The notes beneath the pieces are model-generated. The model did not search any database, was not told the origin of the DNA, and worked only from the letters and a program-made list of their open reading frames with translations. A stretch of DNA of 64,000 nucleotides from Candidatus Eiseniibacteriota bacterium. Its GTDB lineage: Bacteria; Orphanbacterota; Orphanbacteria; Orphanbacterales; Orphanbacteraceae. Shown here piece after piece: positions 1 through 64,000 of this stretch (positions are counted from its first letter, which is position 1; the number at the start of each line of letters is the position of its first letter). The stretch is from the NCBI GenBank assembly GCA_029262235.1, contig JAJCZU010000002.1, forward strand, positions 1,142,927 to 1,206,926, read 5' to 3'. The translations under genes and the position numbers were made by a program.

Positions 1-1866
1 CGGCTTATCGACGAGCTGGATGCCCCGGCGCCCGAGGCAAAGGTCGAAACGAATTACCGCCTCATTGATTCCCTGCAGGACTTGAAAAAGTGCGCCGCGG
101 CGTGGAAGAAGAGCGGGCGGATTGCGCTATTCGTCATACCCGACTCCGCGAACCGCATTCGTACCGGTGTCCGCGGCATGGCGATCGCGGCCGCGCCGGG
201 CGTCGCGGAATACGTTCCGTTTTCACAGGGCGGAGGGGAGTCGCTCTTTCCCGAGGAGATTCTGTCCGTGATTGCTCCCGTCCTTGCCGACCGCAGGATC
301 AGGATCGTGATTCCGGGCGCGAAGGAGGCGATGTTCGCGCTTCAAAATGCCGGCATACCCATCGAAGGCCCGCTGTCGGATCCGGCCATCGCGTCGTACG
401 TTCTCGACCCGGGACAGCGGACGCACGCGATCGAGCATCTGAGCCAGGTTCACCTGAATCGCAGGCTGAAGCCACCGGAGGAGATCCTCGGGACCGGACG
501 CAACAAGAAAACGATCCAGGAACTGTGGCCGGACGAAGTGTATGCGTTCGCATGCGAACGTGCCGACTGCGCGCTGCAGCTCGGGGGCATTCTCAGCGAC
601 GAAATGGAAGCGGTGGAGGGCGAAGATCTCTACGAGAACATCGAGATTCCACTCCTCAAGGTGCTGCAGAAGATGGAGGGGGCGGGCGTTCGACTCGACC
701 TCGAGTTTCTCGCGGCCATGTCGAAGGAACTGCACGCCGAGATCGACTCGATCGAACAGAAGATCTACGAACTCGGCGGCGGAGAATTCAATGTCAATTC
801 GCCCCTGCAGCTCCAGAAGATTCTGTTCGAGGATCTGGGGCTGAAGCCGACCAAGAAGACGAAGACCGGCTACTCGACGGACAACGACGTGCTGCAGGAA
901 CTCGCGAAGGTGCATCCGCTTCCCGCGCTGATCCTCGAAAACCGTCAGCTCGTGAAGCTTTGCGGCACGTATATTGACGCGCTTCCGAAACTCGTCGACG
1001 AGGAAACGAACCACATTCATACGTCGTTCAATCAAACCGTAGCCGCGACGGGCCGGCTGTCGTCGAGCGACCCGAACCTGCAGAACATTCCGATTCGCAC
1101 CGACGTCGGACGCCGCATTCGCAAAGCCTTCCTGCCGCGCAGCGACGGCCATCGACTGATCTCCCTCGACTACTCGCAGGTTGAGCTTCGCCTGCTCGCG
1201 CATCTGTCGGAAGACGATCACCTGATCGAAGACTTCCGCACCGGAACGGACATCCATCGTCGAACGGCCGCCACGCTCTTCGGCATGGAAGAAAGCGAGG
1301 TTTCGGGCGAGATGCGTTCCCGTGCCAAAGCGGTGAACTTCGGAATCGTGTACGGCATGGGCGCATTCGGTCTCGCTACCCGCCTCGATATCGGGCGCAA
1401 GGAAGCCGAAGAGTTCATCCGAAATTACTTCGAAGCGTATCCCGGCGTGCAGGGTTTTCTCGATCGGACGATCGAAGAGGGACGCGAAAACGGGTACGTC
1501 GAAACCATGCTCCACAGGCGCCGGTACCTTCCCGATCTGAACAGCAAAAACGGCCGGATCCGGGCGTTTGCGGAGCGGACGGCCGTCAACACGCCGATCC
1601 AGGGCTCGGCCGCGGATCTGATCAAACTTGCCATGATTGCGATCGATGACGAACTTGAAAAGAAGGGCCTCGAGACGAAGATGATATTGCAGGTGCACGA
1701 TGAACTCGTATTCGACGCTCCTGTGGCAGAAGTGGAAGAGGTCACGGCACTGGCGAAGAAGCGTATGGAAGGCCAGATGGAGCTCAGAGTCCCGATCCTC
1801 GTCGACTCGGGATCCGGCAGCAACTGGCTCGAAGCGCACGGGATCGATCCCGGGGCGACCGCATGA
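1..1866 (+). CDS. polA: DNA polymerase I, 3' portion (5' end lies upstream of the window)
   Basis: Reading frame is open from base 1; family A polymerase motifs DYSQVELR (A), RxxAKAVNFGIVYG (B) and QVHDELVFD (C); the 3'-5' exonuclease-like region is present but its acidic motifs look degenerate. Confidence 0.9.
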   Translation, partial: RLIDELDAPAPEAKVETNYRLIDSLQDLKKCAAAWKKSGRIALFVIPDSANRIRTGVRGMAIAAAPGVAEYVPFSQGGGESLFPEEILSVIAPVLADRRIRIVIPGAKEAMFALQNAGIPIEGPLSDPAIASYVLDPGQRTHAIEHLSQVHLNRRLKPPEEILGTGRNKKTIQELWPDEVYAFACERADCALQLGGILSDEMEAVEGEDLYENIEIPLLKVLQKMEGAGVRLDLEFLAAMSKELHAEIDSIEQKIYELGGGEFNVNSPLQLQKILFEDLGLKPTKKTKTGYSTDNDVLQELAKVHPLPALILENRQLVKLCGTYIDALPKLVDEETNHIHTSFNQTVAATGRLSSSDPNLQNIPIRTDVGRRIRKAFLPRSDGHRLISLDYSQVELRLLAHLSEDDHLIEDFRTGTDIHRRTAATLFGMEESEVSGEMRSRAKAVNFGIVYGMGAFGLATRLDIGRKEAEEFIRNYFEAYPGVQGFLDRTIEEGRENGYVETMLHRRRYLPDLNSKNGRIRAFAERTAVNTPIQGSAADLIKLAMIAIDDELEKKGLETKMILQVHDELVFDAPVAEVEEVTALAKKRMEGQMELRVPILVDSGSGSNWLEAHGIDPGATA

Positions 1867-2465
1867 TCATCGGGATCACGGGCAATACCGGGAGCGGCAA
1901 GAGTACGCTGGCCCGCATGTTCGCGGAGTGGGGCGGTACGCTTGTCGACGCGGACGAAATCGGCCGCTCCGTCTGGCAGAACGACGCGGGTCTGCAGCGC
2001 GCGATCGTGGACACCTTCGGCGACTCCGTCCTGGGATCGGACGGTAAAGTCGATCGGCGGCAGCTCGGGCGCACGGTTTTTTCGTCCCGGGAGAATCTGG
2101 TGAAGCTCGACCGGCTTCTGGCCGAGCCGCTGCGGAGCGCCATCGAGCGCGCCCTCCGCGAAGCGGAGGAGAGGTCGCCCGGCCCCGTCGTTCTCGATGC
2201 GGCGCTTCTCTTCGATTGGGGTTATCAGAAACGCGTCGATGTGGTAGTTCTGATTCTGGCGCCGCCCGGTACGAGACGCGCGCGCATTCGCACCAGGGAT
2301 TCCCTCGACGAGCAGGGGGCGCGCGATCGGATCGACAGACAGAGCGATCTCGACGCACGAATAGAAGAAGCGGACCATGTCATCGATAACGACGGCACGC
2401 TCGACGATCTCGAGCAGAAGGCGCGTGCGGTCTGGGAATCGATCGGTGATCAGGATAAGGAGTGA
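1863..2465 (+). CDS. coaE: dephospho-CoA kinase
   Basis: N-terminal P-loop GITGNTGSGKST; about 200 aa; ATG overlaps the polA stop (ATGA). Confidence 0.85.
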   Translation: MIIGITGNTGSGKSTLARMFAEWGGTLVDADEIGRSVWQNDAGLQRAIVDTFGDSVLGSDGKVDRRQLGRTVFSSRENLVKLDRLLAEPLRSAIERALREAEERSPGPVVLDAALLFDWGYQKRVDVVVLILAPPGTRRARIRTRDSLDEQGARDRIDRQSDLDARIEEADHVIDNDGTLDDLEQKARAVWESIGDQDKE

Positions 2466-2470
2466 GGGGA

Positions 2471-3569
2471 ATGCCGGACGTCAGAGAAATCGAACAGGAA
2501 CTCGAGTCGAGCCGCACTCGCATTGACGAGCTCGAAGGTTATCTTTGACATTTCCAAACGCATCGCGCACATCGCGCAGCTAGAGGAAAAGATGACGGCC
2601 CAGGACTTCTGGGACCATCAGGCGAAAGCACAGGAAACCACGCGCGCACTCTCTTCGCAGAAGCGCATCGTCGATGAGTTCACGAAGGTGAAGACGGCGC
2701 ACGAGGAAACGGCGATCCTGCTCGAAATGGCGCAGGAAGAGTCGGACGAAGACACGATGCGCGAGGTCGAAAAGGGTCTGCGCCAGCTGACCGTGCTCGT
2801 CACCGATCTCGAAACGAAGAGTCTGCTCGGCGCGCCCGAAGATTCCGGGAATGCCATCATCAATATCAATCCCGGCGCCGGCGGAACGGAATCGCAGGAC
2901 TGGGCCCAGATGCTCCTTCGCATGTATCAGCGATGGGGCGAACGCCGCGGGTTCAAGCAGAACCTGATCGATATCTCCGCGGGCGACGAAGCGGGAATCA
3001 AAAGCGCCACCCTCGAAATGGAGGGTGATTACGCGTACGGATTTCTGCGCTCGGAAGCGGGCGTGCATCGCCTCGTTCGCATTTCGCCTTTCGACGCGGC
3101 GCATCGAAGACACACGTCTTTCGCGTCGGTCGCCGTCTTCCCCGAATCGGAAGAGATCGAAGAAGTGGAGATCCTCGATTCGGATCTCCGCGTCGACACG
3201 TTCCGATCGAGCGGGGCGGGCGGCCAGCACGTCAACAAGACCGATTCCGCGGTCCGCATCACGCACCTTTCGACGAACATCGTCGTCACGTGCCAGAGCG
3301 AGCGCTCCCAGCATCGAAATCGGGCGAACGCGATGAAAGTGCTGAAGGCACGTCTTCTGCAACAGCGCCTCGAGGAGGAAGCGCAGAAATCCGCGGAGCG
3401 CGAAGGGGAGAAGAAAGAGATCGCGTTCGGGAATCAGATCAGGTCGTACGTTTTCCAGCCGTACACGCTCGTGAAGGATCACCGGACCAATACGGAGGTC
3501 GGCAACGTGCAGGGTGTCATGGACGGCGATATTGAAGCATTCATAGAGGCGTACCTGCGAAGAAAGTAG
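2471..3569 (+). CDS. prfB: peptide chain release factor 2, expressed by programmed +1 frameshift (frame 0 2471..2545, +1 frame 2547..3569)
   Basis: ATG at 2471 encodes 25 codons (MPDVREIEQELESSRTRIDELEGYL) ending at an in-frame TGA inside CTT TGA C (2543-2549); the +1 frame continues DISKRIAH... and contains the RF2-type SPF and GGQ motifs. Confidence 0.9.
2534..2549 (+). promoter_or_regulatory. programmed +1 ribosomal frameshift site of prfB (internal SD-like GAAGG, then UAU CUU UGA C)
   Basis: Sequence gaaggttatctttgac read directly; it matches the classical RF2 autoregulatory slippery site CUU UGA C with an upstream SD-like element. Confidence 0.8.
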
Positions 3570-3633
3570 GCGCCGCGTTCCGTTTGACGCGCCCAATTCG
3601 TCTCCTTATATTGGGGCGACTACGGAGGAGATC

Positions 3634-5109
3634 ATGGCAGACGAAAAACAGTTGATCAAAGTGCGGTACGACAAGAGAGCGATGCTCGAAGAACTGGGCG
3701 TCAACCCGTATCCCACGAAGTACGACAGGGATACGATGGCGGCCGCCGTGCACGAAAACTTCGAGGAGTGGTCAGCGGAGGAACGTCTCGTTTCGATCGC
3801 CGGCCGTCTCATGACCGTTCGCAAAATGGGGAAAGCCTCGTTCGCGAATCTGAAGGACCGGTCGGGTACGATTCAGATCTACGTGACCACGGACAACGTC
3901 GGCGCGGACGCCTACACGATCTGGAAGCGGCTCGAGGGGGGCGATCTCGTCGGCGTACGCGGTATCCCGTTTCGCACACAGAAGGGCGAGATCTCGCTGC
4001 AGGTCAGGGAGTTCTCGGTGCTCGCGAAGTCCCTTCGCCCGCTGCCCGAAAAATGGCACGGTCTGAAGGACAAGGAAACCCGGTACAGGCAGCGCTACGT
4101 CGATCTCATCGTGAACGACGACGTGCGCGCCGTGTTCGAGAAGCGGGCGCTCATCGTGCGTGTCGTCAGGAACTATCTCGACGAGCGCGGGTTTCTCGAA
4201 GTAGAGACGCCGATCCTGCAGCCCCTGTACGGCGGCGCCTCGGCGCGGCCGTTTACGACGCATCACAACACTTTGGACATGAAGCTGTTCCTCAGGATCG
4301 CGGACGAGCTCTACCTGAAGCGTTTGATCGTCGGCGGATACGAAAAAGTGTACGAGATCGGAAAAGACTTTCGAAACGAGGGGATGGACAAGACGCACAA
4401 CCCCGAGTTCACGCAGCTCGAACTGTACGAGGCTTACGCCGACTACAACACCATGATGGAGCACGTGGAGAACATCATGCGTGCGATCGCCATGGCCCTG
4501 CACGGGAGCACGACGATTACGTTCCAGGGGCGCGAAAATGATCTCGGGAAGCCGTGGACACGCCTTTCCTTCGTCGACGCGCTCTCGGAAAAGGTCGGGA
4601 AGGACGTGCTCGCGCTTTCGAACGACGAGCTTCGGGCGGCGGCGAAAGAGCGCCACATCGAACTCCCGGACGAAGCGTCGAACGGCATGATCATGGCGGA
4701 ACTCTTCGACGTGCTCGTGGAACCGGGGATTCAGGACCCGACGTTCGTTCTCGATTTTCCGAAGGAGATATCGCCTCTCGCGAAAGAACGCCAAGGCCGC
4801 CCCGGTGTGGTGGAGCGGTTCGAACCGTATTTGTGCGGAATGGAGATCGGAAATGCGTTCTCGGAGCTGAACGACCCCGTGGAGCAGCGCAGGCGCTTCG
4901 AAGCGCAGCTCGAACTCCGGGGGCCCGAGAGCGAGGAAGCGCAGCAGCTGGACGAGGATTATCTCCGTGCGCTCGAATACGGCATGCCGCCGACGGGCGG
5001 GCTCGGGATCGGCATCGACCGGATCAGCGTGGTCTTCGCGGACCAGCCCTCGATCCGGGACGTGATCCTGTTCCCGCAGATGAGACCCGAGACCGCTCCC
5101 TCAAAGTAG
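3634..5109 (+). CDS. lysS: lysyl-tRNA synthetase (class II)
   Basis: 491 aa; N-terminal OB anticodon-binding region followed by class II catalytic core; conserved prfB-lysS gene order; GGAGGAG before the ATG. Confidence 0.9.
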   Translation: MADEKQLIKVRYDKRAMLEELGVNPYPTKYDRDTMAAAVHENFEEWSAEERLVSIAGRLMTVRKMGKASFANLKDRSGTIQIYVTTDNVGADAYTIWKRLEGGDLVGVRGIPFRTQKGEISLQVREFSVLAKSLRPLPEKWHGLKDKETRYRQRYVDLIVNDDVRAVFEKRALIVRVVRNYLDERGFLEVETPILQPLYGGASARPFTTHHNTLDMKLFLRIADELYLKRLIVGGYEKVYEIGKDFRNEGMDKTHNPEFTQLELYEAYADYNTMMEHVENIMRAIAMALHGSTTITFQGRENDLGKPWTRLSFVDALSEKVGKDVLALSNDELRAAAKERHIELPDEASNGMIMAELFDVLVEPGIQDPTFVLDFPKEISPLAKERQGRPGVVERFEPYLCGMEIGNAFSELNDPVEQRRRFEAQLELRGPESEEAQQLDEDYLRALEYGMPPTGGLGIGIDRISVVFADQPSIRDVILFPQMRPETAPSK

Positions 5110-5116
5110 GCGAAAC

Positions 5117-6352
5117 ATGGGCTACGAGTTCTTCATCGCGAAAAGGCACATCAAGTCGCCCAGCCGCTTCGGCTTCGTGCCGATCATTACGCTGATCTCG
5201 ATTCTCGGCGTCTTCGTCGGGGTCGCTTCGCTGATCGTCGTTCTTTCCGTCATGAACGGCTTCGAAACCGAGGTGAAGTCGAGGATCGTGGGCACACATG
5301 CCCATGTCATCCTGCTGAAGTTCGGGAACGAGCCGATCGAACCCGATGCCGCCCTGATGACGACCGTGCGCGAAACGCCCGGTGTTACCGCGAGCGCGCC
5401 GTTCGTCTATTCCAAGGCGATGATTCAGGTCGGCAAGGAGCAGGACGGGATCGTCATCAAAGGCGTCGATCCGGAACAGGAAGACGCCGTGTCGGATCTG
5501 CTGCGCCGCACGTCGCCGCCCGACGCACGCCTGCAGTGGGAGGACGGCGCCATGCCCCCTGTGCTGCTCGGTGAAGAGATCGCGCTGAACCTCGGCGCCA
5601 CGCTCGGCGAGACGATCGTGCTCGCATCGTTTCAGAACACGTCGCGCAACCCGTTCGGCGCCGTCCCGAAGATGCGTCGCTTCCGCGTGCAGGGGACGTT
5701 CGACTCGGGCATGTACGAATACAATTCGACTCTACTATTGATGCCGCTCCGCGCGGCGCAGGACTTCTTCGGCCTGGGCGACAACGTGACCGGCATCGCG
5801 ATCAATGTCGAAGACGCGTACGCCGCCCCTGAAATCGCCGCGCAGGTGGTCGCGCGCGTCGGCAGCCCGCCGTACAGGACGAACAACTGGATTCATTTGA
5901 ACCGCACGCTCTTTACGTGGATGGAAACGGAAAAACGGGTGATGTTCATCATCCTGGCTCTCGTGGTTCTCGTGGCCGCGTTCAACATCGCGAGCACGCT
6001 GATCATGGTCGTCATGGAGAAAACACGCGAGATCGGTGTTCTCAAATCGATGGGCGCCACGCTCCGCAGCATTCTGATCATTTTCGTCTTGGAGGGCGTG
6101 ACGATCGGAGGGATCGGCACGCTGCTCGGATGCATCGGGGGGTGGGGGACCTGTGTCCTGATCGATCGCTATCAGATCATTCCGCTTCCCTCGGACATCT
6201 ACTTCATCGATTCTCTCCCCGTGAGCCTCGAATGGACCGACGTGGCCCAGGTCGCGGTGGCGGCCATGGTGATCTGTCTCTTCGCGACTCTCTATCCCGC
6301 GTGGAAAGCCTCTCGTCTCGAGCCGATCGAGGCGATCCGGGTGGACGGCTGA
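5117..6352 (+). CDS. lipoprotein-release ABC transporter permease (LolC/LolE family, FtsX-like)
   Basis: 411 aa; N-terminal TM helix, large periplasmic loop and C-terminal TM bundle typical of FtsX/LolCE permeases; immediately followed by a LolD-like ATPase. Confidence 0.8.
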   Translation: MGYEFFIAKRHIKSPSRFGFVPIITLISILGVFVGVASLIVVLSVMNGFETEVKSRIVGTHAHVILLKFGNEPIEPDAALMTTVRETPGVTASAPFVYSKAMIQVGKEQDGIVIKGVDPEQEDAVSDLLRRTSPPDARLQWEDGAMPPVLLGEEIALNLGATLGETIVLASFQNTSRNPFGAVPKMRRFRVQGTFDSGMYEYNSTLLLMPLRAAQDFFGLGDNVTGIAINVEDAYAAPEIAAQVVARVGSPPYRTNNWIHLNRTLFTWMETEKRVMFIILALVVLVAAFNIASTLIMVVMEKTREIGVLKSMGATLRSILIIFVLEGVTIGGIGTLLGCIGGWGTCVLIDRYQIIPLPSDIYFIDSLPVSLEWTDVAQVAVAAMVICLFATLYPAWKASRLEPIEAIRVDG

Positions 6353-6353
6353 T

Positions 6354-7055
6354 ATGAGTTACATCGTCGAAACGAAAAACCTCAGCAAGTCGTACCGGAC
6401 GGGCGATCAGTCGCTCTCGGTGCTCGAAGACATCGACCTGCAGGTCAGTCAGGGAGAAATTCTGTCGATCGTGGGAACGTCCGGCGCCGGCAAGAGCACG
6501 CTGCTGCACGTGATCGGTACGCTCATCCGCCCGACGACGGGCGAGGTTCTGATCGACGGCCAGGATGTATTCAGACTCTCCGATCACAAGCTTTCGCGCT
6601 TTCGCAACGAACGCATCGGGTTCGTGTTTCAGTTTCACCATCTGCTCCCGGAGTTCAGCGCGGAAGAGAACATCATGCTTCCGCTTCTGATCGGGGGAGC
6701 GCGCGAAGGCGACGCACGGAAGCGGGCGCGCGAACTGCTGCACTCCGTGTCTCTCGAAGCGCGCGCATCGCATCATCCGTCCGAACTCTCCGGCGGCGAA
6801 CAGCAGCGTATCGCCGTAGCGCGTGCGCTTGCGACGAAACCCGCCGTGGTGCTGGCCGACGAACCGTCGGGCAATCTCGACGAAGACACGAGCGAAGAAC
6901 TTCACCAGTTGATATGGGACGTCCGGAGCGAAACCGGGCAGGCCTTCGTGATCGTTACCCATGACGCCCTCCTCGCCGACCGCGCCGACCGCAAGGTCGT
7001 GCTGCACGCGCACCGGCTCGCGACGGATCCGGGTCCCGTGAAAGTGGGCGCATGA
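6354..7055 (+). CDS. lolD: lipoprotein-release ABC transporter ATP-binding protein
   Basis: Walker A GTSGAGKST, ABC signature LSGGEQQR, Walker B VVLADEP. Confidence 0.85.
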   Translation: MSYIVETKNLSKSYRTGDQSLSVLEDIDLQVSQGEILSIVGTSGAGKSTLLHVIGTLIRPTTGEVLIDGQDVFRLSDHKLSRFRNERIGFVFQFHHLLPEFSAEENIMLPLLIGGAREGDARKRARELLHSVSLEARASHHPSELSGGEQQRIAVARALATKPAVVLADEPSGNLDEDTSEELHQLIWDVRSETGQAFVIVTHDALLADRADRKVVLHAHRLATDPGPVKVGA

Positions 7056-7657
7056 TGAAATGCCAGATCTGCTCCGAGCGCGAGGCCCGGGTTCACTACA
7101 CGGAGATGAAGGACGACGAAGTACGTACGCTGCGTCTTTGCGAACAGTGCGCCGAGGCACGCGGATTCACGAAGATGGAGAAGAAACCCGAATTCAGCCT
7201 GCCCGATCTCCTGGCCGGCATGGCCGAGGACAAATTCGCGGGGACGGAAACCGAAGCGGCCCCTCTCACGTGCGAGCGCTGCGGTCTCACGTACCCCGAA
7301 TTCAAGAAGACCGGGCGCCTCGGCTGCGGGGAGTGCTATGAAGCCTTTGCCGCCCCGCTCCTGCCGCTCCTGAAGCGGATTCACGGGAGCGAGAACCACG
7401 TGGGGAAAGTCCCGGCGGCCTCGCGGGAAACCGACCGGCGCCCCCCCCGGGAGGTCCCTCGCAAGGTCCCCGTGGAGCCTCCCGAGCCCGGGGAGTCCCG
7501 GGAGACGGATGAGGTCCGGGAAACGCAGGAAACCCGCATGGCGCGTCTGGAGGACCTCAGGCGCCAGCTCGACCGCTGTGTCGACGCGGAGGACTTCGAG
7601 CGCGCGGCGGCCATCAGGGACCGGATTCAGCGACTGGAGGAGTCCCGTGGTGCCTAG
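7052..7657 (+). CDS. mcsA: McsA-like protein (UvrB/UvrC-motif protein, putative arginine kinase activator)
   Basis: Two CxxC pairs (CQIC...CEQC and CERC...CGEC) plus a C-terminal UVR-like helix (EDFERAAAIRDRIQRLEE); ATG overlaps the lolD stop (ATGATGA); directly precedes mcsB. Confidence 0.7.
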   Translation: MMKCQICSEREARVHYTEMKDDEVRTLRLCEQCAEARGFTKMEKKPEFSLPDLLAGMAEDKFAGTETEAAPLTCERCGLTYPEFKKTGRLGCGECYEAFAAPLLPLLKRIHGSENHVGKVPAASRETDRRPPREVPRKVPVEPPEPGESRETDEVRETQETRMARLEDLRRQLDRCVDAEDFERAAAIRDRIQRLEESRGA

Positions 7658-8714
7658 AGCGCCCTGGCCCGAGCCCGACTGGATGTCCGGAGAAGGCCCG
7701 GAGTCCGTCACCGTTCTTTCGACGCGGATACGTCTCGCCCGCAATCTGACCGGCCATCCGTTCACTCATCGTGCGGAGGAAGAGGAGCGCGGGGAGATCC
7801 TCGAGGATGTCCGGGAAGCGGCCCGCGCGGCACGGTCACTCGCCACGCCGCGCATTCTCCGCCTCGACCGGACGTCGACCCTCGACCGGCAGTATCTCGT
7901 CGAACGTCATCTGGTCTCTCCCGACCTCGCCAACGCCCGCGGACCGCGCGCCGTTGCGGTGGGAAAAGGGGAGACTTTGAGCGTAATGATCAACGAAGAA
8001 GACCATTTGCGGATCCAGGGCCTCTTATCCGGGTTTCAACTAAGGAATGCCTGGAATCTCGTCGATAAATTGGACGAGGATTTGGGGACGAATCTGGACC
8101 TGGCGTTTTCCCCGAAATGGGGATACCTGACCGCCTGCCCGACGAATACGGGTACCGGTCTTCGCGCATCGGTCCTGATTCATCTCCCGGGGCTCGTTCT
8201 CACGAAGCAGATCGGCAAGGTACTGCGAGGCATCTCGCAGGTGGGCCTCGCGGTCCGCGGCATGTTCGGAGAGGGCACGGAAGTCATGGGGAACTTTTTC
8301 CAGATTTCCAACCAGACCACTCTGGGCCTCAGTGAGAACGAAGTGATCGAAAGTCTCGGTCGGGTGACCCGCCAGGTCATCGATCATGAACAGAGCGCTT
8401 CCGAGGTACTGCTCAAGAGCGCTCCTCATCAGATCGAGGACAAGGTGTTTCGCGCGTACGGGATTCTTCGGCACGGCCGCGTCATTTCTTCGCAGGAAGT
8501 CGTGAGCATGACTTCGGCATTGCGATTCGGATTCGGTCTCGGCTTTCTGCGGGACCGGCTCGACGCGCACCGCCTGAACCGTCTCATGATCGAGACACTC
8601 CCGGCGCATCTTCAGCGCGCGAACGGGACGAGGCTCGATCAGGCGGAACGGGATTACCGGCGCGCCGCATTCGTTCGCAGCCTGCTCGGCGAAGAGACGG
8701 ACGCAGAGGCGTAA
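7647..8714 (+). CDS. mcsB: protein arginine kinase (ATP:guanido phosphotransferase family)
   Basis: Phosphagen-kinase-like catalytic domain; GTG start at 7647 or 7650 preceded by GGAGGAG (7636-7642) and overlapping the mcsA stop; ATG at 7683 is an alternative. The ORF-track start at 7509 is rejected because it overlaps mcsA. Confidence 0.8.
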   Translation: MVPRAPWPEPDWMSGEGPESVTVLSTRIRLARNLTGHPFTHRAEEEERGEILEDVREAARAARSLATPRILRLDRTSTLDRQYLVERHLVSPDLANARGPRAVAVGKGETLSVMINEEDHLRIQGLLSGFQLRNAWNLVDKLDEDLGTNLDLAFSPKWGYLTACPTNTGTGLRASVLIHLPGLVLTKQIGKVLRGISQVGLAVRGMFGEGTEVMGNFFQISNQTTLGLSENEVIESLGRVTRQVIDHEQSASEVLLKSAPHQIEDKVFRAYGILRHGRVISSQEVVSMTSALRFGFGLGFLRDRLDAHRLNRLMIETLPAHLQRANGTRLDQAERDYRRAAFVRSLLGEETDAEA

Positions 8715-8716
8715 CC

Positions 8717-8745
8717 TTGTGCCTGCCGTGGGGAGTGGGTATATT
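8717..8745 (+). promoter_or_regulatory. candidate sigma70-type promoter upstream of clpC (-35 TTGTGC, 17-bp spacer, -10 TATATT)
   Basis: Hexamers and spacing read directly in the mcsB-clpC intergenic region; no experimental support. Confidence 0.3.
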
Positions 8746-8788
8746 ATGGGCAACCTTTTCCTGAGAAGCAGCCGGAGGGGCTAACGGA

Positions 8789-11272
8789 ATGCACGATCGA
8801 TTTACAGAACGCGTCCGCAAGGTCATGTATCTTGCGCGTGAAGAAGCAGGCCGCTTGCAGCACGACTACATCGGAACAGAACATCTGCTTCTCGGCATCG
8901 TTCGCGAAGGAGAGGGGATCGCCGCCACGGTGCTCCATAATCTCGGCCTGGATCTCGATCAGATCCGACAGGCGGTCGAGAACATGGTATCGGGGAGCGG
9001 GGGAACGCTCACGATCGGCGAGATTCCGTTTACGCCGCGCGCCAAGCGTGTGCTCGAACTCGCGGTGGAAGAAGCGCGGCTGCTGAGCCATAACTACGTC
9101 GGCACGGAACATCTGCTGCTCGGCCTCATTCGCGAAGGCGAAGGGGTTGCGGCGCGCGTGCTGATCGACCTCGGCGCGGACAAGAAGAAAGTACGCGAGG
9201 AGACGCTCAAGCTTCTCGGCGGCCATCCCGTCGGCAACACGCAGGCGCAGGCTCCGCAGAAAAGTGAAACGCCCGCACTCGACCAGTTCGGGCGCGATCT
9301 CACGACGCTCGCGCGCGAAGGAAAACTCGATCCCGTGATCGGACGCAACGGCGAAATCGAACGCGTGATCCAGGTTCTCTGCCGTCGCAAGAAAAACAAT
9401 CCGGCCCTGATCGGCGAACCGGGCGTCGGCAAGACCGCCATCGCCGAAGGGCTCGCCGAGCGGATCGCTTCGAACCACGTTCCGCATCTTCTGATGAACA
9501 AACGCCTCGTGACGCTCGACCTCGCGTCGATCGTCGCCGGCACGAAATATCGCGGCCAGTTCGAAGAGCGGCTCAAGGCCGTCATGAATGAAATCCGCGA
9601 ATCCGACAACGTCATCATCTTCATCGACGAACTGCACACGATCGTCGGGGCCGGCGGCGCGGAAGGCGCCATCGACGCTTCGAACATGCTGAAGCCGGCG
9701 CTCGCGCGCGGCGAACTGCAGTGCATCGGCGCGACCACGCTCGACGAATACCGCAAGCACATCGAAAAGGACGGCGCGCTCGAGCGTCGCTTCCAGCCGA
9801 TCACGATCAACCCGCCGACCGTGCAGGAGACCATCCAGATCATCCGCGGACTGCGTGACAAGTACGAAGCGCATCATCGCGCCGAGATCACGGACGATGC
9901 GATCACGGCCGCCGTCAAGCTGTCTGATCGCTTCATCAACGACCGCTTCCTGCCCGACAAGGCAATCGACATTATCGACGAAGCGGGTTCGCGCGCGCGC
10001 CTCAGCGTGAGCGAGATCCCGAAGGACCTGAACGACATCGAGCGCAAGCTGAACCAGGTCACGCAGGAAAAAGAAGCGGCGATCTGTTCGCAGGAATTCG
10101 AAAAAGCCGCCGCGCTCCGCGACCAGGAGAAGGATCTCCGGAACCAGCTCCTCAATTTCCAGAAGGACTGGGACGTGCAGAAGAAAGAGGACCGCGCCGT
10201 CGTCGATGTCGAAGACGTCGCGCAGGTCATCTCCGCGATTACGGGGATCCCGGTGCAGAAGCTCGAACGGACGGAGAGCGAAAAGCTTCTCCATATGGAA
10301 GACGGACTGCAGACGAAAGTCATCGGTCAGGCCGAAGCGGTCACGGCGATTTCGAAAGCGATTCGCAGAAACCGCGCCGGACTGCAGAATCCGAACCGCC
10401 CGATCGGGTCGTTCATCTTCCTCGGACCGACCGGTGTCGGGAAAACGGAACTCGCGCGCGTCATGTCCGAATTCCTGTTCGACGACCGCGATTCGCTGAT
10501 CCGGATCGACATGTCCGAATACATGGAAAAATTTGCCGTGAGCCGTCTCGTCGGAGCGCCTCCGGGATACGTGGGATATGAAGAGGGCGGCCAGCTGACG
10601 GAGAAGGTCCGCAGAAAGCCGTATTCGATCGTGCTGCTCGACGAGATCGAGAAAGCGCACCCGGACGTCTTCAATCTGCTGCTGCAGGTGCTCGAAGACG
10701 GCCAGCTGACGGACAGCTTCGGCCGCCGCGTCAATTTCCGGAACACGGTCATCATCATGACCTCGAACATCGGGGCCCGCCAGGTCAAGCAGGGAGGCTC
10801 GCTCGGCTTCCAGAAGGCCGGCGAGGACGTCAAGCAGGGGCTTCAGAGCGGCAAGTTCATGGATGAGCTGAAGAAAACGTTCAATCCCGAGTTCTTGAAC
10901 CGCGTGGACGAAACCATTATCTTCCGTTCTCTGGTACGCGAGGATCTCGAGAAGATCGTGAACATCCTCTTCTCGGAAGTCGAAGGGCGGCTGATCGAGC
11001 ACGATTTCACCGTCGAGCTCTCGGATGAGGCGAAGGAGCTGATCGTCGACAAGGGATACGACCCGGCCTACGGGGCGCGCCCGCTTCGGAAGACGATCCG
11101 TCAGCTCGTGGAAGATCCGCTTTCCGAGGAGATCCTCGGCGGCAATATCAAGCCGGGACAGAAGATCATCATCGGCCGCAAGGGCGACGTGCTCACGTTC
11201 AAGAAGCAGAAGGTGGCCAAGCCCGCGAAGAAGGCGGTCGCCGCGCCGGCATCAGACGAAGAAGACTCGTAG
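8789..11272 (+). CDS. clpC: ATP-dependent Clp protease ATP-binding subunit ClpC
   Basis: 827 aa; duplicated N-terminal Clp repeat domains, two AAA+ modules with Walker A GEPGVGKT and [11 protein letters not shown]-like middle region. Confidence 0.9.
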
Positions 11273-11303
11273 AAGCGAAGCTTCTCGCACTACATACGAA
11301 CGT

Positions 11304-13583
11304 ATGAGAATTTGTGGGGACGTAATTCTCAAGATCATTGCGGGGGGGAAGTCCTTTCTTCTCCCCCTTCTTTTTGCCATGCATATGCTCGCGCCGGCTC
11401 TCGCAGGCGCGCAGACCGTGCAGTCGATCGACGTCAGAGGCGCGACGCGGATCAAGGCCGCATCGGTCGTCAAGACGTTCGGGATCCAGCCGGGTGACCG
11501 GTACTCGGGCGACGAAATCGCCGAGGGGATCCGCAACCTCTACGCTACCCGCCAGTTCCGGACCGTGGCAATCGAGCGCCGGGCGCTCGACGGCGGCGAC
11601 TTCGCTCTCACGATCGAGATCGAAGAGCGCACCGTGCTCGGAGACTTCTCCTACCAGGGCAACGACAAACTCAAAAAAGACGACCTGAAAGAGGAAACGA
11701 TCCTGCGTCGCGGGCTCGTGCTCTCGGACCGCTCTCTCTTTCGCGAAAAAGTCCGTATCCAGAATCTCTACAAGGAGAAAGGGTACAGGAGCGCCACTGT
11801 AGAGTGGGAGCTTGCTGAGGCCGATACCGGCGGGCGCCAGTCCGTCGTCTATCGGATCGACGAAGGCAACAAGGTCAAGGTGAAGAAGGTCGTTGTGCAG
11901 GGCGCGGACAAGCTCGGCGAGGGCAAAGTCCGCGGCGAGATGAAGACGAAGCCAGACAACTGGTATCGAAGCGGCGACTTCAAGGAAGAGGAATTCGAAG
12001 GGGACAAGACGCTGATCGAGCGTCTCTATGCGAAGAACGGTTATCTGGATGCCCGCGTCGATTCGACGACGGTCGTGGTGGCGAAGAACGGCAAGGACCT
12101 GACGGTCAAGGTGTTCGTGACCGAGGGCGAGCAGTTCCGCATGGGCAGCGTCAGGTTCGAGGGGAATGAACAGTTCGAAACCGACGTGCTCCGGCGCACG
12201 ATGAGACTGCGCCCCGGCGATGTATTCGATCAGGAAAAGTACGAGTTCTCGATCGGCGAACTCTACGGCGTGTATTCCGAAGAGGGATACATCTTCACGA
12301 ACATCATCCCCGAGCGAACGCCCAAGGGTCAGGTCATCGATATCGCTTTCTATATTACCGAGGGCGATCCCGCGCGAATCGATCGCGTCAACATCGCGGG
12401 CAACAACAAGACGAAAGAGCGCACGATCAGGCGCGAACTCGTCGTGGCGCCGGGCGATCTCTTCAAGCGCTCCCGGATCATCCGGTCGCAGCGTGAACTC
12501 ATGCAGCTCGGATTCTTCCAGGACATTCGCTTCGACTATCAGCCCGTGCGCGGCACCGACCGGATCGACATCACGTTCGATGTCGTGGAGCGGACGACCG
12601 GCGAAGCGAGCATGGGGGCGGGATTCAGCTCGCTCAATGGAGCCACCGGGTTCCTGCGACTGTCGCAGGGGAACCTGTTCGGCGGCGGGGAACGCGTGAA
12701 CCTCACGTGGGAATTCGGCGACTTCCAGCAGATCGAACTTTCGTACACCGAACCCTGGCTTTTCGATACACCGACGTCCGCCGGCTTCGACATCACCTCG
12801 GTGCGGCGCAACTGGGACTCGTACGTCGAGAAGCGAAAGGGGGGCGGGGTGCGCCTCGGCCGCCGCCTGCCGTGGCTCGATTATTCGCGAGTGGACGCCG
12901 CGTATCGGATCGAAGAACGCACGATCGACCCGGACGAGGACGCGAGTGAATCCGTGCAGAACGCTGCGGGAACGCGCACGCTTTCGTCGACACGACTTTC
13001 GTTCACGCGCAATTCCACCGACCGGCTGTTCCATCCGACGAGCGGCTCGGTCAACATTCTCGTAGGCGAATGGGCGGGCGGGATTCTCGCCGGCTCGACC
13101 GACTACCAGCAGTACGAAGTGGAAACGCGGTGGTATTACCCGTCGTTCTGGAAATTCTTCCTGGGGCTGCGCGCACGGATCGGTGTCGTGGACGGACTCG
13201 ACAAACCATCCACCGTACCGCTTTACAAACGCTATCGCCTGGGCGGCACCGGAGTCTGGGGGCTGCGGGGATACGACGACCGCGCGGTCGTACCGGACGG
13301 AAACTCGTTCGACTTCGGCGGGCGCACCATGTTGATTCTGTCGGCTGAATACAAATTCCCGATCGCGGATCCGTCGATTTTCGGCCTGTTCTTCTTCGAC
13401 GCCGGCAATTCATGGAACAGCTTCGAAGAGATTCGGCCTAACGATTTGAAGCGCGGCGCCGGATTCGGGGTCCGTTTCCAGATCCCGATGCTGGGCCAGA
13501 TGGGCTTCGATATGGGATACGGACTCGACAAGGACGGCGGAGGAGCCTGGGAACCCCACTTCCAGCTCGGCTCGCTCTTCTAG
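11304..13583 (+). CDS. bamA: outer membrane protein assembly factor BamA (Omp85 family)
   Basis: 759 aa; N-terminal signal-like segment, POTRA-repeat region, C-terminal beta-barrel ending in aromatic F; the exact start is uncertain. Confidence 0.85.
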   Translation: MRICGDVILKIIAGGKSFLLPLLFAMHMLAPALAGAQTVQSIDVRGATRIKAASVVKTFGIQPGDRYSGDEIAEGIRNLYATRQFRTVAIERRALDGGDFALTIEIEERTVLGDFSYQGNDKLKKDDLKEETILRRGLVLSDRSLFREKVRIQNLYKEKGYRSATVEWELAEADTGGRQSVVYRIDEGNKVKVKKVVVQGADKLGEGKVRGEMKTKPDNWYRSGDFKEEEFEGDKTLIERLYAKNGYLDARVDSTTVVVAKNGKDLTVKVFVTEGEQFRMGSVRFEGNEQFETDVLRRTMRLRPGDVFDQEKYEFSIGELYGVYSEEGYIFTNIIPERTPKGQVIDIAFYITEGDPARIDRVNIAGNNKTKERTIRRELVVAPGDLFKRSRIIRSQRELMQLGFFQDIRFDYQPVRGTDRIDITFDVVERTTGEASMGAGFSSLNGATGFLRLSQGNLFGGGERVNLTWEFGDFQQIELSYTEPWLFDTPTSAGFDITSVRRNWDSYVEKRKGGGVRLGRRLPWLDYSRVDAAYRIEERTIDPDEDASESVQNAAGTRTLSSTRLSFTRNSTDRLFHPTSGSVNILVGEWAGGILAGSTDYQQYEVETRWYYPSFWKFFLGLRARIGVVDGLDKPSTVPLYKRYRLGGTGVWGLRGYDDRAVVPDGNSFDFGGRTMLILSAEYKFPIADPSIFGLFFFDAGNSWNSFEEIRPNDLKRGAGFGVRFQIPMLGQMGFDMGYGLDKDGGGAWEPHFQLGSLF

Positions 13584-13727
13584 CGACGCCGCTTGAACTT
13601 ACCTGCCCGCATTGCCACAATGGAGTGCCTGTCAGGGAACCCGGCGCGATCAGCCCGTGTTTCCCCCGCAGCACATCATGCATGCCCGTGAGAAACGCAT
13701 TCTCATGCCAATTAGGAGGCGTAGTAT

Positions 13728-14252
13728 ATGAAATGGGGAATGATCGGAATCGCCCTGACGGCTCTTCTGCTCTCGACCGGAGACGCGCTCGCTGAGTCAA
13801 AAATCGGGTATATCGATTCGGCGCGCATTTTCGCCGAGTACAAAGGGACCGAGGACGCACAGCGCACCTTCGACTCCGAGGTGGAGCAGTGGGAGCAGCA
13901 GGCGCAGGGCCTCAAGACGCAGCTCGACTCGCTCGAAGGCGAGTATCAGCGCCAGAGCCTGATGCTCTCGGAGACGCGCAAGAGAGAGCGCCAGCAGGAG
14001 ATCCTGACGAAGCGCCAGGAGTACGAGACCTTCGTACAGTCCGTCTGGGGCCCGCAGGGCAAGCTCGCCGTGAAGAATTCGGAACTGGTCCAGCCGATCG
14101 TGGAACTGATCAACGTCATTCTGCAGCGTCTGGGCGTGGAAGAGGACTATGCGATCGTGTTCGACGCCTCGCTGGGGGGGATCGTCTACGCAGCCGAAGG
14201 AATCGATCTGACGGACAGAATCATCGAGGAGCTCAATCAAGGCGTGCAATAG
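13728..14252 (+). CDS. skp: periplasmic chaperone Skp/OmpH
   Basis: 174 aa; signal peptide followed by a coiled-coil-rich sequence; conserved position between bamA and lpxD; AGGAGG before the ATG. Confidence 0.8.
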   Translation: MKWGMIGIALTALLLSTGDALAESKIGYIDSARIFAEYKGTEDAQRTFDSEVEQWEQQAQGLKTQLDSLEGEYQRQSLMLSETRKRERQQEILTKRQEYETFVQSVWGPQGKLAVKNSELVQPIVELINVILQRLGVEEDYAIVFDASLGGIVYAAEGIDLTDRIIEELNQGVQ

Positions 14253-14366
14253 TTTCTTCGGCGGGGAAATGCCTCGCCAACTCATGCAGGAATAACAAGT
14301 TACGGCCTGAAATGGGGATAATTGCCTTGACGTTCCCGTTCACCGGTCAGTAGGATCAATGCCGCC

Positions 14367-15419
14367 ATGAAGCTATCTGAAATCGTGGAGCGCGTCGGAG
14401 GAAAACTCCGCGGCGACGGTTCTATCGAGATCACCGGTGTGGCGGGAATTCGCGAAGCGCAGGAGGGCGATATCACCTTTATTGCGGACTCGCGTTATGA
14501 AGCTTTTCTGGCTTCGACCCGCGCCTCGGCAGTGATCCTCGCGAAAAACGGGGACCTCGGTGATATCGACAAAGCCGTTGTCATCGTGAACGAGAATCCA
14601 TACGTCGCGTTCCTGAGAGCCATTGAAATCTTCTCGCCCCGCGATCACGACGATCCGCGGGGAGTGCATCCGACTGCCGTGATCGGCGAGGGCGTCGAAC
14701 TCGGCGAACGGATCACGATCGGCGCGCACGTCGTCGTGGAAGACCACTGCGCGATCGGTGCCGGAACGCGGATCCTTGCGGGAAGCTATATAGGATTCCG
14801 ATCGCGGGTCGGCGCCGACTGCATGATCTTTCCGAACGTAACGGTGCGCGAAGATTCGGCGATCGGCGACCGCGTGATCATTCACAGCGGCACGGTTGTG
14901 GGGTCGGACGGTTTCGGCTTCGCCACGACCGGTGGAAAGCACACGAAGATTCCGCAGATCGGGCGCGTCGTGATCGATGACGATGTCGAGATCGGTTCGA
15001 ACGTTTCGATCGATCGCGCGACAACCGGAATCACGCACATACACAGCGGCACGAAGATCGACAACCTCGTGCAGATCGCGCACAACGTCGTGATCGGCGA
15101 GAACTCGCTCATCGTTGCGCAGGTCGGGATTTCCGGCAGCACGGAAATCGGAAGAAACGTGACAATCGCCGGACAGGCCGGAGTCATCGGCCACATCACG
15201 ATCGGGGACAACGTACAGGTTGCAGCGCAGTCGGGGGTCGTCAAGTCGGTCCCGGCGAATACACAGGTGAGCGGCTTCCCCGCGAGAGAGCACTCTGTCA
15301 GCCGGCGCATCTGGGCGGCCATTGCGAAGCTGCCGGACCTCGTGAAGACGATCAAACGCCTCTCGAAGCGGGTCGATGAGCTCGAAAAGCAGCTCGACTC
15401 CAAATCGATCTCCCAATAA
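14367..15419 (+). CDS. lpxD: UDP-3-O-acylglucosamine N-acyltransferase
   Basis: 350 aa; left-handed beta-helix hexapeptide repeats with an LpxD-type N-terminal domain. Confidence 0.9.
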
Positions 15420-15439
15420 TTCAATAAGGGTTTCACCAC

Positions 15440-16762
15440 TTGCGCGAAAATCAGAGAACGATCGAGAGAGAAGTCACGTTCAGCGGCGTCGGACTTCATA
15501 CGGGCGTGGCGGTCGACATGCGTTTCCGTCCGGCGCCCCCGAACACGGGCATCAAATTCCATCGCACGGATCTCGGAGTCGAGATCGTGGCGGATATCGC
15601 GAATGCGCCCGACCTGGCGGGAAGCATCCGTCGCACGATCCTCGGATCGGGCGACGAGCGTGTCAGCACGGTCGAACACGTCCTGGCGGCCGCCGTCGGA
15701 CTCGGCATCGACAACATGGTGATCGATCTGAACGCCGAGGAACCGGCCGAGCCGGATGGAAGCGCGCTTCCTTATGTGGAACTGCTGCGCACCGCCGGTC
15801 TCGTCGAGCAATCCGAAAAGCGCTTCTTTCTCGAGATCCGCAAACCCATCTCACTGCAGGAAAACGGCATTGAACTGATTGCGCTGCCGCACGACGGCTT
15901 CCGCATCAGCTATACGCTGCAGTACGACGACCCCGCGATCGGAACGCAGCACATGGTGATCGATGTCGACGAAGAGACGTTCATCGACCAGATCGCGCCG
16001 GCGCGCACGTTTGCGCTCGGCTCCGAAGTCGCCGCGCTGAAAGAGATGGGTCTTATCAAGGGCGGCAGTTACGACAATGCGATCGTCGTAACCGAGGGAG
16101 CTACGAAAAGCAACGAACCGCTTCGTTTCGACGACGAGTTCGTACGCCATAAAATTCTGGATTTGATCGGCGATCTTTTCCTGACCGGACTTCCCATCAA
16201 GGGCCACATCATTGCGCACAAATCCGGACACTCGACAAACGTGAAACTGGCGCGGCTCCTACGCAGCTACGCAGAAACCAAGTACGGTCCCACAATGAAG
16301 CTGAGGCACGAGACCCCCATGCAGACACAATTCGACATTCATGAAATCATGAAGATTCTCCCGCACCGATACCCGTTTCTCCTCGTCGACAAGATCATCG
16401 ACCTGGGGCCGAAACATGTGACGGCTATCAAGAACGTTACGATGAACGAACCGTTCTTTATGGGACATTTTCCGGGGCACCCGATCATGCCGGCCGTTCT
16501 CATCATCGAGGCGATGGCGCAGGCAGGGGGGATTCTGCTGCTGAACTCGGGCGGCAATCCCGCGGAAAAACTCGTATACTTCATGGGAATCGATAACGCG
16601 AAATTCCGAAAGCCGGTCCTTCCCGGCGATACGCTCCGATTCGAGCTGAAACTCATCAGGCTGAAGACCCGTATCTGCAAGATGCGCGGGGAAGCCTACG
16701 TGGGGGATGATCTCGTGGCGGAAGCCGACCTTTTGTCAACCATCGTCGATCGACAGGAATAG
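15440..16762 (+). CDS. lpxC: bifunctional UDP-3-O-acyl-GlcNAc deacetylase / 3-hydroxyacyl-ACP dehydratase (LpxC-FabZ fusion)
   Basis: 440 aa; N-terminal LpxC-like domain and C-terminal FabZ hot-dog domain (PFFMGHFPGHPIMPAVLIIEAMAQ); TTG start. Confidence 0.9.
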   Translation: MRENQRTIEREVTFSGVGLHTGVAVDMRFRPAPPNTGIKFHRTDLGVEIVADIANAPDLAGSIRRTILGSGDERVSTVEHVLAAAVGLGIDNMVIDLNAEEPAEPDGSALPYVELLRTAGLVEQSEKRFFLEIRKPISLQENGIELIALPHDGFRISYTLQYDDPAIGTQHMVIDVDEETFIDQIAPARTFALGSEVAALKEMGLIKGGSYDNAIVVTEGATKSNEPLRFDDEFVRHKILDLIGDLFLTGLPIKGHIIAHKSGHSTNVKLARLLRSYAETKYGPTMKLRHETPMQTQFDIHEIMKILPHRYPFLLVDKIIDLGPKHVTAIKNVTMNEPFFMGHFPGHPIMPAVLIIEAMAQAGGILLLNSGGNPAEKLVYFMGIDNAKFRKPVLPGDTLRFELKLIRLKTRICKMRGEAYVGDDLVAEADLLSTIVDRQE

Positions 16763-16770
16763 AAAGCAAC

Positions 16771-17565
16771 ATGAGCAGCGAACCCAAGTTGGCAGAATCC
16801 CTGATACACCCCACCGCAATCGTGGAAGAAGGGGCGGAGATCGGGAAGAACGTCCGGATCGGGCCGCATTCCTGGATCCGTGAGAACGTCGTCATCGGAG
16901 ACGACTGTGTAATCGGCGCGAACGTCGTCATCGAAGGATGGACGAGCATCGGCCGCGGATGCACGGTTTATCACTCGGCCGTCGTCGGAGCCCCCCCGCA
17001 GGATCTGAAGTACCGGGGCGACAGAAGCTACGTCGAAATCGGCGAGCACAACGTCATCCGCGAGTTCGTCACGATCAACCTCGCGACCTCGCCCGAAGGC
17101 GTCACGCGAATCGGCGACCACAATCTGCTGATGGCATATGTCCACGTGGCACACGAGTGCGAGATCGGGAATCACACGATCATCGCCAACGCCGTGAATC
17201 TGGCCGGCCACGTAACAGTCGAAGACTACGCGACGATCGGGGGCGTCTCACCCGTCCACCAGTTCGTGCGCATCGGAGCACACAGCTTCATCGGAGGCGG
17301 CTCGCGCGTCGCGAAGGACGTACCGCCTTTCGTTCTCGCAGCCGGCAATCCGCTTCGCGTCGGCGGCATCAACGTCGTCGGCCTCACGAGGCGCGGTTTC
17401 GATTCCGACGTCAAGAGTCACCTCATTCGAGCCTACAAAATCCTGTTTCGCAGTGACAGGAACACGTCGCAGGCAATTGCAGCGATTCGCGCCGAGATCC
17501 CGATGACCCCCGAGGTCGAGCGCTTCGTGCAGTTCATCGAGTCTTCGGAACGGGGCATCATCTAA
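16771..17565 (+). CDS. lpxA: acyl-ACP--UDP-N-acetylglucosamine O-acyltransferase
   Basis: 264 aa hexapeptide-repeat acyltransferase in the canonical lpxD-fabZ-lpxA order. Confidence 0.9.
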   Translation: MSSEPKLAESLIHPTAIVEEGAEIGKNVRIGPHSWIRENVVIGDDCVIGANVVIEGWTSIGRGCTVYHSAVVGAPPQDLKYRGDRSYVEIGEHNVIREFVTINLATSPEGVTRIGDHNLLMAYVHVAHECEIGNHTIIANAVNLAGHVTVEDYATIGGVSPVHQFVRIGAHSFIGGGSRVAKDVPPFVLAAGNPLRVGGINVVGLTRRGFDSDVKSHLIRAYKILFRSDRNTSQAIAAIRAEIPMTPEVERFVQFIESSERGII

Positions 17566-17586
17566 ACCGGAGCTTCGGTTCATCTC

Positions 17587-18558
17587 ATGAAACCCTCCCG
17601 CCTCGGCGTCATTGGAGTCGGAATCTGGGGACGCAATCACGCCCGCGTTCTGGCCGGCCTGGCCGATGCGGAGCTGGTCGGCCTGTACGACCCGGACGAG
17701 GCCCGCGCCCGCGAAATTGCGAACGAACACGGCTGTCAGGCATTCGCGTCACTCGCGGATCTCGTCGAACGCACGGAGGCCGTCGTTGTCGCCGCTCCCA
17801 CGACCCACCATCATTCCATCACACTCGAATCCCTTGCCGCCGGAAACCACGTTCTCGTCGAAAAACCCATCGCATTTACTCTGACCGAGGCGGACGAAAT
17901 GATCGCGGCCGCCGAGCGCGCCGATCGCGTGCTGGCCGTGGGCCACCTGGAACGCTTCAACCCGTCGATCGAGGCGCTGATCGAAACGACGAACAATCCG
18001 CGCTTCGTCGAAGTTCACCGCCTCTCGCCATTCTCGGTCCGCGGACTCGACGTGTCGGTCGTGCTCGATCTCATGATTCACGATATCGATGTCCTTCTCC
18101 GCGTCGTGCAGTCCCCGGTTGCCGAGGTCCGCAGCGTCGGCGTCCCCGTCCTGAGCCGCGCGATCGATATCGCGAACGTACGGCTTCGCTTCGAGAACGG
18201 ATGCGTCGCCAACGTCACGGCAAGCAGGATCTCGCTCTCGAAGACACGCAAGATCCGCATCTTCGAACCGGACCGCTATATATCCGTCAACTCACAGACG
18301 CAGGAGATCGTGGCGTATCGAAGAACGGGGCCGTCACCCGCGCCCGAGAAGCTGACGGCGGAAGCGTTCGGAAAGCTCGTCGAAAGACAGAACCTCTCCC
18401 GTCCTCAGGAAGAACCGCTGCAGCGCGAGCTCAGCTGCTTTCTTGCCGCAGTACGCGGCGAAGAGAAGCGCATCGTCCCGGGCCGGGAGGGACGGGATGC
18501 GCTGGCCGTAGCGCTGCGCATTCTCGACGAGATGGAGCTTCGAGAAGAGATCGGATGA
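17587..18558 (+). CDS. Gfo/Idh/MocA family NAD(P)-dependent oxidoreductase (possible GnnA-like UDP-GlcNAc 3-dehydrogenase)
   Basis: N-terminal Rossmann motif IGVGIWG and EKP motif; located between lpxA and lpxB. Confidence 0.8.
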   Translation: MKPSRLGVIGVGIWGRNHARVLAGLADAELVGLYDPDEARAREIANEHGCQAFASLADLVERTEAVVVAAPTTHHHSITLESLAAGNHVLVEKPIAFTLTEADEMIAAAERADRVLAVGHLERFNPSIEALIETTNNPRFVEVHRLSPFSVRGLDVSVVLDLMIHDIDVLLRVVQSPVAEVRSVGVPVLSRAIDIANVRLRFENGCVANVTASRISLSKTRKIRIFEPDRYISVNSQTQEIVAYRRTGPSPAPEKLTAEAFGKLVERQNLSRPQEEPLQRELSCFLAAVRGEEKRIVPGREGRDALAVALRILDEMELREEIG

Positions 18559-19193
18559 GGGAAGGCGCGGGGACGATGCGACCGGAAAGCGCCGCGCGCG
18601 AGAGCGGATCTGCGATGGAGAGCCTGGGCCGGTTTCTGTTCCGGCACCGAAGCCTGACTCCCGTTCCCCTCGTGATCCTATTGCTCGTACTGGCGCGGCC
18701 GACGATGATGACGGCACTCTCCGCCGTACCGTTCTGGCTCGCAGGCGCCGCCGTCCGGCTGTCGGCCCTCCGTTTCATCGGGGGGGCCTCCCGCTCCACG
18801 AATCTGGCTCCCGGCGAAATCGTCACGGCCGGCCCGTTCGGCGTCGTTCGAAACCCGCTCTACGTGGGCAACTTTCTCCTGACAACCGGATTCGCCGTCT
18901 TCTCCGGGCACTGGCTCTTCGCCCTCGTGCCGCTGCTTCTGTTTCCGATCCAGTACGTGCCCGTCGTCCGCGCGGAAGAGGCCGAACTGGGCCGACGATT
19001 CCCCGCCGCGTTTGACGACTATTCCCGGACCGTCCCGCGCTGGTTCCCGCGGCGCCCTGCATCTCTCATTGTGTTCGGTGACGCCCCGCGCACATGGCGC
19101 GAAGCCGCCCGGATCGAAAGAAGCACGATCCGCTCCGTGCTCGCGCTCATTATCGCACTTGCACTCGTGCAGTCCTGGCGGGGAACCCACTGA
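18555..19193 (+). CDS. ICMT/PEMT-family membrane methyltransferase (possible LmtA-like lipid A methyltransferase)
   Basis: Multi-TM protein with the C-terminal RNPLYVG...EEAELGRRF...Y...VPRWFP motif typical of the isoprenylcysteine carboxyl methyltransferase family; ATG at 18555 overlaps the upstream stop (ATGA). Confidence 0.65.
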   Translation: MREGAGTMRPESAARESGSAMESLGRFLFRHRSLTPVPLVILLLVLARPTMMTALSAVPFWLAGAAVRLSALRFIGGASRSTNLAPGEIVTAGPFGVVRNPLYVGNFLLTTGFAVFSGHWLFALVPLLLFPIQYVPVVRAEEAELGRRFPAAFDDYSRTVPRWFPRRPASLIVFGDAPRTWREAARIERSTIRSVLALIIALALVQSWRGTH

Positions 19194-20356
19194 TGCCGAG
19201 GAACGTCCTGATCGTCGCGGGAGAGGCCTCAGGGGATCTCTACGGCGCGGAACTGGCGCGCGAATTGAAGCGTATCGAACCTGATATCGTCCTCTGGGGA
19301 ACCGGCGGCGAGAAGATGGAACGGGAGGGAGTCGAACTTCTTTATACAACAAGAGAGTTCGCGGTTCTCGGATTCGCGGAAGTGTTCGCCCGGCTCCCTT
19401 TCTTTTTTCGCGCGATGAAACACATGAAACAACTCGTGCGCGAGAGACGACCGTCCGTGTTCGTCCCGATCGACTACCCCGGCTTCAACATGCGCCTCGC
19501 TCGTTTTGTTTCGGATGAACACCACCCGGTTGCCTATTTCGTAAGTCCCCAGATCTGGGCCTGGGGCTGGGGTCGCGTCCCGAAAATCCGCTCGATCGTG
19601 AGCCGCATGATCGTTACGTTTCCGTTCGAGGAAGACATTTATCGCAAAGAGAACATTCCGGTAACCTACGCAGGGCATCCGCTCATCGATCTCGCGAAGC
19701 CGGAACTCCCCGCCGCGGCGTTTCGCGCGAAGCTCGGGATCGAGGATGACCTCCCGATCATCGCGCTGTTCCCGGGCAGCCGGACACACGAGGTGGACTC
19801 ATTGCTTCCCGTAATGATGGAGGCCGTTTCTGTCATGCGTGCGAAGGGCGAGCGTTTTCACGCCGTTCTGGGGGCCGCGCCCACGGTTGACGACGCCGCG
19901 TACGATGCGATCCTGGGGGACGATGGCAGCTCCCCGATTCTCCGCGTTCGCGACGCGACGTACGACCTGCTCGCCGCCGCCCGCTTCGCGATTCTGGCGT
20001 CCGGCACGATGACCGTCGAGGCCGCGGTTCTTCGAACGCCGATGATTATCATCTATAAAGTAAAATTGCTGTCCTACCTGCTTGGCCGACTCCTCGTGCG
20101 CGTCAATCATATCGGTATGGTCAATATTCTCGCGGAGAAGCGTGTCGTGCCCGAACTCCTGCAGGGCGAAGCGAACGCGGAGAACGTCGTAAAGATCGCC
20201 GGCCGCTGGCTGCGGCACGACGACACTCTTTCGGAAATCCATACGGAACTCGATCGCGTACGCCTGCTTCTTGGCGGCGGCGGAGCTTCCCGCAGGGCGG
20301 CCGAAGCCGTCATCGCGGTTGCGGACACCCCGCGCGAAACGGACGGGACTTCGTGA
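19193..20356 (+). CDS. lpxB: lipid-A-disaccharide synthase
   Basis: LpxB-like (GT19) sequence; ATG at 19193 overlaps the upstream stop. Confidence 0.85.
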   Translation: MPRNVLIVAGEASGDLYGAELARELKRIEPDIVLWGTGGEKMEREGVELLYTTREFAVLGFAEVFARLPFFFRAMKHMKQLVRERRPSVFVPIDYPGFNMRLARFVSDEHHPVAYFVSPQIWAWGWGRVPKIRSIVSRMIVTFPFEEDIYRKENIPVTYAGHPLIDLAKPELPAAAFRAKLGIEDDLPIIALFPGSRTHEVDSLLPVMMEAVSVMRAKGERFHAVLGAAPTVDDAAYDAILGDDGSSPILRVRDATYDLLAAARFAILASGTMTVEAAVLRTPMIIIYKVKLLSYLLGRLLVRVNHIGMVNILAEKRVVPELLQGEANAENVVKIAGRWLRHDDTLSEIHTELDRVRLLLGGGGASRRAAEAVIAVADTPRETDGTS

Positions 20357-21030
20357 AACCCGTCGTGCGCACGATTCTGTTTTATGCCGGTACGCTTCTC
20401 GGCCCCTGGCTCATCCGCCTGCTCGGCGCCACGTGGCGTGTGCAGTGGGTCGGCGAGGAGAGCCACAAAGCGTGCCGCGCGGAAGGGCGGAACGTCATTC
20501 TCGCGATCTGGCACGGCCGGCTGCTTCCGCTTGCCTACACGCATCGCAGGCGCAACATTCAGATACTGATCAGCCGCCATCAGGACGGTGAGATCATCCG
20601 GCGTGTCACGAAGAGTCTCGGGAACGGCTCGGTGCGCGGGTCGACGGGCAAGGGAGGGGCGCGCGCGATTCTGCAGATGGCGAAGAGGGCGAAGGAGGGG
20701 TGCGACCTCGCGATCACTCCGGACGGGCCGCGCGGACCGCGTGAGGTTGCGCAGGCGGGCGTGCTTCGGATTGCGCAGCGCGCCGGTATCCCCGTCCTTC
20801 CGCTCACGAGCGCCTCGCGCACGAAGCGCGTCTTGTCGTCGTGGGACGGCTTCCAGATTCCGGCGCCGTTCACGCGCCTTGTCGTTGCGTACGGGACGCC
20901 GATCGAGATTCCGGACGACCTCGACGACACGCAGTTCGAGAGAGCGCGGCTGCAGGTCGAAAGCGCGATGCGGGATCTCACGGAAACAGCGGACCGCATT
21001 GCCGGAGGCGAGTCCGAGGCAGCACCATGA
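20353..21030 (+). CDS. DUF374 / lysophospholipid-acyltransferase-like protein
   Basis: 225 aa; small conserved protein of the type usually found between lpxB and kdtA; ATGA-type overlap on both sides. Confidence 0.65.
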   Translation: MKPVVRTILFYAGTLLGPWLIRLLGATWRVQWVGEESHKACRAEGRNVILAIWHGRLLPLAYTHRRRNIQILISRHQDGEIIRRVTKSLGNGSVRGSTGKGGARAILQMAKRAKEGCDLAITPDGPRGPREVAQAGVLRIAQRAGIPVLPLTSASRTKRVLSSWDGFQIPAPFTRLVVAYGTPIEIPDDLDDTQFERARLQVESAMRDLTETADRIAGGESEAAP

Positions 21031-22271
21031 CGGACGGCCTTTACCGTATCGCGACGACTATCGCCGATCCTCTTGCGCCGCTGATCGCCCGCCTGTTCGT
21101 GCGCGATCCCCGCGAACGAAACGAGCGGCTCGGACGATACGGCGCAGATTCGCTTCCCGCGCGCCCGCTCTGGATCCATGCAGCGTCGGCCGGCGAGATG
21201 ACGGGCGTCGAACCTGTGCTCGACGAAATCGCGCAACTTGCGGCGGCGCCGTCCGTGATCGTCAGCGCGACGACGAGAACCGGACGCGCACGCGCCGGAC
21301 AGTTCACGCAGCCCGCACGCGTTGTGTTCGCCCCCGCCGACTTTCCCGGATGCGTGAGGCGTGCCACCGGCGCTCTGGCGCCGCGCGCTCTTCTGCTGGT
21401 GGAAACGGAACTCTGGCCGAACCTGATTCGCGTCGCCCACGAAGCGGGGTTCCCGATCGCGATCGGGAACGGGAGAATCACGGCGCGCTCCCACAGTCGT
21501 ATGAAACGGGCCGGCGCCCTGTATCGAAACACGGTGTCCCGGCTTGCGGCCGTCGGATGCCAGACCGAGGACGATGCCGCGCGATTTCGTGAGTGGGGAG
21601 CGCAGCCGGACCGTGTATTCGTGCACGGCAACACGAAAGCCGACCAGAAGGCGCCATCGAGTGCTTCCCCGATCGCGCGACAGCCCGGAGAACGGTGGAT
21701 TCTTTTCGCCTCGATTCGCCCCGGTGAAGAACGTGCTGTTGCCGAGGCCATCGCAATAGTCGCGGGCAGGGATCGATCGGCGCGTTTCGTTGTCGGCCCG
21801 CGCCATCCCGATCGTTCCCCCTTTCTGCGAACCGCACACGATCACGGATTCCGTCGATGGAGTGAACTCAAGGAGGGCGCGGGCTCCGGAGAGGCGAGTC
21901 CCGAGCGGATCGTGCTCGACACGATCGGCGACCAGGCCTCGTTTTTCGGGGCGATGGATGCAGCCTTCATTGGCGGGTCGCTCGCGGATCACGGCGGCCA
22001 CAATCCACTCGAAGCCGCGCGGGTCGGAACGCCCGTACTGTTCGGTCCGCACATGCAGAACTGCCGTGACCTCGCCGACGCGCTCCTTGCAAGCGGAGGG
22101 GGACGCGAGATCCGGAACGGCACGGAGCTGGGCGAAACGATTCTGACATTGCTCCGGGACGATCCCGCGCGCGATGCCATGGCAGAGGGAGCACGTACCA
22201 TGTTCTCGTCGAACCGCGGCGCCTCTCGCCGACTCGTTCAGGAACTCGTGGCCCGGGAGGTGCTGGCGTGA
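21027..22271 (+). CDS. waaA: 3-deoxy-D-manno-octulosonic acid (Kdo) transferase
   Basis: KdtA-like sequence (WIHAASAGE...); ATG at 21027 overlaps the upstream stop. The ORF-track start at 20841 is rejected. Confidence 0.85.
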   Translation: MTDGLYRIATTIADPLAPLIARLFVRDPRERNERLGRYGADSLPARPLWIHAASAGEMTGVEPVLDEIAQLAAAPSVIVSATTRTGRARAGQFTQPARVVFAPADFPGCVRRATGALAPRALLLVETELWPNLIRVAHEAGFPIAIGNGRITARSHSRMKRAGALYRNTVSRLAAVGCQTEDDAARFREWGAQPDRVFVHGNTKADQKAPSSASPIARQPGERWILFASIRPGEERAVAEAIAIVAGRDRSARFVVGPRHPDRSPFLRTAHDHGFRRWSELKEGAGSGEASPERIVLDTIGDQASFFGAMDAAFIGGSLADHGGHNPLEAARVGTPVLFGPHMQNCRDLADALLASGGGREIRNGTELGETILTLLRDDPARDAMAEGARTMFSSNRGASRRLVQELVAREVLA

Positions 22272-23326
22272 AGCCGATCGGGGGAGTGGCGGGGCACGCG
22301 ATGAGCGCGATCTACGCGGCCGCCATTCGTATGCGACACACTCTGTACGACCGAGGGTTGCTGCCCGTTCGCACGCTTCCGGTTCCGGTCTGGAGCGTCG
22401 GCAATCTGACCGTGGGGGGAACGGGGAAGACACCGGTGACCGCATTTCTCGCGGCCGCGCTTCACGCGCTCGGCGAGCGCCCGGCGATTCTCTCGCGCGG
22501 CTATGGACGCCGGGACGAGGGAAAGCGCGTCGTTGTCCCGACGGACGAAGACGCGGGAAGACTCGACGCCGCGCTCTTCGGCGACGAGCCGATTCTTCTT
22601 CGCCGCCGTCTCCCCGACACTCCGATCATTCTGGACGCCGATCGATTCGGCGCGGGCGTTTACGCGTGCCGCGAGTACGAACCTGATCTCATTCTGCTCG
22701 ACGACGGCTTTCAGCATCGCAATCTCGCCCGCGCCCGCGAACTCCTCGTGCTGAACGGCGCCGCTCCCTTCGGAAACGGCCGCCTTCTTCCCGCGGGAAC
22801 ACTTAGAGAACCTGTGAGTCGCGGCCGCACGGCTGACTGGCACCTCGTGAACGAGACGGGCGGACTCTCGCCCGCATGCGAAGAGACGCTCGACTCCGCC
22901 GGTTTCCAAAGCCCGCGCGCCCGGTTTCGGTACGTGGCGAGCCGCGTCATTCTGCCGGACGGGGGCGAAGTGGATCCGTTACAATGGGGCACGCGCCCGG
23001 TACTGGCATGCAGCGGGATCGGCAATCCCGATTCTTTTCTGTCCCTTCTCCGGCGCTCTGACTTCCGTACCGCGGGTCATCGGACGTTCCGCGACCATCA
23101 CAGGTTCACGCAGAGCGAACTCGCGACCCTGTCCTCGGAAGCGCGCGCAGCAGGGGCCGATGTTCTGATGACGGAGAAGGACTGGCTCCGGATCCCGGAC
23201 AGCGCGAGACAGCGGTTCGCCGTTCACGCGTTGTCGGTCGATCTCGCGTGGACCGAGGGAGAGGATGCATTCCGTGCCTGGATAGCGGGCGCGCTGAAGG
23301 GAGATCGGTTTGGCGGCTCATCGTAG
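22268..23326 (+). CDS. lpxK: tetraacyldisaccharide 4'-kinase
   Basis: P-loop VGNLTVGGTGKTP; GTG start overlapping the kdtA stop. Confidence 0.85.
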   Translation: MKPIGGVAGHAMSAIYAAAIRMRHTLYDRGLLPVRTLPVPVWSVGNLTVGGTGKTPVTAFLAAALHALGERPAILSRGYGRRDEGKRVVVPTDEDAGRLDAALFGDEPILLRRRLPDTPIILDADRFGAGVYACREYEPDLILLDDGFQHRNLARARELLVLNGAAPFGNGRLLPAGTLREPVSRGRTADWHLVNETGGLSPACEETLDSAGFQSPRARFRYVASRVILPDGGEVDPLQWGTRPVLACSGIGNPDSFLSLLRRSDFRTAGHRTFRDHHRFTQSELATLSSEARAAGADVLMTEKDWLRIPDSARQRFAVHALSVDLAWTEGEDAFRAWIAGALKGDRFGGSS

Positions 23327-24926
23327 CGACTTTCTCGTCCTCGGCAGCGGGATCGCGGGCCTCGTGTTCGCGATCCGGGCCGCGAAGGCGGGTACGGTAT
23401 GCATCGTAACGAAAAAGCGCAGCCTCGAATCGAACACGAACTACGCGCAGGGCGGGATCGCGGCCGTACTCGACCCGAAGGACTCGTTCAAACTTCATGT
23501 CAAAGACACGCTGATCTGCGGCGAAGGGCTTTCCGATGAACGCTCCGTCCGCAAGATCGTGGAAGAGGGACCGGCGCTCGTGCGCGGGCTGGCCGAATGG
23601 GGCGTTCGCTTTTCGCAGACCGACGGGGAGTTCGACCTCGGCCGTGAAGGCGGCCATTCGAAGCGCCGGATCGCCCATGCGAAGGATACGACCGGGCGCG
23701 AAGTCGAGCGCGCGCTCCTCGCCGAAATCAAACGCCATCCCCGTATAAAAATGTTTGAGTATCATCATGCGTTCGAACTCGTGCGGAACGACCACGGCGA
23801 AATCTGGGGCGCGCATACACTCGACTTGTCGAACGGACGTCTCGCTACGTTTCTCGCCCGCAAAACGCTGCTCGGCACGGGAGGCGCAGGCAAAGTCTAC
23901 GTCTACACCACGAATCCCGATATCGCCTCCGGCGACGGCTTCGCGATGGCGTACCGCGCGGGCGCGCGGCTTTCGAACCTCGAGTTCGTGCAGTTCCATC
24001 CCACGTGCCTCTACCACCCGAAGGCGAAATCGTTCCTGATCTCCGAGGCGGTCCGCGGCGAAGGCGCGATCCTTCGCACACTCGACGGCAAGCCGTTCAT
24101 GCAGCGGTATCACAAGCTGAAAGATCTCGCCCCGCGCGATACCGTGGCACGCGCCATCGACCAGGAGATGAAAACCCGGGGAGAGCGCCACGTCCTTCTC
24201 GACCTGTCGAGCATGACAGCCGAACGGATCAAGAGCCGCTTCCCGAACATTCACAAGAAATGCTTTTCGCTCGGTATCGACATTACGAAAGAACCGATAC
24301 CCGTCGTCCCCGCGGCGCACTACATGTGCGGCGGCGTCAACACCGATCACAAGGGCCGCACTTCCGTTCCGCGGCTCTTCGCATGCGGCGAAGTCTCCCA
24401 CACGGGAGTGCACGGGGCGAACCGTCTCGCTTCGAACAGCCTGCTCGAAGCGCTCGTCTACTCGGTCAGCGCCGCGGAGGAAGCCACACGCACACTCGAC
24501 ACGGCTGCCTTCCCCGGCGTCTACACGAAACCGCCGAAGCGCCGCGTCGTAAAACGAAGCCGCGTGAGCATCAGCCACAACTGGGACGCGATCCGCAATC
24601 TCATGTGGGACTACGTCGGCATCGTCAGAAACGAAGTCTATCTTCGCAAGGCAGCGCAGAAGCTGGCGCCGATCCGGGCCGAGGTCGAGGAACTGTACGA
24701 ACGGCACGCGCTCATGGGCGACCTCGTGGAGCTTCGCAACATCGCCCTCGTCGGGGAGCTCATCATCAAGTGCGCGTCCCGTCGCAAGGAAAGTCGCGGA
24801 CTCCATTTCATGGAAGACTATCCGCGTCGCCTGAAGGGAAAGGCGAAGAATACGGTCGTCTTCAAGCGGGTGAAGAAAACCGGGGCGGCCGGCACTGCAG
24901 GAAAGAAGGGAGGAAGGCGCGCATGA
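23310..24926 (+). CDS. nadB: L-aspartate oxidase
   Basis: 538 aa; FAD-binding N-terminus (LVLGSGIAGL), fumarate-reductase/aspartate-oxidase flavoprotein family; TTG start. Confidence 0.8.
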   Translation: MAAHRSDFLVLGSGIAGLVFAIRAAKAGTVCIVTKKRSLESNTNYAQGGIAAVLDPKDSFKLHVKDTLICGEGLSDERSVRKIVEEGPALVRGLAEWGVRFSQTDGEFDLGREGGHSKRRIAHAKDTTGREVERALLAEIKRHPRIKMFEYHHAFELVRNDHGEIWGAHTLDLSNGRLATFLARKTLLGTGGAGKVYVYTTNPDIASGDGFAMAYRAGARLSNLEFVQFHPTCLYHPKAKSFLISEAVRGEGAILRTLDGKPFMQRYHKLKDLAPRDTVARAIDQEMKTRGERHVLLDLSSMTAERIKSRFPNIHKKCFSLGIDITKEPIPVVPAAHYMCGGVNTDHKGRTSVPRLFACGEVSHTGVHGANRLASNSLLEALVYSVSAAEEATRTLDTAAFPGVYTKPPKRRVVKRSRVSISHNWDAIRNLMWDYVGIVRNEVYLRKAAQKLAPIRAEVEELYERHALMGDLVELRNIALVGELIIKCASRRKESRGLHFMEDYPRRLKGKAKNTVVFKRVKKTGAAGTAGKKGGRRA

Positions 24927-25777
24927 CGGACGTGCTCGATCGACTTCCCGCCGTGGCCGGACGCTTCTACCCCTCGGACCCGGCGGAGCTTCGCGAAGAC
25001 ATCGCGGCGTTTCTCGCCGAAGCGGACGAGCAGGCCGAAGCGGACGCGGGCGCCAGAACCATCGCCATCGTTTCGCCGCACGCCGGATACGTTTTCTGCG
25101 GGGGAGTGGCCGCGCATTCCTATCGAGAAATCGTCGGCAAGTCGTTCGCACGCGTTGTCGTGCTCTCACCCGCGCACACGATGTCCGTTTCGGGTGTCGC
25201 GCTGCATCCCGCGGGATCGTTCCGCACGCCGCTCGGCACCGTGCCGATCGACGAGGCGGGAACCGCCGCGCTCCTCATGCGCGCGCCCGGGTTCTTTCAA
25301 ATCGACCCGGAACCGCACCGGCTCGAGCACGGAATCGAGACGCAGCTCCCGTTCCTGCAGCAATCACTCAAAGGCTCTTTCGCGCTCGTTCCTTTGATCA
25401 TCGGCGCCCACGACCTCGCGTTCGCGGAGCATCTCGCGCGGTATCTCTCCGAGACATTCGACGCAGAAGACACACTTTATATCGCCAGTTCCGACCTCTC
25501 TCACTTTCATCCGTACGAAATCGCCAATCAGATCGACGGCCTCCTGCTGGAGCTCCTCGAAGAAATGGATCTTGTAAAACTGTCACGCGGTCTCGAGCTC
25601 GGCGAGATCGAAGCTTGCGGAGCCGGCGCCATTTTGACCACGGCGCTTCTCGCACGCGAGCAGAGCGGTTCGCAATGCCGTTTCCTGCACTACGAGAATT
25701 CGGGCGATCGCGGCGGAGACCGGGATGAGGTGGTCGGCTACTCGTCGTTTGCATGGACCATGGGGGATGGCGAATGA
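24923..25777 (+). CDS. MEMO1-family protein (AmmeMemoRadiSam system protein B-like)
   Basis: About 284 aa starting MTDVLDRLPAVAGRFYP; ATG overlaps the nadB stop (ATGA). The longer ORF-track start at 24005 is rejected. Confidence 0.75.
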   Translation: MTDVLDRLPAVAGRFYPSDPAELREDIAAFLAEADEQAEADAGARTIAIVSPHAGYVFCGGVAAHSYREIVGKSFARVVVLSPAHTMSVSGVALHPAGSFRTPLGTVPIDEAGTAALLMRAPGFFQIDPEPHRLEHGIETQLPFLQQSLKGSFALVPLIIGAHDLAFAEHLARYLSETFDAEDTLYIASSDLSHFHPYEIANQIDGLLLELLEEMDLVKLSRGLELGEIEACGAGAILTTALLAREQSGSQCRFLHYENSGDRGGDRDEVVGYSSFAWTMGDGE

Positions 25778-26310
25778 TTCCGCCCGATGACAGGCGCACG
25801 CTGCTCCGTATCGCCGCAGAGGCGGTCGCGTCCGCGCTTCGGGGCGAAACGTACGAACCGGAGACTCCGCCCGAAGGCGCCCTTTGCGAGCGCCGGGGCG
25901 CTTTCGTGACACTCGAACGAAACTCCCTGCTTCGCGGCTGCATCGGGCGCATCGCGAGCGACGAGCCCCTCTACGCGCTCATCCCGCACATGGCGCACGA
26001 TGCGGCGTTTCGGGATCCGCGGTTTCCGCCGGTTACGGAAAAGGAACTCCCGCAGCTCTCGTTCGAAATTTCGGCGCTCGGCCCGCCGCGCGCGATCGCT
26101 GACCCCGAAGAGATCCGACTCGGGATCGACGGACTCATCGTGCGGCACGGATCGCGAACCGGACTGCTGCTCCCGCAGGTTGCGGAAACGTTCGGCTGGA
26201 CGAAGCGACAGTTCCTGGAAGAGACGTGTGAGAAGGCCGGACTTGCGCCCGCAATGTGGAGAGAAACCGCCACAGTGGAAGCATTCGAAGCGGAGGTTTG
26301 GAAATCATGA
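25774..26310 (+). CDS. AMMECR1-domain protein (AmmeMemoRadiSam system protein A-like)
   Basis: About 178 aa with an AMMECR1-like core (CERRGAFVTL...LRGCIG); ATG at 25774 overlaps the upstream stop. Confidence 0.75.
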   Translation: MIPPDDRRTLLRIAAEAVASALRGETYEPETPPEGALCERRGAFVTLERNSLLRGCIGRIASDEPLYALIPHMAHDAAFRDPRFPPVTEKELPQLSFEISALGPPRAIADPEEIRLGIDGLIVRHGSRTGLLLPQVAETFGWTKRQFLEETCEKAGLAPAMWRETATVEAFEAEVWKS

Positions 26311-27119
26311 CAGCACAGGACAGACCGATCGTCACGCTCCTGACGGACTTCGGCGAGGGCTCCTATGTCGCGAGCGTCAAGGGCGTGCTTCTCAGCATTA
26401 CGCGCTCGATACAAATCGTCGACATCACACACTCTCTCATGATGGGCGACGTGGGGCCGGCAGGGTACGTGCTCTCGAATACGTCACGCTATTTTCCCCC
26501 GGGCACCATTCATCTCGCTGTGGTTGACCCCGGTGTGGGCATGGATCGCCTGCCCCTGATCCTGCGCGCGGACGGCCATTATTATGTAGGGCCGGACAAC
26601 GGCCTTTTCGGTGAGGTACTCCGCACCGCGGTCGAAGTGAACGCGTTTCATGTCCGCGAGGAGAAGTGGCTGGCGCAGCGCATCAGCCCGACGTTTCACG
26701 GCCGCGACCTGTTTGCGCCGGTTGCGGCGCGGCTGGCGGGCGGCGCGGATCCGGGGGACCTGGGGGACGAAATCGCTCCGGCAGACCTGATCCCGTCCCC
26801 GATTCCGACGCCTGTGCGGACACGTGACGACCTCACGGGCCAGATCGTGTGGGCCGACAGCTTCGGCAATCTCATGACGAATCTCACGGAGAAGATGGTC
26901 GAGGAATGGTGCGGCGAAAATACGTATCAGGTCGTGCTCGGCTGGGAGCGGATTCGAAACCGGATCCGCACGTTCCAGGACACGAGCAAAGGGAGCCTCG
27001 CGTTTCTGTTCGGCAGCTGGAACACACTCGAGGTCGTGGTTTCCGAGGGAAGCGCGGCAACGCGGCTCGGCGTATCGATCGGCGAACCGGTTCGACTGGA
27101 GCGGGTTGTTGCCGGTTGA
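26307..27119 (+). CDS. SAM hydroxide adenosyltransferase / DUF62 (fluorinase-chlorinase fold SAM hydrolase)
   Basis: N-terminal IVTLLTDFGEGSYVASVKGV and YYVGPDNGLFG motifs characteristic of DUF62; ATG at 26307 overlaps the upstream stop. Confidence 0.7.
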   Translation: MTAQDRPIVTLLTDFGEGSYVASVKGVLLSITRSIQIVDITHSLMMGDVGPAGYVLSNTSRYFPPGTIHLAVVDPGVGMDRLPLILRADGHYYVGPDNGLFGEVLRTAVEVNAFHVREEKWLAQRISPTFHGRDLFAPVAARLAGGADPGDLGDEIAPADLIPSPIPTPVRTRDDLTGQIVWADSFGNLMTNLTEKMVEEWCGENTYQVVLGWERIRNRIRTFQDTSKGSLAFLFGSWNTLEVVVSEGSAATRLGVSIGEPVRLERVVAG

Positions 27120-28740
27120 CAACGTGACAATTCGCGTGGAGCCGGTCCCCGCCCTCACGCCGCCGCTCGTACGGCGCTACTGTGCCGGCGATTCCTCACT
27201 GACGCCGCTGTACGCGCACGCCCCGTTCGACGCCTCGCGTCCCCCCGTCTCACCTGCCGGGGGACGCGCTCTCGACGACGACGTCATCCAGCGCATGCTG
27301 AAGCTGAACCGTGAGACCGGCGCCTCCGCCCGCTCACTTGCCAACTGCGAAAAACTGCGCGACCCGGCCGTTCATGCCATGCTCGCGGGACAGCAGCCGG
27401 GACTGCTTCTCGGTCCGCTATTCGCTCTCTATAAGATTGTCACTCTGGTCGCCCGGTGCCGCGCCTGGGAAGCGCAGTCGGGCCAGTCGTACGTGCCCGT
27501 TTTCTGGATCGCGTCGCACGATGCGGACCTCGCGGAAATCGATCACGTCTATCTGCCGGGGCAGGGCGGGGAACCCGAAAAACTCCGCTACCCGTGGACC
27601 GAAGTTCCACGGCAGCAACTGAGCGCCTATGAGATCACCGATTCGGACTGGCGCGCGTTCACTGAAGCCCTGCGTGAACGATTGCCGGATAACGATTTTC
27701 GCGAGGACGCTCTCGCGCGCTTCACGCCATCCCGCTTTCCCGCATCTCCTACGCATGCGTTCGCAGAGGCCGTACATGCTCTGCTGCCGGACGCGGGGAT
27801 CGTATGCTTCGACGGACGCGATGCGGAAACATGCGAGGCGGGGCGTTCGTTTCTCGCACGCACGCTGCGGAACCCGGCGCGCACCCTCGCGTCATGGCGG
27901 GAGGGCGAGGAGACCGTGCGGAACGCGGGGATAGCGCCGCCGCTCGACCTTGCGGAATCGCGATTCCCGCTGTTCCTCGTGGAAAACAGCGTGCGCCATC
28001 CGCTGTCATGGAACGGTTCTCGATTCGAAACGTCGGCCGGGTCTTTCGAACCCGAGACACTGGCGAAGGGCGTGGAGGAGGGAACCCGGACGGTGTCTCC
28101 GAACGCGGGCCTGCGTCCGGTTCTGCAGGACCTGCTGTTCGCGACCGCGGCGACGATCGCCGGTCAGTCCGAACTCGCCTACCATCCGCAACTCGCCTCT
28201 CTCTATGAAAGCGCCGGAGTCGCGCGTCCGCTTCTCGTTCCGCGTGCGAGCCTTTCGCTCGTTCACTTTCGGGCCTACGACCAGCTCGCGGACTTCGGAC
28301 TTACGATCGCGGATCTCAGAGAATCCCCCGACACGGCACAGGAGGGAGCGGCCGGCGACGCACACGCGGCAAGCCGCAGCCGCTTTACGCAGACGATCGA
28401 GGACGCCTGGCGCCGGTTCGCGGAAGAAGTCGCGTCCGCGTCGGACACGAGCCCCGTCCCCGGCGCCGACGACACGGAGTCGCAGTTCCTGAAAGCCGCC
28501 GCGCGATCGGCGGACAAGTTCGTCAAGCAGGCCGACCGCGCCGGGGAAAACAGATCCCGCAAGATTCACAAGCTGACGCAGGAACTCGCACCGAAGGGCA
28601 CGGCGCAGGAATTCGTATGGTCGCTGCTTCCGTTTCTGGCGCGCTACGGACCGGACTTCGCGACCCGCATCGCAGAGGCTTTGCCTGAGGAATCGACCGA
28701 GCATATGATGATGACAGTAGACCCGAGAGGAGCATCATGA
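27106..28740 (+). CDS. bshC: putative bacillithiol biosynthesis cysteine-adding enzyme
   Basis: 544 aa with BshC-like N-terminal blocks (QQPGLLLGPLFALYK...PVFWIASHDAD); adjacent and coupled to bshA; start codon uncertain (TTG 27106 or GTG 27124). Confidence 0.6.
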   Translation: MLPVDNVTIRVEPVPALTPPLVRRYCAGDSSLTPLYAHAPFDASRPPVSPAGGRALDDDVIQRMLKLNRETGASARSLANCEKLRDPAVHAMLAGQQPGLLLGPLFALYKIVTLVARCRAWEAQSGQSYVPVFWIASHDADLAEIDHVYLPGQGGEPEKLRYPWTEVPRQQLSAYEITDSDWRAFTEALRERLPDNDFREDALARFTPSRFPASPTHAFAEAVHALLPDAGIVCFDGRDAETCEAGRSFLARTLRNPARTLASWREGEETVRNAGIAPPLDLAESRFPLFLVENSVRHPLSWNGSRFETSAGSFEPETLAKGVEEGTRTVSPNAGLRPVLQDLLFATAATIAGQSELAYHPQLASLYESAGVARPLLVPRASLSLVHFRAYDQLADFGLTIADLRESPDTAQEGAAGDAHAASRSRFTQTIEDAWRRFAEEVASASDTSPVPGADDTESQFLKAAARSADKFVKQADRAGENRSRKIHKLTQELAPKGTAQEFVWSLLPFLARYGPDFATRIAEALPEESTEHMMMTVDPRGAS

Positions 28741-29855
28741 GAATCGGCATCACATGCTATCCGAGTGCGGGCGGCTCAGGCGTCATCGCGACGGAACTCG
28801 GCCGTTCGCTCGCGGGCCGCGGCCACGACATTCACTTCATCAGCTACTCGCGTCCGTTCCGCCTTCCGGAGGAGGACGACCACATCCGCTTTCACAAAGT
28901 GAAAACGGTCACCTACCCGCTCTTCAAGTATCCGCCGTACTCACTGGCGCTCGCTGTTCGCATGGCCGAGGTGGCGCGCCGGGAAAAGCTCGATCTGTTT
29001 CACGTGCACTACGCGATTCCTCACGCCACGAGTGCGCTCCTGGCCAACATGATTCTCGAGCCGCACCGCGTCGGCGTCGTGACGACACTCCACGGCACGG
29101 ACATCACACTCGTCGGCAGCGACGAAAGCTTCTTCGAAATCACGAAGCTCAGCATCGAGCGCTCCGACGCCGTTACGGCGGTTTCGGATTTCCTTGCACG
29201 GGAGACGCAGCAGAAACTCGCCGTAAAGCACCCGATTGACGTGATTCCGAACTTCGTCGACGCCCACATGTTCGATACGCATGCCAGTCCGGCGATCCGC
29301 GCCGAAATCGGGCTCGAGGACGGACCCGTGCTGATGCACATTTCGAACTTCCGCAAAGTGAAGAACGTGAAAGATGTCATCCAGCTGTTCGCGGCAGTCC
29401 AGGAATCGACGGGAGCGCAGCTGGTACTCGTGGGCGACGGGCCCGAGCGTATCCCCTCGCGTATCCTTGCGGAAGAGCTCGGCGTTCTCGACCGCATTCT
29501 GTTTCTCGGGAATCGCGTGGAAGTGGGGCAGATTCTGCCGCTCGCGGATGTCCTGCTGCTGCCGAGTACGGTGGAAAGCTTCGGCCTCGTCGCTCTCGAA
29601 GCGATGGCGTGCGGAATCCCCGTCGTCGGATACGACGGCGGCGGCCTTCCCGAGGTGGTTCGGCACGGCACAGACGGCATGCTGGCCCCGCTCGGGAGCG
29701 TGGAAAGAATGATTGAAATGACTCTTGAGCTGCTACAGAATCCAGAGAAACGGGAGGCGATGGGCAAGGCCGCGCGGGAACGGGCCGTGCGTGACTTCGC
29801 GACCGCGTCGATCACGGCACAGTATGAAGCCGTTTACGAACGGGTTCTGCGATGA
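28737..29855 (+). CDS. bshA: N-acetyl-alpha-D-glucosaminyl L-malate synthase (GT4)
   Basis: N-terminus [22 protein letters not shown] matches the BshA-type GT4 signature; 372 aa. Confidence 0.8.
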   Translation: [372 protein letters not shown]

Positions 29856-30229
29856 GCCTGGATCGAATTCTGGACGAGCTCGTCGAGCGGGAACCGCGCT
29901 ATCATCGAGACGCATACATTTTCGTGCTCGAAGCGATCACGTTCACGCAGGCGAAGTTCGTGGAGCCCCGGCATGTTTCGGGGCAGCAGCTTCTGGACGG
30001 TATTCGCGAGTACGCGAGGGAAATTTACGGGCCCACGGCGTGCATGGTGTTCGAACACTGGGGCGCGACCGAGACCCTCGATTTCGGCAGAATGGTTTAC
30101 GCTCTGATCGAAACGGGCCAGGTGAGCAAGCAGCCGGAAGACTCTCTCGAGGATTTTCGAGAGTACTACGATTTCAAGAAAGTGTTCGAAGAGCAGTACA
30201 AGTACATCGACGAGTCTTCTTCGCCCTGA
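29852..30229 (+). CDS. small conserved hypothetical protein
   Basis: 125 aa; ATG overlaps the bshA stop; no recognisable catalytic motif. Confidence 0.5.
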   Translation: MSLDRILDELVEREPRYHRDAYIFVLEAITFTQAKFVEPRHVSGQQLLDGIREYAREIYGPTACMVFEHWGATETLDFGRMVYALIETGQVSKQPEDSLEDFREYYDFKKVFEEQYKYIDESSSP

Positions 30230-30257
30230 ACGCAGTCATCCCGATGGAGCCACTCGA

Positions 30258-31328
30258 ATGGGCGTTCTCGATTTATATTTGCGGTATCAGCGCGCCGTTC
30301 GCCGCGATCGGAACGAAACGATTTCGTTTCGCAAGCAACTCGAGAATCCGAGACGCGTCACCGTGCTCATTCCGGGAGACGACCGCATGCCGGCCGTGGT
30401 CGTACCCGCGCTTCGTCTTCTCCGCGCCCATCATCCCCATGTTCGGATCGTGCTCGTCGCGGGCCCGGACAACATCGACGCGATTCGCAAGGAGAAGATG
30501 GCGGACAAATCCATCGTCTTTCATCGCAAGCGCGGCACGACGCAGATCGGTGAGATCAAGCGCGTCGCGAAAGAAGTCAGCAAGCTCGCTCCCGAACTGC
30601 TGCTCCTGTTCGATCCGGAAAACGAACCGTCGCTCCTGGCGCTTGCCGAGGCCACGGGAACACCGCTTCGCGTCGGCTTCGGAGACGGCGCCCACTATCC
30701 TTATCTGAACTTCCAACTGGCCCCGCCTGAAAAAGAACTCTATCTCGCGGATGCGTTTCTGAAGCTCGTCGGCTCGCTCACGGGCGAGTTCGTCGACTTT
30801 CTGGACGATCGCGTCCGCCTTCGCATTCCGGAAGCGGATGTCACGCGCGCCACCCGTCTTCTTCATTTCTGGCAGCCGAAATCGGACAAGCTCCTCTTTG
30901 CGATCGAGCCGCCCGCGGGCGGACGAGACGCCGACATCCAGAAGTACGCGGGCATTGCGAGGCTTCTCTTAAAAGCCTACGACGCACGGATCATGGTGCT
31001 CACCGAACCGCGCGAGAAGTCTGCAGGAGAAGCGCTCGAGCAGAAGCTGGGCGCGATCGAACCGTATCGGGCACCGGTAGAGGGGATGCACGAATCGATC
31101 GCGTTCCTCTCGCGGGTCGATCTCTTCGTAGGCCCGAACGCGCCCCTGTTTCATCACGCCGTCGCGATGGGCACGCCCGCTGTCGGGCTCTTCACGGGGA
31201 ACGACGCGTGCTGGTGGTATCCGCCTCACGACGTGCGCGCGCGCGCCCTTGATCTCGGCCGCAAGATGACGGAAGAGACGTTTCTGAAGGCGGTGCAGGA
31301 AGTCGGCGCGCCGGAGGACGCTTCTTGA
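30258..31328 (+). CDS. glycosyltransferase family 9-like protein (divergent heptosyltransferase-like)
   Basis: C-terminal block DLFVGPNAPLFHHAVAMGTPAVGLFTGND resembles the GT9 nucleotide-sugar-binding motif; the N-terminal half is divergent; start uncertain. Confidence 0.6.
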   Translation: MGVLDLYLRYQRAVRRDRNETISFRKQLENPRRVTVLIPGDDRMPAVVVPALRLLRAHHPHVRIVLVAGPDNIDAIRKEKMADKSIVFHRKRGTTQIGEIKRVAKEVSKLAPELLLLFDPENEPSLLALAEATGTPLRVGFGDGAHYPYLNFQLAPPEKELYLADAFLKLVGSLTGEFVDFLDDRVRLRIPEADVTRATRLLHFWQPKSDKLLFAIEPPAGGRDADIQKYAGIARLLLKAYDARIMVLTEPREKSAGEALEQKLGAIEPYRAPVEGMHESIAFLSRVDLFVGPNAPLFHHAVAMGTPAVGLFTGNDACWWYPPHDVRARALDLGRKMTEETFLKAVQEVGAPEDAS

Positions 31329-33205
31329 ACGATCTCCGGCGTTTGTTTGCCTACGTGAAACCGTGGTGGAAGCTTCTGCTCGGCGGGCTCTTCTGCACGT
31401 TCCTTTTCGCGCTCTTTTCCGGCATCTCGATCGGCATGATTCTGCCGTTCACGAAAATCCTGTTTGAACAGGAGATCCCCCCGGCAGGCATCACGGTCGC
31501 CGATCCCGCCGGCATTTCCGAAGAGGCGCTCTTTCCGCAGATCGAAGTATGGAAAGAAACCGGGCGCGCCTGGTTCATGGGTCTCTTCGCGGATGCCGAC
31601 CCGAAAGCCGCGCTTCTGCGTGTGTGCATCGGCGTGTTCGTAATCTTTCTGATCAAAGGACTCTTCAATTACTATCGCCAGATCTTCATGGCCACGCTCG
31701 AAGAGCGCGTGATCAAGGACATCCGCGACCATCTCTATCATCATATGGAACGGCTCCCGCTTTCGTATTTCGAGAAGGAACGGACCGGTGTCATCATTTC
31801 GCGTATTACGAACGACGTACAACTCGTACGGGAAATGGTCGGCAACCTGTTCTCGGCGTTCACACAGAATGCCTCGCTTCTGCTGATCTTTCTCGTCGTC
31901 GCGCTGATCATCAACTGGCAGATGGCGATGCTCTCGTTCCTCGTGTTTCCGCTGATCGCGCTTTTCACGGCTAAAATTTCGAAGAGGCTCAGGCGGCACA
32001 GCGCACGTTTTCAGGAAGACATGGGGCGGATTACGAGCACGCTGCAGGAGACCATCGCCGGCATCCGGATCGTGAAGGCGTTCGGCATGGAGCGCTTCGA
32101 AGAGGCGAAGTTCGCGAAACAAACGGAGAGTTATCTGCAGTCGTTCATTCGCTTCAAGCGAACCTCGATCCTCGCGAGCCCGATTTCCGAACAACTCGGC
32201 GCGCTCGGCGCCATCATCGTGCTCTGGTACGGCGGGAACCAGGTCCTCGACGGAAACAGGCTCGCCCCCGAGGAGTTCTTTCTCTTTCTCGCCGCGGTGC
32301 TCAACATGATGCAGCCGATCAGAAAGCTGAGCCACGTGAACACCGTCGTGCAGCAGGGCCTCGCCGCGGCGCGACGGATCTTTTTCGTGCTCGACACACC
32401 GATCGAACCGCGATCCGCGGGGGGCGCGCGGATCGAAGGCGTGCACGACGCGATCGCGTTCGAGAACGTTTCGTTTTCGTACGACAACGCCGCGCCGGCT
32501 CTCAGCGACATCACGCTTCGCATCGAGGCCGGTACGATGGTCGCGCTGGTCGGACCGTCGGGGGCGGGGAAGTCGACGCTCGCCGACCTCGTGGCGCGCT
32601 TTCACTCTCCCACGTCCGGGAGGATCACGATCGACGGCCTCGATCTTCAGGAAATCGAAATCGAATCGCTTCGGGAGAACATGGGCATCGTCACGCAGGA
32701 GGTCATCCTTTTCAACGACAGCGTGAGAGACAACATCGCGTACGGAAAGAGCGAGATCCCCGAGGAGACGCTTCGTCATGCGGCACGCGCCGCGAGCGCG
32801 GACGAATTCATCACGAACCTGCCGGACGGGTATGAAACGATCGTGGGCGACCGCGGTGTTCGGCTTTCGGGCGGCGAGCGTCAGCGCCTTGCGATTGCGC
32901 GCGCGATTCTGAAAGACCCGCCGATTCTGATTCTCGACGAGGCCACATCGAATCTCGACACGCAATCGGAAGCGCTCGTGCAGGCGGCCGTCGAGAATCT
33001 CGTGAAAGATCGCACGACGCTCGCGATCGCCCATCGGCTCTCGACCATCCTGCGCGCCCACCGGATCCTCGTTCTCGACCACGGACGAATCGTCGAAGAG
33101 GGGACACACGAAGACCTCGTGGGGCGGGGCGGTCTCTATTCCCGCCTGTTCGAAATGCAGTTTGCGGAGAGTGATCGCGCCCGGACCAGCCCGCCCGCGC
33201 GATGA
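31325..33205 (+). CDS. msbA: lipid A export ABC transporter (fused permease/ATPase)
   Basis: 626 aa; N-terminal 6-TM exporter domain; Walker A GPSGAGKST, signature LSGGERQR, Walker B ILILDEATS. Confidence 0.85.
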   Translation: MNDLRRLFAYVKPWWKLLLGGLFCTFLFALFSGISIGMILPFTKILFEQEIPPAGITVADPAGISEEALFPQIEVWKETGRAWFMGLFADADPKAALLRVCIGVFVIFLIKGLFNYYRQIFMATLEERVIKDIRDHLYHHMERLPLSYFEKERTGVIISRITNDVQLVREMVGNLFSAFTQNASLLLIFLVVALIINWQMAMLSFLVFPLIALFTAKISKRLRRHSARFQEDMGRITSTLQETIAGIRIVKAFGMERFEEAKFAKQTESYLQSFIRFKRTSILASPISEQLGALGAIIVLWYGGNQVLDGNRLAPEEFFLFLAAVLNMMQPIRKLSHVNTVVQQGLAAARRIFFVLDTPIEPRSAGGARIEGVHDAIAFENVSFSYDNAAPALSDITLRIEAGTMVALVGPSGAGKSTLADLVARFHSPTSGRITIDGLDLQEIEIESLRENMGIVTQEVILFNDSVRDNIAYGKSEIPEETLRHAARAASADEFITNLPDGYETIVGDRGVRLSGGERQRLAIARAILKDPPILILDEATSNLDTQSEALVQAAVENLVKDRTTLAIAHRLSTILRAHRILVLDHGRIVEEGTHEDLVGRGGLYSRLFEMQFAESDRARTSPPAR

Positions 33206-34206
33206 AGACGCGATCCCCCCGCACGATTCTGATCATCCGCCTCGGACGCCTCGGCGACCTCGTGCTGACCGCGGCCATGACGCGCGAAACGAAGCGCGCG
33301 TTCCCGGACGCCACGATCACGTTCGTGACGGCGCCCGTGTACGAAAGCGTGGCACGGCTTCTCCCGGGCATCGACACGGTCGTGCCCATTCCGAAAACGG
33401 GACTCTCTGAGCTCCGCGAAACCGTAGCCGCTTCGCTCCCCGATTCCTTCGACTGGATCATCGACCTGCACGGGAACGCGCGCAGCAAGACGATCGCGGG
33501 CGCGATCCGGGCCGATCGCCGGTCGACGTACCCGAAGGACAGCATGCGACGCCGCATTCTCGTCTGGTTCAAGCGGGGCCGCGGAAAAGGGGCGCCGGTC
33601 TGGCGGCGGTATCTCGCTCCACTCGAGAGGGCCGGCATCGCGCCGGAATACTCCCCGCCAGCTCTTCTGCCCGTGTCCGGCAGCGGCGTGCCCGGGGCGA
33701 TCGTGCTGGCGCCAGGGGCGGGGAGACCCACCAAACAGTGGCCGATCAACAAGTTTGCAGATCTTTCTAAGAAACTGCTCGAATCGTTTCCTGACCGATC
33801 TCTCGTGGTGGCGCTCGGTCCCGGCGAAGAGGACCTCGGGGCCCGGCTGGATCCCGACGGGAATGACCGCATACGGAAGCTCGTGGCCGCGCCGCTTTCC
33901 GCCCTGGCCTGCCATCTTCGGGACGCCGCTGTGGTGGTTTCGAACGATTCGGGCCTTCTTCATTTTGCGGAAGCCGTTGGTACGCCGGTTGTTGCGTTGT
34001 TCGGCCCGACCACGGAGGAACTCGGATTCGCCCCCGCGGGTACAAGAAGCACACGGATCGAAAAAGATCTCGCCTGCCGACCCTGCTCTCTTCACGGGAG
34101 CCAGACCTGCCCACTTCCGGATCGAAGCCACCGCTGCATGGAGGAGATCTCCGTGGATGAGGTGCTGGCCGCGGTTCGCGAAACGGCGGGTGGCCGGGCA
34201 CTCTGA
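33202..34206 (+). CDS. glycosyltransferase family 9 (LPS heptosyltransferase-like)
   Basis: N-terminal ILIIRLGRLGDLVLT and C-terminal VVSNDSGLLHFAEAVGTPVVALFGPT motifs of GT9. Confidence 0.8.
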   Translation: MKTRSPRTILIIRLGRLGDLVLTAAMTRETKRAFPDATITFVTAPVYESVARLLPGIDTVVPIPKTGLSELRETVAASLPDSFDWIIDLHGNARSKTIAGAIRADRRSTYPKDSMRRRILVWFKRGRGKGAPVWRRYLAPLERAGIAPEYSPPALLPVSGSGVPGAIVLAPGAGRPTKQWPINKFADLSKKLLESFPDRSLVVALGPGEEDLGARLDPDGNDRIRKLVAAPLSALACHLRDAAVVVSNDSGLLHFAEAVGTPVVALFGPTTEELGFAPAGTRSTRIEKDLACRPCSLHGSQTCPLPDRSHRCMEEISVDEVLAAVRETAGGRAL

Positions 34207-34240
34207 GATCCGCTAGTATGCATCAGTTCAGGAGGAACCC

Positions 34241-34825
34241 GTGGGGCAGCGAGCCGTATTTCTTGATCGTGACGGAACCGTAAATCGGCAGGTCGGCTAT
34301 CCGAACCATGTCTCGCGTCTCCGCGTCTATCCGTTCACGGCGGAGGCGATCCGAAAGGTCAACGATCGCGGCATCCCCGTGATCGTCGTGACGAATCAGT
34401 CGGGTGTCGCGCGCGGCCTCTATCCTGAAAGCGTGGTGCTCGAAACGAACGAGGCGCTCCAGGCGGAACTGGCTGAAGGAGGGGCGAGGATCGACGCGAT
34501 TTACTATTGCCCGCATCATCCGACCGCGGGAGATCATCCCACGCCATGCGACTGTCGCAAACCGGCGACGGGGATGGCCGAGCAGGCGGCTCGCGAGCAC
34601 GGACTCGACCTCGGACGCTCGTTCCTTGTGGGGGACAGCCCGTCGGATATCGAAATGGCGGTCCGGGCCGGCATGCGAAGCGTGCTCGTTCTGACCGGGT
34701 ACGGCCTCGGCGAAGCAACGTACCGCCGGGAGCAGTGGAAGAATGAGCCCGATTGTATCAGTGAGAATTTAAACACGGCCGTGGACTGGATCCTGAGCCG
34801 GATCGACGAGGAGAATGACGAATGA
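34241..34825 (+). CDS. gmhB: D-glycero-D-manno-heptose 1,7-bisphosphate phosphatase (HAD family)
   Basis: HAD motif I FLDRDGT; about 194 aa; GTG start preceded by AGGAGG. Confidence 0.75.
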   Translation: MGQRAVFLDRDGTVNRQVGYPNHVSRLRVYPFTAEAIRKVNDRGIPVIVVTNQSGVARGLYPESVVLETNEALQAELAEGGARIDAIYYCPHHPTAGDHPTPCDCRKPATGMAEQAAREHGLDLGRSFLVGDSPSDIEMAVRAGMRSVLVLTGYGLGEATYRREQWKNEPDCISENLNTAVDWILSRIDEENDE

Positions 34826-35553
34826 AATGGAACCGAGCCATTCCGGCGGCTGCCGGAGTCCTCTGCGTTCTTCTTGCGCTGTCCTCGCCGGCGGGAGCCC
34901 GTCCGGGTCCATCGGAAAAGGGCGAGAAGTTTACGTTTCAGATCCAGTACGGAATCATCAAGGCGGGCACCGCCACGATCGAATACCGGCCTGACCGCAA
35001 CGGCCTCTGGCTGATCGAGTCGCGCGCGGCTTCGAACTCGTTCTTCGACAGGTTCTTCAAAGTGCGGGACCGCGTTTCCGCGTGGGTCGAACCGGGTACC
35101 ATGCGATCGGTCAGGTTCGAAAAGGAACTGCGCGAAGGAAGTTACGACAAAGACGAGTACGTCGATTTCGACTGGGACAGAAACCTCGCGATCTATGGAG
35201 ACGGAGCGGAAGTACCGATCACGGATGGCGTGTACGACGTGCTTTCCGTCTTCTACTACGTGCGCACGCTCCGCATGCCGCTCGGCGGACGCATCCCGGT
35301 TACGTATCACTCGAGCAAGAAAAACTGGCCGGTGCACGTCGACGTTCATCGCGTCGAGACGATCAAAACGCCGGCGGGCGAGTTCCGGTGCATCAAGATC
35401 GAGCCGCATCTGGAAAGCGTCGGCGTTTTCAATCAGAAGGGGAAGCTCTCGGTCTGGATTACGGCAGACGAGAGAAGAATGCCGGTGAAGCTGGAGAGCA
35501 AAGTCATCTTCGGGGCGTTCGAGGCCGTTCTCACCGATTACACGTCGGGATGA
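34822..35553 (+). CDS. secreted hypothetical protein (DUF3108-like)
   Basis: 243 aa with signal peptide; family call is by overall resemblance only. Confidence 0.45.
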   Translation: MKWNRAIPAAAGVLCVLLALSSPAGARPGPSEKGEKFTFQIQYGIIKAGTATIEYRPDRNGLWLIESRAASNSFFDRFFKVRDRVSAWVEPGTMRSVRFEKELREGSYDKDEYVDFDWDRNLAIYGDGAEVPITDGVYDVLSVFYYVRTLRMPLGGRIPVTYHSSKKNWPVHVDVHRVETIKTPAGEFRCIKIEPHLESVGVFNQKGKLSVWITADERRMPVKLESKVIFGAFEAVLTDYTSG

Positions 35554-35560
35554 TCGGTCG

Positions 35561-36610
35561 CTATTCCTGTGCGGGCGCATCCTTTTCGCGCCGCGCATTG
35601 GCCAGACGATCGTCGTACCAGGACGCGAAGAACTGCGCCCATGACGGACGCCGGCGAATCGCTTCCCACCAGTCCGCGTTATCCCTGTACCACGCCACCG
35701 TTCTGTCGATCCCGCCTTCGAATGAAACCGCGGGCTTCCAGCCGAGGTCGCGTTCGATTTTCGCAGGGTCGATCGCATAGCGCCAGTCGTGGCCGGGTCG
35801 GTCCTTCACGAAGCGGATGAGTTCCGGCGACCGACCGAGACGCGTCAGAATCTCACGGACGATTTCGAGGTTCGGGCGTTCCGCGCGCGATCCGATATTG
35901 TAGACATCGCCGATCGTTCCCTTCTCGAGCACCGCGTGGATCGCCGCGCAGTGATCCTCCACGAAAATCCAGTCGCGCACGTTCGAACCGTCGCCGTAAA
36001 CGGGCAGCGTCTTCTCTTCGAGCGCCCGGATCGTCATGAGCGGGATCAGCTTTTCGGGAAACTGGAACGGCCCGTAGTTGTTGCAGCAGCGGGTGACCAT
36101 GGCGGGTACACCGTGCGTCTCGACATACGAACGCACGAAGAGATCCGCGGCGGCCTTGCTCGCGGCATACGGGCTGTTCGGCTGAATAGGGCTGCTCTCG
36201 GAGAACGCGCCGGTCTCGCCGAGCGAGCCGTACACTTCGTCGGTGGAGATCTGAACGAAGCGCGACGGCTTGTGAACACGGGCGGCTTCGAGAAGAACGA
36301 GCGTGCCTTCCACGTTCGTCCTGTAAAACGACGAGGCGTCGAGAATGCTGCGGTCGACGTGCGACTCGGCCGCGAAATGAACGACGGCGTCACAGCCGCG
36401 CATGACCGCGTCCACCGCTTTCGCGTCGGCAATGTCGCCCTGCACGAACCGGTAGCGGGGATCACTTTCAACATCCCGCAGGTTCTCTTCGTTCGCCACT
36501 TCCGTAAGCTTGTCGAAGTTGACCACCTGCGCGTCAGGACGGTTCGCGAGCACCCAGTGCACGTAATTCGAACCGATGAAGCCGGCGCCGCCTGTCACGA
36601 GAAGCTTCAC
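35561..36610 (-). CDS. rfbB: dTDP-glucose 4,6-dehydratase
   Basis: Extended SDR with GGAGFIGS and YAASK; GTG start at 36610 overlaps the rmlA stop (GTGA). The longer ORF-track start at 36700 is rejected. Confidence 0.9.
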   Translation of the reverse strand: MKLLVTGGAGFIGSNYVHWVLANRPDAQVVNFDKLTEVANEENLRDVESDPRYRFVQGDIADAKAVDAVMRGCDAVVHFAAESHVDRSILDASSFYRTNVEGTLVLLEAARVHKPSRFVQISTDEVYGSLGETGAFSESSPIQPNSPYAASKAAADLFVRSYVETHGVPAMVTRCCNNYGPFQFPEKLIPLMTIRALEEKTLPVYGDGSNVRDWIFVEDHCAAIHAVLEKGTIGDVYNIGSRAERPNLEIVREILTRLGRSPELIRFVKDRPGHDWRYAIDPAKIERDLGWKPAVSFEGGIDRTVAWYRDNADWWEAIRRRPSWAQFFASWYDDRLANARREKDAPAQE

Positions 36611-37329
36611 GACATCTTCTTCCTGGCCACGAGTTCGTTCGCGCGGTAGAGGGAGGGGAATGTGCCGGCATCCGTCCACCATCCCTCGAGTTCGTTCCAC
36701 GTGAGTTCGCCGCGGTCAATGTACGCGTTGTTCACGTCGGTGATCTCGAGTTCGCCCCGGTCGGACGGCCGCAGCGTCTTGATGATTTCGAAAACGTTCG
36801 CATCGTAGAGATACACACCGGTTACGGCGTAGTGGGAGAGAGGCGTTTTCGGCTTCTCGACGATCCGCACCACGCGATCGCCATCGAGTTCGGCAACACC
36901 GAAGCGTTCCGGATCGCTCACTTCCTTGAGCAGGATCTTCGCGCCGCGCTTCTGTTTCGCGAAATCTTCGACAGCCCCGCGAATGCTCGACTCGATAATG
37001 TTGTCGCCGAGAATGACGCACACCGGATCGCCGCCCGCGAAGTACGCGGCCAGCCCGAGGGCTTCGGCGATGCCGCCTTCGCCTTCCTGATACGTGTAAT
37101 TCAGATGCTCGAGCCCGAATTCCTTGCCGTTTCCGAGCAGCGTGAGAAAATCGCCCGCATCGTTCCCGCCGGTCACGATCAGAATGTCCGTAATGCCCGC
37201 GTCGACGAGGGTCTGAATCGGGTAGTAGATCATTGGTTTGTCGTAAACGGGAAGCAGATGCTTGTTCGTCACTTTCGTGAGCGGATGAAGACGAGTGCCG
37301 AGGCCCCCCGCCAGTACGATGCCCTTCAT
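36607..37329 (-). CDS. rfbA: glucose-1-phosphate thymidylyltransferase
   Basis: Starts MKGIVLAGGLGTRLHPLT; the ORF-track upstream extension to 37416 overlaps metH and is rejected. Confidence 0.9.
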   Translation of the reverse strand: MKGIVLAGGLGTRLHPLTKVTNKHLLPVYDKPMIYYPIQTLVDAGITDILIVTGGNDAGDFLTLLGNGKEFGLEHLNYTYQEGEGGIAEALGLAAYFAGGDPVCVILGDNIIESSIRGAVEDFAKQKRGAKILLKEVSDPERFGVAELDGDRVVRIVEKPKTPLSHYAVTGVYLYDANVFEIIKTLRPSDRGELEITDVNNAYIDRGELTWNELEGWWTDAGTFPSLYRANELVARKKMS

Positions 37330-37393
37330 ATCGTCAATCGTCCTTCTGCTTGGTGTAACAGGTTGTGGAGTCGTGATAATACCACGCCGGCCG

Positions 37394-40300
37394 TCAGACG
37401 GCGAAGTAGCGGGCATCCGGATGGTGAAACACGAGCGCGGAAACGCTGGCTTCGGGATCCATCATGTCGCCTTCGGTGAGCGAAACGCCGATCTCGGTCG
37501 GATCGAGCAGCGCGAAAAGGAGCTGCTGGCCGGCAAGATCGGGGCAGGCGGGATAGCCGAAACTGTAGCGCTTGCCACGATACCGGGCGGACAGCGTCTC
37601 TTTCATCGTCATCGCGGCCGGGTCCGGGAAGCCCCATCGCCTGCGGATGTCGCGATGCACCCACTCGGCAGCCGCCTCGGCGGTCTCGAGTGCGAGCGCT
37701 GCCAGCGCGTGGCTTCGCAGGTACTCGCCCTGCTGCTTGTATTTCTCGACCCGCTCACGCATGGCGCTTCCGGCGGTCGTGACGAAAAGGGCGACATGAT
37801 CGTTCTCGGGAAGCACGTAGTCCGCAAGACAGAGCCCGTCCGGGCCGGCCCTTCGCGGAAGATCCCAGTGCCCGGCCTCCGCGCCACCGGAGTCGAGGAG
37901 AGTGAGGCGGTTCCCGTCCGACACGGCGCGATAGAAGCGATGCACCGCGCGCGCTTCCAGACCATCGCGCCGCCACTCGTCCTGCAGGCTCTTGACGAGA
38001 CGCTTCAGATCGGCAAGCTTCGGGTCGTTCTTCTTCGCGAGACGCTCGACGCCTCCGCGGAGGCCGAGGTGTTTTCCGTAGAGCATCTGCTCGCTGAGAA
38101 GCGACCATACGCCGTCGAGATCAAGCACATCGACATGGCGATCGAGATCGGGGGGGACCGGTGCTTCGATCGAGCGATCGACGAGCGAACTCGGGGTCGT
38201 CCCCGCTTCCGCCTGGTCGGGCACGCTCTCCTGTGCGGATTCGCGATCGGCCGCCACCGATTCGGCGACCTCCGCCGCGAGTACGCCGCGCTCCTTCTCG
38301 TCCGTAAGACGCTCGACGAGCCGCAGCCCGGTCATGGCGTCTTCCGCGTACGTGCAGAGGCCGTCGTATGCCGCCGCAATCTTCTTGTGCGTGAAGCGGC
38401 GCGAGAGGGCCGCCCCGCCTACGAGGAGCGGCGTCGTGACACCCTGCGCCCGCAGGTCCCCTGCGGTCAGCACCATCTGCTGGGCGCTCTTCACAAGAAG
38501 ACCGGAGAGGCCGATCACATCCGGGTTGTGCTCACGCACGGCCTGCAGAATCCGTTCGCTCGGAATCTTGATCCCTAAATTGATAACTTTAAAACCGTTG
38601 TTCGAAAGAATGATGTCGACCAGATTTTTCCCGATGTCGTGCACGTCTCCCTTGACGGTCGCAAGCAGAACGCGCCCGCGCGTCGCATCTTCGCTCTTGT
38701 CCATGTACGGCTCGAGATGAGAGACGGCGGCCTTCATTGCTTCCGCGCTCTGCAGTACCTCCGCGACGATCAACTGGTTCGACGAGAAGAGCCGGCCCAC
38801 TTCCGCCATTCCCTTCATGAGCGGCCCGTTGATGATCGCGAGCGGCCCGTCCCACCGACCGTCCCCGAGCGCCGTGTCGAGATCTTCCGTCAGTCCGACT
38901 TTGCTTCCCTCGACGATGGCGCGCGCGATGCGATCTTCGAGCGGCAGCGATTCGCGCGGCGTGGCCGATTCGCGCTTGCGTCCGCGGAAGTGCAACGTGA
39001 ACGCTTCGATCGCGGCCTGGCTTCCGGCTTCGTCGCCCGGATCGAGGAAGATCAGGCTTTCCGCCAGGCGGCGTTCCTCTTCGGGGATTTCGGCGTACCG
39101 TGCGAGGCGTTCCGTGTTGACGATCGCGGCGTCCAGACCCGCGCGCGTCGCGTGATGCAGAAAGACGGCGTTCAGCACTTCGCGTCCGGCGGGGGGGAGC
39201 CCGAACGAGACGTTCGAAATGCCCAGTATCGTTTTCGTGAGCGGGAATTCGCCCTTGAGCATACGGACGCCTTCGATGGTAGCCCCTGCGGAGCCGATGT
39301 ACTGGACGTCGCCGGTGCCGCATGGAAAGACGAGGGCGTCCCACAGGATGTCCTCGGGCGGTATCCCGTACTCTTCCGTCAGCAGTTCGTAGCTCCGGGC
39401 GGCCACTTCGCGTTTTCGCTCCACCGTAACGGCCATGCCCTGATCGGGATCCTCGTCGATCAGTCCGACCACGAGCGAGGCGCCGTACTTTCTGGCGAGC
39501 GGTACCACCTGATCGAAACGCTCCGGCCCGTCTTCGAGATTGATCGAGTTCAGAATCGACTTGCCCTGGCAGTATGTCAGCGCTCTTTCCATGACCTTGT
39601 GATCGGTGGAGTCGATCATGAGAGGCACGCGCACCATGCGCACGATCCGGTCGAGAAAACGTTCGATGTCGTCCAGCTCGTCGCGATCGGGATTCTGCAT
39701 GCAGATGTCGACGATCTGAGCGCCCGTGCGAACCTGGGCGCGCCCGACTTCCGCGGCCGCTTCGAAATCGCCGGCTTCGATTAATCGCTTGAACTTGCGG
39801 CTGCCGAGAACGTTCGTACGCTCGCCGACGAGGAGCGGGCGGTTGTCGTTCGTGAGCTCCACCGCTTCCATGCCGGAGAGCAATGTTCGCTGATGGATAG
39901 ACGAGCTGCGGGGCGTTCGCTCGCGCACCATGGCGGCGAGCGCCTTGATATGGGTGGGCGTCGTTCCACAGCAGCCGCCGACGAGATTGAGCCAGCCTTC
40001 GTCCGCGAACCGGCCGAGAATGCCGGCAACGTGCTCGGCGTCCTGCGAATAGAGTCCATCCTCGTTCGGGAGCCCCGCGTTCGGCACACAGGCAACGCGC
40101 GTCCGCGCCAGTCCGGAAATCGTACGGAGATGGTCGGTCATGAGATCGGGGCCCGAACCACAGTTCAGGCCGAGGTACAGCAGTTCGGGGTGGAGCATGG
40201 AAATGGCGTACGCCTCCGCATCCTGGCCCGCCAGCATGGTCCCCATGGTTTCGATCGTCGCCGAAACCGCAACGGGAAGCGTGCGCCCCGTCGCGCCCGC

Positions 40301-40867
40301 CGCGTCATCGATCCCGAGAAGGCCCGCTTTGATATTGCGCGTGTCCTGGCACGTTTCGAGCAGCAGATAATCCGCGCCGCCTTCGATAAGACCGATGGCC
40401 TGATCGCGGTACGACGCGCGCAGTTCCTCGAACGTGACGCCCCCCGTAACCGAAATGGCCTTCGTGGTCGGCCCCATCGATCCGCACACGAACCGCAGGC
40501 GCCCGGGCGCATCGAACTCCGCGCACGCCTCGCGCGCGATTTCCGCGGCAAGGCGATTGATTTCGATCGCGTGGTCCTGCAGATCGTATTCCGCGAGCAC
40601 GATGCTCGCCCCGCCGAACGTGTTCGTCTCGATGATGTCCGCGCCCACCGCCAGGTAGTCACGATGCAGATCGAGCACGACGTCGGGCCGCGTTCTTACG
40701 AGGTTTTCGTTACACCCTTCGAGCGCCGGACCGCCGAAATCGTCTGCAGCAAGATTCCGCGCCTGGAAGCCGGTGCCGGTGGCCCCGTCCATGACGAGAA
40801 TCCGTTCGTCGAATGCGTCGTAAAGCGCCGCCTCGCGGGCCGCGCGGTCCTGTTGTGTTTCACTCAT
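37394..40867 (-). CDS. metH: cobalamin-dependent methionine synthase
   Basis: 1157 aa; Hcy-binding and pterin-binding barrels, B12-binding DxHxxG (DVHDIGKN), C-terminal reactivation domain. Confidence 0.9.
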
Positions 40868-40869
40868 GA

Positions 40870-42708
40870 TTAAAGGATCTCATCCAGTATGCGCTGTGCC
40901 GCTTCCGTTCGCCCGAACGGCGCGGCAATTTGAACGCCTTGTGTGTTGTTCTTCATATGGCGGAATGTTTCGAGTGCGATTGCGAGCCCTTCCTCGCGCG
41001 CGTCCTCGCGTGAATCGCACTTTCTGAGGCGCTCGATCACATCCGCGGGCACCGAACATCCCGGCACTTCGTTGTTCATGAACTCCGCGTTCCGCAGAGA
41101 CTGCAGCGGCCAGAGGCCCGCGATCACGGGAACGTCGAATCGCTCCACTTTCTCGAGAAAGCGATTCAGAACATCGAGATCGAACACGGGTTGCGTAATA
41201 ATGTACTCGGCGCCGGCCTCGAGCTTCCAGTAAAGCCGCTTCAGTTCCTGGTCGAGGTTCAGCGCGCCCGGATCCGCTCCGACGCCGATGCAGAATCCTG
41301 CCGGCTCTCCGATCGGATTCGCGGCGATGTCGAGCCCGTGATTCAGGCGGTTCAAGATATTCGTAAGTCCGATCGAGTCGATATCGAACACGGCCGTTGC
41401 GTCCGGATAGTTCCCGAGCTTCGGCGGATCGCCCGTGATGGCCAGTATGTTGCGGACGCCGAGCGCCCACGCACCCAGAAGATCGCTCTGGATCCCGATC
41501 ACGTTCCTGTCGCGGCACGCGTAATGAAGCACCGCTTCGATACCGACCTCGCGTTGAATCTGGATCGCGAGGGAGAGTGCGCTCATGCGCGCCATCGCGC
41601 GCGGTCCGTCGGGAATATTGATGCAGTCGACGCCGAGCACGTGCATCCTGCGCGCGGCTTCGAGCTCCTTTTTCGCGCTCGTGCCACGGGGGGCCACGAG
41701 CTCGACGAGCGTCACGAAGCGCCCGGTCGCGAGCTTCCCGCCCAGGCGACTCTTGTCGTACAGCGCGCGGGGTTCGACCTCCGGAGGCGCTTCGACCGCT
41801 TCGATCGGAGCGCGCGCGACGACCGACATCGCCGCCTCGGCCCGAAACGTGCGCGCCATCGCTTTCAGATGAGAGGGGGAGACGCCGCAGCATCCCCCGA
41901 CAACACTGGCGCCCGCCTGCAGAAACCGCTTCGTGAAGCTGGCGAGATATTCCGGCGTGCTCAGATAGATATTGCGCCCTTCGACGTCGCGCGGCTTGCC
42001 GGCGTTCGGCATCACGGCGAGCGGCACTTCGGTATTCTCGCGCACCGTTTCGAGCCACTCCAGCATCACGTGCGGGCCGACCGAACAGTTGACGCCCACG
42101 AGATCGGCTCCCACCGAGAGAAGGTCGGTCAGCACCTGCGAGGGGGAAGCGCCCGTCAGTGAACCGGCGTCATCGGTGATCGTGAGCTCCGCCAGGATCG
42201 GAATGTCCGGCGCGATCTGACGGCAGGCGCGCACGGCTTCCGCCAGTTCCGAGTGATACGTGAACGTTTCACATACGAAGAGATCGATGCCGCCCGCAAC
42301 AAGTGCCTCCACCTGCTCCGCGAACATGTCGCGCGCTTCAGACAGCGCAAGGGGGCCGAGCGGTTCGATCTGAACACCGAGAGGGCCGACGCAGCCCGCG
42401 ACCCACACTTCGTCGCCCGCCGCCTGCTGCGCAATCTCCGCCCCGCGACGATTGATTTCGACGACTTGATCCGCAAGCCCGTGTCGCTTCAGTTTCGCGC
42501 GATTCGCGCTGAACGTGTTGGTCGTGAGCACTTCCGCGCCCGCGGCCCTGAATTCCTCGTGCAGAGAGCGCACGAGATCCGGATCGCTGAGATTCACCTG
42601 GTCGAACGACCGGTTGATGTAGACGCCGCGTTCGTAGAGGCTCGTCCCCATGCCGCCGTCGAACAGAACGGGGCCCTGGAGAAGGCGCTCTCGAAACGGG
42701 ATCTTCAT
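40870..42708 (-). CDS. bifunctional homocysteine S-methyltransferase / 5,10-methylenetetrahydrofolate reductase (YitJ-like)
   Basis: N-terminal Hcy-binding domain (VLFDGGMGTSLY) fused to a C-terminal MTHFR-like domain; start taken at MKIPFRERL (42708); the ORF-track start at 42759 is the alternative. Confidence 0.8.
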   Translation of the reverse strand: MKIPFRERLLQGPVLFDGGMGTSLYERGVYINRSFDQVNLSDPDLVRSLHEEFRAAGAEVLTTNTFSANRAKLKRHGLADQVVEINRRGAEIAQQAAGDEVWVAGCVGPLGVQIEPLGPLALSEARDMFAEQVEALVAGGIDLFVCETFTYHSELAEAVRACRQIAPDIPILAELTITDDAGSLTGASPSQVLTDLLSVGADLVGVNCSVGPHVMLEWLETVRENTEVPLAVMPNAGKPRDVEGRNIYLSTPEYLASFTKRFLQAGASVVGGCCGVSPSHLKAMARTFRAEAAMSVVARAPIEAVEAPPEVEPRALYDKSRLGGKLATGRFVTLVELVAPRGTSAKKELEAARRMHVLGVDCINIPDGPRAMARMSALSLAIQIQREVGIEAVLHYACRDRNVIGIQSDLLGAWALGVRNILAITGDPPKLGNYPDATAVFDIDSIGLTNILNRLNHGLDIAANPIGEPAGFCIGVGADPGALNLDQELKRLYWKLEAGAEYIITQPVFDLDVLNRFLEKVERFDVPVIAGLWPLQSLRNAEFMNNEVPGCSVPADVIERLRKCDSREDAREEGLAIALETFRHMKNNTQGVQIAAPFGRTEAAQRILDEIL

Positions 42709-42737
42709 AGCGGGGCCTTCCGTAAGGGGAGAAGGAG

Positions 42738-43259
42738 CTAGCGGTTCGTAATTCCCCACGCATCGAAGCCGACGGCGGGATCGTCATGTGGAATACGGAA
42801 TTCGTCGGACGGGTCGTAGGTCCTGTTCGTGTAGTAGACCATCACCAGATCGTCCCCCGGCATGACCTCGTATCCGTGCGCCACCCCCGCGGGGATGCGA
42901 ACGGCCCGCGGGTAGAGTTCGCCCGCGAAAATCGAGTGCGCCACGCCGTAAGTGGGGGAGTCGACCCGGAAGTCGACAAGCGCAATCCGCGCCTTGCCCA
43001 TGACGGGGAGGAAGATGTCGTCCTGCTTCTTATGATAGTGGAAAGCTTTGATGACGCCAGCCTGGGACCGGGTGGTGGAAGTCTGGCGAAACGTAAAACC
43101 GGCGGCGATGGGGTCGTCATGACGAAAGACCTCGGCGAAGTGGCCGCGATCGTCCGGAAACAGACGAAGAGACCGGATCACGACTCCGTCGATCAGGCCG
43201 TCAGGCGCGTCGCCCTGAACAATGGTGTGAGTGCGAATGTTTGTCGGCTCCAGACGCAT
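42738..43259 (-). CDS. rfbC: dTDP-4-dehydrorhamnose 3,5-epimerase
   Basis: Cupin-type RmlC sequence; ATG at 43259 is preceded by GGAGGAG, so it is preferred over the ORF-track start at 43337. Confidence 0.8.
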   Translation of the reverse strand: MRLEPTNIRTHTIVQGDAPDGLIDGVVIRSLRLFPDDRGHFAEVFRHDDPIAAGFTFRQTSTTRSQAGVIKAFHYHKKQDDIFLPVMGKARIALVDFRVDSPTYGVAHSIFAGELYPRAVRIPAGVAHGYEVMPGDDLVMVYYTNRTYDPSDEFRIPHDDPAVGFDAWGITNR

Positions 43260-43404
43260 GCGTACGTACTCCTCCACGGGCCGGGCGGGCTTTGTGCGTG
43301 CGGAAAACAGAATCTGCGTGTACGATGCCGCAGGCATCCGGCAAGGTCAAGGGGAAAGGGGCTTGCGGCGGCCCTCCGACAAACCCCGTAAGTGCATGGA
43401 AGAC

Positions 43405-43434
43405 TTGACGCAGCGCCGTTTTTCATGGTATCGT
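43405..43434 (+). promoter_or_regulatory. candidate promoter for the polysaccharide locus (-35 TTGACG, 18-bp spacer, extended -10 TGgTATCGT)
   Basis: Read directly in the divergent rmlC / sugar-transferase intergenic region; prediction only. Confidence 0.3.
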
Positions 43435-43441
43435 AAGAAGG

Positions 43442-43454
43442 CGTCACAGTGACG
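43442..43454. promoter_or_regulatory. 13-bp palindrome CGTCACaGTGACG followed by a GTGAC direct repeat (candidate operator)
   Basis: Perfect 6-1-6 inverted repeat immediately downstream of the candidate -10 element. Confidence 0.25.
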
Positions 43455-43576
43455 TGACGACCCTCCCCCGCATCATCCTCAGCAGGAGCATACGTACAAC
43501 GAACCTTGCTATCGAGCGGGACCGAACGAAATCGACGGTTCCATACATCCCTGAAGGACACCACGAGGGAAACTCG

Positions 43577-44218
43577 ATGACCGAGGTTCTACTCTCCCTT
43601 CCCATGGAGAAGCGGAGTACGTATGCATTCGTCAAGCGCGCGGTCGACATTCTGGTCGCCGGCGTTTTCCTTGTTGCATTTTTCCCTCTTTTTCTCATGA
43701 TAGCGTTGCTGATTCGTATCGACTCACCAGGGCCGGTCATCTTTCGGCAGGTCCGCGTGGGAAAAGATGGAAAAAGATTTAACTTCTATAAATTCCGGTC
43801 GATGGTTAAAGATGCGGAGCAAATGAAGCAAAGTCTGCTGGATCAGAACGAAGCGGAACAACCGTTGTTCAAGATTCGTGAGGATCCGCGGATCACACGA
43901 CTGGGTAAGTTCTTGCGGCTCAGCAGCTTGGACGAAGTACCCCAGCTGTTCAACGTTCTGCGCGGCGACCTGACGCTCGTGGGGCCCAGGCCGCATCTTC
44001 CGGAAGAAGTCCGTGAGTACACGGAGGCGCACCGGATCAGGCTGAGTGTGGCGCCGGGAATCACCTGTCTCTGGCAGGCGAATCACCGGTTGTCGACGAA
44101 ATTCGTGGACTGGATCGAGTCGGACATCCGTTACGTGAACGAGCGATCGTTCGCACTCGATCTGAAGATATTGTGGGACACGCTGATCACGGTCCTAAGC
44201 AGGAGAAACGCGGCTTGA
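43577..44218 (+). CDS. short-form sugar phosphotransferase (PglC-like bacterial sugar transferase)
   Basis: About 213 aa with a single N-terminal TM and the C-terminal PRP...DxxY...W catalytic region of the bacterial sugar transferase family; ATG at 43577 preceded by GAGGGA. Confidence 0.8.
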   Translation: MTEVLLSLPMEKRSTYAFVKRAVDILVAGVFLVAFFPLFLMIALLIRIDSPGPVIFRQVRVGKDGKRFNFYKFRSMVKDAEQMKQSLLDQNEAEQPLFKIREDPRITRLGKFLRLSSLDEVPQLFNVLRGDLTLVGPRPHLPEEVREYTEAHRIRLSVAPGITCLWQANHRLSTKFVDWIESDIRYVNERSFALDLKILWDTLITVLSRRNAA

Positions 44219-45078
44219 AACGGATCGCTCTTCTCATGGCCGGCTCACTGGCCGTCTGGATACTCTTCGCGGGTTGCGGTTCGCGCCCCGGTTTCGAGGC
44301 GGACTTCGCGGAAGGCCCTCGTGTGGACGCCCCGGAAAGCGGGATGACCGACGAGGAACTGGACAAGATCCGGCGTGAGGAAGCGGCGCAGCGAAAAACC
44401 GAGTTGCGCGAGATGATCGCGGCCGATCGCCTGCAGGCGGTCGACTCCGAACGCGAGGGCGTGGACATTTACGCAGGGGTGGGACCGTATCGTCTCGGGC
44501 CCGGCGATGTGTTTCTGCTCCGGTTCGCGCCGCAGAACGAAATGAACGCGTCGTTCACGGTGCAGCCCGACGGCATGGTCAACTTCGACCTGATCGGGGA
44601 GCTCCCCGTCGCAGGGATGACGCCGTCCGATCTCGGGAAAACTCTCGAAGAACTGTACGCGGTCTATCTGCGCGATCCGATCATCAACGTCACGATGCGG
44701 GAGACGACCTCCCAGCGGCTTTATGTGTTCGGCGAGGTCACGAGACCGGGCATGTTCGAGCTGAAGAATCCGACCACGCTCACGCACGCGCTCAGCATGG
44801 CGGGCGGGTGGAAGGATTCGGCACGCATGGAAAACGTCATGGTGATCCGCGTCGGCGAGGATGACGTGCCGTTCGCGTTTCAGATCGACATCAAGGAGAT
44901 GCTGGAAGAGCGCGTCGTGCACAGAGACGTCACGCTTCAGAATATGGATATCGTATACGTACCGGAAGGCAGGATCTCGGCGACGGGAGACTGGATCGCG
45001 CGCTTCTTCCGGATCGTGCAGCCGCCGATCGACGCGGCATGGCGCGCTGTCATCGTGAAGAACGGGTTCACTCCGTAG
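44215..45078 (+). CDS. polysaccharide export outer-membrane lipoprotein (Wza/OPX-like)
   Basis: Lipoprotein signal (LAVWILFAGC) then polysaccharide-export-type sequence; TTG start after AGGAGA, overlapping the upstream stop. Confidence 0.7.
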   Translation: MKRIALLMAGSLAVWILFAGCGSRPGFEADFAEGPRVDAPESGMTDEELDKIRREEAAQRKTELREMIAADRLQAVDSEREGVDIYAGVGPYRLGPGDVFLLRFAPQNEMNASFTVQPDGMVNFDLIGELPVAGMTPSDLGKTLEELYAVYLRDPIINVTMRETTSQRLYVFGEVTRPGMFELKNPTTLTHALSMAGGWKDSARMENVMVIRVGEDDVPFAFQIDIKEMLEERVVHRDVTLQNMDIVYVPEGRISATGDWIARFFRIVQPPIDAAWRAVIVKNGFTP

Positions 45079-45126
45079 GCACACTGTGTTTACGCAATCG
45101 ATAACGAGCGGGGCACCGGGAACGGC

Positions 45127-46554
45127 ATGAGCGATCAGGATACGAAAACAGTGGAAAACAACCACCGTCGCGAGGGGGCTACCTCGGAGTCCATCCGCGA
45201 GGGGGGGCAGCTCACCGGGCGCGATATCTTCAAAGTCCTCTTTCGCCGCAAATGGGTCATCCTGCTGCTGTTCCTGACCACACTCGTCTTCGTTCTCTGG
45301 CAGGCGAGTCAGATTCCGACGGAATACCGCGCCACGGCGGAAGTATTGATCAATCGCGGACAGCGCAAGAGCGCGCTCGACAGAAACGTTTCGCTCCTGA
45401 CATGGGACGAAACGGTGGCGACCGAGCTGCAGATCGCCGAGAGTCGTCCGGTCATCAAGAGCGCGCAGGCCGCGCTCAATGCCGAGGCGGAAGCGAACGG
45501 TACCAAACCGATCGAGATCATCGCGAATAAAGTCCGGTCGCGACTCATGGAAGAGTCGAACGTGGTCGGAGTCATGTATACGTCACTCCGCGAGGAAGAC
45601 GCCCGGCCTGTGGCCAACGCGCTCGCGACCGCCTACATCGAGTACCACAAACAGCTCTTCGCGCTTCCCGACGCCACCTCGTTCTTTGTCGAACGCGTGG
45701 CGTCCGCGGAAGAAAACCTGACCGACCTCATGTCGCGTCGCCAGGCGATCAAAGAGGCGGGCACGATCACGCGCATGGCGACGCAGCAGGATCTGCTGCT
45801 CCAGGAAATGCGCACGATCCGCGAATCACTCATGAAGGACGAGAAGGAATACGCGGCGATGCAGACCGAGCTGGAACAGGCGCGACGGCTGTACCGGGGC
45901 GGAGTCGACATGCCGTTCGGCACCACGCGCGACGAGGGGAACGCCGGTCTCGCGCGCATCATGCTGCGTCTCAAGGAAGATCTGCTCAAGCTGAAGCAGA
46001 ACCGCGACCAGCTTCTTACGAAGTACACTCCGCAGCACCCGCAGGTGCTTGCGCTCGACGACCAGATTGAGAAAGTGCAGGAGAGTCTGACGGATGAGAC
46101 GGGCCAGGTTCTGCAGGTCAAGGAATCCGAGATCGCGATCAAGCGCTCCGAGATCCAGGATCTGCGGGAAAGCCTGAACAACCTGAACGCGAAAATGCGG
46201 GAGATGCCGCGGATCGAACGGGAACTGGACGACCTCGACAGGTCCATCGACCTCGCTAGCAAAGCGTACCAGGAACTGCTCGACAACCAGGTGCGCATTC
46301 AGGTGGCCGAAGTAAGCTCACGCGACTTTACGCTGACGCTGCTTTCGGATGCCGGCGCTCCCATCGCAAGCAACCCGCGCGACCCCGTGAGGCTCGCGCT
46401 CGTTCCCGCGTTCAGTCTGTTGGTCGGGGTCAGCCTGGCCTTCTTTCTCGAAACAATGGACCACTCCTTCAAGAGCCGTGAGGACGTGGAACGATATCTC
46501 GATCTTTCGGTGCTGGCTTCCGTGCCCGACCGGAAGAAAGCGTTGACCCGCTGA
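45127..46554 (+). CDS. polysaccharide co-polymerase / chain-length determinant (Wzz/GumC-like)
   Basis: 475 aa; N-terminal TM, long coiled-coil periplasmic region, C-terminal TM. Confidence 0.7.
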   Translation: MSDQDTKTVENNHRREGATSESIREGGQLTGRDIFKVLFRRKWVILLLFLTTLVFVLWQASQIPTEYRATAEVLINRGQRKSALDRNVSLLTWDETVATELQIAESRPVIKSAQAALNAEAEANGTKPIEIIANKVRSRLMEESNVVGVMYTSLREEDARPVANALATAYIEYHKQLFALPDATSFFVERVASAEENLTDLMSRRQAIKEAGTITRMATQQDLLLQEMRTIRESLMKDEKEYAAMQTELEQARRLYRGGVDMPFGTTRDEGNAGLARIMLRLKEDLLKLKQNRDQLLTKYTPQHPQVLALDDQIEKVQESLTDETGQVLQVKESEIAIKRSEIQDLRESLNNLNAKMREMPRIERELDDLDRSIDLASKAYQELLDNQVRIQVAEVSSRDFTLTLLSDAGAPIASNPRDPVRLALVPAFSLLVGVSLAFFLETMDHSFKSREDVERYLDLSVLASVPDRKKALTR

Positions 46555-46566
46555 CGGACGGAATCG

Positions 46567-47343
46567 ATGAGCAAGATTTATGAAGCGCTGAATCGCGCGC
46601 GAGACGACGACGACGATCCGAAGAAGCCGACGCCGCCGACCGAAAAGCCGGTGGGCACCGGTTCGGGCTCGGGTACGCGCGGTGGTTTCGATCCTCGCAT
46701 ACTGAGCGAGGAACTGCAGAAGGTCGCCGTCGACTACGAAGCGCTGCACAGCTCGATGGAGAAGACCCTTTCGACCGTCGCCGGCCATGCGATCATGATG
46801 GTCTCCTCGGTCGAGGAAGAGGGCACGACCACGGTCGCCGCGGAATACGCGAGCACGCTCGGACGCGGCATTCCGCGCGGCACGCTGCTGATCGACGCGA
46901 ACTTCAGGAACCCTACGCTTCACGACGTGTTCGGCGTGCCGAACGATACCGGTTTCGCCGACGTCCTCCAGGAGCGTGTCACCCTGAAGCAGGCCGTGCA
47001 GACGCTTGCCGAAAACGAACTGTATCTGCTGACGGCGGGCCTTGTCGATTTCTCGCCGAGCGCGCGCATTTCGGGTTCTGTCGTCTCCCGGTTTCTCGCC
47101 GAGGCGAAAGCCCAGTACGGCGCCGTCATCCTGGACGGACCTCCCGTCATTCCGTATCCCGAGGCGGTCCACATCGCGAGCGCGGCCGACGGCGTTGTTT
47201 TCATCATCGAGTCGGAACGGACGAAGCGCGAGATCGTCGCGCGGGCGAAGGATGCGCTCGACGCGGTCGATGCCAACATTCTCGGAGTCGTGCTGAATCG
47301 CCGCCGCTATGTCATACCGGAATTCCTGTATCGCCAACTCTAA
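46567..47343 (+). CDS. BY-kinase-like P-loop protein with degenerate Walker A
   Basis: 258 aa; CpsD/CapB-like layout but the Walker A position reads VSSVEEEGTTT with no GK[ST]; Walker B-like VILDGPP is present. Confidence 0.6.
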   Translation: MSKIYEALNRARDDDDDPKKPTPPTEKPVGTGSGSGTRGGFDPRILSEELQKVAVDYEALHSSMEKTLSTVAGHAIMMVSSVEEEGTTTVAAEYASTLGRGIPRGTLLIDANFRNPTLHDVFGVPNDTGFADVLQERVTLKQAVQTLAENELYLLTAGLVDFSPSARISGSVVSRFLAEAKAQYGAVILDGPPVIPYPEAVHIASAADGVVFIIESERTKREIVARAKDALDAVDANILGVVLNRRRYVIPEFLYRQL

Positions 47344-48598
47344 GCCGGACGCCCGCTTGCACTCGACCGATCCGTACACCGCACCTTTCGCGCCCGATCC
47401 GGACGTGGATCAATTCTACCGGGAGAAAGTGCGCGCGGTCGTCGACATCGTGCTCGGCGCATGGAACGGCGAAGCCCCCACTGTGGTGCTGAGCGGAAGT
47501 CTCGCACTCGGCGATGGGCGCGCTACACGCACTCCCGAAGGCCCCGGGCCCGCAAGCGACGTCGACCTCTATCTCGTAACAGAAGAAGCCGCGCACGCCG
47601 CCGCACTCACCGACCTTCCCCGCATCCACGGCGCGCTCCGACGTTCCGACCGCACGTCTGATCTCACGGTCGATCTCGGCGTCACGACTGCCGCGCGCCT
47701 CGCGGCCGCGCCCGTTTCGATCGCAAACCGAACGCTGGCCGAGCACGGACGTGTTCTGACCGGTGATCGGGAGGTGCTCGATGCGATGCGGTCCGTACGG
47801 GGAAGACCGATCCCGCCGGCGGACGGACTGCTGCTGCTGCAGAACCGCACGGTGGAAGCGCTCGTGCCTGTCGCTCTCTTCGGGGACTCATCGATGCACG
47901 ACGCTTTCTGGTATCTTCACGCGAAGACGCTGCGCGATATCGGACTCTCGGCGATTGTCGCCGCCGGGCGTTTCGCTCCGCGACCCGGCGACCGTGCGGA
48001 ACTCGTGCGGGCGACATGGGAAGAGAGTGAGCTCGGCAAGGTCGTTCCCGGTTTTCCCGCACGCTATGAAGAGTCCTCGGGCTCGTCTTCGCGCGGAAGC
48101 GCGCCTTCGCGCGGAAGCGGAAGCAGCGTGCGCGGCGAAACGGCGCTTCGGCGCGCATGGGAAGATCTCGGCACCACTCTGTTCGCCGTGGCGCGATGGG
48201 AGCACCGTACGATCGACCCGCATGCGAGCGACGATCCGAACAGCTGGGTGCGTGCCGGGAGCGGACCGCTTCGGAGGCGGGTCAAATCGTGGCTCCCGTT
48301 TGCCACAGGAGACCCCGGCGCTTTTGCGAAAGCGCTGACCCGGGGATTTCCGGGAACACCGATGCAGGGCGCCTACGTGGCGGCTTCGTGTCTCATGGCA
48401 TCCGCGGGGACCGCATGGGGAGGCGGCGCGCCCGATCAAGGCACGATGATTGCAGGAGCCCGGGCCATCTGCCCGTTCACCGTCAAGGATCGCCGCCCGG
48501 ACGCCGCATGGTGGGAACTCCGGAACGCGATCTGCGAGTACTGGAATGAAACGGTCCTCGGCGGAAGCCGCACGATCGAGAAGGGAGGTCCGCGATGA
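47309..48598 (+). CDS. hypothetical protein, possible nucleotidyltransferase-fold domain
   Basis: 429 aa; weak GS...DxD signature (LSGSLALGDG...SDVDLYLV); internal Ser/Gly-rich linker; start uncertain because it overlaps the upstream gene. Confidence 0.4.
   Translation: MSYRNSCIANSKPDARLHSTDPYTAPFAPDPDVDQFYREKVRAVVDIVLGAWNGEAPTVVLSGSLALGDGRATRTPEGPGPASDVDLYLVTEEAAHAAALTDLPRIHGALRRSDRTSDLTVDLGVTTAARLAAAPVSIANRTLAEHGRVLTGDREVLDAMRSVRGRPIPPADGLLLLQNRTVEALVPVALFGDSSMHDAFWYLHAKTLRDIGLSAIVAAGRFAPRPGDRAELVRATWEESELGKVVPGFPARYEESSGSSSRGSAPSRGSGSSVRGETALRRAWEDLGTTLFAVARWEHRTIDPHASDDPNSWVRAGSGPLRRRVKSWLPFATGDPGAFAKALTRGFPGTPMQGAYVAASCLMASAGTAWGGGAPDQGTMIAGARAICPFTVKDRRPDAAWWELRNAICEYWNETVLGGSRTIEKGGPR
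48087..48119. repeat. imperfect 18-bp tandem direct repeat (cttcgcgcggaagcg core x2) inside the coding sequence
   Basis: Read directly; it encodes the SSRGSAPSRGSGS low-complexity linker. Confidence 0.6.
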
Positions 48599-49749
48599 AG
48601 CGTGCCGTGCTGGCCGTTCTGATCGACGCCTTCGGCTATGACCTGCTCGATCGTCATCCGTTCATGCCGGAACTTGCAGAGCGCAGGCCGCTTGCAACGG
48701 TGGCCGGTTTCAGTTCATCCGCGATCCCGTCGCTCCTGACCGGCAAATGGCCGAACGAGCACGGGCGCTGGTTCCTGTACGGAAAAGCGGGCGAAACGAC
48801 GCCGTTCAGCAACGCGCGTCTCTACGCATGGGCGGAGAATCTGCCGAAGATCGGCATCCGCGCGCGCCAGCGTTATGAACGCGAGTTCGCCCGGACTTCC
48901 GGCATCAACGAGTATTACCATCTCTATAATATACCCTTGAAATATCTCCCCTCGTTCGACCTTCCCGGCAAGCGATCGATCTACGAACCGGGCGCGATCG
49001 AAGGCGTACCGAATCTTTTCGACAAGCTCGTCGAACACGAGATCCCCTACGCGTCCTGGAACTGGAGCACGCCCGAAGAGAAAAACTTCACGGAACTGCA
49101 CGCGACGATCCGCGAGGCGAAGCTTCCGTTCTATTTCCTCTACACGGCCGTGCTCGACGGCGTGATGCACGCGACGGGAACGGATTCGCCGGAAACCCGG
49201 GCGGTCATCGAGAGCAATCAGAAGTCGATTCGCGAGGCGGTGCGCATCGCGGAGGAATGCTACGACGAAGTCTCCCTCTACATTTTCTCGGATCACGGCA
49301 TGGTGAACGTCGAGACCGTGATCGATCTGATGAATGACGTGCGGGCGCTCCCTTTCGTCGAAGGGAAGGACTATCTGCCGTTCTACGACTCGACATACGC
49401 GCGCTTCTGGTTCCGGAACGAGCGCGCGGAGAAAGCGATCCGCGCACTGCTCGACTCCGCGGCGGGGGGCAGGCTGCTGTCACGCGGGGAACTCGAGCGC
49501 CTGCATGTATGGTTCCCGGACCGCGAATACGGCGACGCGATCTTTCTGACGGACGCCGGAACGGTCATCGCGCCGTCGTTCATGGGGAACGAACCGCCCC
49601 GCGCGATGCACGGATACCATCCTGAAGACGCCGGTTCGAACGGGATGCTGGTCGGGAGCCGGTCCATCCCCGCGGGAGTCACCTCGATCATGGATATGGC
49701 GCTCTTTCTCGAGCAGGAAGCGCGGCGCGCCCACGGGACCGGGTCGTGA
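48595..49749 (+). CDS. alkaline-phosphatase-superfamily enzyme (type I phosphodiesterase / nucleotide pyrophosphatase-like)
   Basis: Metal-ligand style motifs LIDAFGYD, SSSAIPSLLTG, FSDHGM, HGYH; 384 aa; ATGA overlap with the upstream gene. Confidence 0.7.
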   Translation: MKRAVLAVLIDAFGYDLLDRHPFMPELAERRPLATVAGFSSSAIPSLLTGKWPNEHGRWFLYGKAGETTPFSNARLYAWAENLPKIGIRARQRYEREFARTSGINEYYHLYNIPLKYLPSFDLPGKRSIYEPGAIEGVPNLFDKLVEHEIPYASWNWSTPEEKNFTELHATIREAKLPFYFLYTAVLDGVMHATGTDSPETRAVIESNQKSIREAVRIAEECYDEVSLYIFSDHGMVNVETVIDLMNDVRALPFVEGKDYLPFYDSTYARFWFRNERAEKAIRALLDSAAGGRLLSRGELERLHVWFPDREYGDAIFLTDAGTVIAPSFMGNEPPRAMHGYHPEDAGSNGMLVGSRSIPAGVTSIMDMALFLEQEARRAHGTGS

Positions 49750-51227
49750 GCACACTCGCGCGCGCCTCGCGGGCAGCCCCTTTCAGCCTCATCGCAAAAG
49801 CCGTCCGTTTCATCCTTTCGTTCGCGACCAGTATTCTGGTCGTGCGCATGCTTCCCGAGAACGAATACGGTGTACTTACGATCGTCCGCACGATCGCGTC
49901 GCTCGCGGGCGCGCTGATCGGCTTCGGAATGGGAAACGCAATCCTGCGCTTCCTGCCCGAACGCGAAGCGCAGGGAGAGGGGACCCGCGCGCTCCTGAAC
50001 TGGGCCGCGCTTCTGCCCATGGCCGCCTGGGCGGTCGTCACCGGCTGCGCGTTTCTGCTTCGCGACTCGATCGACGCCCTCTATGGAACGCCGATCGGAA
50101 CCCCGCTGCTCGCCGGCATCGCCCTGCTTTCCGGGAATCTCCTCTACACGATCCTGATGAACACATGGACGGCAACGTTTCGAACGCGGGAACTCGCGCT
50201 CGTGCAGTCCGTGCTCAGCTTCGCGATCCTGGCCGCTTCGTATGGCGCGATCCGCATGGGCTGGGGCGTGATCGGCGTCCTCGCCGCGAGCTCGCTCCCG
50301 TATCTGCTGGCCGCGATCGTGCGCGGCCCGGCCGTATGGCTGTCGCTCAAGCACGGGGCGGCGAGGCTGCCGGCCGGGCCGCTGCTTGCATACGGCATCC
50401 CCGTGGCGTTCGTCGACATTCTGAACCAGATCACGTGGCGCCAGTCCGAAACGATTCTGCTCGGGCATTACACGTCGGCCGCCGCGGCCGGCACGTTCGA
50501 TATCGCGTACAAGCTCCCGCAGCTGCTCGTCGAATTCGTGCCCGACACGATCTGGCCGCTCGTTCTGGCGGCATTCGCCGAGGTGTACACGCGGGACCGC
50601 TCCCGTCTCGACGAGATGATCCGGCGGTACTACCAGGTGCTTTTTCTGCTCGTGCTCCCCGTCAGCGTGTTCGGTGTGCTCTACGGGGACCTTCTGATTC
50701 AGACGGCCTACGGCGCGGAACGGGCCGAAGCCGGGCAGTACGCGCGGATCTTCTTTTTCATCTTTCATCTCACGTTCTGGGGCACGCCGCTCTCGATGGC
50801 CCTCTATCTTCTGAAGAAGACGAACGTGAATCTCTGGCTCGCGCTGGTGGCCGCCACGGTGAACGTCGGCCTCGACTTCGTGATGATTCCGAAGTACGGG
50901 CTGCGCGGGGCGGTGCCTCCGGTCGCGATCGCGGTCGCGCTGACGGCGATTCTCCGCGGAATCACGCTCCGGCGCATGCACGGGACGCTTCCCATACCAT
51001 GGCGATTTCTCGGCCGGGCCTATCTGGCAACGGCCCCGCTCGCGATTTTTTACCCGATTCGGGGCATGGGATCGCCTCAGACGGCTCTTTGTGCGATCAG
51101 TGCTTTGTCTCTTTTGCTGTTGCCCTTTACAATAAGGTTCGCGCGACTGCTCGGCGACGAGGAGCGCGAGTATCTCAGGCAGTCGGGCATTCCCGGACGC
51201 GAAATTCTCCTCCGGTGGTTCCGTTGA
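49746..51227 (+). CDS. polysaccharide flippase (Wzx, MOP superfamily)
   Basis: 493 aa polytopic membrane protein with Wzx-like N-terminus; GTG start overlapping the upstream stop. Confidence 0.75.
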   Translation: MSTLARASRAAPFSLIAKAVRFILSFATSILVVRMLPENEYGVLTIVRTIASLAGALIGFGMGNAILRFLPEREAQGEGTRALLNWAALLPMAAWAVVTGCAFLLRDSIDALYGTPIGTPLLAGIALLSGNLLYTILMNTWTATFRTRELALVQSVLSFAILAASYGAIRMGWGVIGVLAASSLPYLLAAIVRGPAVWLSLKHGAARLPAGPLLAYGIPVAFVDILNQITWRQSETILLGHYTSAAAAGTFDIAYKLPQLLVEFVPDTIWPLVLAAFAEVYTRDRSRLDEMIRRYYQVLFLLVLPVSVFGVLYGDLLIQTAYGAERAEAGQYARIFFFIFHLTFWGTPLSMALYLLKKTNVNLWLALVAATVNVGLDFVMIPKYGLRGAVPPVAIAVALTAILRGITLRRMHGTLPIPWRFLGRAYLATAPLAIFYPIRGMGSPQTALCAISALSLLLLPFTIRFARLLGDEEREYLRQSGIPGREILLRWFR

Positions 51228-51263
51228 TGCGGACACGGGGGTTCACGAACTACGGAGATCAGG

Positions 51264-51938
51264 ATGTATCGAGAGCGAACGGTATCGGCAGTGATTCCCT
51301 GCTACAACGAGGAGGAGGGGATCGCGCACGTCATCGAGTCGATGCCCGACTTCGTGGACGAAGTCGTCGTCGTCGACAACAATTCGACGGACCGCACAGC
51401 GGAAATTGCGACGAAGCTCGGCGCGCGGGTGATTCACGAAAAGCGCAAGGGTTACGGCGCGGCCTACAAAGCGGGGATTCCCGCGGCGAAGTCGGACATC
51501 ATCGTGACGATGGACGGCGACGGGACGTACCCGGTCGAGGAGATCAAGGATCTGATCGACTTCATGTTCGAGAAAGATCTCGACTTCGTTTCGGGTTGCC
51601 GGTTCCCGCTCAAGAACGCCGAAGCGATGCACTCCCTGAACAAGCTCGGCAACACGATCCTGACGATCGAAATGCTGATTCTGTATGCGCGCGGCATTCG
51701 CGATTCGCAGTCCGGCATGTGGTGCTTCAAGTCCGCAGTGTATCCGAAGTTCAAGATGACGTCGGACGGTATGCCGTTCTCCGAGGAGATCAAGATCGAA
51801 GCGATTCTCGCGAAGGACGTCAAGTTCGACGAGTATCACATTACGTATCATCAGCGAATCGGCGAAGTGAAGCTCAACATGTGGGCCGACGGCTTCGAGA
51901 ATCTCTTTTTCCTCGCAAAGAAGCGATTCTTCCGGTAG
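51264..51938 (+). CDS. family 2 glycosyltransferase (DPM1/GtrB-like polyprenyl-phosphate glycosyltransferase)
   Basis: VIPCYNEE start, DxD-type MDGDG motif; 224 aa with no obvious TM segment. Confidence 0.8.
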   Translation: MYRERTVSAVIPCYNEEEGIAHVIESMPDFVDEVVVVDNNSTDRTAEIATKLGARVIHEKRKGYGAAYKAGIPAAKSDIIVTMDGDGTYPVEEIKDLIDFMFEKDLDFVSGCRFPLKNAEAMHSLNKLGNTILTIEMLILYARGIRDSQSGMWCFKSAVYPKFKMTSDGMPFSEEIKIEAILAKDVKFDEYHITYHQRIGEVKLNMWADGFENLFFLAKKRFFR

Positions 51939-51983
51939 AGGGCGCCGCTGCGCGACACGCGCCGCGCGGGGGGGACATGTAGC

Positions 51984-54452
51984 ATGTTGTCCGTGCGCAT
52001 CGCCCGTACTCTCGTTCTCGTCACGCTGTTCGCGATCGCGCGCAGCCCTTTCTTTACGAGCCTCGCTCTTCCCCCGTTCGTTACGATGTCCGCCGCGCTT
52101 CTCGCCATCGTGCTCCCGGGCATCTGGCTCGCGCAGGCGGTGCGCGGAATCGACGATTCGCCCGCCGCCGCAATCTGCTGGGGATTCGCCTTCTCTCTCG
52201 CGCTCGTGTCAGCCGGTTCGATCGCGTTTCATCTTACGGGAGCGTTCGGCCTCGGCGCGCTTCTCGCCCTTGTCATGGTATGCGGGTACGCGATCGCTCT
52301 GCTCGTGCCGCCCCGGGCAGAATCAACGCCGCTTCTTGCCCGCGCCGAAACCTGGCTGCTCGTCGCAACCGTGGCGATCACGGCACTCGTGTCCTCACCG
52401 CGAACCGGCTACCTGACCGACGCGTACGATCATCTCGGCACGGTGCGCTGGATGACGATCGAGGATCGCGCCTATCCGGTCGAGTCGTTTCACGCGGACC
52501 GCGCGGCGGCGGGCACGCTCGATCCACGCAAGGGGACGTATCACACGACTTTCGCGCTCGCGAGCGACCTGACGGGCGTCGATCCGGTCGACGGCTACCG
52601 GACGTTCTGGGCGTTCACGCTGCTGCTCGCATTTGCTTCCGTGCTCACCGCGGCGCGCGCCTTTCTGACCGGAGAACGCGCCGCCTGGATCGCGTTCATT
52701 CTGTTCGTGGTGCTGCATCGCGGCGGCCCCGCGGGAGAGTGGTTCTCGACGGCGGGCTACCCGGGCTCGGCCGGGCTCTGGCTCTACCTGCTTTTCGTTT
52801 CGGTGATCGTACGCGGGCGCATGGCGCGCATGGCGCGCATGCCGCGCATGGCGTTGATCGCGCTCGGATTCGCGACGCTCGGCGTACATCTTTTCTACGG
52901 ACTGCTGGCCGGCCTCGCATTCCTGTATCTGTTCGCGGGGCTCTTGATCTTCCGCCGCGCGGAGGGCGCAGGCCTGGTGCTGCGCGGGGCGATCGCGTTC
53001 GGCGCGGGCGCATTGCCCGTCGCGATCTTTCGCTATTTCGCCACGTACGATCCCGCCAACCCGATCCATCTGCACCGTCAGGCCGTGATCGAACTGACCG
53101 ACCGGCTGGCGGTACTCGACGCGACCCCCGTTCTGCAGGCGTTCGGCATCGGCGGTCTGATCGCGCTGTTCTTTCTGCCGTTTCTCGACTGGCGCGGCAG
53201 AGACGAACAGGGGGGGCGGGGCGACCTGTTTCTGGGAACCTCGCTTGCCGGCACGTTCCTGATCGTATGGAATCCGATCGTGTTTCCGGCTCTCGAACCA
53301 CACCTCGGTTATCTCATGCGCCGGATTCCGTACGCGGTTCCGTGGGCCTTCGTCTTCGCGGCTGTCATGACCCGGACCATGGGGCCCGTCGGAACACCGG
53401 GCAGGACATCGATCTCCCGGGGCCGGCGCTCGATCGCGTGGGCGGCTCTGGCCGTCGTGGTCATTACCGCAGGCTGGGACGCGACACGCAGGCGTCCGCC
53501 CCGCGCAAAACCCGCGGCGGGCGTCGAAGAGATCGCGCAGCAGGTCGTGGCGGACGCGGCGAAACTGCTCCCGCCCGGCACGACGGTCCTGACCGATCCC
53601 GTAACCGGATACGTGCTCTTCGGGCGCACCTCGCTCCGGCCGGTTGCCATTCTCGACCAGCACTCGTCGCCGAACGATCCGCTGGCCGCACGCCGCCTCT
53701 CCGAAAGCCAGCGCGCGCTTCACCCCGCAACGAGCGAAGCCGAACGCCTGGACGTCATGAACCAGTACGAAACCCGTCACATTCTGCTCGTGACGGGGTA
53801 TCCCCGCGATTTTCAGACATACAACGCGTTCTATTCGCCCGGAATGGCGTCCACGATGGACGCGGTTCTCACCGGCCGGACGACGTTCGACACGATCATG
53901 CGCACCGAACAGGCCGTGCTCTACCGTCTGGACGGCCGTGAATCGGTCGTGCCGCCGGGTGACCGTCGCCCCTGGGCCACAGCGGGCTCGCTCACGCGCC
54001 CCGGGGGCCCCGCGGACCTCCCGGGGGGCATCAGGCTCACGGGAGCGCGTCTCGGGACGTCTGAGGGGCGTCCGGGAGATCTCGTGTGGCTCGAAAGTGA
54101 GTGGACGCTCCCTCATGAGGATGCCGGGGCCGTGCCGATGCTTCTTTATATAACGGGAGTCCGGCTGGAGGAGGGCTCCGATCCTGTGAGAACGCGTGCG
54201 GAGAGGCCCTGGAAGATCTTCTCCCTCGGCGGCCGTGAATTTCCGTATCTTCTCTGGAAGAAGAAGGAGCGGATCGCGTATGACGCCCCGCTTCGGATTC
54301 CGGAGCGGATCGCGCCTGGCCGGTACGAAGTGCAGGTCACGACGGATCGGCATCCGTTTTTCGCCGTGCGCAGACTTGAGAGGAACGGCCTTCGCTGGAG
54401 CGCCGCCCGCACGGGTTGGACGGCCGTTGATACAGTCGAGGTGATGCCTTGA
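51984..54452 (+). CDS. large polytopic membrane protein, unknown family (GT-C-like candidate), paralogue 1
   Basis: 822 aa; multiple N-terminal TM helices plus a C-terminal soluble domain; shares sequence blocks with the 55944..58451 product. Confidence 0.6.
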   Translation: MLSVRIARTLVLVTLFAIARSPFFTSLALPPFVTMSAALLAIVLPGIWLAQAVRGIDDSPAAAICWGFAFSLALVSAGSIAFHLTGAFGLGALLALVMVCGYAIALLVPPRAESTPLLARAETWLLVATVAITALVSSPRTGYLTDAYDHLGTVRWMTIEDRAYPVESFHADRAAAGTLDPRKGTYHTTFALASDLTGVDPVDGYRTFWAFTLLLAFASVLTAARAFLTGERAAWIAFILFVVLHRGGPAGEWFSTAGYPGSAGLWLYLLFVSVIVRGRMARMARMPRMALIALGFATLGVHLFYGLLAGLAFLYLFAGLLIFRRAEGAGLVLRGAIAFGAGALPVAIFRYFATYDPANPIHLHRQAVIELTDRLAVLDATPVLQAFGIGGLIALFFLPFLDWRGRDEQGGRGDLFLGTSLAGTFLIVWNPIVFPALEPHLGYLMRRIPYAVPWAFVFAAVMTRTMGPVGTPGRTSISRGRRSIAWAALAVVVITAGWDATRRRPPRAKPAAGVEEIAQQVVADAAKLLPPGTTVLTDPVTGYVLFGRTSLRPVAILDQHSSPNDPLAARRLSESQRALHPATSEAERLDVMNQYETRHILLVTGYPRDFQTYNAFYSPGMASTMDAVLTGRTTFDTIMRTEQAVLYRLDGRESVVPPGDRRPWATAGSLTRPGGPADLPGGIRLTGARLGTSEGRPGDLVWLESEWTLPHEDAGAVPMLLYITGVRLEEGSDPVRTRAERPWKIFSLGGREFPYLLWKKKERIAYDAPLRIPERIAPGRYEVQVTTDRHPFFAVRRLERNGLRWSAARTGWTAVDTVEVMP
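52817..52852. repeat. tandem repeat, 4 copies of a 9-bp unit gcgcatggc (third copy gcgcatgcc)
   Basis: Read directly; in frame, encoding RMARMARMPRMA within paralogue 1. Confidence 0.8.
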
Positions 54453-55930
54453 AACGACAATCGACGATAGGAAAAGTGCTGAGCCCGCAACTCATCTGGG
54501 CGCTCTTCACCATTGCGCTCACGATGGTGCTCGGCTACGTGCTCGCGGGACAGATCATCTCGCCGAATCAGCGCATCATCAAAGCCTCGGTCGGTCTCGC
54601 GCTTCTCACGACGGCGTTTCTGCTTCCGAACCGCTTCGCCGTGGCGTTCATGCTTTTCGCGATCCCGTTTCCGCAGAACACGACCATTGGATCGACAACG
54701 GTCATCTTCGCGTTCATCATCTTTTCGTTCTGGCTCCTCAAGATGGCTCTCGGGTACGAAAAACCTCCGATCCTCACAGGTCTCGAGCCGTGGCTCGTCG
54801 CCATCGTGCTTCTCTACTTCATCTCGTTCGTCATGGTGCAACCGAACGAAATGAAGCAGGCGGTTGCGGGCTTCCAGACTTTCATTTCCGCTGTCTTCAT
54901 CTTTTATCTCGTCACGAACATGGTGCGAACCGAACGCGACATTCAATTCGTTCTGAACGCGCTGATCATTTCGTTTTCCGTTGTGGCCACGATCGCGATG
55001 ATCGAACTCTGGCTGCCGGGCGCGGCCGACAAGCTCGGGTTCCTGAAGGTTTCCACGCGCACGGTGGGGAAGGCGTCGGGCGTGCGCGTCGGCTCCGTAT
55101 TCGGCGACTACGAAATGTTCGCGGAGTACTGCGCGATCTTCATACCGATTCTTCTGATTCGCGTGATCGGCGAGAAAGTATTCCTGCGCCAGTTCATCTG
55201 GATGCCGCTTCTGGGCGTCGCCATCATGCTTCTGATCGGCACCGCTACGCGCGGCGCGTTTCTGAGCATGCTCATCGGCCTGACTTACCTGGTCTGGATT
55301 TCGTGGCGCATCATGGACTTTCAGAAGTTTCTGCCGCTCGTTATCGTCGCGGCCGTCGCGTTCTACGTATTCGCCATTACGCTCGACCAGTACACCGAAT
55401 CGGCGTCGCTGTTCGGGCGGCTCGGAAGAACGAAGCTCGTCGACGGAATGCCGGACACGAGGGCCCGCGTCTGGAACGAAGCGTGGATTCGCATTCAGGA
55501 CTCGCCCTGGATCGGCCATGGGCCTTACTACTTCACCGGCGTCGACGAGCGAAACGTGCATTCGAATTACCCGCACAGCCTGTTTCTCTTTCTGGCGCAC
55601 ATGATCGGCATCCCGGGCGCCGTGCTTTTTTACGGCTTTCTGCTCGCCATTTTCAGGCGGGGCTACATGGCGGCCCGGGCTTTCGCAACGGAGCGAGGTC
55701 AGTTCGCCTATACCGTGGTGATTCTATCGAGCTGCATGGTTATTTTTCTGATCGACGAATTCAAAATCTCGTTCCTGCGGTACGATCAGACGCAGCAGTT
55801 CACGTGGACGATGTTCGCGCTCGTTCTCGCCGCGAGCCGCGTGGCCATGATGCGCGTGGAAGAACGCAAGAACCAAAACCTGCCAGCGACTCTGCGCAGG
55901 AACGCGACCCGCTCCGCGCGCATCGCCTGA
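54449..55930 (+). CDS. O-antigen polymerase / ligase family protein (Wzy-like)
   Basis: 493 aa polytopic protein with a Wzy_C-like block (GTATRGAFLSM...WIGHGPYYF...HSNYPH); TTG start overlapping the upstream stop. Confidence 0.7.
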   Translation: MKRQSTIGKVLSPQLIWALFTIALTMVLGYVLAGQIISPNQRIIKASVGLALLTTAFLLPNRFAVAFMLFAIPFPQNTTIGSTTVIFAFIIFSFWLLKMALGYEKPPILTGLEPWLVAIVLLYFISFVMVQPNEMKQAVAGFQTFISAVFIFYLVTNMVRTERDIQFVLNALIISFSVVATIAMIELWLPGAADKLGFLKVSTRTVGKASGVRVGSVFGDYEMFAEYCAIFIPILLIRVIGEKVFLRQFIWMPLLGVAIMLLIGTATRGAFLSMLIGLTYLVWISWRIMDFQKFLPLVIVAAVAFYVFAITLDQYTESASLFGRLGRTKLVDGMPDTRARVWNEAWIRIQDSPWIGHGPYYFTGVDERNVHSNYPHSLFLFLAHMIGIPGAVLFYGFLLAIFRRGYMAARAFATERGQFAYTVVILSSCMVIFLIDEFKISFLRYDQTQQFTWTMFALVLAASRVAMMRVEERKNQNLPATLRRNATRSARIA

Positions 55931-55943
55931 TCCCTGAGGACCC

Positions 55944-58451
55944 ATGCTCCTTGCACGCCTTCTGAGCCTTCTCGGTATCGTCGGAACGCTCGGGCTCTTT
56001 CTGCCCGGCCGCTTTCGTGTGTTCGCGATTCTGGCTGCGGCCTCCGTTCTGCCGGGGCACGCGCTGCTCGTTCGCACGGCATGGGGGAGGCAGCAGAGCC
56101 CGTGGATGCGCGCCACCGCGTCGATTGCCACGTCATGGGCGCTCTTCTTCGTGGCCATCGTCATTGCGGAGCGGCTTCAGATCGGCACGGGCTGGTTCTC
56201 CATCCCGCTGCTCGCCGCCACGCTTCTCGGCTCGTTCGTGGCCTGGCTCCCGCCGAGGATTCCGGTTGCGGACGGAGGGAGAGAGACCGGCGCGCTGATC
56301 GTGCTACTGACGGTTCTCGCTGCGCTCGCGCTGGCGCGCGGCGCCTCGGTCACACTCGCGACGGATGCTCTCGATCACATCGCTTATCTCAAGGAGATCG
56401 TGCACACGGGCGATCCGTTTCCGCTGACGTCTTACTACGACCCGTCCACCGACACGGCGTACGACATCCGCAAGGGATTTTTTCAGCCGGTGCAGGCGGC
56501 CGTACTCGTTGCCACCGGATGCGATGCGGTGGAAGGGTGGCACGCCTTTCCCGCGGTGGTGCTGCTTCTCAGCGGCCTCGCGTTCTTCGCACTCGCGCGG
56601 GAAACTCTCGGGGACGCGCGGGCGGGCGTGATCGCAACCGCGGTCTATCTCCTCGGGTTCGACGCGGGAATCGCGGGTGTCTGGTTCGGACGCGCGTGCA
56701 CGCCGTTTCTGTTTTCGGCGCCGCTTGTCTGGGGAATTCTGCTTCTTGCGTATCGAGCGGGGCGCGGGGAGAAAACGCCGTTCGTTCTTCCGTTCGTCTT
56801 CGGCTTCGCCATCATGGGCGCGCACATCTTCGCCGCGGTCGTCGCCGGACTCCTTGCCGCGCTCTACGCGTTTCTGCACGTACTCCGTTGGAAGGGGCGC
56901 GCGCTTCGTTCTTTCAGCGCCGCTCTCGGACTCATTGCCGCGGGCATGCTGCCGCTCGGACTCTGGCGGTTCGCGACGAGCTATCCGCCGGTCGACCCGG
57001 TGCACACGCATCTCCAGGGAGTCGTTACCGTAAGCGAGGGACTGTTCTTCTCGACACCCGTTCTCGCGGTCGCGCGGCTCGGACTCTTTTCGCTCCTCGC
57101 GATCCCGGCAACGATTCTGCTCGGCAGACGCTTATGGAAAGAGGAAGGCGTATTCTTCGCGGGGGCCGTTACGATCGGCCCGCTGCTGCTCATTTTCAAC
57201 CCGCTTCTTGTCCCCGTGCTCGCCAGGATCGCGGGGTATCTCGTCGCCCGTCTCGCCTGGTTCGGCGGTTACGCCCTCGTGTGGGGAGCGCTCCTCGGTC
57301 ACTGGTTCCGCAGCCGTGCTCCGGGTGACCGGAACACGGCACTCGCCAGGGGCGCCGGGGTCGCGGCGCTGCTCGTGTTTCTCGGCACGCTGAGCCTCGG
57401 CGATCGTCAGGAGGACTGGCGCAAGCTGCAATGGATGCGGACGGCACCGCGCGCGGAATGGCACGTCGAGACCTGGCCCGATCTGATCGGGCTTCTGAAC
57501 ACGCTGCCCGCACGTTCGCGGATCGCGTCCGATCCGCTGACCTCGTATATGATTCCGGCGTTCACGTCGCACAAGGTGACCACGCTGCTCGCGCAGCATT
57601 CATCACCGGCGGATCCTGTTGCGCCCGCGCGTCTGCAGGACGCCGTACGCATTCTTTCGCCGTTTACGAGCGCGCGCGAGACGTGGGACGCGCTCCGGCG
57701 CCGGGACGCGGATTATCTGGTGCTGAATTTCCGTTTCGAGAAGCCCGTTGTGCTCTTCTACAGCGGAATCGATCCCGCGCTCCACGAAGCGACCCTCGCG
57801 AAGTTCCGGCGTGACCCGGACCGCTATGAGGAGATCGGGGCGATGGACCGCTGTCATCTTTTCCGGATCGTGAAAAGCGCGCCTGCGCCGGAGCCCGGCG
57901 TCCCGGACGGGATGGCGGCGATGACCCCGGAAGTGGCCCTGTTGCCCCCGGATGCCACGCCGGTCGCTCCGAACGCGAGCCCCGCGGGCATACAGCTGCT
58001 GGCGGCGTCGCTCGGCACGAAGACCGTGTCGCCGGGAGACACGATTCCGCTTACCCTTTACTGGACACGCGGGGCGGGCAAGGTCGGCCCGATCCCGGAA
58101 AGGCTCTATCTGCGCCTCGACAGCCGGGAGCCCGGGGCGATCGATCGCGATTCTCCGATCGGCAAGCTGACCCGCAAATGGAGACAGACACGCGAAGGGA
58201 AGCTGTTCCGGGCGCGCACGAGCAGAAACCTCGTGCGCGGAAGCCTGCCGGCGTTTCTCTGGCATCCCGGAGCGATTCTCGTCGATTCGATCGCGATTCA
58301 GGTCCCTGCCCGGATGGCGCCCGGCCGGTACGCCGTGGAGGCCATGCTCCGCCCCCATGCGCACATTCAGGTCTACCACTGGACCGACTTCCTTCGCGAA
58401 GAGGATTCGTTCAGCGGTATCACCGTAGGAGAACTGGAGATACGGCCGTAA
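55944..58451 (+). CDS. large polytopic membrane protein, unknown family (GT-C-like candidate), paralogue 2
   Basis: 835 aa; same architecture and shared blocks with the 51984..54452 product (DAxDH...RKG loop, xDPxxPxHxHL, QHSSPxDP, PGRY). Confidence 0.6.
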   Translation: MLLARLLSLLGIVGTLGLFLPGRFRVFAILAAASVLPGHALLVRTAWGRQQSPWMRATASIATSWALFFVAIVIAERLQIGTGWFSIPLLAATLLGSFVAWLPPRIPVADGGRETGALIVLLTVLAALALARGASVTLATDALDHIAYLKEIVHTGDPFPLTSYYDPSTDTAYDIRKGFFQPVQAAVLVATGCDAVEGWHAFPAVVLLLSGLAFFALARETLGDARAGVIATAVYLLGFDAGIAGVWFGRACTPFLFSAPLVWGILLLAYRAGRGEKTPFVLPFVFGFAIMGAHIFAAVVAGLLAALYAFLHVLRWKGRALRSFSAALGLIAAGMLPLGLWRFATSYPPVDPVHTHLQGVVTVSEGLFFSTPVLAVARLGLFSLLAIPATILLGRRLWKEEGVFFAGAVTIGPLLLIFNPLLVPVLARIAGYLVARLAWFGGYALVWGALLGHWFRSRAPGDRNTALARGAGVAALLVFLGTLSLGDRQEDWRKLQWMRTAPRAEWHVETWPDLIGLLNTLPARSRIASDPLTSYMIPAFTSHKVTTLLAQHSSPADPVAPARLQDAVRILSPFTSARETWDALRRRDADYLVLNFRFEKPVVLFYSGIDPALHEATLAKFRRDPDRYEEIGAMDRCHLFRIVKSAPAPEPGVPDGMAAMTPEVALLPPDATPVAPNASPAGIQLLAASLGTKTVSPGDTIPLTLYWTRGAGKVGPIPERLYLRLDSREPGAIDRDSPIGKLTRKWRQTREGKLFRARTSRNLVRGSLPAFLWHPGAILVDSIAIQVPARMAPGRYAVEAMLRPHAHIQVYHWTDFLREEDSFSGITVGELEIRP

Positions 58452-58578
58452 AGACTCTCCAGAAATCGGGAATCCCGTCCGAAAAGAGGAACAATAGAGA
58501 GGGTTTACGCGAATCGCCACGCGTCATACACTTTTACACGACCTGTGCCATCGACACGCTCGCATTCGAAGGAGAGAA

Positions 58579-59676
58579 ATGAATATTCCGTTCGTCGACC
58601 TCAAGTCGCAGTACGCAGGCATTCGTGATGAAGTTGCCGAAGCTGTTCAGGGGATTCTCGACAATACCGCGTTCATCGGCGGCAAGCCTGTGAAAGACTT
58701 CGAGGAGGCGTTCGCCGCCATGGAAGGCGCGCGCTTCGCCGTGGGAACGAGTTCCGGTACGTCTTCGCTTCACATCGCCCTCGAAGCGGCCGGGGTCGGC
58801 CCCGGCGACGAAGTCATCACCGTGCCGAACACGTTCATCGCGACGACCGAGTCCATCAGCCAGTGCGGCGCCAAGTTCCGGTTCGTCGATATCGAGCCGC
58901 TGCGCCACAACATGGATCCGGCGAAGATCGAAGCGGCCATCACGCCGAAGACGAAAGCCATCGTGCCGGTTCACCTGTACGGCCAGCCGGCCGACATGGC
59001 CCCGATCATGGCGATCGCGAAGAAGCACGACCTGATCGTGATCGCCGACTGCGCGCAGGGTCACTGCGCGACGTACGACGGAAAGAAGATGGGCGAGCTC
59101 TGCCACGCTTCGACATACAGTTTTTACCCGGGCAAGAACCTCGGCGCGTACGGCGACGCCGGCGCACTCGTCACGAACGACGAGGCGCTCGCAAAGAAAT
59201 GCGCGCAGCTGATCGACCACGGCCGCTCGGGCAAGTACGAGCACAATCTCGAAGGGTACAATTACCGGCTCGACGGGATACAGGCGGCGATCCTGCAGGT
59301 GAAGCTCAAGTACATCGAGGGCTGGACCGAAGCGCGGCGCGCGGCGGCCTCCTATTATCGGGAACGCCTGACTTCGCTTCCGATCGAAGTGAATCAGGAA
59401 GCGAAGGGTTCGCGCCACGTCTACCACCTCTTCTCTGTGTTTCACGAAGACAGAGACCGACTGCGGGAGGGACTCGAGGCAAAAGGCATTGCCGCCGGAA
59501 TCCACTATCCGATTCCGCTGCATCTGCAGGTGGCGTATGCCGACCGTGGATACGCGAAGGGAGATTTCCCGATCGCCGAGAAGAGCGCGGCCACCCAGCT
59601 CTCTCTGCCCATTTTTCCGGAACTGACGAAGGAACAGATCGACCACGTTGTCGATACGCTCGGGTCGCTGCTGTAG
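58579..59676 (+). CDS. DegT/DnrJ/EryC1/StrS-family PLP-dependent sugar aminotransferase
   Basis: 365 aa; typical start MNIPFVDLKSQY; AAGIHYPIPLHLQ block; AGGAGAG before the ATG. Confidence 0.9.
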   Translation: MNIPFVDLKSQYAGIRDEVAEAVQGILDNTAFIGGKPVKDFEEAFAAMEGARFAVGTSSGTSSLHIALEAAGVGPGDEVITVPNTFIATTESISQCGAKFRFVDIEPLRHNMDPAKIEAAITPKTKAIVPVHLYGQPADMAPIMAIAKKHDLIVIADCAQGHCATYDGKKMGELCHASTYSFYPGKNLGAYGDAGALVTNDEALAKKCAQLIDHGRSGKYEHNLEGYNYRLDGIQAAILQVKLKYIEGWTEARRAAASYYRERLTSLPIEVNQEAKGSRHVYHLFSVFHEDRDRLREGLEAKGIAAGIHYPIPLHLQVAYADRGYAKGDFPIAEKSAATQLSLPIFPELTKEQIDHVVDTLGSLL

Positions 59677-59707
59677 CACGCCCGGCCTGATCCCTTTCGC
59701 GGAGACC

Positions 59708-61195
59708 ATGTTGGATTCCAAACTCGCATCGTTACGGAGTCGCCGTTCGCGGAACCGCGCACTCCTGCTTGTCCTGAGCGACATGATTCTCGTCGCGGCG
59801 AGCTTCCTGTTTGCGTACTGGTTCCGGCTGCAGTCCGGGTTCTTTCTGCGAACCATTCCACTCGAGTCGTACCATTTCCTCTCGCTCGGGGCCGTCTGCC
59901 TCGTCTGGGTGATGATCATGAGCGCGCACGGGCTGTACCGGCGCGAAGTGTATCTCTCCGTGTTCGATCAGATGGTCGGCATATTCAATTCCGTGAACCT
60001 GGGCGTACTGCTCGTCCTGTTTCTCGCGTTCGTTACGAAGTTCGACTACTTCCTCGAGCGACGTCTCGTGCTGCTCGTCGCCTGGGTCATGGCGATCACG
60101 CTGCTTACAGGTACGCGCGTTTTTCTCTATCGCGGCCTTTTTCTGACGCGCATCGCGAAGGATCCGTTCCGGTGTCGCATTCTGATCGTGGGCGCGGGCG
60201 AAACAGGCACGCAGTTTCTGCAGCTCGTCCGTCACACGAAAGACCATGTGTACGACGTGGTGGGGTTTCTCGACGACGACCCCGCGAAACACGGACAGAC
60301 GGTCGAAGACATTCGCATTCTCGGGAAAGTGGACGATATCGAAGACATCGTGGCCCGCCTCAATATCGAACGCGTGTTCGTGGCCGTGCAGAAAATCGGG
60401 CAGGAGGGGCTGATCGATCTGATCTCCCGCTGCATGCGGTCGAAGGTCCCCGTCAAAATGATTTCCGATCAGTTCCACATGTTTGCCGCGGACGGCGCGA
60501 TCGAACGAATCGACGGCGTACCGACGCTCGCCGTGCGCGATACGCCGATGACGGGTTTCCATTTTCTGATGAAGCGGGCGTTCGACGCCACGACCGCGGG
60601 CGTGCTGCTGATCGTGCTCGCCCCGCTCTTTCTCGCGCTGGCGATCATGATCAAGACAGTAGGCGGGCGCGGCCCGGTCTTCTTCAGGCAGACCCGCGCG
60701 GGGCAGGGCGGAAAGCCGTTCAACTTCTACAAATTCCGTTCGATGCGGACCGACATGGACGACGCGGTCCATCGCGACTACGCGAAGAACTTCGTTTCAG
60801 GAGAAGCGAAAGCGACTTCGGATTCCGAAGCGGACACGCCTGTCTATAAGATGAAACGCGATCCGCGCGTGACGGGAATCGGATGGATTCTGCGCAAGAC
60901 GTCGCTCGACGAACTCCCGCAGCTCTTCAACGTTGTGAAGGGGGAAATGAGCCTCGTCGGGCCGCGACCGCCGATTCTGTACGAACTGCAGTACTACAAA
61001 GAGTGGCACCGGCGGCGCCTCGACGCGAAACCCGGCCTCACCGGTCTCTGGCAGGTGAGCGGGCGGAGCAGCGTGCCGTTCAACGAAATGGTGCTTCTCG
61101 ACCTCTATTACATCGATCACTGGTCCTTGAAGCTGGATTTTGAGATCATGTTGCGCACCGTCCCGGTTATACTGTTCGGGAAGGGCGCTTACTAA
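59708..61195 (+). CDS. undecaprenyl-phosphate sugar phosphotransferase, long form (WbaP/WcaJ-like)
   Basis: About 495 aa; N-terminal TM bundle, central Rossmann-like region, C-terminal bacterial sugar transferase domain (PRP...[10 protein letters not shown]). Confidence 0.85.
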
Positions 61196-61209
61196 GCGAA
61201 AGGACACCA

Positions 61210-62220
61210 ATGCGCAACATTGCCGTGATCGGGTGCGGATACTGGGGACCGAACTTCGTTCGGATCTTCACGCAGATGCCCGGATCCCAGGTTAAATACG
61301 TCTGTGATCTGAGTCAGGATCGCCTCGACCAGATGAAACTCCTCTATCCGCACGTGACGACCACCACGGATATGAACGATATTCTTCAAGACCCCGAGGT
61401 CGACGGTGTGGTCGTAGCCACCCCCGTGCGGACACATCATCCGATCGCGAAGATGTGCCTCGAAGCGGGGAAGCCGACGCTGATCGAAAAGCCGATCTGC
61501 TCCTCGGTCGAGGAAGCGGACGACCTCATCGCCATCGCGAAAAAGAAGAAAGTCGCCCTGATGGTGGGGCATACTTTTCTGTTCACCGCCGCCGTCAACA
61601 AGGTCAAGGATCTGTTGAACAAGGGCGACATGGGTGACATGCACTATGTGAACTCGACGCGCGTCAATCTCGGGATCTTCCAGGAAGACATCAACGTCAT
61701 CTGGGATCTCGCGCCGCACGACATTTCGATTTTGAATTTCATTTTCGATTCCGATCCGGTCAGCGTCTCCGCGCACGGCCGCGACTACATTCAGAACGGC
61801 GTAGAGGATGTCGCGTTTCTGACGCTTCATTACCCGAACGGCAAGATGGCGAACCTGCACGTGAGCTGGCTCGACCCGTGCAAGATCCGCCGCACCACGT
61901 TCGTCGGCAGCAAGAAGATGGTCGTATACGACGATGTCGAACAGCTCGAGAAGATCCGCATCTACGACAAGGGCGTCGACGTGCAGCCGCACTACGAAAC
62001 GTTCGGCGAGTTTCATCTCGCGTATCGCTTCGGCGATATCTTCACGCCGAAACTGGACGACCGGGAGCCGCTGAAGGCGGAAGCCCAGGAGTTTCTGAAG
62101 GCGATCGAAACGGGTCGCGCAGAGCGCGCCACCGGGGAAGAGGGACGTTCGGTGGTCCGCGTGATCGAAGCTGCCTGTGAGTCGATCAAGAAACAGGGCG
62201 CCCAGATCTCACTCTCATAA
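61210..62220 (+). CDS. Gfo/Idh/MocA-family sugar-nucleotide oxidoreductase
   Basis: N-terminal VIGCGYWGPNF Rossmann motif and EKP motif; 336 aa. Confidence 0.85.
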   Translation: MRNIAVIGCGYWGPNFVRIFTQMPGSQVKYVCDLSQDRLDQMKLLYPHVTTTTDMNDILQDPEVDGVVVATPVRTHHPIAKMCLEAGKPTLIEKPICSSVEEADDLIAIAKKKKVALMVGHTFLFTAAVNKVKDLLNKGDMGDMHYVNSTRVNLGIFQEDINVIWDLAPHDISILNFIFDSDPVSVSAHGRDYIQNGVEDVAFLTLHYPNGKMANLHVSWLDPCKIRRTTFVGSKKMVVYDDVEQLEKIRIYDKGVDVQPHYETFGEFHLAYRFGDIFTPKLDDREPLKAEAQEFLKAIETGRAERATGEEGRSVVRVIEAACESIKKQGAQISLS

Positions 62221-63315
62221 ATGAACGCACACCGCATCCTGTATGTTTCGAGCGGCCGCACATTCGGCGGCGCGGAGCAGGTCATGCTGTCGCTCGCGAC
62301 GGCGTTCGCGCATGCCGGATGGGAAGTGCGTGCGACTCATCACCCCGAGAACACGATTCTGATGGACGAGATCGCGCGCCGCGGACTGGACGGGCGCGCG
62401 TTCCCCGAAATCGCGCGGCGCGCGGACGCGGGTGTGTTCGCGGACTTCGTTCGTGAGTACGCGCCTCGCCTCGTCCATATCCATCGAACATGGCCGCTGT
62501 CGGACCGACACGCGGGCCGGGGCGCGCGCAAAGCCGGAGTGCGCGTCATTGCAACCGAACATGTACGCATCGAAGAGGCGGGAGTGCGCGACCGTCTCGC
62601 GAAGCGCGTTCTTTCGCGCTACGACGACCGCGTGATCGCGGTTTCGGATGCGGTACGCCGTTCGTTGACGGGCTTCTGGGGCGTGGATAAGACGCGCGTC
62701 ACGACGATCCCGAACGGGGTCGATGTGGCGTCTTTTGCGCGCCCCCGCGTTCCCGCCGGGAGCGGCACGCACTTCTCATCCGGCGCGGCTTTTCGCATCG
62801 GCGCGATCGGACGCCTGGAACGCCAGAAGAACATGCCGGCGCTCATCGAAGCGTTTGCGATCGCGCGCCGTTCCGGCCTCGACGCCGAGCTTCGCATCGT
62901 AGGGGTGGGGTCCGAGCGCGACCGCGTAACACAGGCGATCGCCACGTCCGGCGAAGCTGATCGCGTGGCCGTTCTTCCTCGCATCGACGACGTCCCCGGA
63001 TTCCTGGCCGAGCTCGATCTTTTCGTGCTTCCTTCGCTCTGGGAGGGACTCCCGCTGACGATTCTCGAGGCGATGGCGTCGGGCGCGCCGATCGTCGCAA
63101 CCGAAGTCGACGGCACGCGCGAAGCGCTCACGCACGGCGAGCATGCGCTGCTCGTGCCGCCGGACGACACGAAAGCGCTCGCTCGGGCCATCACGACGGC
63201 GGCCCGCGATCACGAAGGTGCGGCGCAGCGCGCGACCGCAGCCGGCCGGCGCGTGCGGGACGAGTTTTCGTTCGATGCCGTCGTCGCGCGGCACCGGGAG
63301 ATCTACGAATCATGA
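62221..63315 (+). CDS. glycosyltransferase family 4
   Basis: 364 aa; GT-B layout with the C-terminal E-x7-E region (EGLPLTILEAMASGAPIVATE). Confidence 0.8.
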   Translation: MNAHRILYVSSGRTFGGAEQVMLSLATAFAHAGWEVRATHHPENTILMDEIARRGLDGRAFPEIARRADAGVFADFVREYAPRLVHIHRTWPLSDRHAGRGARKAGVRVIATEHVRIEEAGVRDRLAKRVLSRYDDRVIAVSDAVRRSLTGFWGVDKTRVTTIPNGVDVASFARPRVPAGSGTHFSSGAAFRIGAIGRLERQKNMPALIEAFAIARRSGLDAELRIVGVGSERDRVTQAIATSGEADRVAVLPRIDDVPGFLAELDLFVLPSLWEGLPLTILEAMASGAPIVATEVDGTREALTHGEHALLVPPDDTKALARAITTAARDHEGAAQRATAAGRRVRDEFSFDAVVARHREIYES

Positions 63316-64000
63316 AACGTGTCGTCGGTTTCTCGAGCATCCCGATTCGAAACGCCGCGAGCGGAGGCGCCGAGCGGATCGAAAGTCTATACCGCCACCT
63401 CCCGGATCGTTATCGCTGCACCGTGGCCACGCTCGGCGGCGCGAAAGCCCGGCGGGGGAGCGAAGACGTCACTCCGCACTTCACGATTCAGAATTATCCT
63501 TCGCCGGCGCAGACCGCGTTCTATTACGCGGACCGGTTTCGGATCGCGCCTTTTTTCGAAGTTCACAAACTGCACGCGAAACGGCGCGCCATTCCGCGCG
63601 CTCTTCTCCGCGACGCACCCGACCTCGTACAGTTCGACTCGCTCTGGCTCACGCCGTGGGCGGCGGAAGTGCCGGCCGGCGTTCCCGTCGTTTACGCGAG
63701 CCACAATTACGAAACGGAATGGTATCAGGGGCAGCTGCGTCGTTTTCCGTTCTCGCAATCGCATCTCCGCAGCCTGCACGCGCTCGAGAAGCGGGCCGTG
63801 GCGCGCGCGGATCTCGTGATCGCCGTGACGAACGAGGATCGCGACAAGATGATCGAAGAGCTCGGAGGGAGCGCGGACAGGATCCGCGTGATCCCGAACG
63901 GTTTCGACGACGAGACGATCCTGCCCGCGGACGAGCGCACGAAGCGGGAGGCGCGTCGCGCGCTCGGGCTGCCCGAAGACCGCACGATCGCGCTCTTTTC
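63312..64000 (+). CDS. glycosyltransferase (GT4-like), 5' portion; continues beyond the window end
   Basis: ATG at 63312 overlaps the upstream stop (ATGA); the frame is open to the window end; absent from the ORF track only because no stop falls inside the window. Confidence 0.65.
   Translation, partial: MKRVVGFSSIPIRNAASGGAERIESLYRHLPDRYRCTVATLGGAKARRGSEDVTPHFTIQNYPSPAQTAFYYADRFRIAPFFEVHKLHAKRRAIPRALLRDAPDLVQFDSLWLTPWAAEVPAGVPVVYASHNYETEWYQGQLRRFPFSQSHLRSLHALEKRAVARADLVIAVTNEDRDKMIEELGGSADRIRVIPNGFDDETILPADERTKREARRALGLPEDRTIALF

What the first reader, a model, noticed from the sequence alone, without database searches (positions are those of the whole stretch)
2471..3569. Conserved programmed +1 frameshift in prfB
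Frame 0 from ATG 2471 terminates after 25 codons at UGA within CUU UGA C, preceded by an SD-like GAAGG; the RF2 body is in the +1 frame. This is the classical autoregulatory frameshift. The ORF track alone would mis-annotate the gene as starting at TTG 2523.
Basis: partly seen in the sequence, partly recalled or inferred. Interest (0 to 1): 0.45.

Follow-up and report, generated by a model that had tools for sequence, protein, structure and literature searches.

The report
Classical prfB +1 frameshift, weak SD
This is the textbook self-regulating +1 ribosomal frameshift in the release factor 2 gene (prfB), found in about two-thirds of bacteria and already annotated in a 98%-identical public genome, so it is real but ordinary.

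Summary
ATG 2471 opens a 25-codon frame that ends at TGA 2546-2548 inside TAT CTT TGA C. The rest of RF2 (340 codons, to TAG 3567-3569) lies in the +1 frame.

- **Product.** The joined 365-aa protein is a full-length RF2: TIGR00020 507.6 bits, profile positions 2-353, with SPF and GGQ motifs. It aligns with solved B. subtilis and E. coli RF2 straight across the junction.
- **Conservation.** CTT TGA sits at the homologous position in 153 of 165 assessable loci, the window and E. coli among them.
- **Leader.** A profile built from relatives' leader peptides hits only this frame in the window.
- **Start.** ATG 2471 has a strong SD (AAGGAG). TTG 2523 has none.
- **Assembly.** Two other assemblies are identical across the site.
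- **Prior annotation.** A 98%-identical NCBI MAG protein is already annotated as the joined 365-aa product.

One correction: the "SD-like GAAGG" is no better than chance. Its anti-SD duplex is -3.8 kcal/mol, against a median of -9.3 in relatives, and 49% of coding 15-mers here do as well. In this lineage the stimulator has eroded through synonymous changes (GAGGGG, then GAAGGG, then GAAGGT/C). SD-degenerate prfB sites are already published for many clades.

Verdict: interpretation supported, already known, low interest.

The parts
2457..2462 (+). Initiation Shine-Dalgarno AAGGAG, 8 nt upstream of ATG 2471; it abuts the coaE stop codon
   Evidence: Sequence. Anti-SD duplex -11.0 kcal/mol, among the strongest of 45 starts in the window.
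2471..2545 (+). prfB frame-0 leader: 25 sense codons, MPDVREIEQELESSRTRIDELEGYL, the N-terminus of RF2
   Evidence: Translation. Aligns to residues 3-25 of solved RF2. An HMM of 74 relatives' leaders hits only this frame among 1261 six-frame segments, E 3.4e-5. It extends the TIGR00020 match from profile position 12 to position 2.
2534..2539 (+). Position of the internal SD-like stimulator, here degenerate: GAAGGT (consensus AGGGGG/GGAGGT)
   Evidence: Duplex with GAUCACCUCCUUA is -3.8 kcal/mol against a median of -9.3 in 152 other loci. Only 4 of the 152 are as weak. Background coding 15-mers reach this value 49% of the time.
2540..2542 (+). TAT (Tyr): the E-site codon when the ribosome pauses at the shift site, identical to E. 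coli
   Evidence: Sequence. TAT is the commonest codon at this position in the surveyed loci, 46 of 153. Its E-site role is inferred from E. coli work.
2543..2546 (+). Slippery sequence CTT_T: P-site Leu codon CTT plus the first base of the stop codon
   Evidence: CTT precedes the stop in all 153 frameshift-bearing loci. CTT is a minor Leu codon here, 13%.
2546..2549 (+). Premature RF2-specific stop TGA plus 3' C (weak TGA-C context)
   Evidence: Sequence. All 153 surveyed sites use TGA, and 134 have TGAC.
2547..3569 (+). prfB body in the +1 frame: 340 codons from GAC plus TAG stop. PCRF and RF-1 domains; SPF at 3084-3092; GGQ at 3219-3227
   Evidence: Translation. Pfam PF03462 and PF00472. 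TIGR00020. Motif coordinates.
1863..2465 (+). Context: coaE (dephospho-CoA kinase), immediately upstream
   Evidence: TIGR00152, 134 bits. The same neighbour is present in relatives L166-L168, L171 and L172.
3634..5109 (+). Context: lysS (lysine--tRNA ligase), immediately downstream as in the E. coli prfB-lysS operon
   Evidence: NF001756, 683 bits. E. coli record shows prfB followed by lysS.

Best explanation
Window 2471-3569 is prfB, encoding release factor 2, and it is expressed through the classical programmed +1 ribosomal frameshift.

Translation starts at ATG 2471, which has a strong SD (AAGGAG). After 25 codons the ribosome holds Leu-tRNA on CUU in the P site, with UGA-C in the A site. 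Only RF2 reads UGA, and UGA-C is a poor termination context.

- When RF2 is plentiful, it terminates there and releases a 25-residue peptide.
- When RF2 is scarce, the ribosome pauses and the Leu-tRNA re-pairs one base forward (CUU to UUU). GAC is then read, and translation continues in the +1 frame to give the 365-aa RF2.

This makes a negative feedback loop on RF2 level.

What is shown here is the sequence anatomy, homology across the junction, conservation of the site, and the start-site evidence. The slip itself and the feedback are inferred from E. coli and B. subtilis work.

The one local peculiarity is the upstream SD-like stimulator. In this lineage it is eroded (GAAGGT, -3.8 kcal/mol), so the shift probably relies mainly on the slippery codon, the weak stop context and the UAU E-site codon. 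I put the core claim at about 0.95 and the claim that the SD contributes little at about 0.6.
For: - **Anatomy.**
- **Full-length RF2.** The joined product matches TIGR00020 at 507.6 bits (cut-off 370) over profile positions 2-353. The TTG-2523 product reaches only positions 12-353 at 499.3 bits. PCRF and RF-1 domains and the SPF and GGQ motifs are present.
- **Homology across the junction.** Residues 4-365 align without a gap to solved RF2 of B. subtilis (E 2.5e-129) and E. coli. The junction reads GYLD, as in E. coli.
- **E. coli comparison.** E. coli prfB is annotated 'programmed frameshift', is also 1099 nt long and is followed by lysS.
- **Conservation.** 153 of 165 assessable loci (the window and E. 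coli included) carry CTT TGA at the homologous position. All use TGA, and 134 have TGAC.
- **Leader peptide.** The leader HMM hits only this frame, E 3.4e-5, with the next best at 1.4.
- **Independent assemblies.** Two Logan assemblies (SRR15505512 and SRR15505513) are identical across the site.
- **Prior annotation.** A 98%-identical NCBI protein of 365 aa comes from a 1099-nt joined CDS with the same site.
- **Literature.** 64% of 12,753 genomes have the motif (PMC12421855). SD-less sites still frameshift (PMC10798248).
Against: There is no direct expression evidence: no proteomics or ribosome profiling for this uncultured organism. The internal SD-like element, which strongly stimulates the shift in E. 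coli, is no better than background here, so efficiency could be low. The genome is GC-rich (62%) and TGA is the stop of 26 of 46 long ORFs. That profile is statistically associated with loss of the motif (PMC12421855), yet the motif is retained here.
Confidence: 0.95

Rival explanations
1. The same frameshift, but GAAGGU still works as an SD-type stimulator as in E. coli. AGGU would pair with ACCU of the 16S tail 3 nt upstream of CUU.
For: A 4-bp AGGU:ACCU pairing is possible, in the same register as the CGAGGT/AGAGGT-NNN-CTT subclass seen in 12 surveyed loci. GGT is a rare Gly codon here (9%), so keeping the U could reflect selection for pairing. The organism does use SDs at initiation.
Against: The -3.8 kcal/mol duplex is about the background level for coding 15-mers (median -3.7). 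The 88%-identical relative has GAAGGC, which loses the U pair, at -3.3. Moving from the more distant to the closest relatives, the changes GAGGGG to GAAGGG to GAAGGT/C are all synonymous and all weaken pairing.
Confidence: 0.3
2. There is no frameshift. RF2 is made from an internal start (TTG 2523 or ATG 2592) in the body frame, and the 2471-2548 ORF is a separate small upstream ORF or noise.
For: The body frame is open from 2466 and contains TTG 2523 and ATG 2592. Automatic gene callers choose these starts.
Against: TTG 2523 has no SD (-2.7 kcal/mol). The frame-0 leader is homologous to the RF2 N-terminal helix. The truncated products miss profile positions 2-11 or 2-31. The exact CTT TGA C heptamer at the homologous codon in 134 of 165 assessable loci would be left unexplained.
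Confidence: 0.02
3. The frame break is an assembly or sequencing indel, or the gene is a pseudogene.
For: Single-base frame breaks in metagenome assemblies are often errors.
Against: Two other per-run assemblies are identical over the site. Relatives at 66-98% identity from different projects have the same break at the same codon. Both frames are otherwise intact, with all catalytic motifs present. The break coincides with the canonical motif.
Confidence: 0.01

Closest known systems
E. coli prfB programmed +1 frameshift (RF2 autoregulation; Craigen and Caskey 1986, recalled from memory; summarised in PMC12421855)
   Same: Both have a 25-codon leader with TGA as codon 26. Both have the sequence TAT CTT TGA C and the junction peptide GYL|D. 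Gene length is 1099 nt in both, and lysS lies immediately downstream in both.
   Different: The internal SD is AGGGGG in E. coli (-10.7 kcal/mol) and GAAGGT here (-3.8). The upstream neighbour is recJ in E. coli and coaE here. The proteins are about 45% identical.
SD-degenerate prfB frameshift sites: Winogradskyella psychrotolerans and many clades of Planctomycetota, Firmicutes_A/B and Cyanobacteria (Naeem et al. 2024, PMC10798248)
   Same: CTT TGA C is retained while the upstream SD-like element has decayed. On that paper's scale, a pairing energy weaker than -4 kcal/mol falls in the 'no SD' class.
   Different: This is a different lineage: an uncultured group whose public relatives are labelled Gemmatimonadetes or Candidatus Eisenbacteria. 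The decay can be followed here as stepwise synonymous changes among relatives of 66-98% identity. My energies come from ViennaRNA duplexfold rather than free_scan, so the two scales are only roughly comparable.
NCBI protein P0001, 'MAG: peptide chain release factor 2 [Gemmatimonadetes bacterium]', GCA_013002425.1
   Same: It is 98% identical and 365 aa long. It has the identical 25-residue leader and an identical site, GAA GGT TAT CTT TGA C. Its CDS spans 1099 nt, so it is already annotated as the frameshifted product.
   Different: There are a few amino-acid substitutions, and it is a different assembly.

Membership tests
prfB programmed +1 ribosomal frameshift (RF2 autoregulation) | The gene encodes release factor 2, not RF1 or RF-H | tested here: met
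   TIGR00020 prfB scores 507.6 bits, above its cut-off of 370. The RF1 models score 274-278 bits, below their cut-offs. The SPF and GGQ motifs are present.
prfB programmed +1 ribosomal frameshift (RF2 autoregulation) | A premature in-frame stop early in the ORF that RF2 can read (TGA) | tested here: met
   TGA is codon 26, at 2546-2548.
prfB programmed +1 ribosomal frameshift (RF2 autoregulation) | Slippery CTT_T immediately before and overlapping the stop | tested here: met
   CTTT lies at 2543-2546, as in all 153 frameshift-bearing loci surveyed.
prfB programmed +1 ribosomal frameshift (RF2 autoregulation) | The remainder of RF2 is in the +1 frame, with homology continuous across the junction | tested here: met
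   The alignment to solved RF2 is ungapped over residues 4-365. The profile is covered over positions 2-353 only when the two frames are joined. The leader HMM gives E 3.4e-5.
prfB programmed +1 ribosomal frameshift (RF2 autoregulation) | Weak termination context (C after TGA) | tested here: met
   C is at 2549. TGAC occurs at 134 of the 153 sites.
prfB programmed +1 ribosomal frameshift (RF2 autoregulation) | Internal SD-like sequence 3 nt upstream of CTT that pairs with the anti-SD. This is a stimulator rather than a strictly defining feature, since it is documented as absent in many clades that keep the frameshift. | tested here: inconclusive
   GAAGGT gives -3.8 kcal/mol, which is about the background level for coding 15-mers. 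A 4-bp AGGU:ACCU pairing in the right register remains possible. PMC10798248 shows that sites without an SD still function.
prfB programmed +1 ribosomal frameshift (RF2 autoregulation) | Translation really starts at the frame-0 ATG | tested here: met
   This is computational only. AAGGAG lies 8 nt upstream (-11.0 kcal/mol), whereas TTG 2523 has no SD (-2.7).
prfB programmed +1 ribosomal frameshift (RF2 autoregulation) | Frameshifting occurs in vivo and its efficiency falls as RF2 rises | not testable with these tools
   This needs a reporter assay, proteomics or ribosome profiling. It is inferred from E. coli and B. subtilis studies (PMC12421855).

The most novel reading that the evidence does not exclude
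In this uncultured lineage, which has high GC and heavy TGA use, the SD stimulator of the prfB frameshift has been eroded step by step through synonymous changes (GAGGGG, then GAAGGG, then GAAGGT/C). Meanwhile CTT TGA C is kept, and the organism still uses SDs for initiation. This could be a caught-in-the-act intermediate. It might be a retuning of the RF2 set-point, or an early stage of the loss of autoregulation that is statistically linked to high TGA usage. The alternative is neutral drift of a dispensable element.
Probability: 0.25. Interest if true: 0.25.

Novelty: already known. Interest (0 to 1): 0.1.

Why it matters
The practical value is for annotation. The correct prfB product here is the 365-aa joined protein (2471..2545 joined to 2547..3566). 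It is not the 348-aa ORF from TTG 2523 or the 325-aa call from ATG 2592 that automatic callers produce.

[quoted passage not shown] It also adds a small data point to the published observation that the SD stimulator is dispensable in many clades. It opens no new question.

Tried and rejected
1. **Apparent loss of the frameshift in relatives.** The annotated relatives P0005 and P0008 read ...DELRGIFD..., which looked like loss of the frameshift by a 1-nt deletion. The DNA (L171) shows the normal GAG GGG TAT CTT TGA C. The annotated join is simply placed four codons too early. Rejected.
2. **A stimulatory RNA structure in place of the SD.**
   - The upstream 60 nt fold no better than shuffles (z = 0.14).
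   - The downstream 82 nt fold well in this one sequence (z = -2.76).
   - RNAalifold on seven relatives found no conserved downstream helix. It found only a weak hairpin (-6.4 kcal/mol) pairing UCGAAG with CUUUGA. Only one of its pairs shows a compensatory change. It would also lie inside the ribosome's mRNA channel at the moment of the shift. Not supported.
3. **Rfam.** No family matched anywhere in the window at gathering thresholds.
4. **tRNA genes.** There are none in the window, so the slipping tRNA-Leu could not be examined.
5. **Closer relatives by collection scans.** Pattern-based scans of genome and metagenome contigs returned nothing above 58% full-length identity. The word-indexed protein search did find relatives at 98%, 88% and 63-75%.
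6. **Exact look-up of the TTG-2523 product.** It is not on record.
7. **Transcriptional slippage.** Not plausible, because the longest homopolymer at the site is TTT.
8. **Stop-codon read-through.** It would give a 42-residue tail in frame 0 that is not part of the RF2 alignment, whose continuation from residue 26 lies in the +1 frame.

Full report
**Observation.**

- ATG 2471 opens a frame that reads MPDVREIEQELESSRTRIDELEGYL and stops at TGA 2546-2548.
- The local sequence is GAA GGT TAT CTT TGA C.
- From base 2547 the +1 frame reads DISKRIAHIAQLEEKM... for 340 codons, ending at TAG 3567-3569.
- The mechanical ORF list gives the body as 2523..3569 starting at TTG, so an ORF track alone would indeed mis-start the gene.
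- The 10-mer TATCTTTGAC occurs once in the window and in none of 100 shuffles.

**What the gene is.**

The two frames joined give a 365-aa protein.
- It matches NCBIfam TIGR00020 (prfB) at 507.6 bits, above the cut-off of 370, over profile positions 2-353. RF1 models fall below their cut-offs.
- Pfam finds the PCRF and RF-1 domains.
- The RF2 tripeptide SPF (3084-3092) and the catalytic GGQ (3219-3227) are present.
- Against solved structures, residues 4-365 align without a gap to B. subtilis RF2 (E 2.5e-129) and to E. coli RF2.
- The alignment runs straight through the frame junction, which reads GYL|D exactly as in E. coli.
- The product from TTG 2523 covers only profile positions 12-353 (499.3 bits). 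The product from ATG 2592 covers only positions 32-353.

**Is the frame-0 leader really coding?**

I built an HMM from the last 22 leader residues of 74 related loci (73 relatives plus E. coli). I searched it against all 1261 six-frame stop-to-stop segments of at least 20 aa in the window. The only significant hit is the 2459-2545 frame, at E 3.4e-5. The next best hit is at E 1.4.

ATG 2471 is preceded by AAGGAG at 2457-2462. [quoted passage not shown] TTG 2523 has nothing (-2.7).

**Conservation.**

E. coli prfB is annotated 'programmed frameshift', is also 1099 nt long and is followed by lysS, as here.

I surveyed the genome and metagenome loci that encode relatives, the closer relatives found through the protein search, E. 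coli and the window itself.
- 153 of 165 assessable loci carry CTT followed by a stop at the homologous position.
- All 153 use TGA, and 134 have TGAC.
- The 12 without it have the body frame open 72-216 nt upstream of the junction, so they are in-frame genes.

This agrees with published surveys. The motif was found in 64% of 12,753 genomes, with CTTTGA nearly invariant (PMC12421855).

**Not an artefact.**

Two per-run Logan assemblies (SRR15505512 and SRR15505513) cover the site and are identical to the window. Relatives at 98, 88, 75, 72, 71 and 66% protein identity, from different projects, have the same break at the same codon. The same polA-coaE-prfB-lysS-lolCE-lolD gene order recurs in the four of them with enough flanking sequence (L167, L168, L171, L172).

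The 98%-identical NCBI protein is labelled 'MAG: peptide chain release factor 2 [Gemmatimonadetes bacterium]', from GCA_013002425.1. It is 365 aa long from a 1099-nt CDS, so the frameshift has already been annotated in this lineage.

**The one correction: the internal SD.**

Its best duplex with the 16S tail GAUCACCUCCUUA is -3.8 kcal/mol, essentially four pairs (AGGU:ACCU).
- The median for the other 152 frameshift sites is -9.3, and E. coli gives -10.7.
- Only 4 of the 152 are as weak, and two of those are this organism's nearest relatives.
- Among about 20,000 coding 15-mers of the window, 49% pair at least as well as -3.8. Only 4% reach -9.3.

So the element is not distinguishable from chance.

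Within the lineage the hexamer changes stepwise with relatedness. It is GAGGGG in relatives of 66-71% identity (-8.2), GAAGGG at 72-75% (-4.6), and GAAGGC or GAAGGT at 88-100% (-3.3 and -3.8). Every variant encodes Glu-Gly, so the changes are synonymous and each weakens pairing.

The organism does use SDs at initiation. Of the putative starts, 38% pair at -7 kcal/mol or better, against 17% of background (Mann-Whitney p = 2e-4).

This is a known kind of variation. Naeem et al. 2024 report loss of the prfB SD in many clades. They also show experimentally that an SD-less site still frameshifts, at about 7% in F. johnsoniae (PMC10798248).

**Mechanism.**

The following are shown here:
- the start site;
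- the 25-codon leader;
- CUU_U GA C with a UAU codon before it;
- the +1 body frame;
- homology across the junction;
- conservation of the site.

The steps below are inferred from E. coli and B. subtilis work (PMC12421855).
1. With CUU in the P site and UGA-C in the A site, RF2 competes with a +1 slip of Leu-tRNA from CUU to UUU.
2. High RF2 terminates translation after 25 residues.
3. Low RF2 lets the ribosome slip, read GAC and make full-length RF2.

That gives negative feedback on RF2 level. Here the SD contribution is probably small, so the set-point may be lower than in E. coli. This cannot be judged without an assay.

**Checks that led nowhere.**

- There is no Rfam match and no tRNA gene in the window.
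- No RNA structure conserved among relatives could substitute for the SD.
- An apparent in-frame 'GIFD' junction in two annotated relatives turned out to be a misplaced annotation join.

**Context.**

The window has 62% GC, and TGA ends 26 of 46 long ORFs. That profile is typical of genomes that have lost the motif (PMC12421855), yet the motif is retained here.

The rest of the window encodes ordinary housekeeping and envelope genes of a diderm bacterium. These include McsB-like and ClpC proteins, BamA, Skp, LpxD, an LpxC-FabZ fusion, LpxA, LpxB and BshC.

**Verdict.**

The feature is the textbook prfB frameshift. It is already annotated in a near-identical public genome, and its only peculiarity, a degenerate SD stimulator, is itself a published phenomenon. 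It is already known and of low interest.

Noticed in passing
L171:3001-4102 (NCBI GCA_043809585.1; proteins P0005 and P0008): Two annotated 'Candidatus Eisenbacteria' RF2 proteins read ...DELRGIFD... at the junction. The DNA of L171 (encoding P0005) is the normal GAG GGG TAT CTT TGA C, which should give ...DELEGYLD. The annotated +1 join is therefore placed four codons too early, putting wrong residues in the deposited protein (P0008's DNA was not fetched).
   Followed up: yes
L164:1740-2393 (= window 2592-3245); proteins P0002, P0003, P0007: Automatic gene callers truncate or mis-start this prfB and its relatives. They give 325-326 aa from an internal ATG, or 352 aa from an upstream ATG in the +1 frame. 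Many database 'RF2' entries for this lineage therefore lack the true N-terminus.
   Followed up: yes
window 82-7055; L167, L168, L171, L172: The gene order polA-coaE-prfB-lysS-lolCE-lolD is conserved among relatives of 66-75% RF2 identity. polA and coaE overlap by 4 nt (ATGA at 1863-1866).
   Followed up: partly
window 2549-2630: The 82 nt just downstream of the shift site fold unusually well for their composition (-26.2 kcal/mol, z = -2.76, 2 of 200 shuffles as good). The helices are not conserved in seven relatives.
   Followed up: partly
window 2532-2548: UCGAAG (2532-2537) can pair with CUUUGA (2543-2548) as a 6-bp hairpin with a 5-nt loop. In this lineage the GAG-to-GAA change turns a G-U pair into an A-U pair. 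The hairpin is very weak and only one of its pairs shows a compensatory change, so it is probably incidental.
   Followed up: partly
window 3584-3612: A sigma-70-like match, TTGACG-17 nt-TATATT (10 of 12), lies in the 64-nt prfB-lysS spacer. One match was found where 0.5 is expected by chance, so it is not significant alone. It hints that lysS may have its own promoter.
   Followed up: no
window 7963-7982: The only other CTTTGA inside the 20 annotated + strand genes checked (82-34206) is GAAAAGGGGAGACTTTGAGC in the McsB-like gene (7509-8714), preceded by a G-rich SD-like run. In that gene's frame it reads ACT TTG AGC with no stop, so it is a chance look-alike and not a second frameshift site.
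   Followed up: yes
window 20580-22445(-), 23106-25169(-), 30273-30866(-), 31226-33109(-), 34534-35778(-), 35789-36649(+): Six sizeable ORFs (197-687 aa) have no Pfam match at E <= 1e-6. They lie between a lipid A cluster and glycosyltransferase and bacillithiol genes, and were not examined further.
   Followed up: no
window 7509-20356 and 25753-29855: Housekeeping context of a diderm bacterium. It holds an McsB-like guanido kinase with ClpC, BamA, Skp/OmpH, LpxD, an LpxC-FabZ fusion (15440-16762), LpxA, a GFO/IDH/MocA-family oxidoreductase, LpxB, AMMECR1, a SAM hydroxide adenosyltransferase-family protein, BshC and a GT4 glycosyltransferase.
   Followed up: partly
window 2580-3596 (-): A 338-aa ORF runs antisense to almost the whole of prfB. 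This is typical of GC-rich coding sequence and there is no evidence that it is a gene.
   Followed up: no
whole window; The source lineage is thinly sampled. Pattern-based scans of GTDB species representatives and JGI metagenomes gave at most 58% RF2 identity. The few closer public proteins are labelled inconsistently, as Gemmatimonadetes (98%) or Candidatus Eisenbacteria (63-67%).
   Followed up: partly
window 52817-52853: A short tandem repeat: 4.1 copies of the 9-nt unit GCGCATGGC, 92% matching, inside the ORF 51984-54452.
   Followed up: no

What the first reader, a model, noticed from the sequence alone, without database searches (positions are those of the whole stretch)
5117..8714. Lol lipoprotein-release genes translationally coupled to mcsA-mcsB
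The lolD stop and mcsA start overlap (catgatga at 7051-7058; TGA 7053-7055, ATG 7052-7054), and mcsB starts at a GTG overlapping the mcsA stop. This puts an envelope lipoprotein-sorting transporter and a stress protein-quality-control kinase in a single coupled transcript that appears to begin at prfB-lysS. I am not aware of this linkage as a described operon.
Basis: seen in the sequence. Interest (0 to 1): 0.45.

Follow-up and report, generated by a model that had tools for sequence, protein, structure and literature searches.

The report
Conserved Lol–McsAB–ClpC operon in diderm bacteria
The lipoprotein-export genes lolF-lolD really do run straight into the arginine-kinase genes mcsA-mcsB, and this junction is kept across many deep lineages of uncultured two-membrane bacteria, so a "Gram-positive" protein-degradation system is a long-standing resident of an outer-membrane gene cluster.

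Summary
The lolD stop (TGA 7053-7055) overlaps the mcsA ATG (7052-7054). mcsB most likely starts at GTG 7650 or 7647, 8-11 nt inside mcsA. All gene identities hold by HMM and PDB matches; the permease is LolF-type.

A 4-nt overlap is ordinary in this genome. The conservation is not. In 48 of 48 informative loci from Eisenbacteria-like, Latescibacterota, Gemmatimonadota and Raymondbacteria genomes, plus one Zixibacteria contig looked up separately, lolD sits directly upstream of mcsA. That is as invariant as the subunit pairs lolF|lolD and mcsA|mcsB, while the outer flanks vary.

Omnitrophota and Planctomycetota-type loci carry lysS-lolF-lolD-ilvE-mcsA-mcsB-clpC-(mlaEFD)-radA-yacL-ispD-ispF-cysE. 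Geobacillus and Bacillus carry lysS-tRNAs-ctsR-mcsA-mcsB-clpC-radA-yacL-ispD-ispF without the outer-membrane modules. The linkage is therefore an old inherited backbone.

The likely operon is lysS-lolF-lolD-mcsA-mcsB, driven by a conserved promoter-like site at 3584-3612. clpC has its own conserved promoter-like site. There is no ctsR and no CtsR box.

A functional Lol-McsAB link is unproven. I found no description of the linkage in the searchable literature.

The parts
2471..3569 (+). prfB (RF2) with programmed +1 frameshift at CTT TGA C (2543-2549). It lies upstream on the same strand, 5 nt after coaE.
   Evidence: TIGR00020 499 bits against a cutoff of 370; sequence read.
3584..3612 (+). 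Sigma-70-like promoter candidate P_lysS (TTGACG-17-TATATT).
   Evidence: 10 of 12 matches. Same hexamers and 17-nt spacing with a divergent spacer in L003, L006, L011 and L013.
3634..5109 (+). lysS, class II lysyl-tRNA synthetase; probable first gene of the coupled unit.
   Evidence: NF001756 683 bits; 51% identical to the Geobacillus LysS that lies upstream of ctsR-mcsAB.
5117..6352 (+). lolF-type (LolC/E family) lipoprotein-release permease. It is the only permease gene at this locus and starts 7 nt after lysS.
   Evidence: TIGR02212 361.9 bits against a cutoff of 362.45. Best PDB matches are LolF 9w37 at 1e-61, then LolE and LolC; MacB reaches only 4e-10.
6354..7055 (+). lolD ABC ATPase, starting 1 nt after lolF.
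   Evidence: TIGR02211 283.6 bits against a cutoff of 307.75. Best PDB match is E. coli LolD at 1e-65, with the FQFHHLLPEF...MPLLIG segment aligned.
7052..7055 (+). ATGA stop/start overlap between lolD and mcsA, the proposed termination-reinitiation site.
   Evidence: The same ATGA overlap occurs in 17 other loci (18 including the window), and 26 of 48 junctions overlap in some form. No recognisable SD lies upstream of mcsA (best match 3 nt).
7052..7657 (+). mcsA, the McsB activator, with two CxxC...CxxC zinc modules and a C-terminal UVR/coiled coil.
   Evidence: NF053706 at 5e-41, below the cutoff of this Bacillus-derived model. PDB 8wtb_B at 3.5e-26, with the Z2 cysteines aligned (residue roles from PMC11046695).
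7637..7643 (+). Shine-Dalgarno GGAGGAG for mcsB, lying inside the 3' end of mcsA.
   Evidence: Sequence read.
7650..8714 (+). mcsB protein-arginine kinase (start at GTG 7650 or 7647).
   Evidence: NF002194 409.7 bits against a cutoff of 385. PDB 8wtb_A at 1e-86 over residues 11-349. NEEDH, CPTN Cys and C-terminal D336/R339/R344 are invariant in alignment A3.
8717..8745 (+). Promoter-like element P_clpC (TTGTGC-17-TATATT) in the 74-nt mcsB-clpC spacer.
   Evidence: Hexamers conserved with a divergent spacer in L002 and L003. TTGACA-17-TAGTTT or TACTTT at the same place in 8 Latescibacterota- and Gemmatimonadota-labelled loci and TTGACA-17-TAGCTT in 2 more.
8789..11272 (+). clpC, a full-length ClpC-type AAA+ unfoldase.
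   Evidence: 1074 bits, colinear with B. subtilis ClpC 3j3s including the LGF/VGF loop. NTD at 1e-50 to ClpC/ClpC1 NTDs, including 5hbn.
11304..14252 (+). bamA (11304-13583) and skp (13728-14252).
   Evidence: TIGR03303 506 bits; Skp at 2e-7. clpC|bamA is adjacent in 36 of 40 FCB-type loci.
14367..23326 (+). Lipid A and Kdo genes continuing the cluster: lpxD, lpxC-fabZ fusion, lpxA, an oxidoreductase, lpxB, waaA, lpxK.
   Evidence: Pfam hits.

Best explanation
The window comes from an uncultured Eisenbacteria-like diderm bacterium of the FCB group. Its genes lysS-lolF-lolD-mcsA-mcsB are packed with gaps of +7, +1, -4 and -8/-11 nt. They most likely form one transcript from a conserved sigma-70-like promoter upstream of lysS, with read-through from polA-coaE-prfB also possible. 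clpC-bamA-skp-lpx... follows behind a second conserved promoter-like element.

mcsA has no usable Shine-Dalgarno sequence. It is probably translated by ribosomes that terminate lolD at TGA and restart on the overlapping ATG. mcsB has its own strong Shine-Dalgarno.

Each module should work as its characterised homologues do. A homodimeric LolF with LolD extracts lipoproteins from the inner membrane. McsA activates McsB, which phosphorylates arginines. The ClpC N-domain reads phospho-arginine and unfolds the marked proteins for ClpP. Because ctsR and CtsR boxes are absent, McsAB is expressed constitutively together with housekeeping and envelope genes. It is not a heat-shock regulon member here.

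The lolD-mcsA junction is an inherited feature of an old gene-order backbone, lysS...mcsA-mcsB-clpC(-radA-yacL-ispD-ispF). Diderm phyla carry outer-membrane modules (lolFD; bamA-skp-lpx or mlaEFD) intercalated into this backbone. Monoderm Bacillota carry it without them.

Shown: sequence geometry, gene identities, and conservation of adjacency and of the promoter-like hexamers. Inferred: co-transcription, reinitiation, biochemical activities, and the evolutionary direction.
For: No terminator-like or promoter-like site lies between 3613 and 8714, apart from a weak hairpin inside lolD. There are no Rfam elements in the window.

Adjacency counts in FCB-type loci: lolF|lolD 48/48, lolD|mcsA 48/48, mcsA|mcsB 50/50, mcsB|clpC 44/46, clpC|bamA 36/40. 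By contrast, lysS|lolF is 20/44 and coaE|prfB is 3/37. The lolD-mcsA gaps are overlapping in 26 of 48 loci and at most 6 nt in 33 of 48. The adjacency spans 12 McsB clusters at 60% identity and 17 at 70%. A Zixibacteria contig shows tyrS-prfB-lysS-lolF-lolD-mcsA-mcsB-clpC.

PVC-type loci carry lysS-lolF-lolD-ilvE-mcsA-mcsB-clpC-...-radA-yacL-ispD-ispF-cysE. Geobacillus and Bacillus carry lysS-tRNAs-ctsR-mcsA-mcsB-clpC-radA-yacL-ispD-ispF-gltX-cysE.

Conserved promoter-like hexamers are shown. ctsR, CtsR boxes and CIRCE are all absent.
Against: No transcript data exist, so an unrecognised internal promoter inside lolD cannot be excluded. Three relatives have lolD-mcsA gaps of 92-145 nt.

The Shine-Dalgarno comparison between overlapping and spaced junctions was weak (mean match 3.6 nt against 4.0 nt). 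Dependence on reinitiation therefore rests mainly on this window's own sequence.

The loci were chosen as the 80 best McsB matches out of more than 560, so more distant McsB-bearing lineages were not sampled. NCBI taxon labels on MAGs are noisy.

The neutral reading, in which gene order is inherited without any functional link, does not by itself explain why the junction is as invariant as subunit pairs. It also does not explain why different outer-membrane modules flank clpC in the two superphyla.
Confidence: 0.6

Rival explanations
1. The linkage is functional. In diderm phyla the McsAB/phospho-arginine-ClpC(P) pathway would be part of outer-membrane biogenesis control. It could clear un-exported lipoprotein or OMP precursors from the cytoplasm, or carry out regulated proteolysis of a rate-limiting envelope enzyme such as the adjacent LpxC. 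Co-expression with Lol, Bam, Skp, Lpx and Mla would then be selected for.
For: The lolD|mcsA adjacency is as invariant as the intra-complex pairs, while outer flanks decay. mcsAB-clpC is bracketed by outer-membrane modules on both sides in two superphyla, with different downstream modules: bamA-skp-lpxD-lpxC/fabZ-lpxA-lpxB-waaA-lpxK in FCB-type loci, and an AsmA/YhdP-like protein (below threshold) plus mlaE-mlaF-mlaD in PVC-type loci. ctsR is absent, so the known regulatory target of McsB is missing. From general knowledge, not tested here: ClpCP degrades MurAA, the first committed peptidoglycan enzyme, in B. subtilis, and FtsH degrades LpxC in E. coli.
Against: In PVC-type genomes ilvE, an amino-acid aminotransferase, sits between lolD and mcsA and is itself coupled to mcsA by a 1-nt gap. 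The same backbone exists in monoderm Bacillota without any outer-membrane genes. Verrucomicrobial loci keep ilvE-mcsA-mcsB without lolF or clpC nearby. No sequence feature of McsA, McsB or ClpC departs from the Bacillus proteins.
Confidence: 0.25
2. The genes are adjacent but expressed separately. mcsAB would be driven by a promoter embedded in the 3' part of lolD, possibly stress-inducible and of a type the sigma-70 scan does not see. On this reading the ATGA overlap is only genome compaction.
For: 4-nt overlaps are common in this window between unrelated genes. Three relatives have spacers of 92-145 nt with good SD sequences. Promoter types of these phyla are uncharacterised, and the scan's hit count does not exceed its shuffled controls.
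Against: No promoter-like site was found in lolD. Recognisable, conserved -35/-10 pairs do occur upstream of lysS and clpC in the same genomes, so the sigma-70 consensus is evidently used there. mcsA lacks an SD in this window.
Confidence: 0.1
3. The ABC transporter is not a lipoprotein-release system but another MacB/FtsX-type exporter, so the reported Lol link to McsAB would be a mislabel.
For: Both NCBIfam equivalog scores fall below their curated cutoffs: 361.9 against 362.45 for the permease and 283.6 against 307.75 for the ATPase. No LolA was looked for, and no activity is known for this lineage.
Against: The Lol models are by far the best hits. The permease matches LolF, LolE and LolC at 1e-61 to 1e-46 but MacB only at 4e-10. 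The ATPase's best PDB match is E. coli LolD. The gene sits in a cluster with bamA, skp and lpx genes.
Confidence: 0.05

Closest known systems
ctsR-mcsA-mcsB-clpC-radA-disA (clpC) operon of Bacillus and Geobacillus, the class III heat-shock operon
   Same: The order mcsA-mcsB-clpC and the tight mcsA/mcsB junction match. McsB is 43-44% identical to the Bacillus and Geobacillus proteins, and ClpC aligns colinearly over its full length (1074 bits). lysS is the nearest upstream protein-coding gene in Geobacillus. In PVC-type relatives radA-yacL-ispD-ispF-cysE also follow clpC.
   Different: There is no ctsR and no CtsR operator. lolF-lolD occupy the position held by tRNA/rRNA genes plus ctsR in Bacillota. 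clpC is followed by bamA-skp-lpx rather than radA. The host has an outer membrane.
LolCDE (E. coli) and LolDF (Acinetobacter, Helicobacter) lipoprotein-release transporters
   Same: One MacB-type permease plus the LolD ATPase, with permease-then-ATPase order. Best structural matches are LolF and E. coli LolD (LolDF background in PMC13575116 and PMC13350855).
   Different: The genes are embedded between lysS and mcsA. Their scores sit just under the NCBIfam equivalog cutoffs. No biochemical data exist for these phyla.
prfB-lysS operon of E. coli (from general knowledge)
   Same: prfB with the canonical +1 frameshift is immediately followed by lysS on the same strand.
   Different: Here the unit continues without a terminator into lolF-lolD-mcsA-mcsB. 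A conserved promoter-like site also separates prfB from lysS.
bamA-skp-lpxD-fabZ-lpxA-lpxB cluster of Proteobacteria, and the large outer-membrane gene cluster of diderm Firmicutes (PMC5007114, listed)
   Same: bamA, skp, lpxD, lpxC/fabZ, lpxA, lpxB, waaA and lpxK lie in one same-strand block.
   Different: A cytoplasmic proteolysis module (mcsAB-clpC) and the Lol genes are part of the block. I found no description of this.
Chlamydia trachomatis ClpC and its separate mcsAB operon (PMC10128030)
   Same: This is a PVC-superphylum diderm with ClpC that acts on arginine-phosphorylated substrate, plus McsAB orthologues.
   Different: In Chlamydia mcsAB is unlinked from clpC, is flanked by tRNAs, and was suggested to be horizontally acquired. 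The loci here show a linked arrangement shared across PVC-type and FCB-type phyla, which looks vertically inherited.

Membership tests
McsB protein-arginine kinase | Whole-protein match above the curated family cutoff. | tested here: met
   NF002194 409.7 bits against a cutoff of 385; PDB 8wtb_A, 6tv6 and 6fh1 at about 1e-86.
McsB protein-arginine kinase | Catalytic NEEDH motif and catalytic cysteine (defined in PMC11046695). | tested here: met
   N116-E117-E118-D119-H120 and C164-P165-T166-N167 are invariant in the 9-sequence alignment A3 and aligned to B. subtilis McsB.
McsB protein-arginine kinase | C-terminal dimerisation domain (McsB_C). | tested here: met
   The alignment to 8wtb_A runs to residue 349 with ERDxRRA conserved. 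The 96%-identical P0001 carries PF27454. The role of these residues in phospho-arginine binding is from memory and was not tested.
McsB protein-arginine kinase | Arginine-kinase activity on protein substrates. | not testable with these tools
   PMC11046695 states that the activity of Gram-negative homologues has never been identified.
McsA activator | Two four-cysteine zinc modules (Z1, Z2) and a C-terminal coiled coil/UVR. | tested here: met
   C4/C7/C30/C33 and C74/C77/C92/C95 are read from the translation. Z2 aligns to B. subtilis C81/C84/C99/C102 and the UVR segment to residues 143-176 of 8wtb_B.
McsA activator | Score above the NCBIfam equivalog cutoff. | tested here: not met
   NF053706 140.5 bits against a cutoff of 210. 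The model name (PrRKinActvMcsABac) suggests it was built on Bacillus-type sequences. The shortfall reflects divergence and a low-complexity linker (residues about 125-160); no domain is missing.
ClpC AAA+ unfoldase | ClpC-type N-domain with duplicated repeat, two AAA modules, short middle domain and a ClpP-binding loop. | tested here: met
   Colinear with B. subtilis ClpC over 2-797 at 1074 bits, with LGF aligned to VGF. NTD at 1e-50 to ClpC/ClpC1 NTDs, including the phospho-arginine complex 5hbn. ClpB and ClpA models fall below their cutoffs.
LolCDE/LolDF lipoprotein-release transporter | LolC/E/F-type permease (MacB fold with periplasmic domain). | tested here: inconclusive
   TIGR02212 361.9 bits against a cutoff of 362.45, which is 0.5 bit short. 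Best PDB hits are LolF at 1e-61, LolE at 8e-52 and LolC at 2e-49, against MacB at 4e-10.
LolCDE/LolDF lipoprotein-release transporter | LolD ATPase. | tested here: inconclusive
   TIGR02211 283.6 bits against a cutoff of 307.75. Best PDB match is E. coli LolD at 1e-65, ahead of other ABC ATPases.
LolCDE/LolDF lipoprotein-release transporter | Single permease gene (homodimeric LolF type) as opposed to a lolC plus lolE pair. | tested here: met
   There is only one permease ORF between lysS and lolD here, and only one permease hit adjacent to lolD at the 48 informative FCB-type loci.
LolCDE/LolDF lipoprotein-release transporter | Partner LolA, and release of lipoproteins. | not tested
   LolA was not searched for in the window. 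Activity cannot be tested with these tools.
Class III heat-shock (CtsR) operon | ctsR as first gene, and CtsR heptad-repeat operator. | tested here: not met
   tblastn with Geobacillus CtsR hit only the Bacillota loci. There is no RGTCAAANANRGTCAAA within 2 mismatches in 64 kb, and no CIRCE either.
Translationally coupled gene pair | Stop and start codons overlapping or within a few nucleotides, on the same strand, with no intervening terminator. | tested here: met
   ATGA at 7052-7055; 33 of 48 relatives have a gap of at most 6 nt; no terminator-like site.
Translationally coupled gene pair | Downstream translation depends on upstream translation. | not testable with these tools
   This needs a reporter or premature-stop experiment. 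The only indirect support is the absence of an SD before mcsA.

The most novel reading that the evidence does not exclude
mcsA-mcsB-clpC is an ancestral resident of a bacterial envelope-biogenesis supercluster. On this reading the Bacillota ctsR-mcsA-mcsB-clpC-radA operon is what remains of that cluster after the outer-membrane modules (lolFD upstream; bamA-skp-lpx or mlaEFD downstream) were lost. It would be a gene-order fossil of the diderm-to-monoderm transition. Its counterpart claim is that in living diderm phyla the phospho-arginine/ClpC pathway is functionally tied to outer-membrane assembly.
Probability: 0.2. Interest if true: 0.75.

Novelty: new variant of a known kind. Interest (0 to 1): 0.5.

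Why it matters
McsAB-ClpC is treated in the literature as a Gram-positive system. [quoted passage not shown] Another notes homologues only in "some" Proteobacteria, with activity never shown (PMC11046695).

The data here show something different. The system is widespread in FCB- and PVC-type diderm phyla. It lacks its classical regulator CtsR. It also sits in a fixed position between the Lol genes and the Bam/Skp/Lpx or Mla genes.

This yields two concrete, testable ideas. The first is that phospho-arginine-dependent proteolysis has an envelope-related or constitutive housekeeping role in diderm bacteria. The second is that a backbone of at least ten genes (lysS...mcsAB-clpC-radA-yacL-ispD-ispF-cysE) is shared between Bacillota and Omnitrophota-like bacteria, differing mainly by intercalated outer-membrane modules. 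That pattern bears on how monoderm and diderm envelopes are related.

If it turns out to be only inherited gene order, it remains a useful synteny marker and a caution against reading function from translational coupling.

Tried and rejected
- CIRCE and CtsR-box searches of the whole window found nothing. An Rfam scan of all 64 kb also found nothing. No known heat-shock operator or leader RNA therefore explains regulation.
- I tested whether overlapping junctions lack an SD while spaced ones have one. The difference was small (3.6 nt against 4.0 nt mean match), so I dropped it as a general argument.
- I looked for a LolD-McsA fusion in L057, where the ORFs seemed to run together. It is not a fusion. 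McsA there is N-terminally truncated, lacking the first zinc module, and overlaps the lolD end.
- Protein searches with McsB alone and with a mixed profile returned only close relatives of the query sequences.
- Nine of the ten allowed literature searches, on mcsB with lol genes, lysS, diderm phyla and synteny terms, found no description of the linkage.
- I considered whether the Aminotran_4 gene pabC upstream of lysS in Geobacillus is related to the ilvE insertion in PVC loci. I treated this as a coincidence of fold family and did not pursue it.
- Structure prediction was not run, because every protein aligns end to end with solved homologues.

Full report
**1. What is in the sequence**

The first 23 kb of the window is a single same-strand run of genes:
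- a PolA-like ORF (82-1866; not HMM-tested)
- coaE (1863-2465)
- prfB (2471-3569, with the canonical +1 frameshift site CTT TGA C at 2543-2549)
- lysS (3634-5109)
- a LolC/E-family permease (5117-6352)
- lolD (6354-7055)
- mcsA (7052-7657)
- mcsB (7650 or 7647 to 8714)
- clpC (8789-11272)
- bamA (11304-13583)
- skp (13728-14252)
- lpxD, an lpxC-fabZ fusion, lpxA, an oxidoreductase, lpxB, waaA and lpxK

The lolD stop TGA (7053-7055) and the mcsA ATG (7052-7054) share ATGA.

mcsB has in-frame GTGs at 7647 and 7650. Both lie upstream of the mcsA stop (TAG 7655-7657), so the genes overlap by 11 or 8 nt. A strong GGAGGAG (7637-7643) sits 6 nt before GTG 7650. The tryptophan encoded upstream of the alternative ATG 7683 is invariant in McsB homologues. 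The GTG start is therefore the better call.

Intergenic distances from lysS to mcsB are +7, +1, -4 and -8/-11 nt. Larger spacers lie before lysS (64 nt) and before clpC (74 nt).

**2. Are the gene names right?**

McsB passes the curated NCBIfam cutoff (409.7 against 385). It aligns over residues 11-349 with B. subtilis McsB (1e-86). The NEEDH motif, the CPTN cysteine and the C-terminal ERDxRRA segment are all conserved. The motif definitions come from PMC11046695.

McsA matches B. subtilis McsA (3.5e-26). It has both four-cysteine modules and the C-terminal UVR/coiled coil. It falls below the cutoff of the NCBIfam equivalog model (named PrRKinActvMcsABac).

ClpC is colinear with B. subtilis ClpC (1074 bits), including the ClpP-binding loop. 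Its N-domain matches ClpC N-domains at 1e-50, among them the phospho-arginine complex 5hbn.

The permease is closest to solved LolF structures (1e-61). LolE and LolC come next, and MacB reaches only 4e-10. The ATPase is closest to E. coli LolD (1e-65). Both Lol genes score just under the NCBIfam equivalog cutoffs. "Lol" is therefore very probable but not formally met. With a single permease gene, the transporter is of the homodimeric LolDF type (background).

**3. Is the overlap more than chance?**

By itself it is not. The same 4-nt overlap joins several unrelated same-strand pairs in this window, for example at 1863-1866, 22268-22271, 28737-28740 and 33202-33205.

The conservation is the signal. 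A scan of one genome per species with McsB returned more than 560 loci, of which the 80 best were kept. I mapped the window's proteins onto them by tblastn.

The informative loci are labelled Eisenbacteria, Latescibacterota, Gemmatimonadota/Longimicrobiales, Raymondbacteria or unclassified. Adjacency counts in them are:

| Pair | Adjacent / informative |
|---|---|
| lolF\|lolD | 48/48 |
| lolD\|mcsA | 48/48 |
| mcsA\|mcsB | 50/50 |
| mcsB\|clpC | 44/46 |
| clpC\|bamA | 36/40 |
| lysS\|lolF | 20/44 |
| coaE\|prfB | 3/37 |

The lolD-mcsA junction is thus as fixed as the junctions within the two protein complexes, while the outer flanks have been reshuffled. The stop and start overlap in 26 of 48 loci (ATGA in 18). 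The gap is at most 6 nt in 33 of 48, and only three gaps exceed 50 nt.

Taxon labels on MAGs are noisy, so I also counted McsB sequence clusters. Direct adjacency occurs in 12 clusters at 60% identity and 17 at 70%. A Zixibacteria contig found separately shows tyrS-prfB-lysS-lolF-lolD-mcsA-mcsB-clpC. The nearest relative of the window (96% McsB identity) is a MAG labelled Gemmatimonadetes. The next nearest are Eisenbacteria.

**4. A wider backbone**

In loci labelled Omnitrophota, Planctomycetota-type and some Verrucomicrobiota, a branched-chain aminotransferase gene (ilvE) lies between lolD and mcsA. It is present in all 23 loci that carry a ~1-kb insert between lolD and mcsA, and also upstream of mcsA in L072, where no lolD was detected. 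In L017 it ends 1 nt before mcsA.

Downstream of clpC these loci carry radA-yacL(PIN)-ispD-ispF-cysE. The junction with clpC varies:
- directly adjacent in L066;
- after about 1 kb encoding a secreted protein in L025;
- after an AsmA/YhdP-like protein (below threshold) plus mlaE-mlaF-mlaD in L017 and in the P0281 contig.

Geobacillus and Bacillus show dusB-lysS-[8-9 tRNA genes, with or without an rRNA operon]-ctsR-mcsA-mcsB-clpC-radA-(disA)-yacL-ispD-ispF-gltX-cysE. Geobacillus LysS is 51% identical to the window's LysS.

The order lysS...mcsA-mcsB-clpC-radA-yacL-ispD-ispF-cysE is therefore shared between monoderm Bacillota and PVC-type diderms. The diderm versions differ mainly by intercalated outer-membrane modules: lolFD before mcsA, and Mla or Bam/Skp/Lpx genes after clpC. 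The Bacillota version has ctsR and stable-RNA genes at the first junction.

CtsR is absent from every diderm locus and from the whole window. CtsR boxes and CIRCE are also absent.

**5. Transcription signals**

The only sigma-70-like match in the first 14 kb lies between prfB and lysS: TTGACG-17-TATATT at 3584-3612. The same hexamers, with the same 17-nt spacing but divergent spacer sequence, are found before lysS in L003, L006, L011 and L013. That pattern is what a real promoter would show.

The mcsB-clpC spacer holds TTGTGC-17-TATATT (8717-8745). It is conserved in L002 and L003 with a divergent spacer. Eight Latescibacterota- and Gemmatimonadota-labelled loci have TTGACA-17-TAGTTT or TACTTT at the same place, and two more have TTGACA-17-TAGCTT. 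clpC-bamA spacers, used as a control, have nothing comparable.

No terminator-like structure on the + strand lies between lysS and clpC, apart from a weak hairpin inside lolD. Rfam finds nothing in the window.

The most economical model has two units. The first is P_lysS driving lysS-lolF-lolD-mcsA-mcsB, with read-through in from prfB and out into clpC both possible. The second is P_clpC driving clpC-bamA-... In Longimicrobiales and PVC-type loci the mcsB-clpC gap shrinks to 0-14 nt, so there clpC belongs to the same unit.

**6. How it most likely works**

Shown: the geometry, the identities and the conservation.

Inferred:
- mcsA has no recognisable SD (best match 3 nt). It is probably translated by reinitiation of ribosomes finishing lolD. 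mcsB uses its own SD.
- The proteins act as their homologues do. LolF2D2 releases lipoproteins. McsA-activated McsB phosphorylates arginines. ClpC recognises the mark.
- Without CtsR, McsAB is expressed together with constitutive translation and envelope genes.

I put 0.6 on the reading that the junction is an inherited, co-expressed arrangement with no demonstrated physical or pathway link.

The main rival (0.25) is a real functional tie between phospho-arginine/ClpC proteolysis and outer-membrane biogenesis. In its favour are the invariance of the junction and the fact that different outer-membrane modules bracket mcsAB-clpC in two superphyla. Against it are the ilvE insertion, the Bacillota backbone without outer-membrane genes, and the entirely canonical sequences of the three proteins.

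Two minor rivals remain: an unseen internal promoter (0.1) and a non-Lol MacB-type exporter (0.05).

**7. Comparison with what is known, and novelty**

All components are known families. The arrangement is a new variant of the mcsA-mcsB-clpC operon: it lacks ctsR, is fused to lysS-lolFD, and is embedded in an outer-membrane/LPS cluster.

The literature I could search treats McsAB-ClpC as essentially Gram-positive. It regards the Chlamydia genes as possibly horizontally acquired (PMC10128030). It mentions Gram-negative homologues only in some Proteobacteria, with unknown activity (PMC11046695). No paper linked mcsAB with lol genes or described the backbone synteny. That search covers open-access papers and bioRxiv only.

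**8. Limits**

- There are no expression data.
- The loci sampled are the McsB relatives closest to the query.
- Other McsB-bearing phyla, including diderm Firmicutes, could not be examined.
- The direction of evolution, whether outer-membrane modules were lost in Bacillota or inserted in Gracilicutes-type phyla, is not resolved by these data.

Noticed in passing
window 2471-3569 (frameshift site 2543-2549): prfB carries the canonical RF2 +1 programmed frameshift: ATG 2471, in-frame CTT TGA at 2543-2548, and reading resumes at GAC 2547. The mechanical ORF list therefore starts the gene too late, at TTG 2523.
   Followed up: yes
window 3584-3612 and 8717-8745; L003, L006, L011, L013, L002: Two promoter-like -35/-10 pairs with 17-nt spacing lie before lysS and before clpC. 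Their hexamers are conserved across relatives while the spacers diverge.
   Followed up: partly
window 15440-16762: A single ORF fuses LpxC (UDP-3-O-acyl-GlcNAc deacetylase) with a FabA/FabZ-like dehydratase domain. It lies between lpxD and lpxA.
   Followed up: no
window 27106-29855: A BshC-family gene (bacillithiol biosynthesis, N-terminal and coiled-coil domains) overlaps by 4 nt a GT4 glycosyltransferase that could be BshA. This hints at a bacillithiol-type thiol in a non-Firmicute.
   Followed up: no
window 37394-42759 (minus strand): A full-length B12-dependent methionine synthase (1157 aa) is followed by a 629-aa fusion of a homocysteine S-methyltransferase domain with MTHFR.
   Followed up: no
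window 20841-23326 and 31325-34206: The outer-membrane/LPS cluster extends to waaA (Kdo transferase), lpxK, an MsbA-like ABC exporter and a GT9 heptosyltransferase. The large minus-strand ORF 20580-22445 has no Pfam hit and looks spurious.
   Followed up: partly
L017 6561-7430; 23 PVC-type loci plus L072: ilvE (class IV aminotransferase) is inserted between lolD and mcsA in Omnitrophota, Planctomycetota-type and Verrucomicrobiota loci. In L017 it ends 1 nt before mcsA.
   Followed up: yes
L017 11452-15333; L025 11441-12421; contig of P0281: Between clpC and radA, PVC-type loci carry a membrane-anchored protein with weak YhdP/DUF748 (AsmA-like) similarity, followed by mlaE-mlaF-mlaD. L025 has only a 326-aa secreted protein with no Pfam match.
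   Followed up: partly
L057 7590-7943: One Gemmatimonadetes MAG has a short McsA (about 100-117 aa) that lacks the first zinc module. It still overlaps the end of lolD.
   Followed up: partly
L085 12556-16683: In the Zixibacteria contig clpC is followed by a 1375-aa ORF with no Pfam match, where other FCB-type loci have bamA.
   Followed up: no
L082 7414-8290; L083 2735-3552; L084 2886-3731: In Geobacillus and Bacillus a cluster of 8-9 tRNA genes fills the lysS-ctsR interval, which is the position occupied by lolF-lolD in the diderm loci. L083 has about 5 kb more there, which I assumed but did not check to be an rRNA operon. The Chlamydia mcsAB operon is also reported as flanked by tRNAs (PMC10128030).
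   Followed up: partly

Follow-up and report, generated by a model that had tools for sequence, protein, structure and literature searches.

A Contiguous mcsA-mcsB-clpC Module Lacking a Neighbouring ctsR and Set among Envelope Genes in a Diderm, LPS-Producing Bacterium

Introduction

The ctsR-mcsA-mcsB-clpC operon of Bacillus subtilis and Geobacillus is a class III heat-shock operon of the phospho-arginine (pArg)-ClpCP system, and the activity of Gram-negative homologues, in the words of one study, "has never been identified" (PMC11046695). The presence of mcsA, mcsB, and clpC as forward-strand neighbours in a 64-kb stretch of a Candidatus Eiseniibacteriota genome (hereafter, the window) raises the question of whether a diderm bacterium carries an intact version of this system and, if so, how it is wired. 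Judging from sequence, we consider it probable (roughly 0.8) that the genes make up a true and intact McsA-McsB-ClpC phospho-arginine system, carried by an LPS-producing host and wired unlike the Bacillota paradigm; most likely it carries out pArg/ClpC quality control independently of CtsR and is expressed together with envelope genes.

Gene Content of the Locus

A preliminary description of the locus had reported adjacent mcsA, mcsB, and clpC genes resembling those of Firmicutes, in a host with Lol, Bam, and Lpx machinery. All of this was borne out: the three open reading frames lie side by side where it had placed them, alignment to the B. subtilis proteins identifies them as orthologues of the Bacillota genes, and the envelope genes are recognized by Pfam and NCBIfam matches. 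The features of the region are as follows:

3584..3612, forward strand: sigma-70-like promoter candidate (TTGACG-17-TATATT) ahead of lysS, 10/12 consensus matches
3634..5109, forward strand: lysS, class II lysyl-tRNA synthetase (Pfam tRNA-synt_2, E 3e-90), first gene of a conserved colinear block
5117..6352, forward strand: lolCE-type lipoprotein-release ABC permease (TIGR02212, 361.9 bits, just under the cutoff of 362.45; Pfam MacB_PCD and FtsX)
6354..7055, forward strand: lolD, lipoprotein-release ABC ATPase (TIGR02211, 283.6 bits, E 9e-85, below the cutoff of 307.75)
7052..7657, forward strand: mcsA, McsB arginine kinase activator, 201 aa (Pfam, NCBIfam, 8wtb_B alignment)
7647..8714, forward strand: mcsB, protein arginine kinase, 355 aa, GTG start (NF002194, PF00217, 8wtb_A/6tv6_A)
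8717..8745, forward strand: candidate internal clpC promoter (TTGTGC-17-TATATT) within the 74-nt mcsB-clpC spacer
8789..11272, forward strand: clpC, class I AAA+ unfoldase, 827 aa (3j3s alignment, Pfam)
11304..13583, forward strand: bamA, five POTRA domains and an Omp85 barrel (Pfam), 31 nt past clpC
13728..14252, forward strand: skp/ompH periplasmic chaperone (Pfam OmpH)
14367-20356, after skp: lipid A genes lpxD, lpxC-fabZ (an LpxC-FabZ fusion), lpxA, and lpxB (LpxD, LpxC and FabA, Acetyltransf_11, LpxB)

The genes 5′ of mcsA are polA, coaE, prfB, lysS, lolCE, and lolD. Other diderm genes in the window encode KdtA, LpxK, an MsbA-like ABC exporter, a GT9 heptosyltransferase, and a Wzy_C domain.

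The McsA, McsB, and ClpC Proteins

The CxxC pairs and UVR motif previously noted in McsA are both present, the pairs numbering four and the motif spanning residues 165-197 (Pfam), and the protein is laid out as follows:

C4-x2-C7 ... C30-x2-C33: Z1 zinc-finger domain
C74-x2-C77 ... C92-x2-C95: Z2 zinc-finger domain
Further parts: L3 loop, Pro/Glu-rich linker (~residues 120-160), and C-terminal UVR/coiled coil

The alignment with B. subtilis McsA (PDB 8wtb_B, E 3.5e-26) spans Z1, Z2, L3, and the C-terminal coiled coil, and the four CxxC pairs are retained in 60 of 73 diderm McsA homologues. Two features of McsA count against our reading: its match to the NCBIfam McsA model NF053706 (140.5 bits, E 5e-41) is below that model's Bacillus-tuned cutoff of 210, and the linker, an addition of ~40 residues, is extra relative to Bacillus.

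The GTG start of mcsB agrees with public gene calls and follows a Shine-Dalgarno sequence (GGAGGAG) at 7637-7643. The product scores above the cutoff of the NCBIfam equivalog "protein arginine kinase" (NF002194; 409 bits, cutoff 385), matches PF00217 (E 2e-63), and aligns over 339 residues with the B. subtilis McsB structures 8wtb_A and 6tv6_A (E 1e-86). In Bacillus, the catalytic site comprises C167 and the NEEDH motif (PMC11046695), and R337/D338 form the pArg receptor site (PMC8370763). The preliminary description had singled out the catalytic residues for checking; the NEEDH motif and the catalytic Cys are intact, as is the receptor Arg/Asp/Arg (R337, D338, and R341, B. subtilis numbering here and below). 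No variation occurs at R29, E120/E121/D122/H123, R125, C167, R176, R207, or R341 among 76 non-Bacillota McsBs, including that of the window. Unlike Bacillus McsB, whose octamer is closed by an Arg194 "latch" (PMC8370763), the window McsB has Lys at both R190 and R194, and its oligomer gating may therefore differ.

The N-domain of ClpC is a double repeat and its M-domain is short and of UVR type; the protein also has two AAA modules (Pfam Clp_N x2, AAA, AAA_lid_9, UVR, AAA_2, and ClpB_D2-small), and its ClpP-docking loop, LGF, aligns with the VGF loop of B. subtilis. The alignment with B. subtilis ClpC (3j3s, 1074 bits) runs end to end and is colinear over residues 2-797. The equivalents of T7, E32, K85, E106, and F436 (M-domain) are all kept, leaving both pArg pockets intact. 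Among 58 diderm ClpCs, E32 and E106, the key residues of these pockets (PMC12583610), are invariant (58/58), and T7 and K85 are each found in 57.

Absence of CtsR and Operon Structure

No ctsR gene or CtsR operator had been seen at the locus, and our searches agree with this. A CtsR HMM built from the positive-control loci, which recovers 8/8 Bacillota controls at 231-274 bits, gave no match in the six-frame translation of the 64-kb window and nothing in 77 other non-Bacillota loci; non-control scores peaked at 10 bits. Across the whole 64 kb, the CtsR operator RGTCAAANANRGTCAAA had 0 matches with up to 3 mismatches allowed, and CIRCE also had 0. Genes for ClpP and a YwlE-type pArg phosphatase are likewise absent from the window.

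One detail needs correcting: mcsA does not itself open a free-standing operon, its ATG lying within the overlap with the lolD stop codon (ATGA, 7052-7055). Junctions downstream of lysS measure 7 nt and 1 nt before giving way to overlaps, that of mcsA and mcsB being 11 nt. Similar spacing is seen across loci, with a lolD-mcsA gap of ≤2 nt in 32/47 junctions, an mcsA-mcsB overlap in 36/47, and a median mcsB-clpC gap of 31 nt. The genes thus appear to be translationally coupled to lolCE-lolD, and gene spacing suggests co-transcription of mcsA-mcsB-clpC with them. The site at 3584..3612 is a possible start of a lysS-lolCE-lolD-mcsA-mcsB(-clpC) transcription unit, whose boundary we infer from the tight junctions downstream; the sigma-70-like consensus scan returned 2 sites in 15 kb, where chance alone would give 2.9, and this site is a consensus match only. 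A further promoter, for clpC alone, may lie at 8717..8745, a site that scores under the scanner's threshold. The CTTGTnCC ... GTGGGTATATTAT elements of the mcsB-clpC spacer recur in one related locus (L001, McsB 71% identical), where the intervening spacer has diverged, and are absent from more distant loci. Given the apparent coupling to lolCE-lolD and the position 5′ of bamA-skp-lpxD, expression is probably linked to that of housekeeping and envelope genes and not to a heat-shock switch, and control would be constitutive instead of stress-gated.

Distribution and Gene Order

We found at least 599 McsB loci on scanning species-representative genomes and kept 80 of them, with taxon labels taken from record titles. 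Most of the 80 are labelled Gemmatimonadota, Eisenbacteria, Planctomycetota, Verrucomicrobiota, Omnitrophota, Fibrobacteres, Ignavibacteria, or Binatia, and the NCBI pipeline already annotates these proteins as "protein arginine kinase". The order lysS-lolCE-lolD-mcsA-mcsB-clpC(-bamA-skp-lpxD) recurs across record titles of eight phylum-level groups, and most diderm loci have lysS in colinear order with lolCE-lolD-mcsA. In Gemmatimonadota (30/30) and Eisenbacteria (4/4), lolD lies directly 5′ of mcsA, and bamA is the next gene after clpC in 24/24 informative Gemmatimonadota and 5/5 Eisenbacteria loci. In PVC and Omnitrophota, a class IV aminotransferase gene sits between lolD and mcsA; bamA does not follow clpC in these groups or in Ignavibacteria, and many Planctomycetota (Pirellulales, Isosphaeraceae) carry mcsA-mcsB without lolD or clpC nearby. 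Gemmatimonadota, Eisenbacteria, and several further diderm phyla have this arrangement as a rule.

Discussion

By homology with the Bacillus system, zinc-bound McsA would dock via Z2 and L3 on the kinase domain of McsB and activate it, and McsB would phosphorylate arginine side chains of unfolded or selected proteins. The pArg mark would be bound by the two pockets of the ClpC N-domain, ClpC also being freed from its resting state, and ClpC would unfold the marked substrate and pass it to ClpP via the LGF loop. Kinase activity of this McsA-McsB pair is predicted from its sequence, and pArg-dependent degradation by analogy. Bacillus and the window have the same gene order and the mcsA-mcsB overlap in common; unlike in Bacillus, the genes of the window are fused into a lysS-lolCE-lolD unit followed by bamA, in a host with an outer membrane and LPS.

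Mycobacterial ClpC1 is likewise a ClpC-type unfoldase (8a8u structure, 986 bits against the window ClpC); mycobacteria are not known to have an McsB orthologue, unlike the window, where a cognate McsA/McsB pair lies directly 5′ of clpC. Two sources describe conserved N-domain pArg pockets in ClpC1, outside Bacillota (PMC9604228; PMC13345244). Chlamydia trachomatis, with McsA (CT676), McsB (CT675), and the same type of ClpC, is also a diderm for which no CtsR is reported, and its ClpCP2P1 degrades casein only if arginine-phosphorylated (PMC10128030, PMC11708050). Chlamydial mcsAB and clpC occupy separate loci, the former tRNA-flanked and suggested to be horizontally acquired (PMC10128030), unlike the contiguous, lolD-linked genes of the window. 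The lolD-(ilvE)-mcsA-mcsB-clpC order found in Verrucomicrobiota, Planctomycetota, and Omnitrophota, all non-chlamydial loci, suggests that the PVC ancestor may already have carried the module.

Could the module have another origin, or McsB another activity? A recent horizontal gain of a Bacillota cassette, with ctsR lost on transfer, would account for the shared three-gene order and the strong match to B. subtilis ClpC, and horizontal gain has been proposed for chlamydial mcsAB, as noted above. We find it highly improbable here, given that the lolD and bamA flanks are common to loci of differing phylum labels, that GC at 6-12 kb (0.59-0.64) is like that of the remaining window, and that McsB identity to Paenibacillus (45-47%) is not above that to Planctomycetota (44-49%). 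The closest McsB relatives are labelled Eisenbacteria and Gemmatimonadota, and in a neighbour-joining tree without support values, Bacillota, PVC with Omnitrophota, and FCB/Eisenbacteria/Gemmatimonadota form separate clusters, a grouping that fits old vertical inheritance. That "McsB" is instead a small-molecule phosphagen kinase is close to negligible in our estimation. Arginine, creatine, and taurocyamine kinases do share its PF00217 fold, NEEDH-type motif, and catalytic Cys; however, the substrate-specificity N-domain of phosphagen kinases was not detected in McsB, which has only ~50 residues ahead of PF00217, and its C-terminal dimerisation and pArg-binding region aligns, close homologues carrying PF27454 (McsB_C). 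Its E-values to phosphagen kinases (1e-26 to 1e-45) are at least 40 orders of magnitude weaker than to protein-arginine kinases, and a cognate mcsA lies upstream, in apparent translational coupling; in the McsAB complex, the L2 loop of McsA replaces the phosphagen-kinase specificity loop (PMC11046695).

Two further proposals concern what the system is used for. McsA-McsB might chiefly target and activate ClpC as an unfoldase for extracting and refolding aggregated proteins, or McsB might be a kinase for signalling; in either case, little ClpP-dependent proteolysis would take place. Disaggregation and refolding by B. subtilis ClpC/McsB/McsA/YwlE are reported in a preprint (bioRxiv 10.1101/2022.09.15.508104), and the lack of clpP and ywlE in the window points the same way, but ClpC retains the ClpP-docking loop that ClpB-type disaggregases lack, chlamydial ClpC degrades pArg-casein with ClpP1P2 (PMC10128030), and both roles are compatible in Bacillus; we regard this use as rather improbable. 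Coupling to envelope biogenesis, whereby ClpC(P) proteolysis of pArg-tagged proteins would serve the assembly of the outer membrane and so account for the module's place between lolCE-lolD and bamA-skp-lpxD, would add to our quality-control reading and not replace it. Candidate targets would be precursors of lipoproteins or OMPs that stay stuck in the cytoplasm and need clearing; control over the turnover of Lol or Lpx enzymes such as LpxC is another possible role. Gene order that is stable over large distances is often a sign of functional linkage, and here lolD and mcsA are adjacent, directly or with one gene between, in eight phylum-level labels, their stop and start codons overlap, and every informative locus of Eisenbacteria and Gemmatimonadota has bamA next to clpC. 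Against this, the block also holds lysS and, in PVC/Omnitrophota, the class IV aminotransferase, which are functionally unrelated, so that it acts like a mixed housekeeping operon; clpC is not followed by bamA in PVC, Omnitrophota, or Ignavibacteria, and many Planctomycetota mcsA-mcsB pairs have no lolD or clpC close by. We hold this coupling to be doubtful.

Our preferred reading remains a CtsR-independent pArg/ClpC quality-control system. The preliminary description understated the case in two respects: the arrangement is not peculiar to one genome and is already automatically annotated, and the module looks to be embedded in an apparent lolCE-lolD operon directly 5′ of bamA, which is the more informative feature. 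McsA-McsB-ClpC in an LPS producer is no oddity, because the same genes occur in the same place in many Gram-negative phyla. The module itself is already known and not rare; what is new is its conserved, previously undescribed context with lolCE-lolD.

Genomic Context of the mcsA-mcsB-clpC Module

The module is embedded in a long run of genes on the + strand, as delineated by ORF calling and annotation with Pfam and NCBIfam.

Annotated genes in and around the module (Pfam and NCBIfam)
82-1866, +, polA (3′ part)
1863-2465, +, coaE
2523-3569, +, prfB-like release factor
3634-5109, +, lysS
5117-6352, +, lolCE
6354-7055, +, lolD
7052-7657, +, mcsA
7647-8714, +, mcsB
8789-11272, +, clpC
11304-13583, +, bamA
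13728-14252, +, skp
14367-15419, +, lpxD
15440-16762, +, lpxC-fabZ fusion
16771-17565, +, lpxA
17587-18558, +, Gfo/Idh/MocA oxidoreductase
19094-20356, +, lpxB
20353-21030, +, DUF374 protein
20841-22271, +, kdtA
22268-23326, +, lpxK

Farther downstream, the window also holds an MsbA-like exporter, a GT9 heptosyltransferase, and a polysaccharide cluster. Given this gene map, the mcsA, mcsB, and clpC genes, their order, and the diderm, LPS-producing setting (Lol, Bam, and Lpx genes) noted in the preliminary description are all real. The genes are tightly spaced, with 7 nt between lysS and lolCE, 1 nt between lolCE and lolD, and an overlap of the mcsA start with the lolD stop codon (ATGA, 7052-7055). 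The mcsB gene starts at a GTG codon (7647) located 11 nt within mcsA and preceded by a GGAGGAG Shine-Dalgarno sequence, and its 355-aa product is also given by public gene calls on the identical sequence; gaps of 74 nt (mcsB-clpC) and 31 nt (clpC-bamA) follow.

Several features elsewhere in the window were also noted. The LpxC-FabZ fusion (ORF 15440-16762; LpxC at residues 5-274, FabZ/FabA-like dehydratase at residues 307-429) was also called in L001, L003, and L005, three of the gathered genome loci with McsB relatives that were compared with the window. The same three loci keep the position of the Gfo/Idh/MocA oxidoreductase (17587-18558) between lpxA and lpxB, which may act in lipid A sugar modification in a GnnA-like manner. 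At 27106-29855, a BshC homologue (Rossmann-like_BshC and CC_BshC) precedes a possibly BshA-like GT4 glycosyltransferase, a pair that suggests the synthesis of a bacillithiol-type low-molecular-weight thiol in this diderm. On the − strand (37394-42759), a full-length cobalamin-dependent MetH (1157 aa) adjoins an ORF fusing a homocysteine S-methyltransferase domain to MTHFR (629 aa). Large ORFs with coding-like GC3 (429-835 aa; 45127-48598, 51984-54452, 55944-58451, and 58534-59919) in the polysaccharide export/O-antigen cluster gave no Pfam match at E ≤ 1e-5.

Conservation of the Kinase, Its Activator, and the Unfoldase

The McsB of the window carries PF00217 (E = 2e-63, residues 52-250 of 355) and scores 409 bits against the NCBIfam equivalog for protein arginine kinase (NF002194; curated cutoff 385). 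It aligned to the Bacillus subtilis McsB structures (8wtb_A and 6tv6_A) over 339 residues at E = 1e-86, versus E = 1e-45 or weaker for phosphagen kinases, and PF00217 was the only domain detected by Pfam, with no phosphagen-kinase N-terminal domain; on both counts, we rejected a phosphagen-kinase identity. The McsB active site comprises a NEEDH motif and a catalytic Cys (PMC11046695), and by alignment these catalytic residues, whose loss would have counted against the preliminary description, are intact in the window protein, with INEEDHLR and the Cys of CPTNTGTGLRAS matching their B. subtilis counterparts (the Cys corresponding to C167). The C-terminal 100 residues likewise align (ERDYRRA, versus ERDIRRA in B. 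subtilis) and keep the phospho-arginine (pArg) receptor residues R337/D338/R341, of which R337/D338 have been mutated in previous work (PMC8370763), while PF27454 (McsB_C) was found in close homologues. We predict that this McsB is an arginine-specific protein kinase.

One departure from Bacillus concerns a regulatory residue. In B. subtilis, R194 is autophosphorylated and latches the closed McsB octamer, and an R194K mutant is heat-sensitive (PMC8370763), whereas Lys replaces both R190 and R194 in the window McsB, which thereby lacks the Arg194 latch. Lys occupies the R194 position in 57/76 diderm sequences, compared to Arg in all nine of the Bacillota sampled. The latch is, in our reading, a Bacillus regulatory feature and not a family-defining one, and given the Lys in the window and in most diderm McsB proteins, their oligomer gating probably differs from that of Bacillus.

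The activator McsA, encoded directly upstream of mcsB, displays all four CxxC pairs (two zinc-coordinating domains) and a Pfam UVR match (E = 2.5e-10). Its alignment to B. subtilis McsA (8wtb_B, residues 3-132 and 143-176; E = 3.5e-26) spans both zinc domains, the kinase-binding L3 loop (PMC11046695), and the C-terminal coiled coil/UVR. Given its score of 140.5 against the NCBIfam McsA equivalog, below the Bacillus-tuned cutoff of 210, the window McsA is a divergent member, and it differs from B. subtilis McsA in an extra Pro/Glu-rich linker. We did note that in loci from Pirellulales, Isosphaeraceae, and Thermoguttaceae (L025, L049, L061, L067, L071-L073, L075, L076, and L083), mcsA-mcsB occurs without an adjoining clpC or lolD, and one or two CxxC pairs are missing from the McsA (e.g., replaced by CEDHAR and CPHDY).

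The window ClpC is colinear with B. subtilis ClpC (3j3s; 1074 bits), comprising a double-repeat N-domain, a short UVR-type M-domain without the insertion of ClpB length, and two AAA+ modules. Equivalents of T7, E32, K85, and E106, which contribute to the pArg pockets and resting-state contacts (PMC12583610), are kept, as is that of F436 in the M-domain, and the ClpP-docking position holds an LGF loop in place of the VGF of Bacillus. ClpP itself was not found among the ~50 window genes scanned with Pfam and NCBIfam. A phmmer search for the pArg phosphatase YwlE, using an approximate B. subtilis query (a weak test), returned nothing in the window or the gathered loci; in Bacillus, ywlE is also unlinked to clpC.

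Absence of CtsR from the Window and Candidate Control Elements

The class III heat-shock operon of Bacillus is headed by ctsR, in contrast to the window module, which has no CtsR gene nearby. The CtsR operator (tandem heptad RGTCAAA-NAN-RGTCAAA) showed no match at ≤3 mismatches across the 64 kb (1.5 expected by chance), and CIRCE was likewise absent from the 64-kb window. To look for the repressor itself, we collected the ORF preceding mcsA from each of eight Bacillota loci, one of these ORFs being CtsR by Pfam (PF05848 and PF17727), built an HMM from them, and ran it against all six-frame ORFs of the window and of every locus. All eight Bacillota controls scored 231-274 bits, and no ORF of the window or of the 77 other non-Bacillota loci scored above 10 bits; the absence of ctsR beside the module in all of these is therefore robust. 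The earlier claim that neither ctsR nor its operator lies near the module thus holds within the 64-kb window, where the marks of a CtsR regulon, ctsR at the operon head and an operator in the promoter, were both missing. In PVC and Omnitrophota loci, a ~1-kb gene separates lolD from mcsA; we considered it as a substitute regulator and rejected this, as it encodes a class IV aminotransferase.

A consensus promoter scan over 1-15 kb gave two promoter-like sites, which does not exceed the number expected by chance, and terminator-like sequences over the same range were also at chance level; hence, none was taken as evidence of unit boundaries. The mcsB-clpC spacer contains TTGTGC-17-TATATT (8717-8745), both hexamers of which are shared with L001 (~11087-11117; McsB 71% identical) as TTGTnC-17-TATATT in an otherwise diverged spacer. 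More distant loci have mcsB-clpC spacers of only 0-50 nt without this sequence, a candidate for an internal clpC promoter specific to the lineage. Just past clpC, a terminator-like G-rich hairpin with a T-run (11342-11377) occurs within the predicted bamA ORF, 38 nt from its start.

Distribution and Conserved Synteny

Among the matches listed in a protein search, the closest McsB relatives share 96% and then 58-71% identity and are proteins from MAGs labelled Gemmatimonadetes, Eisenbacteria, or Latescibacterota, automatically named "protein arginine kinase" by the NCBI pipeline. Scanning a single genome for each species confirmed at least 599 stretches as McsB relatives, and 72 of the best 80 loci are non-Bacillota, titled in their records as Gemmatimonadota (32), Planctomycetota (17), Omnitrophota (5), Verrucomicrobiota (4), and Eisenbacteria (3), as well as Binatia, Fibrobacteres, Ignavibacteria, and unclassified MAGs. 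The module is not unusual in a diderm host.

The order lysS-lolCE-lolD-mcsA-mcsB-clpC-bamA-skp-lpxD is kept on one strand in Eisenbacteria-type, Binatia-labelled, and Gemmatimonadota loci (tblastn with window proteins). The lolD gene lies directly upstream of mcsA in 4/4 Eisenbacteria and 30/30 Gemmatimonadota loci and also in Fibrobacteres and Ignavibacteria loci, but never in Bacillota, and clpC is followed by bamA in every informative locus of Eisenbacteria (5/5) and Gemmatimonadota (24/24). A single class IV aminotransferase gene intervenes between lolD and mcsA in 5/5 Omnitrophota, 4/4 Verrucomicrobiota, and 5/17 Planctomycetota loci. In the loci with this insert (L015, L029, L043, L045, L047, L048, L062, L063, L066, L069, L077, L081, and L082), the enzyme is of the branched-chain or D-amino-acid type, and the order lysS-lolCE-lolD-x-mcsA-mcsB-clpC is otherwise kept. 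Of the 47 junctions scored in each case, lolD and mcsA are within 2 nt or overlap in 32, and mcsA overlaps mcsB in 36; mcsB and clpC are separated by a median of 31 nt. From this spacing, lolD-mcsA-mcsB-clpC apparently forms a single transcription unit.

In a neighbor-joining tree of McsB (without support values), Bacillota, PVC with Omnitrophota, and FCB/Eisenbacteria/Gemmatimonadota formed separate clusters. These clusters, together with the shared flanking genes and the unremarkable GC content of the module region, argue for long vertical inheritance, and on the same evidence a recent horizontal transfer from Bacillota was rejected.

Proposed Mechanism and Significance

Automated annotation had already correctly identified the module, which is orthologous to a known system. 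This orthology, the retained residues, the lack of CtsR in the window, and the Lol, Bam, and Lpx genes support the reading of the preliminary description, a putative pArg-proteolysis module in a diderm background. The canonical pathway from McsA-McsB through pArg to ClpC and ClpP is the most likely mechanism (probability of about 0.8): McsA-activated McsB would phosphorylate arginines, the ClpC N-domain would read pArg and ClpC become activated, and ClpC would then unfold the substrate and hand it to ClpP. Such a pathway would run as CtsR-independent protein quality control or regulated proteolysis, co-expressed with housekeeping envelope genes.

A rival account would have the module act mainly as a chaperone or disaggregase. 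The conserved synteny with lol and bam genes suggests another, a functional tie to outer-membrane biogenesis; however, the same block includes lysS and ilvE, and the linkage has been lost in many planctomycetes. In its fullest form, the order lolCE-lolD-mcsA-mcsB-clpC(-bamA), apparently translationally coupled and found in at least eight diderm groups, would reflect a real functional link in which pArg tagging and ClpC(P) oversee outer-membrane biogenesis on its cytoplasmic side, a proposal we consider unlikely; the system might then clear unexported lipoprotein or outer-membrane protein precursors, or tune Lol/Lpx enzyme levels. If true, the module would be ancestral in these diderm phyla, and its heat-shock control by CtsR would have been added later, in Bacillota.

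The literature that we searched describes the McsA-McsB-ClpC system as Gram-positive; one paper (PMC11046695) mentions homologues elsewhere only for "some" Proteobacteria, without demonstrated activity. In Chlamydia, ClpC has been studied, McsAB activity is not yet shown, and ClpC/McsAB is treated as an intriguing exception (PMC10128030, PMC11708050). We found no discussion in this literature of these diderm McsB loci or their linkage to LolD; the lol-mcsAB-clpC-bam context, the diderm breadth, and the missing R194 latch are undescribed there.

Marking proteins for degradation by arginine phosphorylation continues to be described as a mechanism of Gram-positive bacteria. In the window and the gathered loci, however, the full set of kinase, activator, and unfoldase, keeping all checked catalytic and pArg-reading residues, is standard in several large environmental diderm phyla, with no CtsR gene nearby and with a conserved genomic home beside Lol and Bam genes. 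This offers testable leads on pArg-dependent degradation beyond Bacillota (e.g., in Gemmatimonas or planctomycetes in culture), on a possible ancestral PVC origin of the chlamydial system, and on a possible tie to envelope biogenesis.
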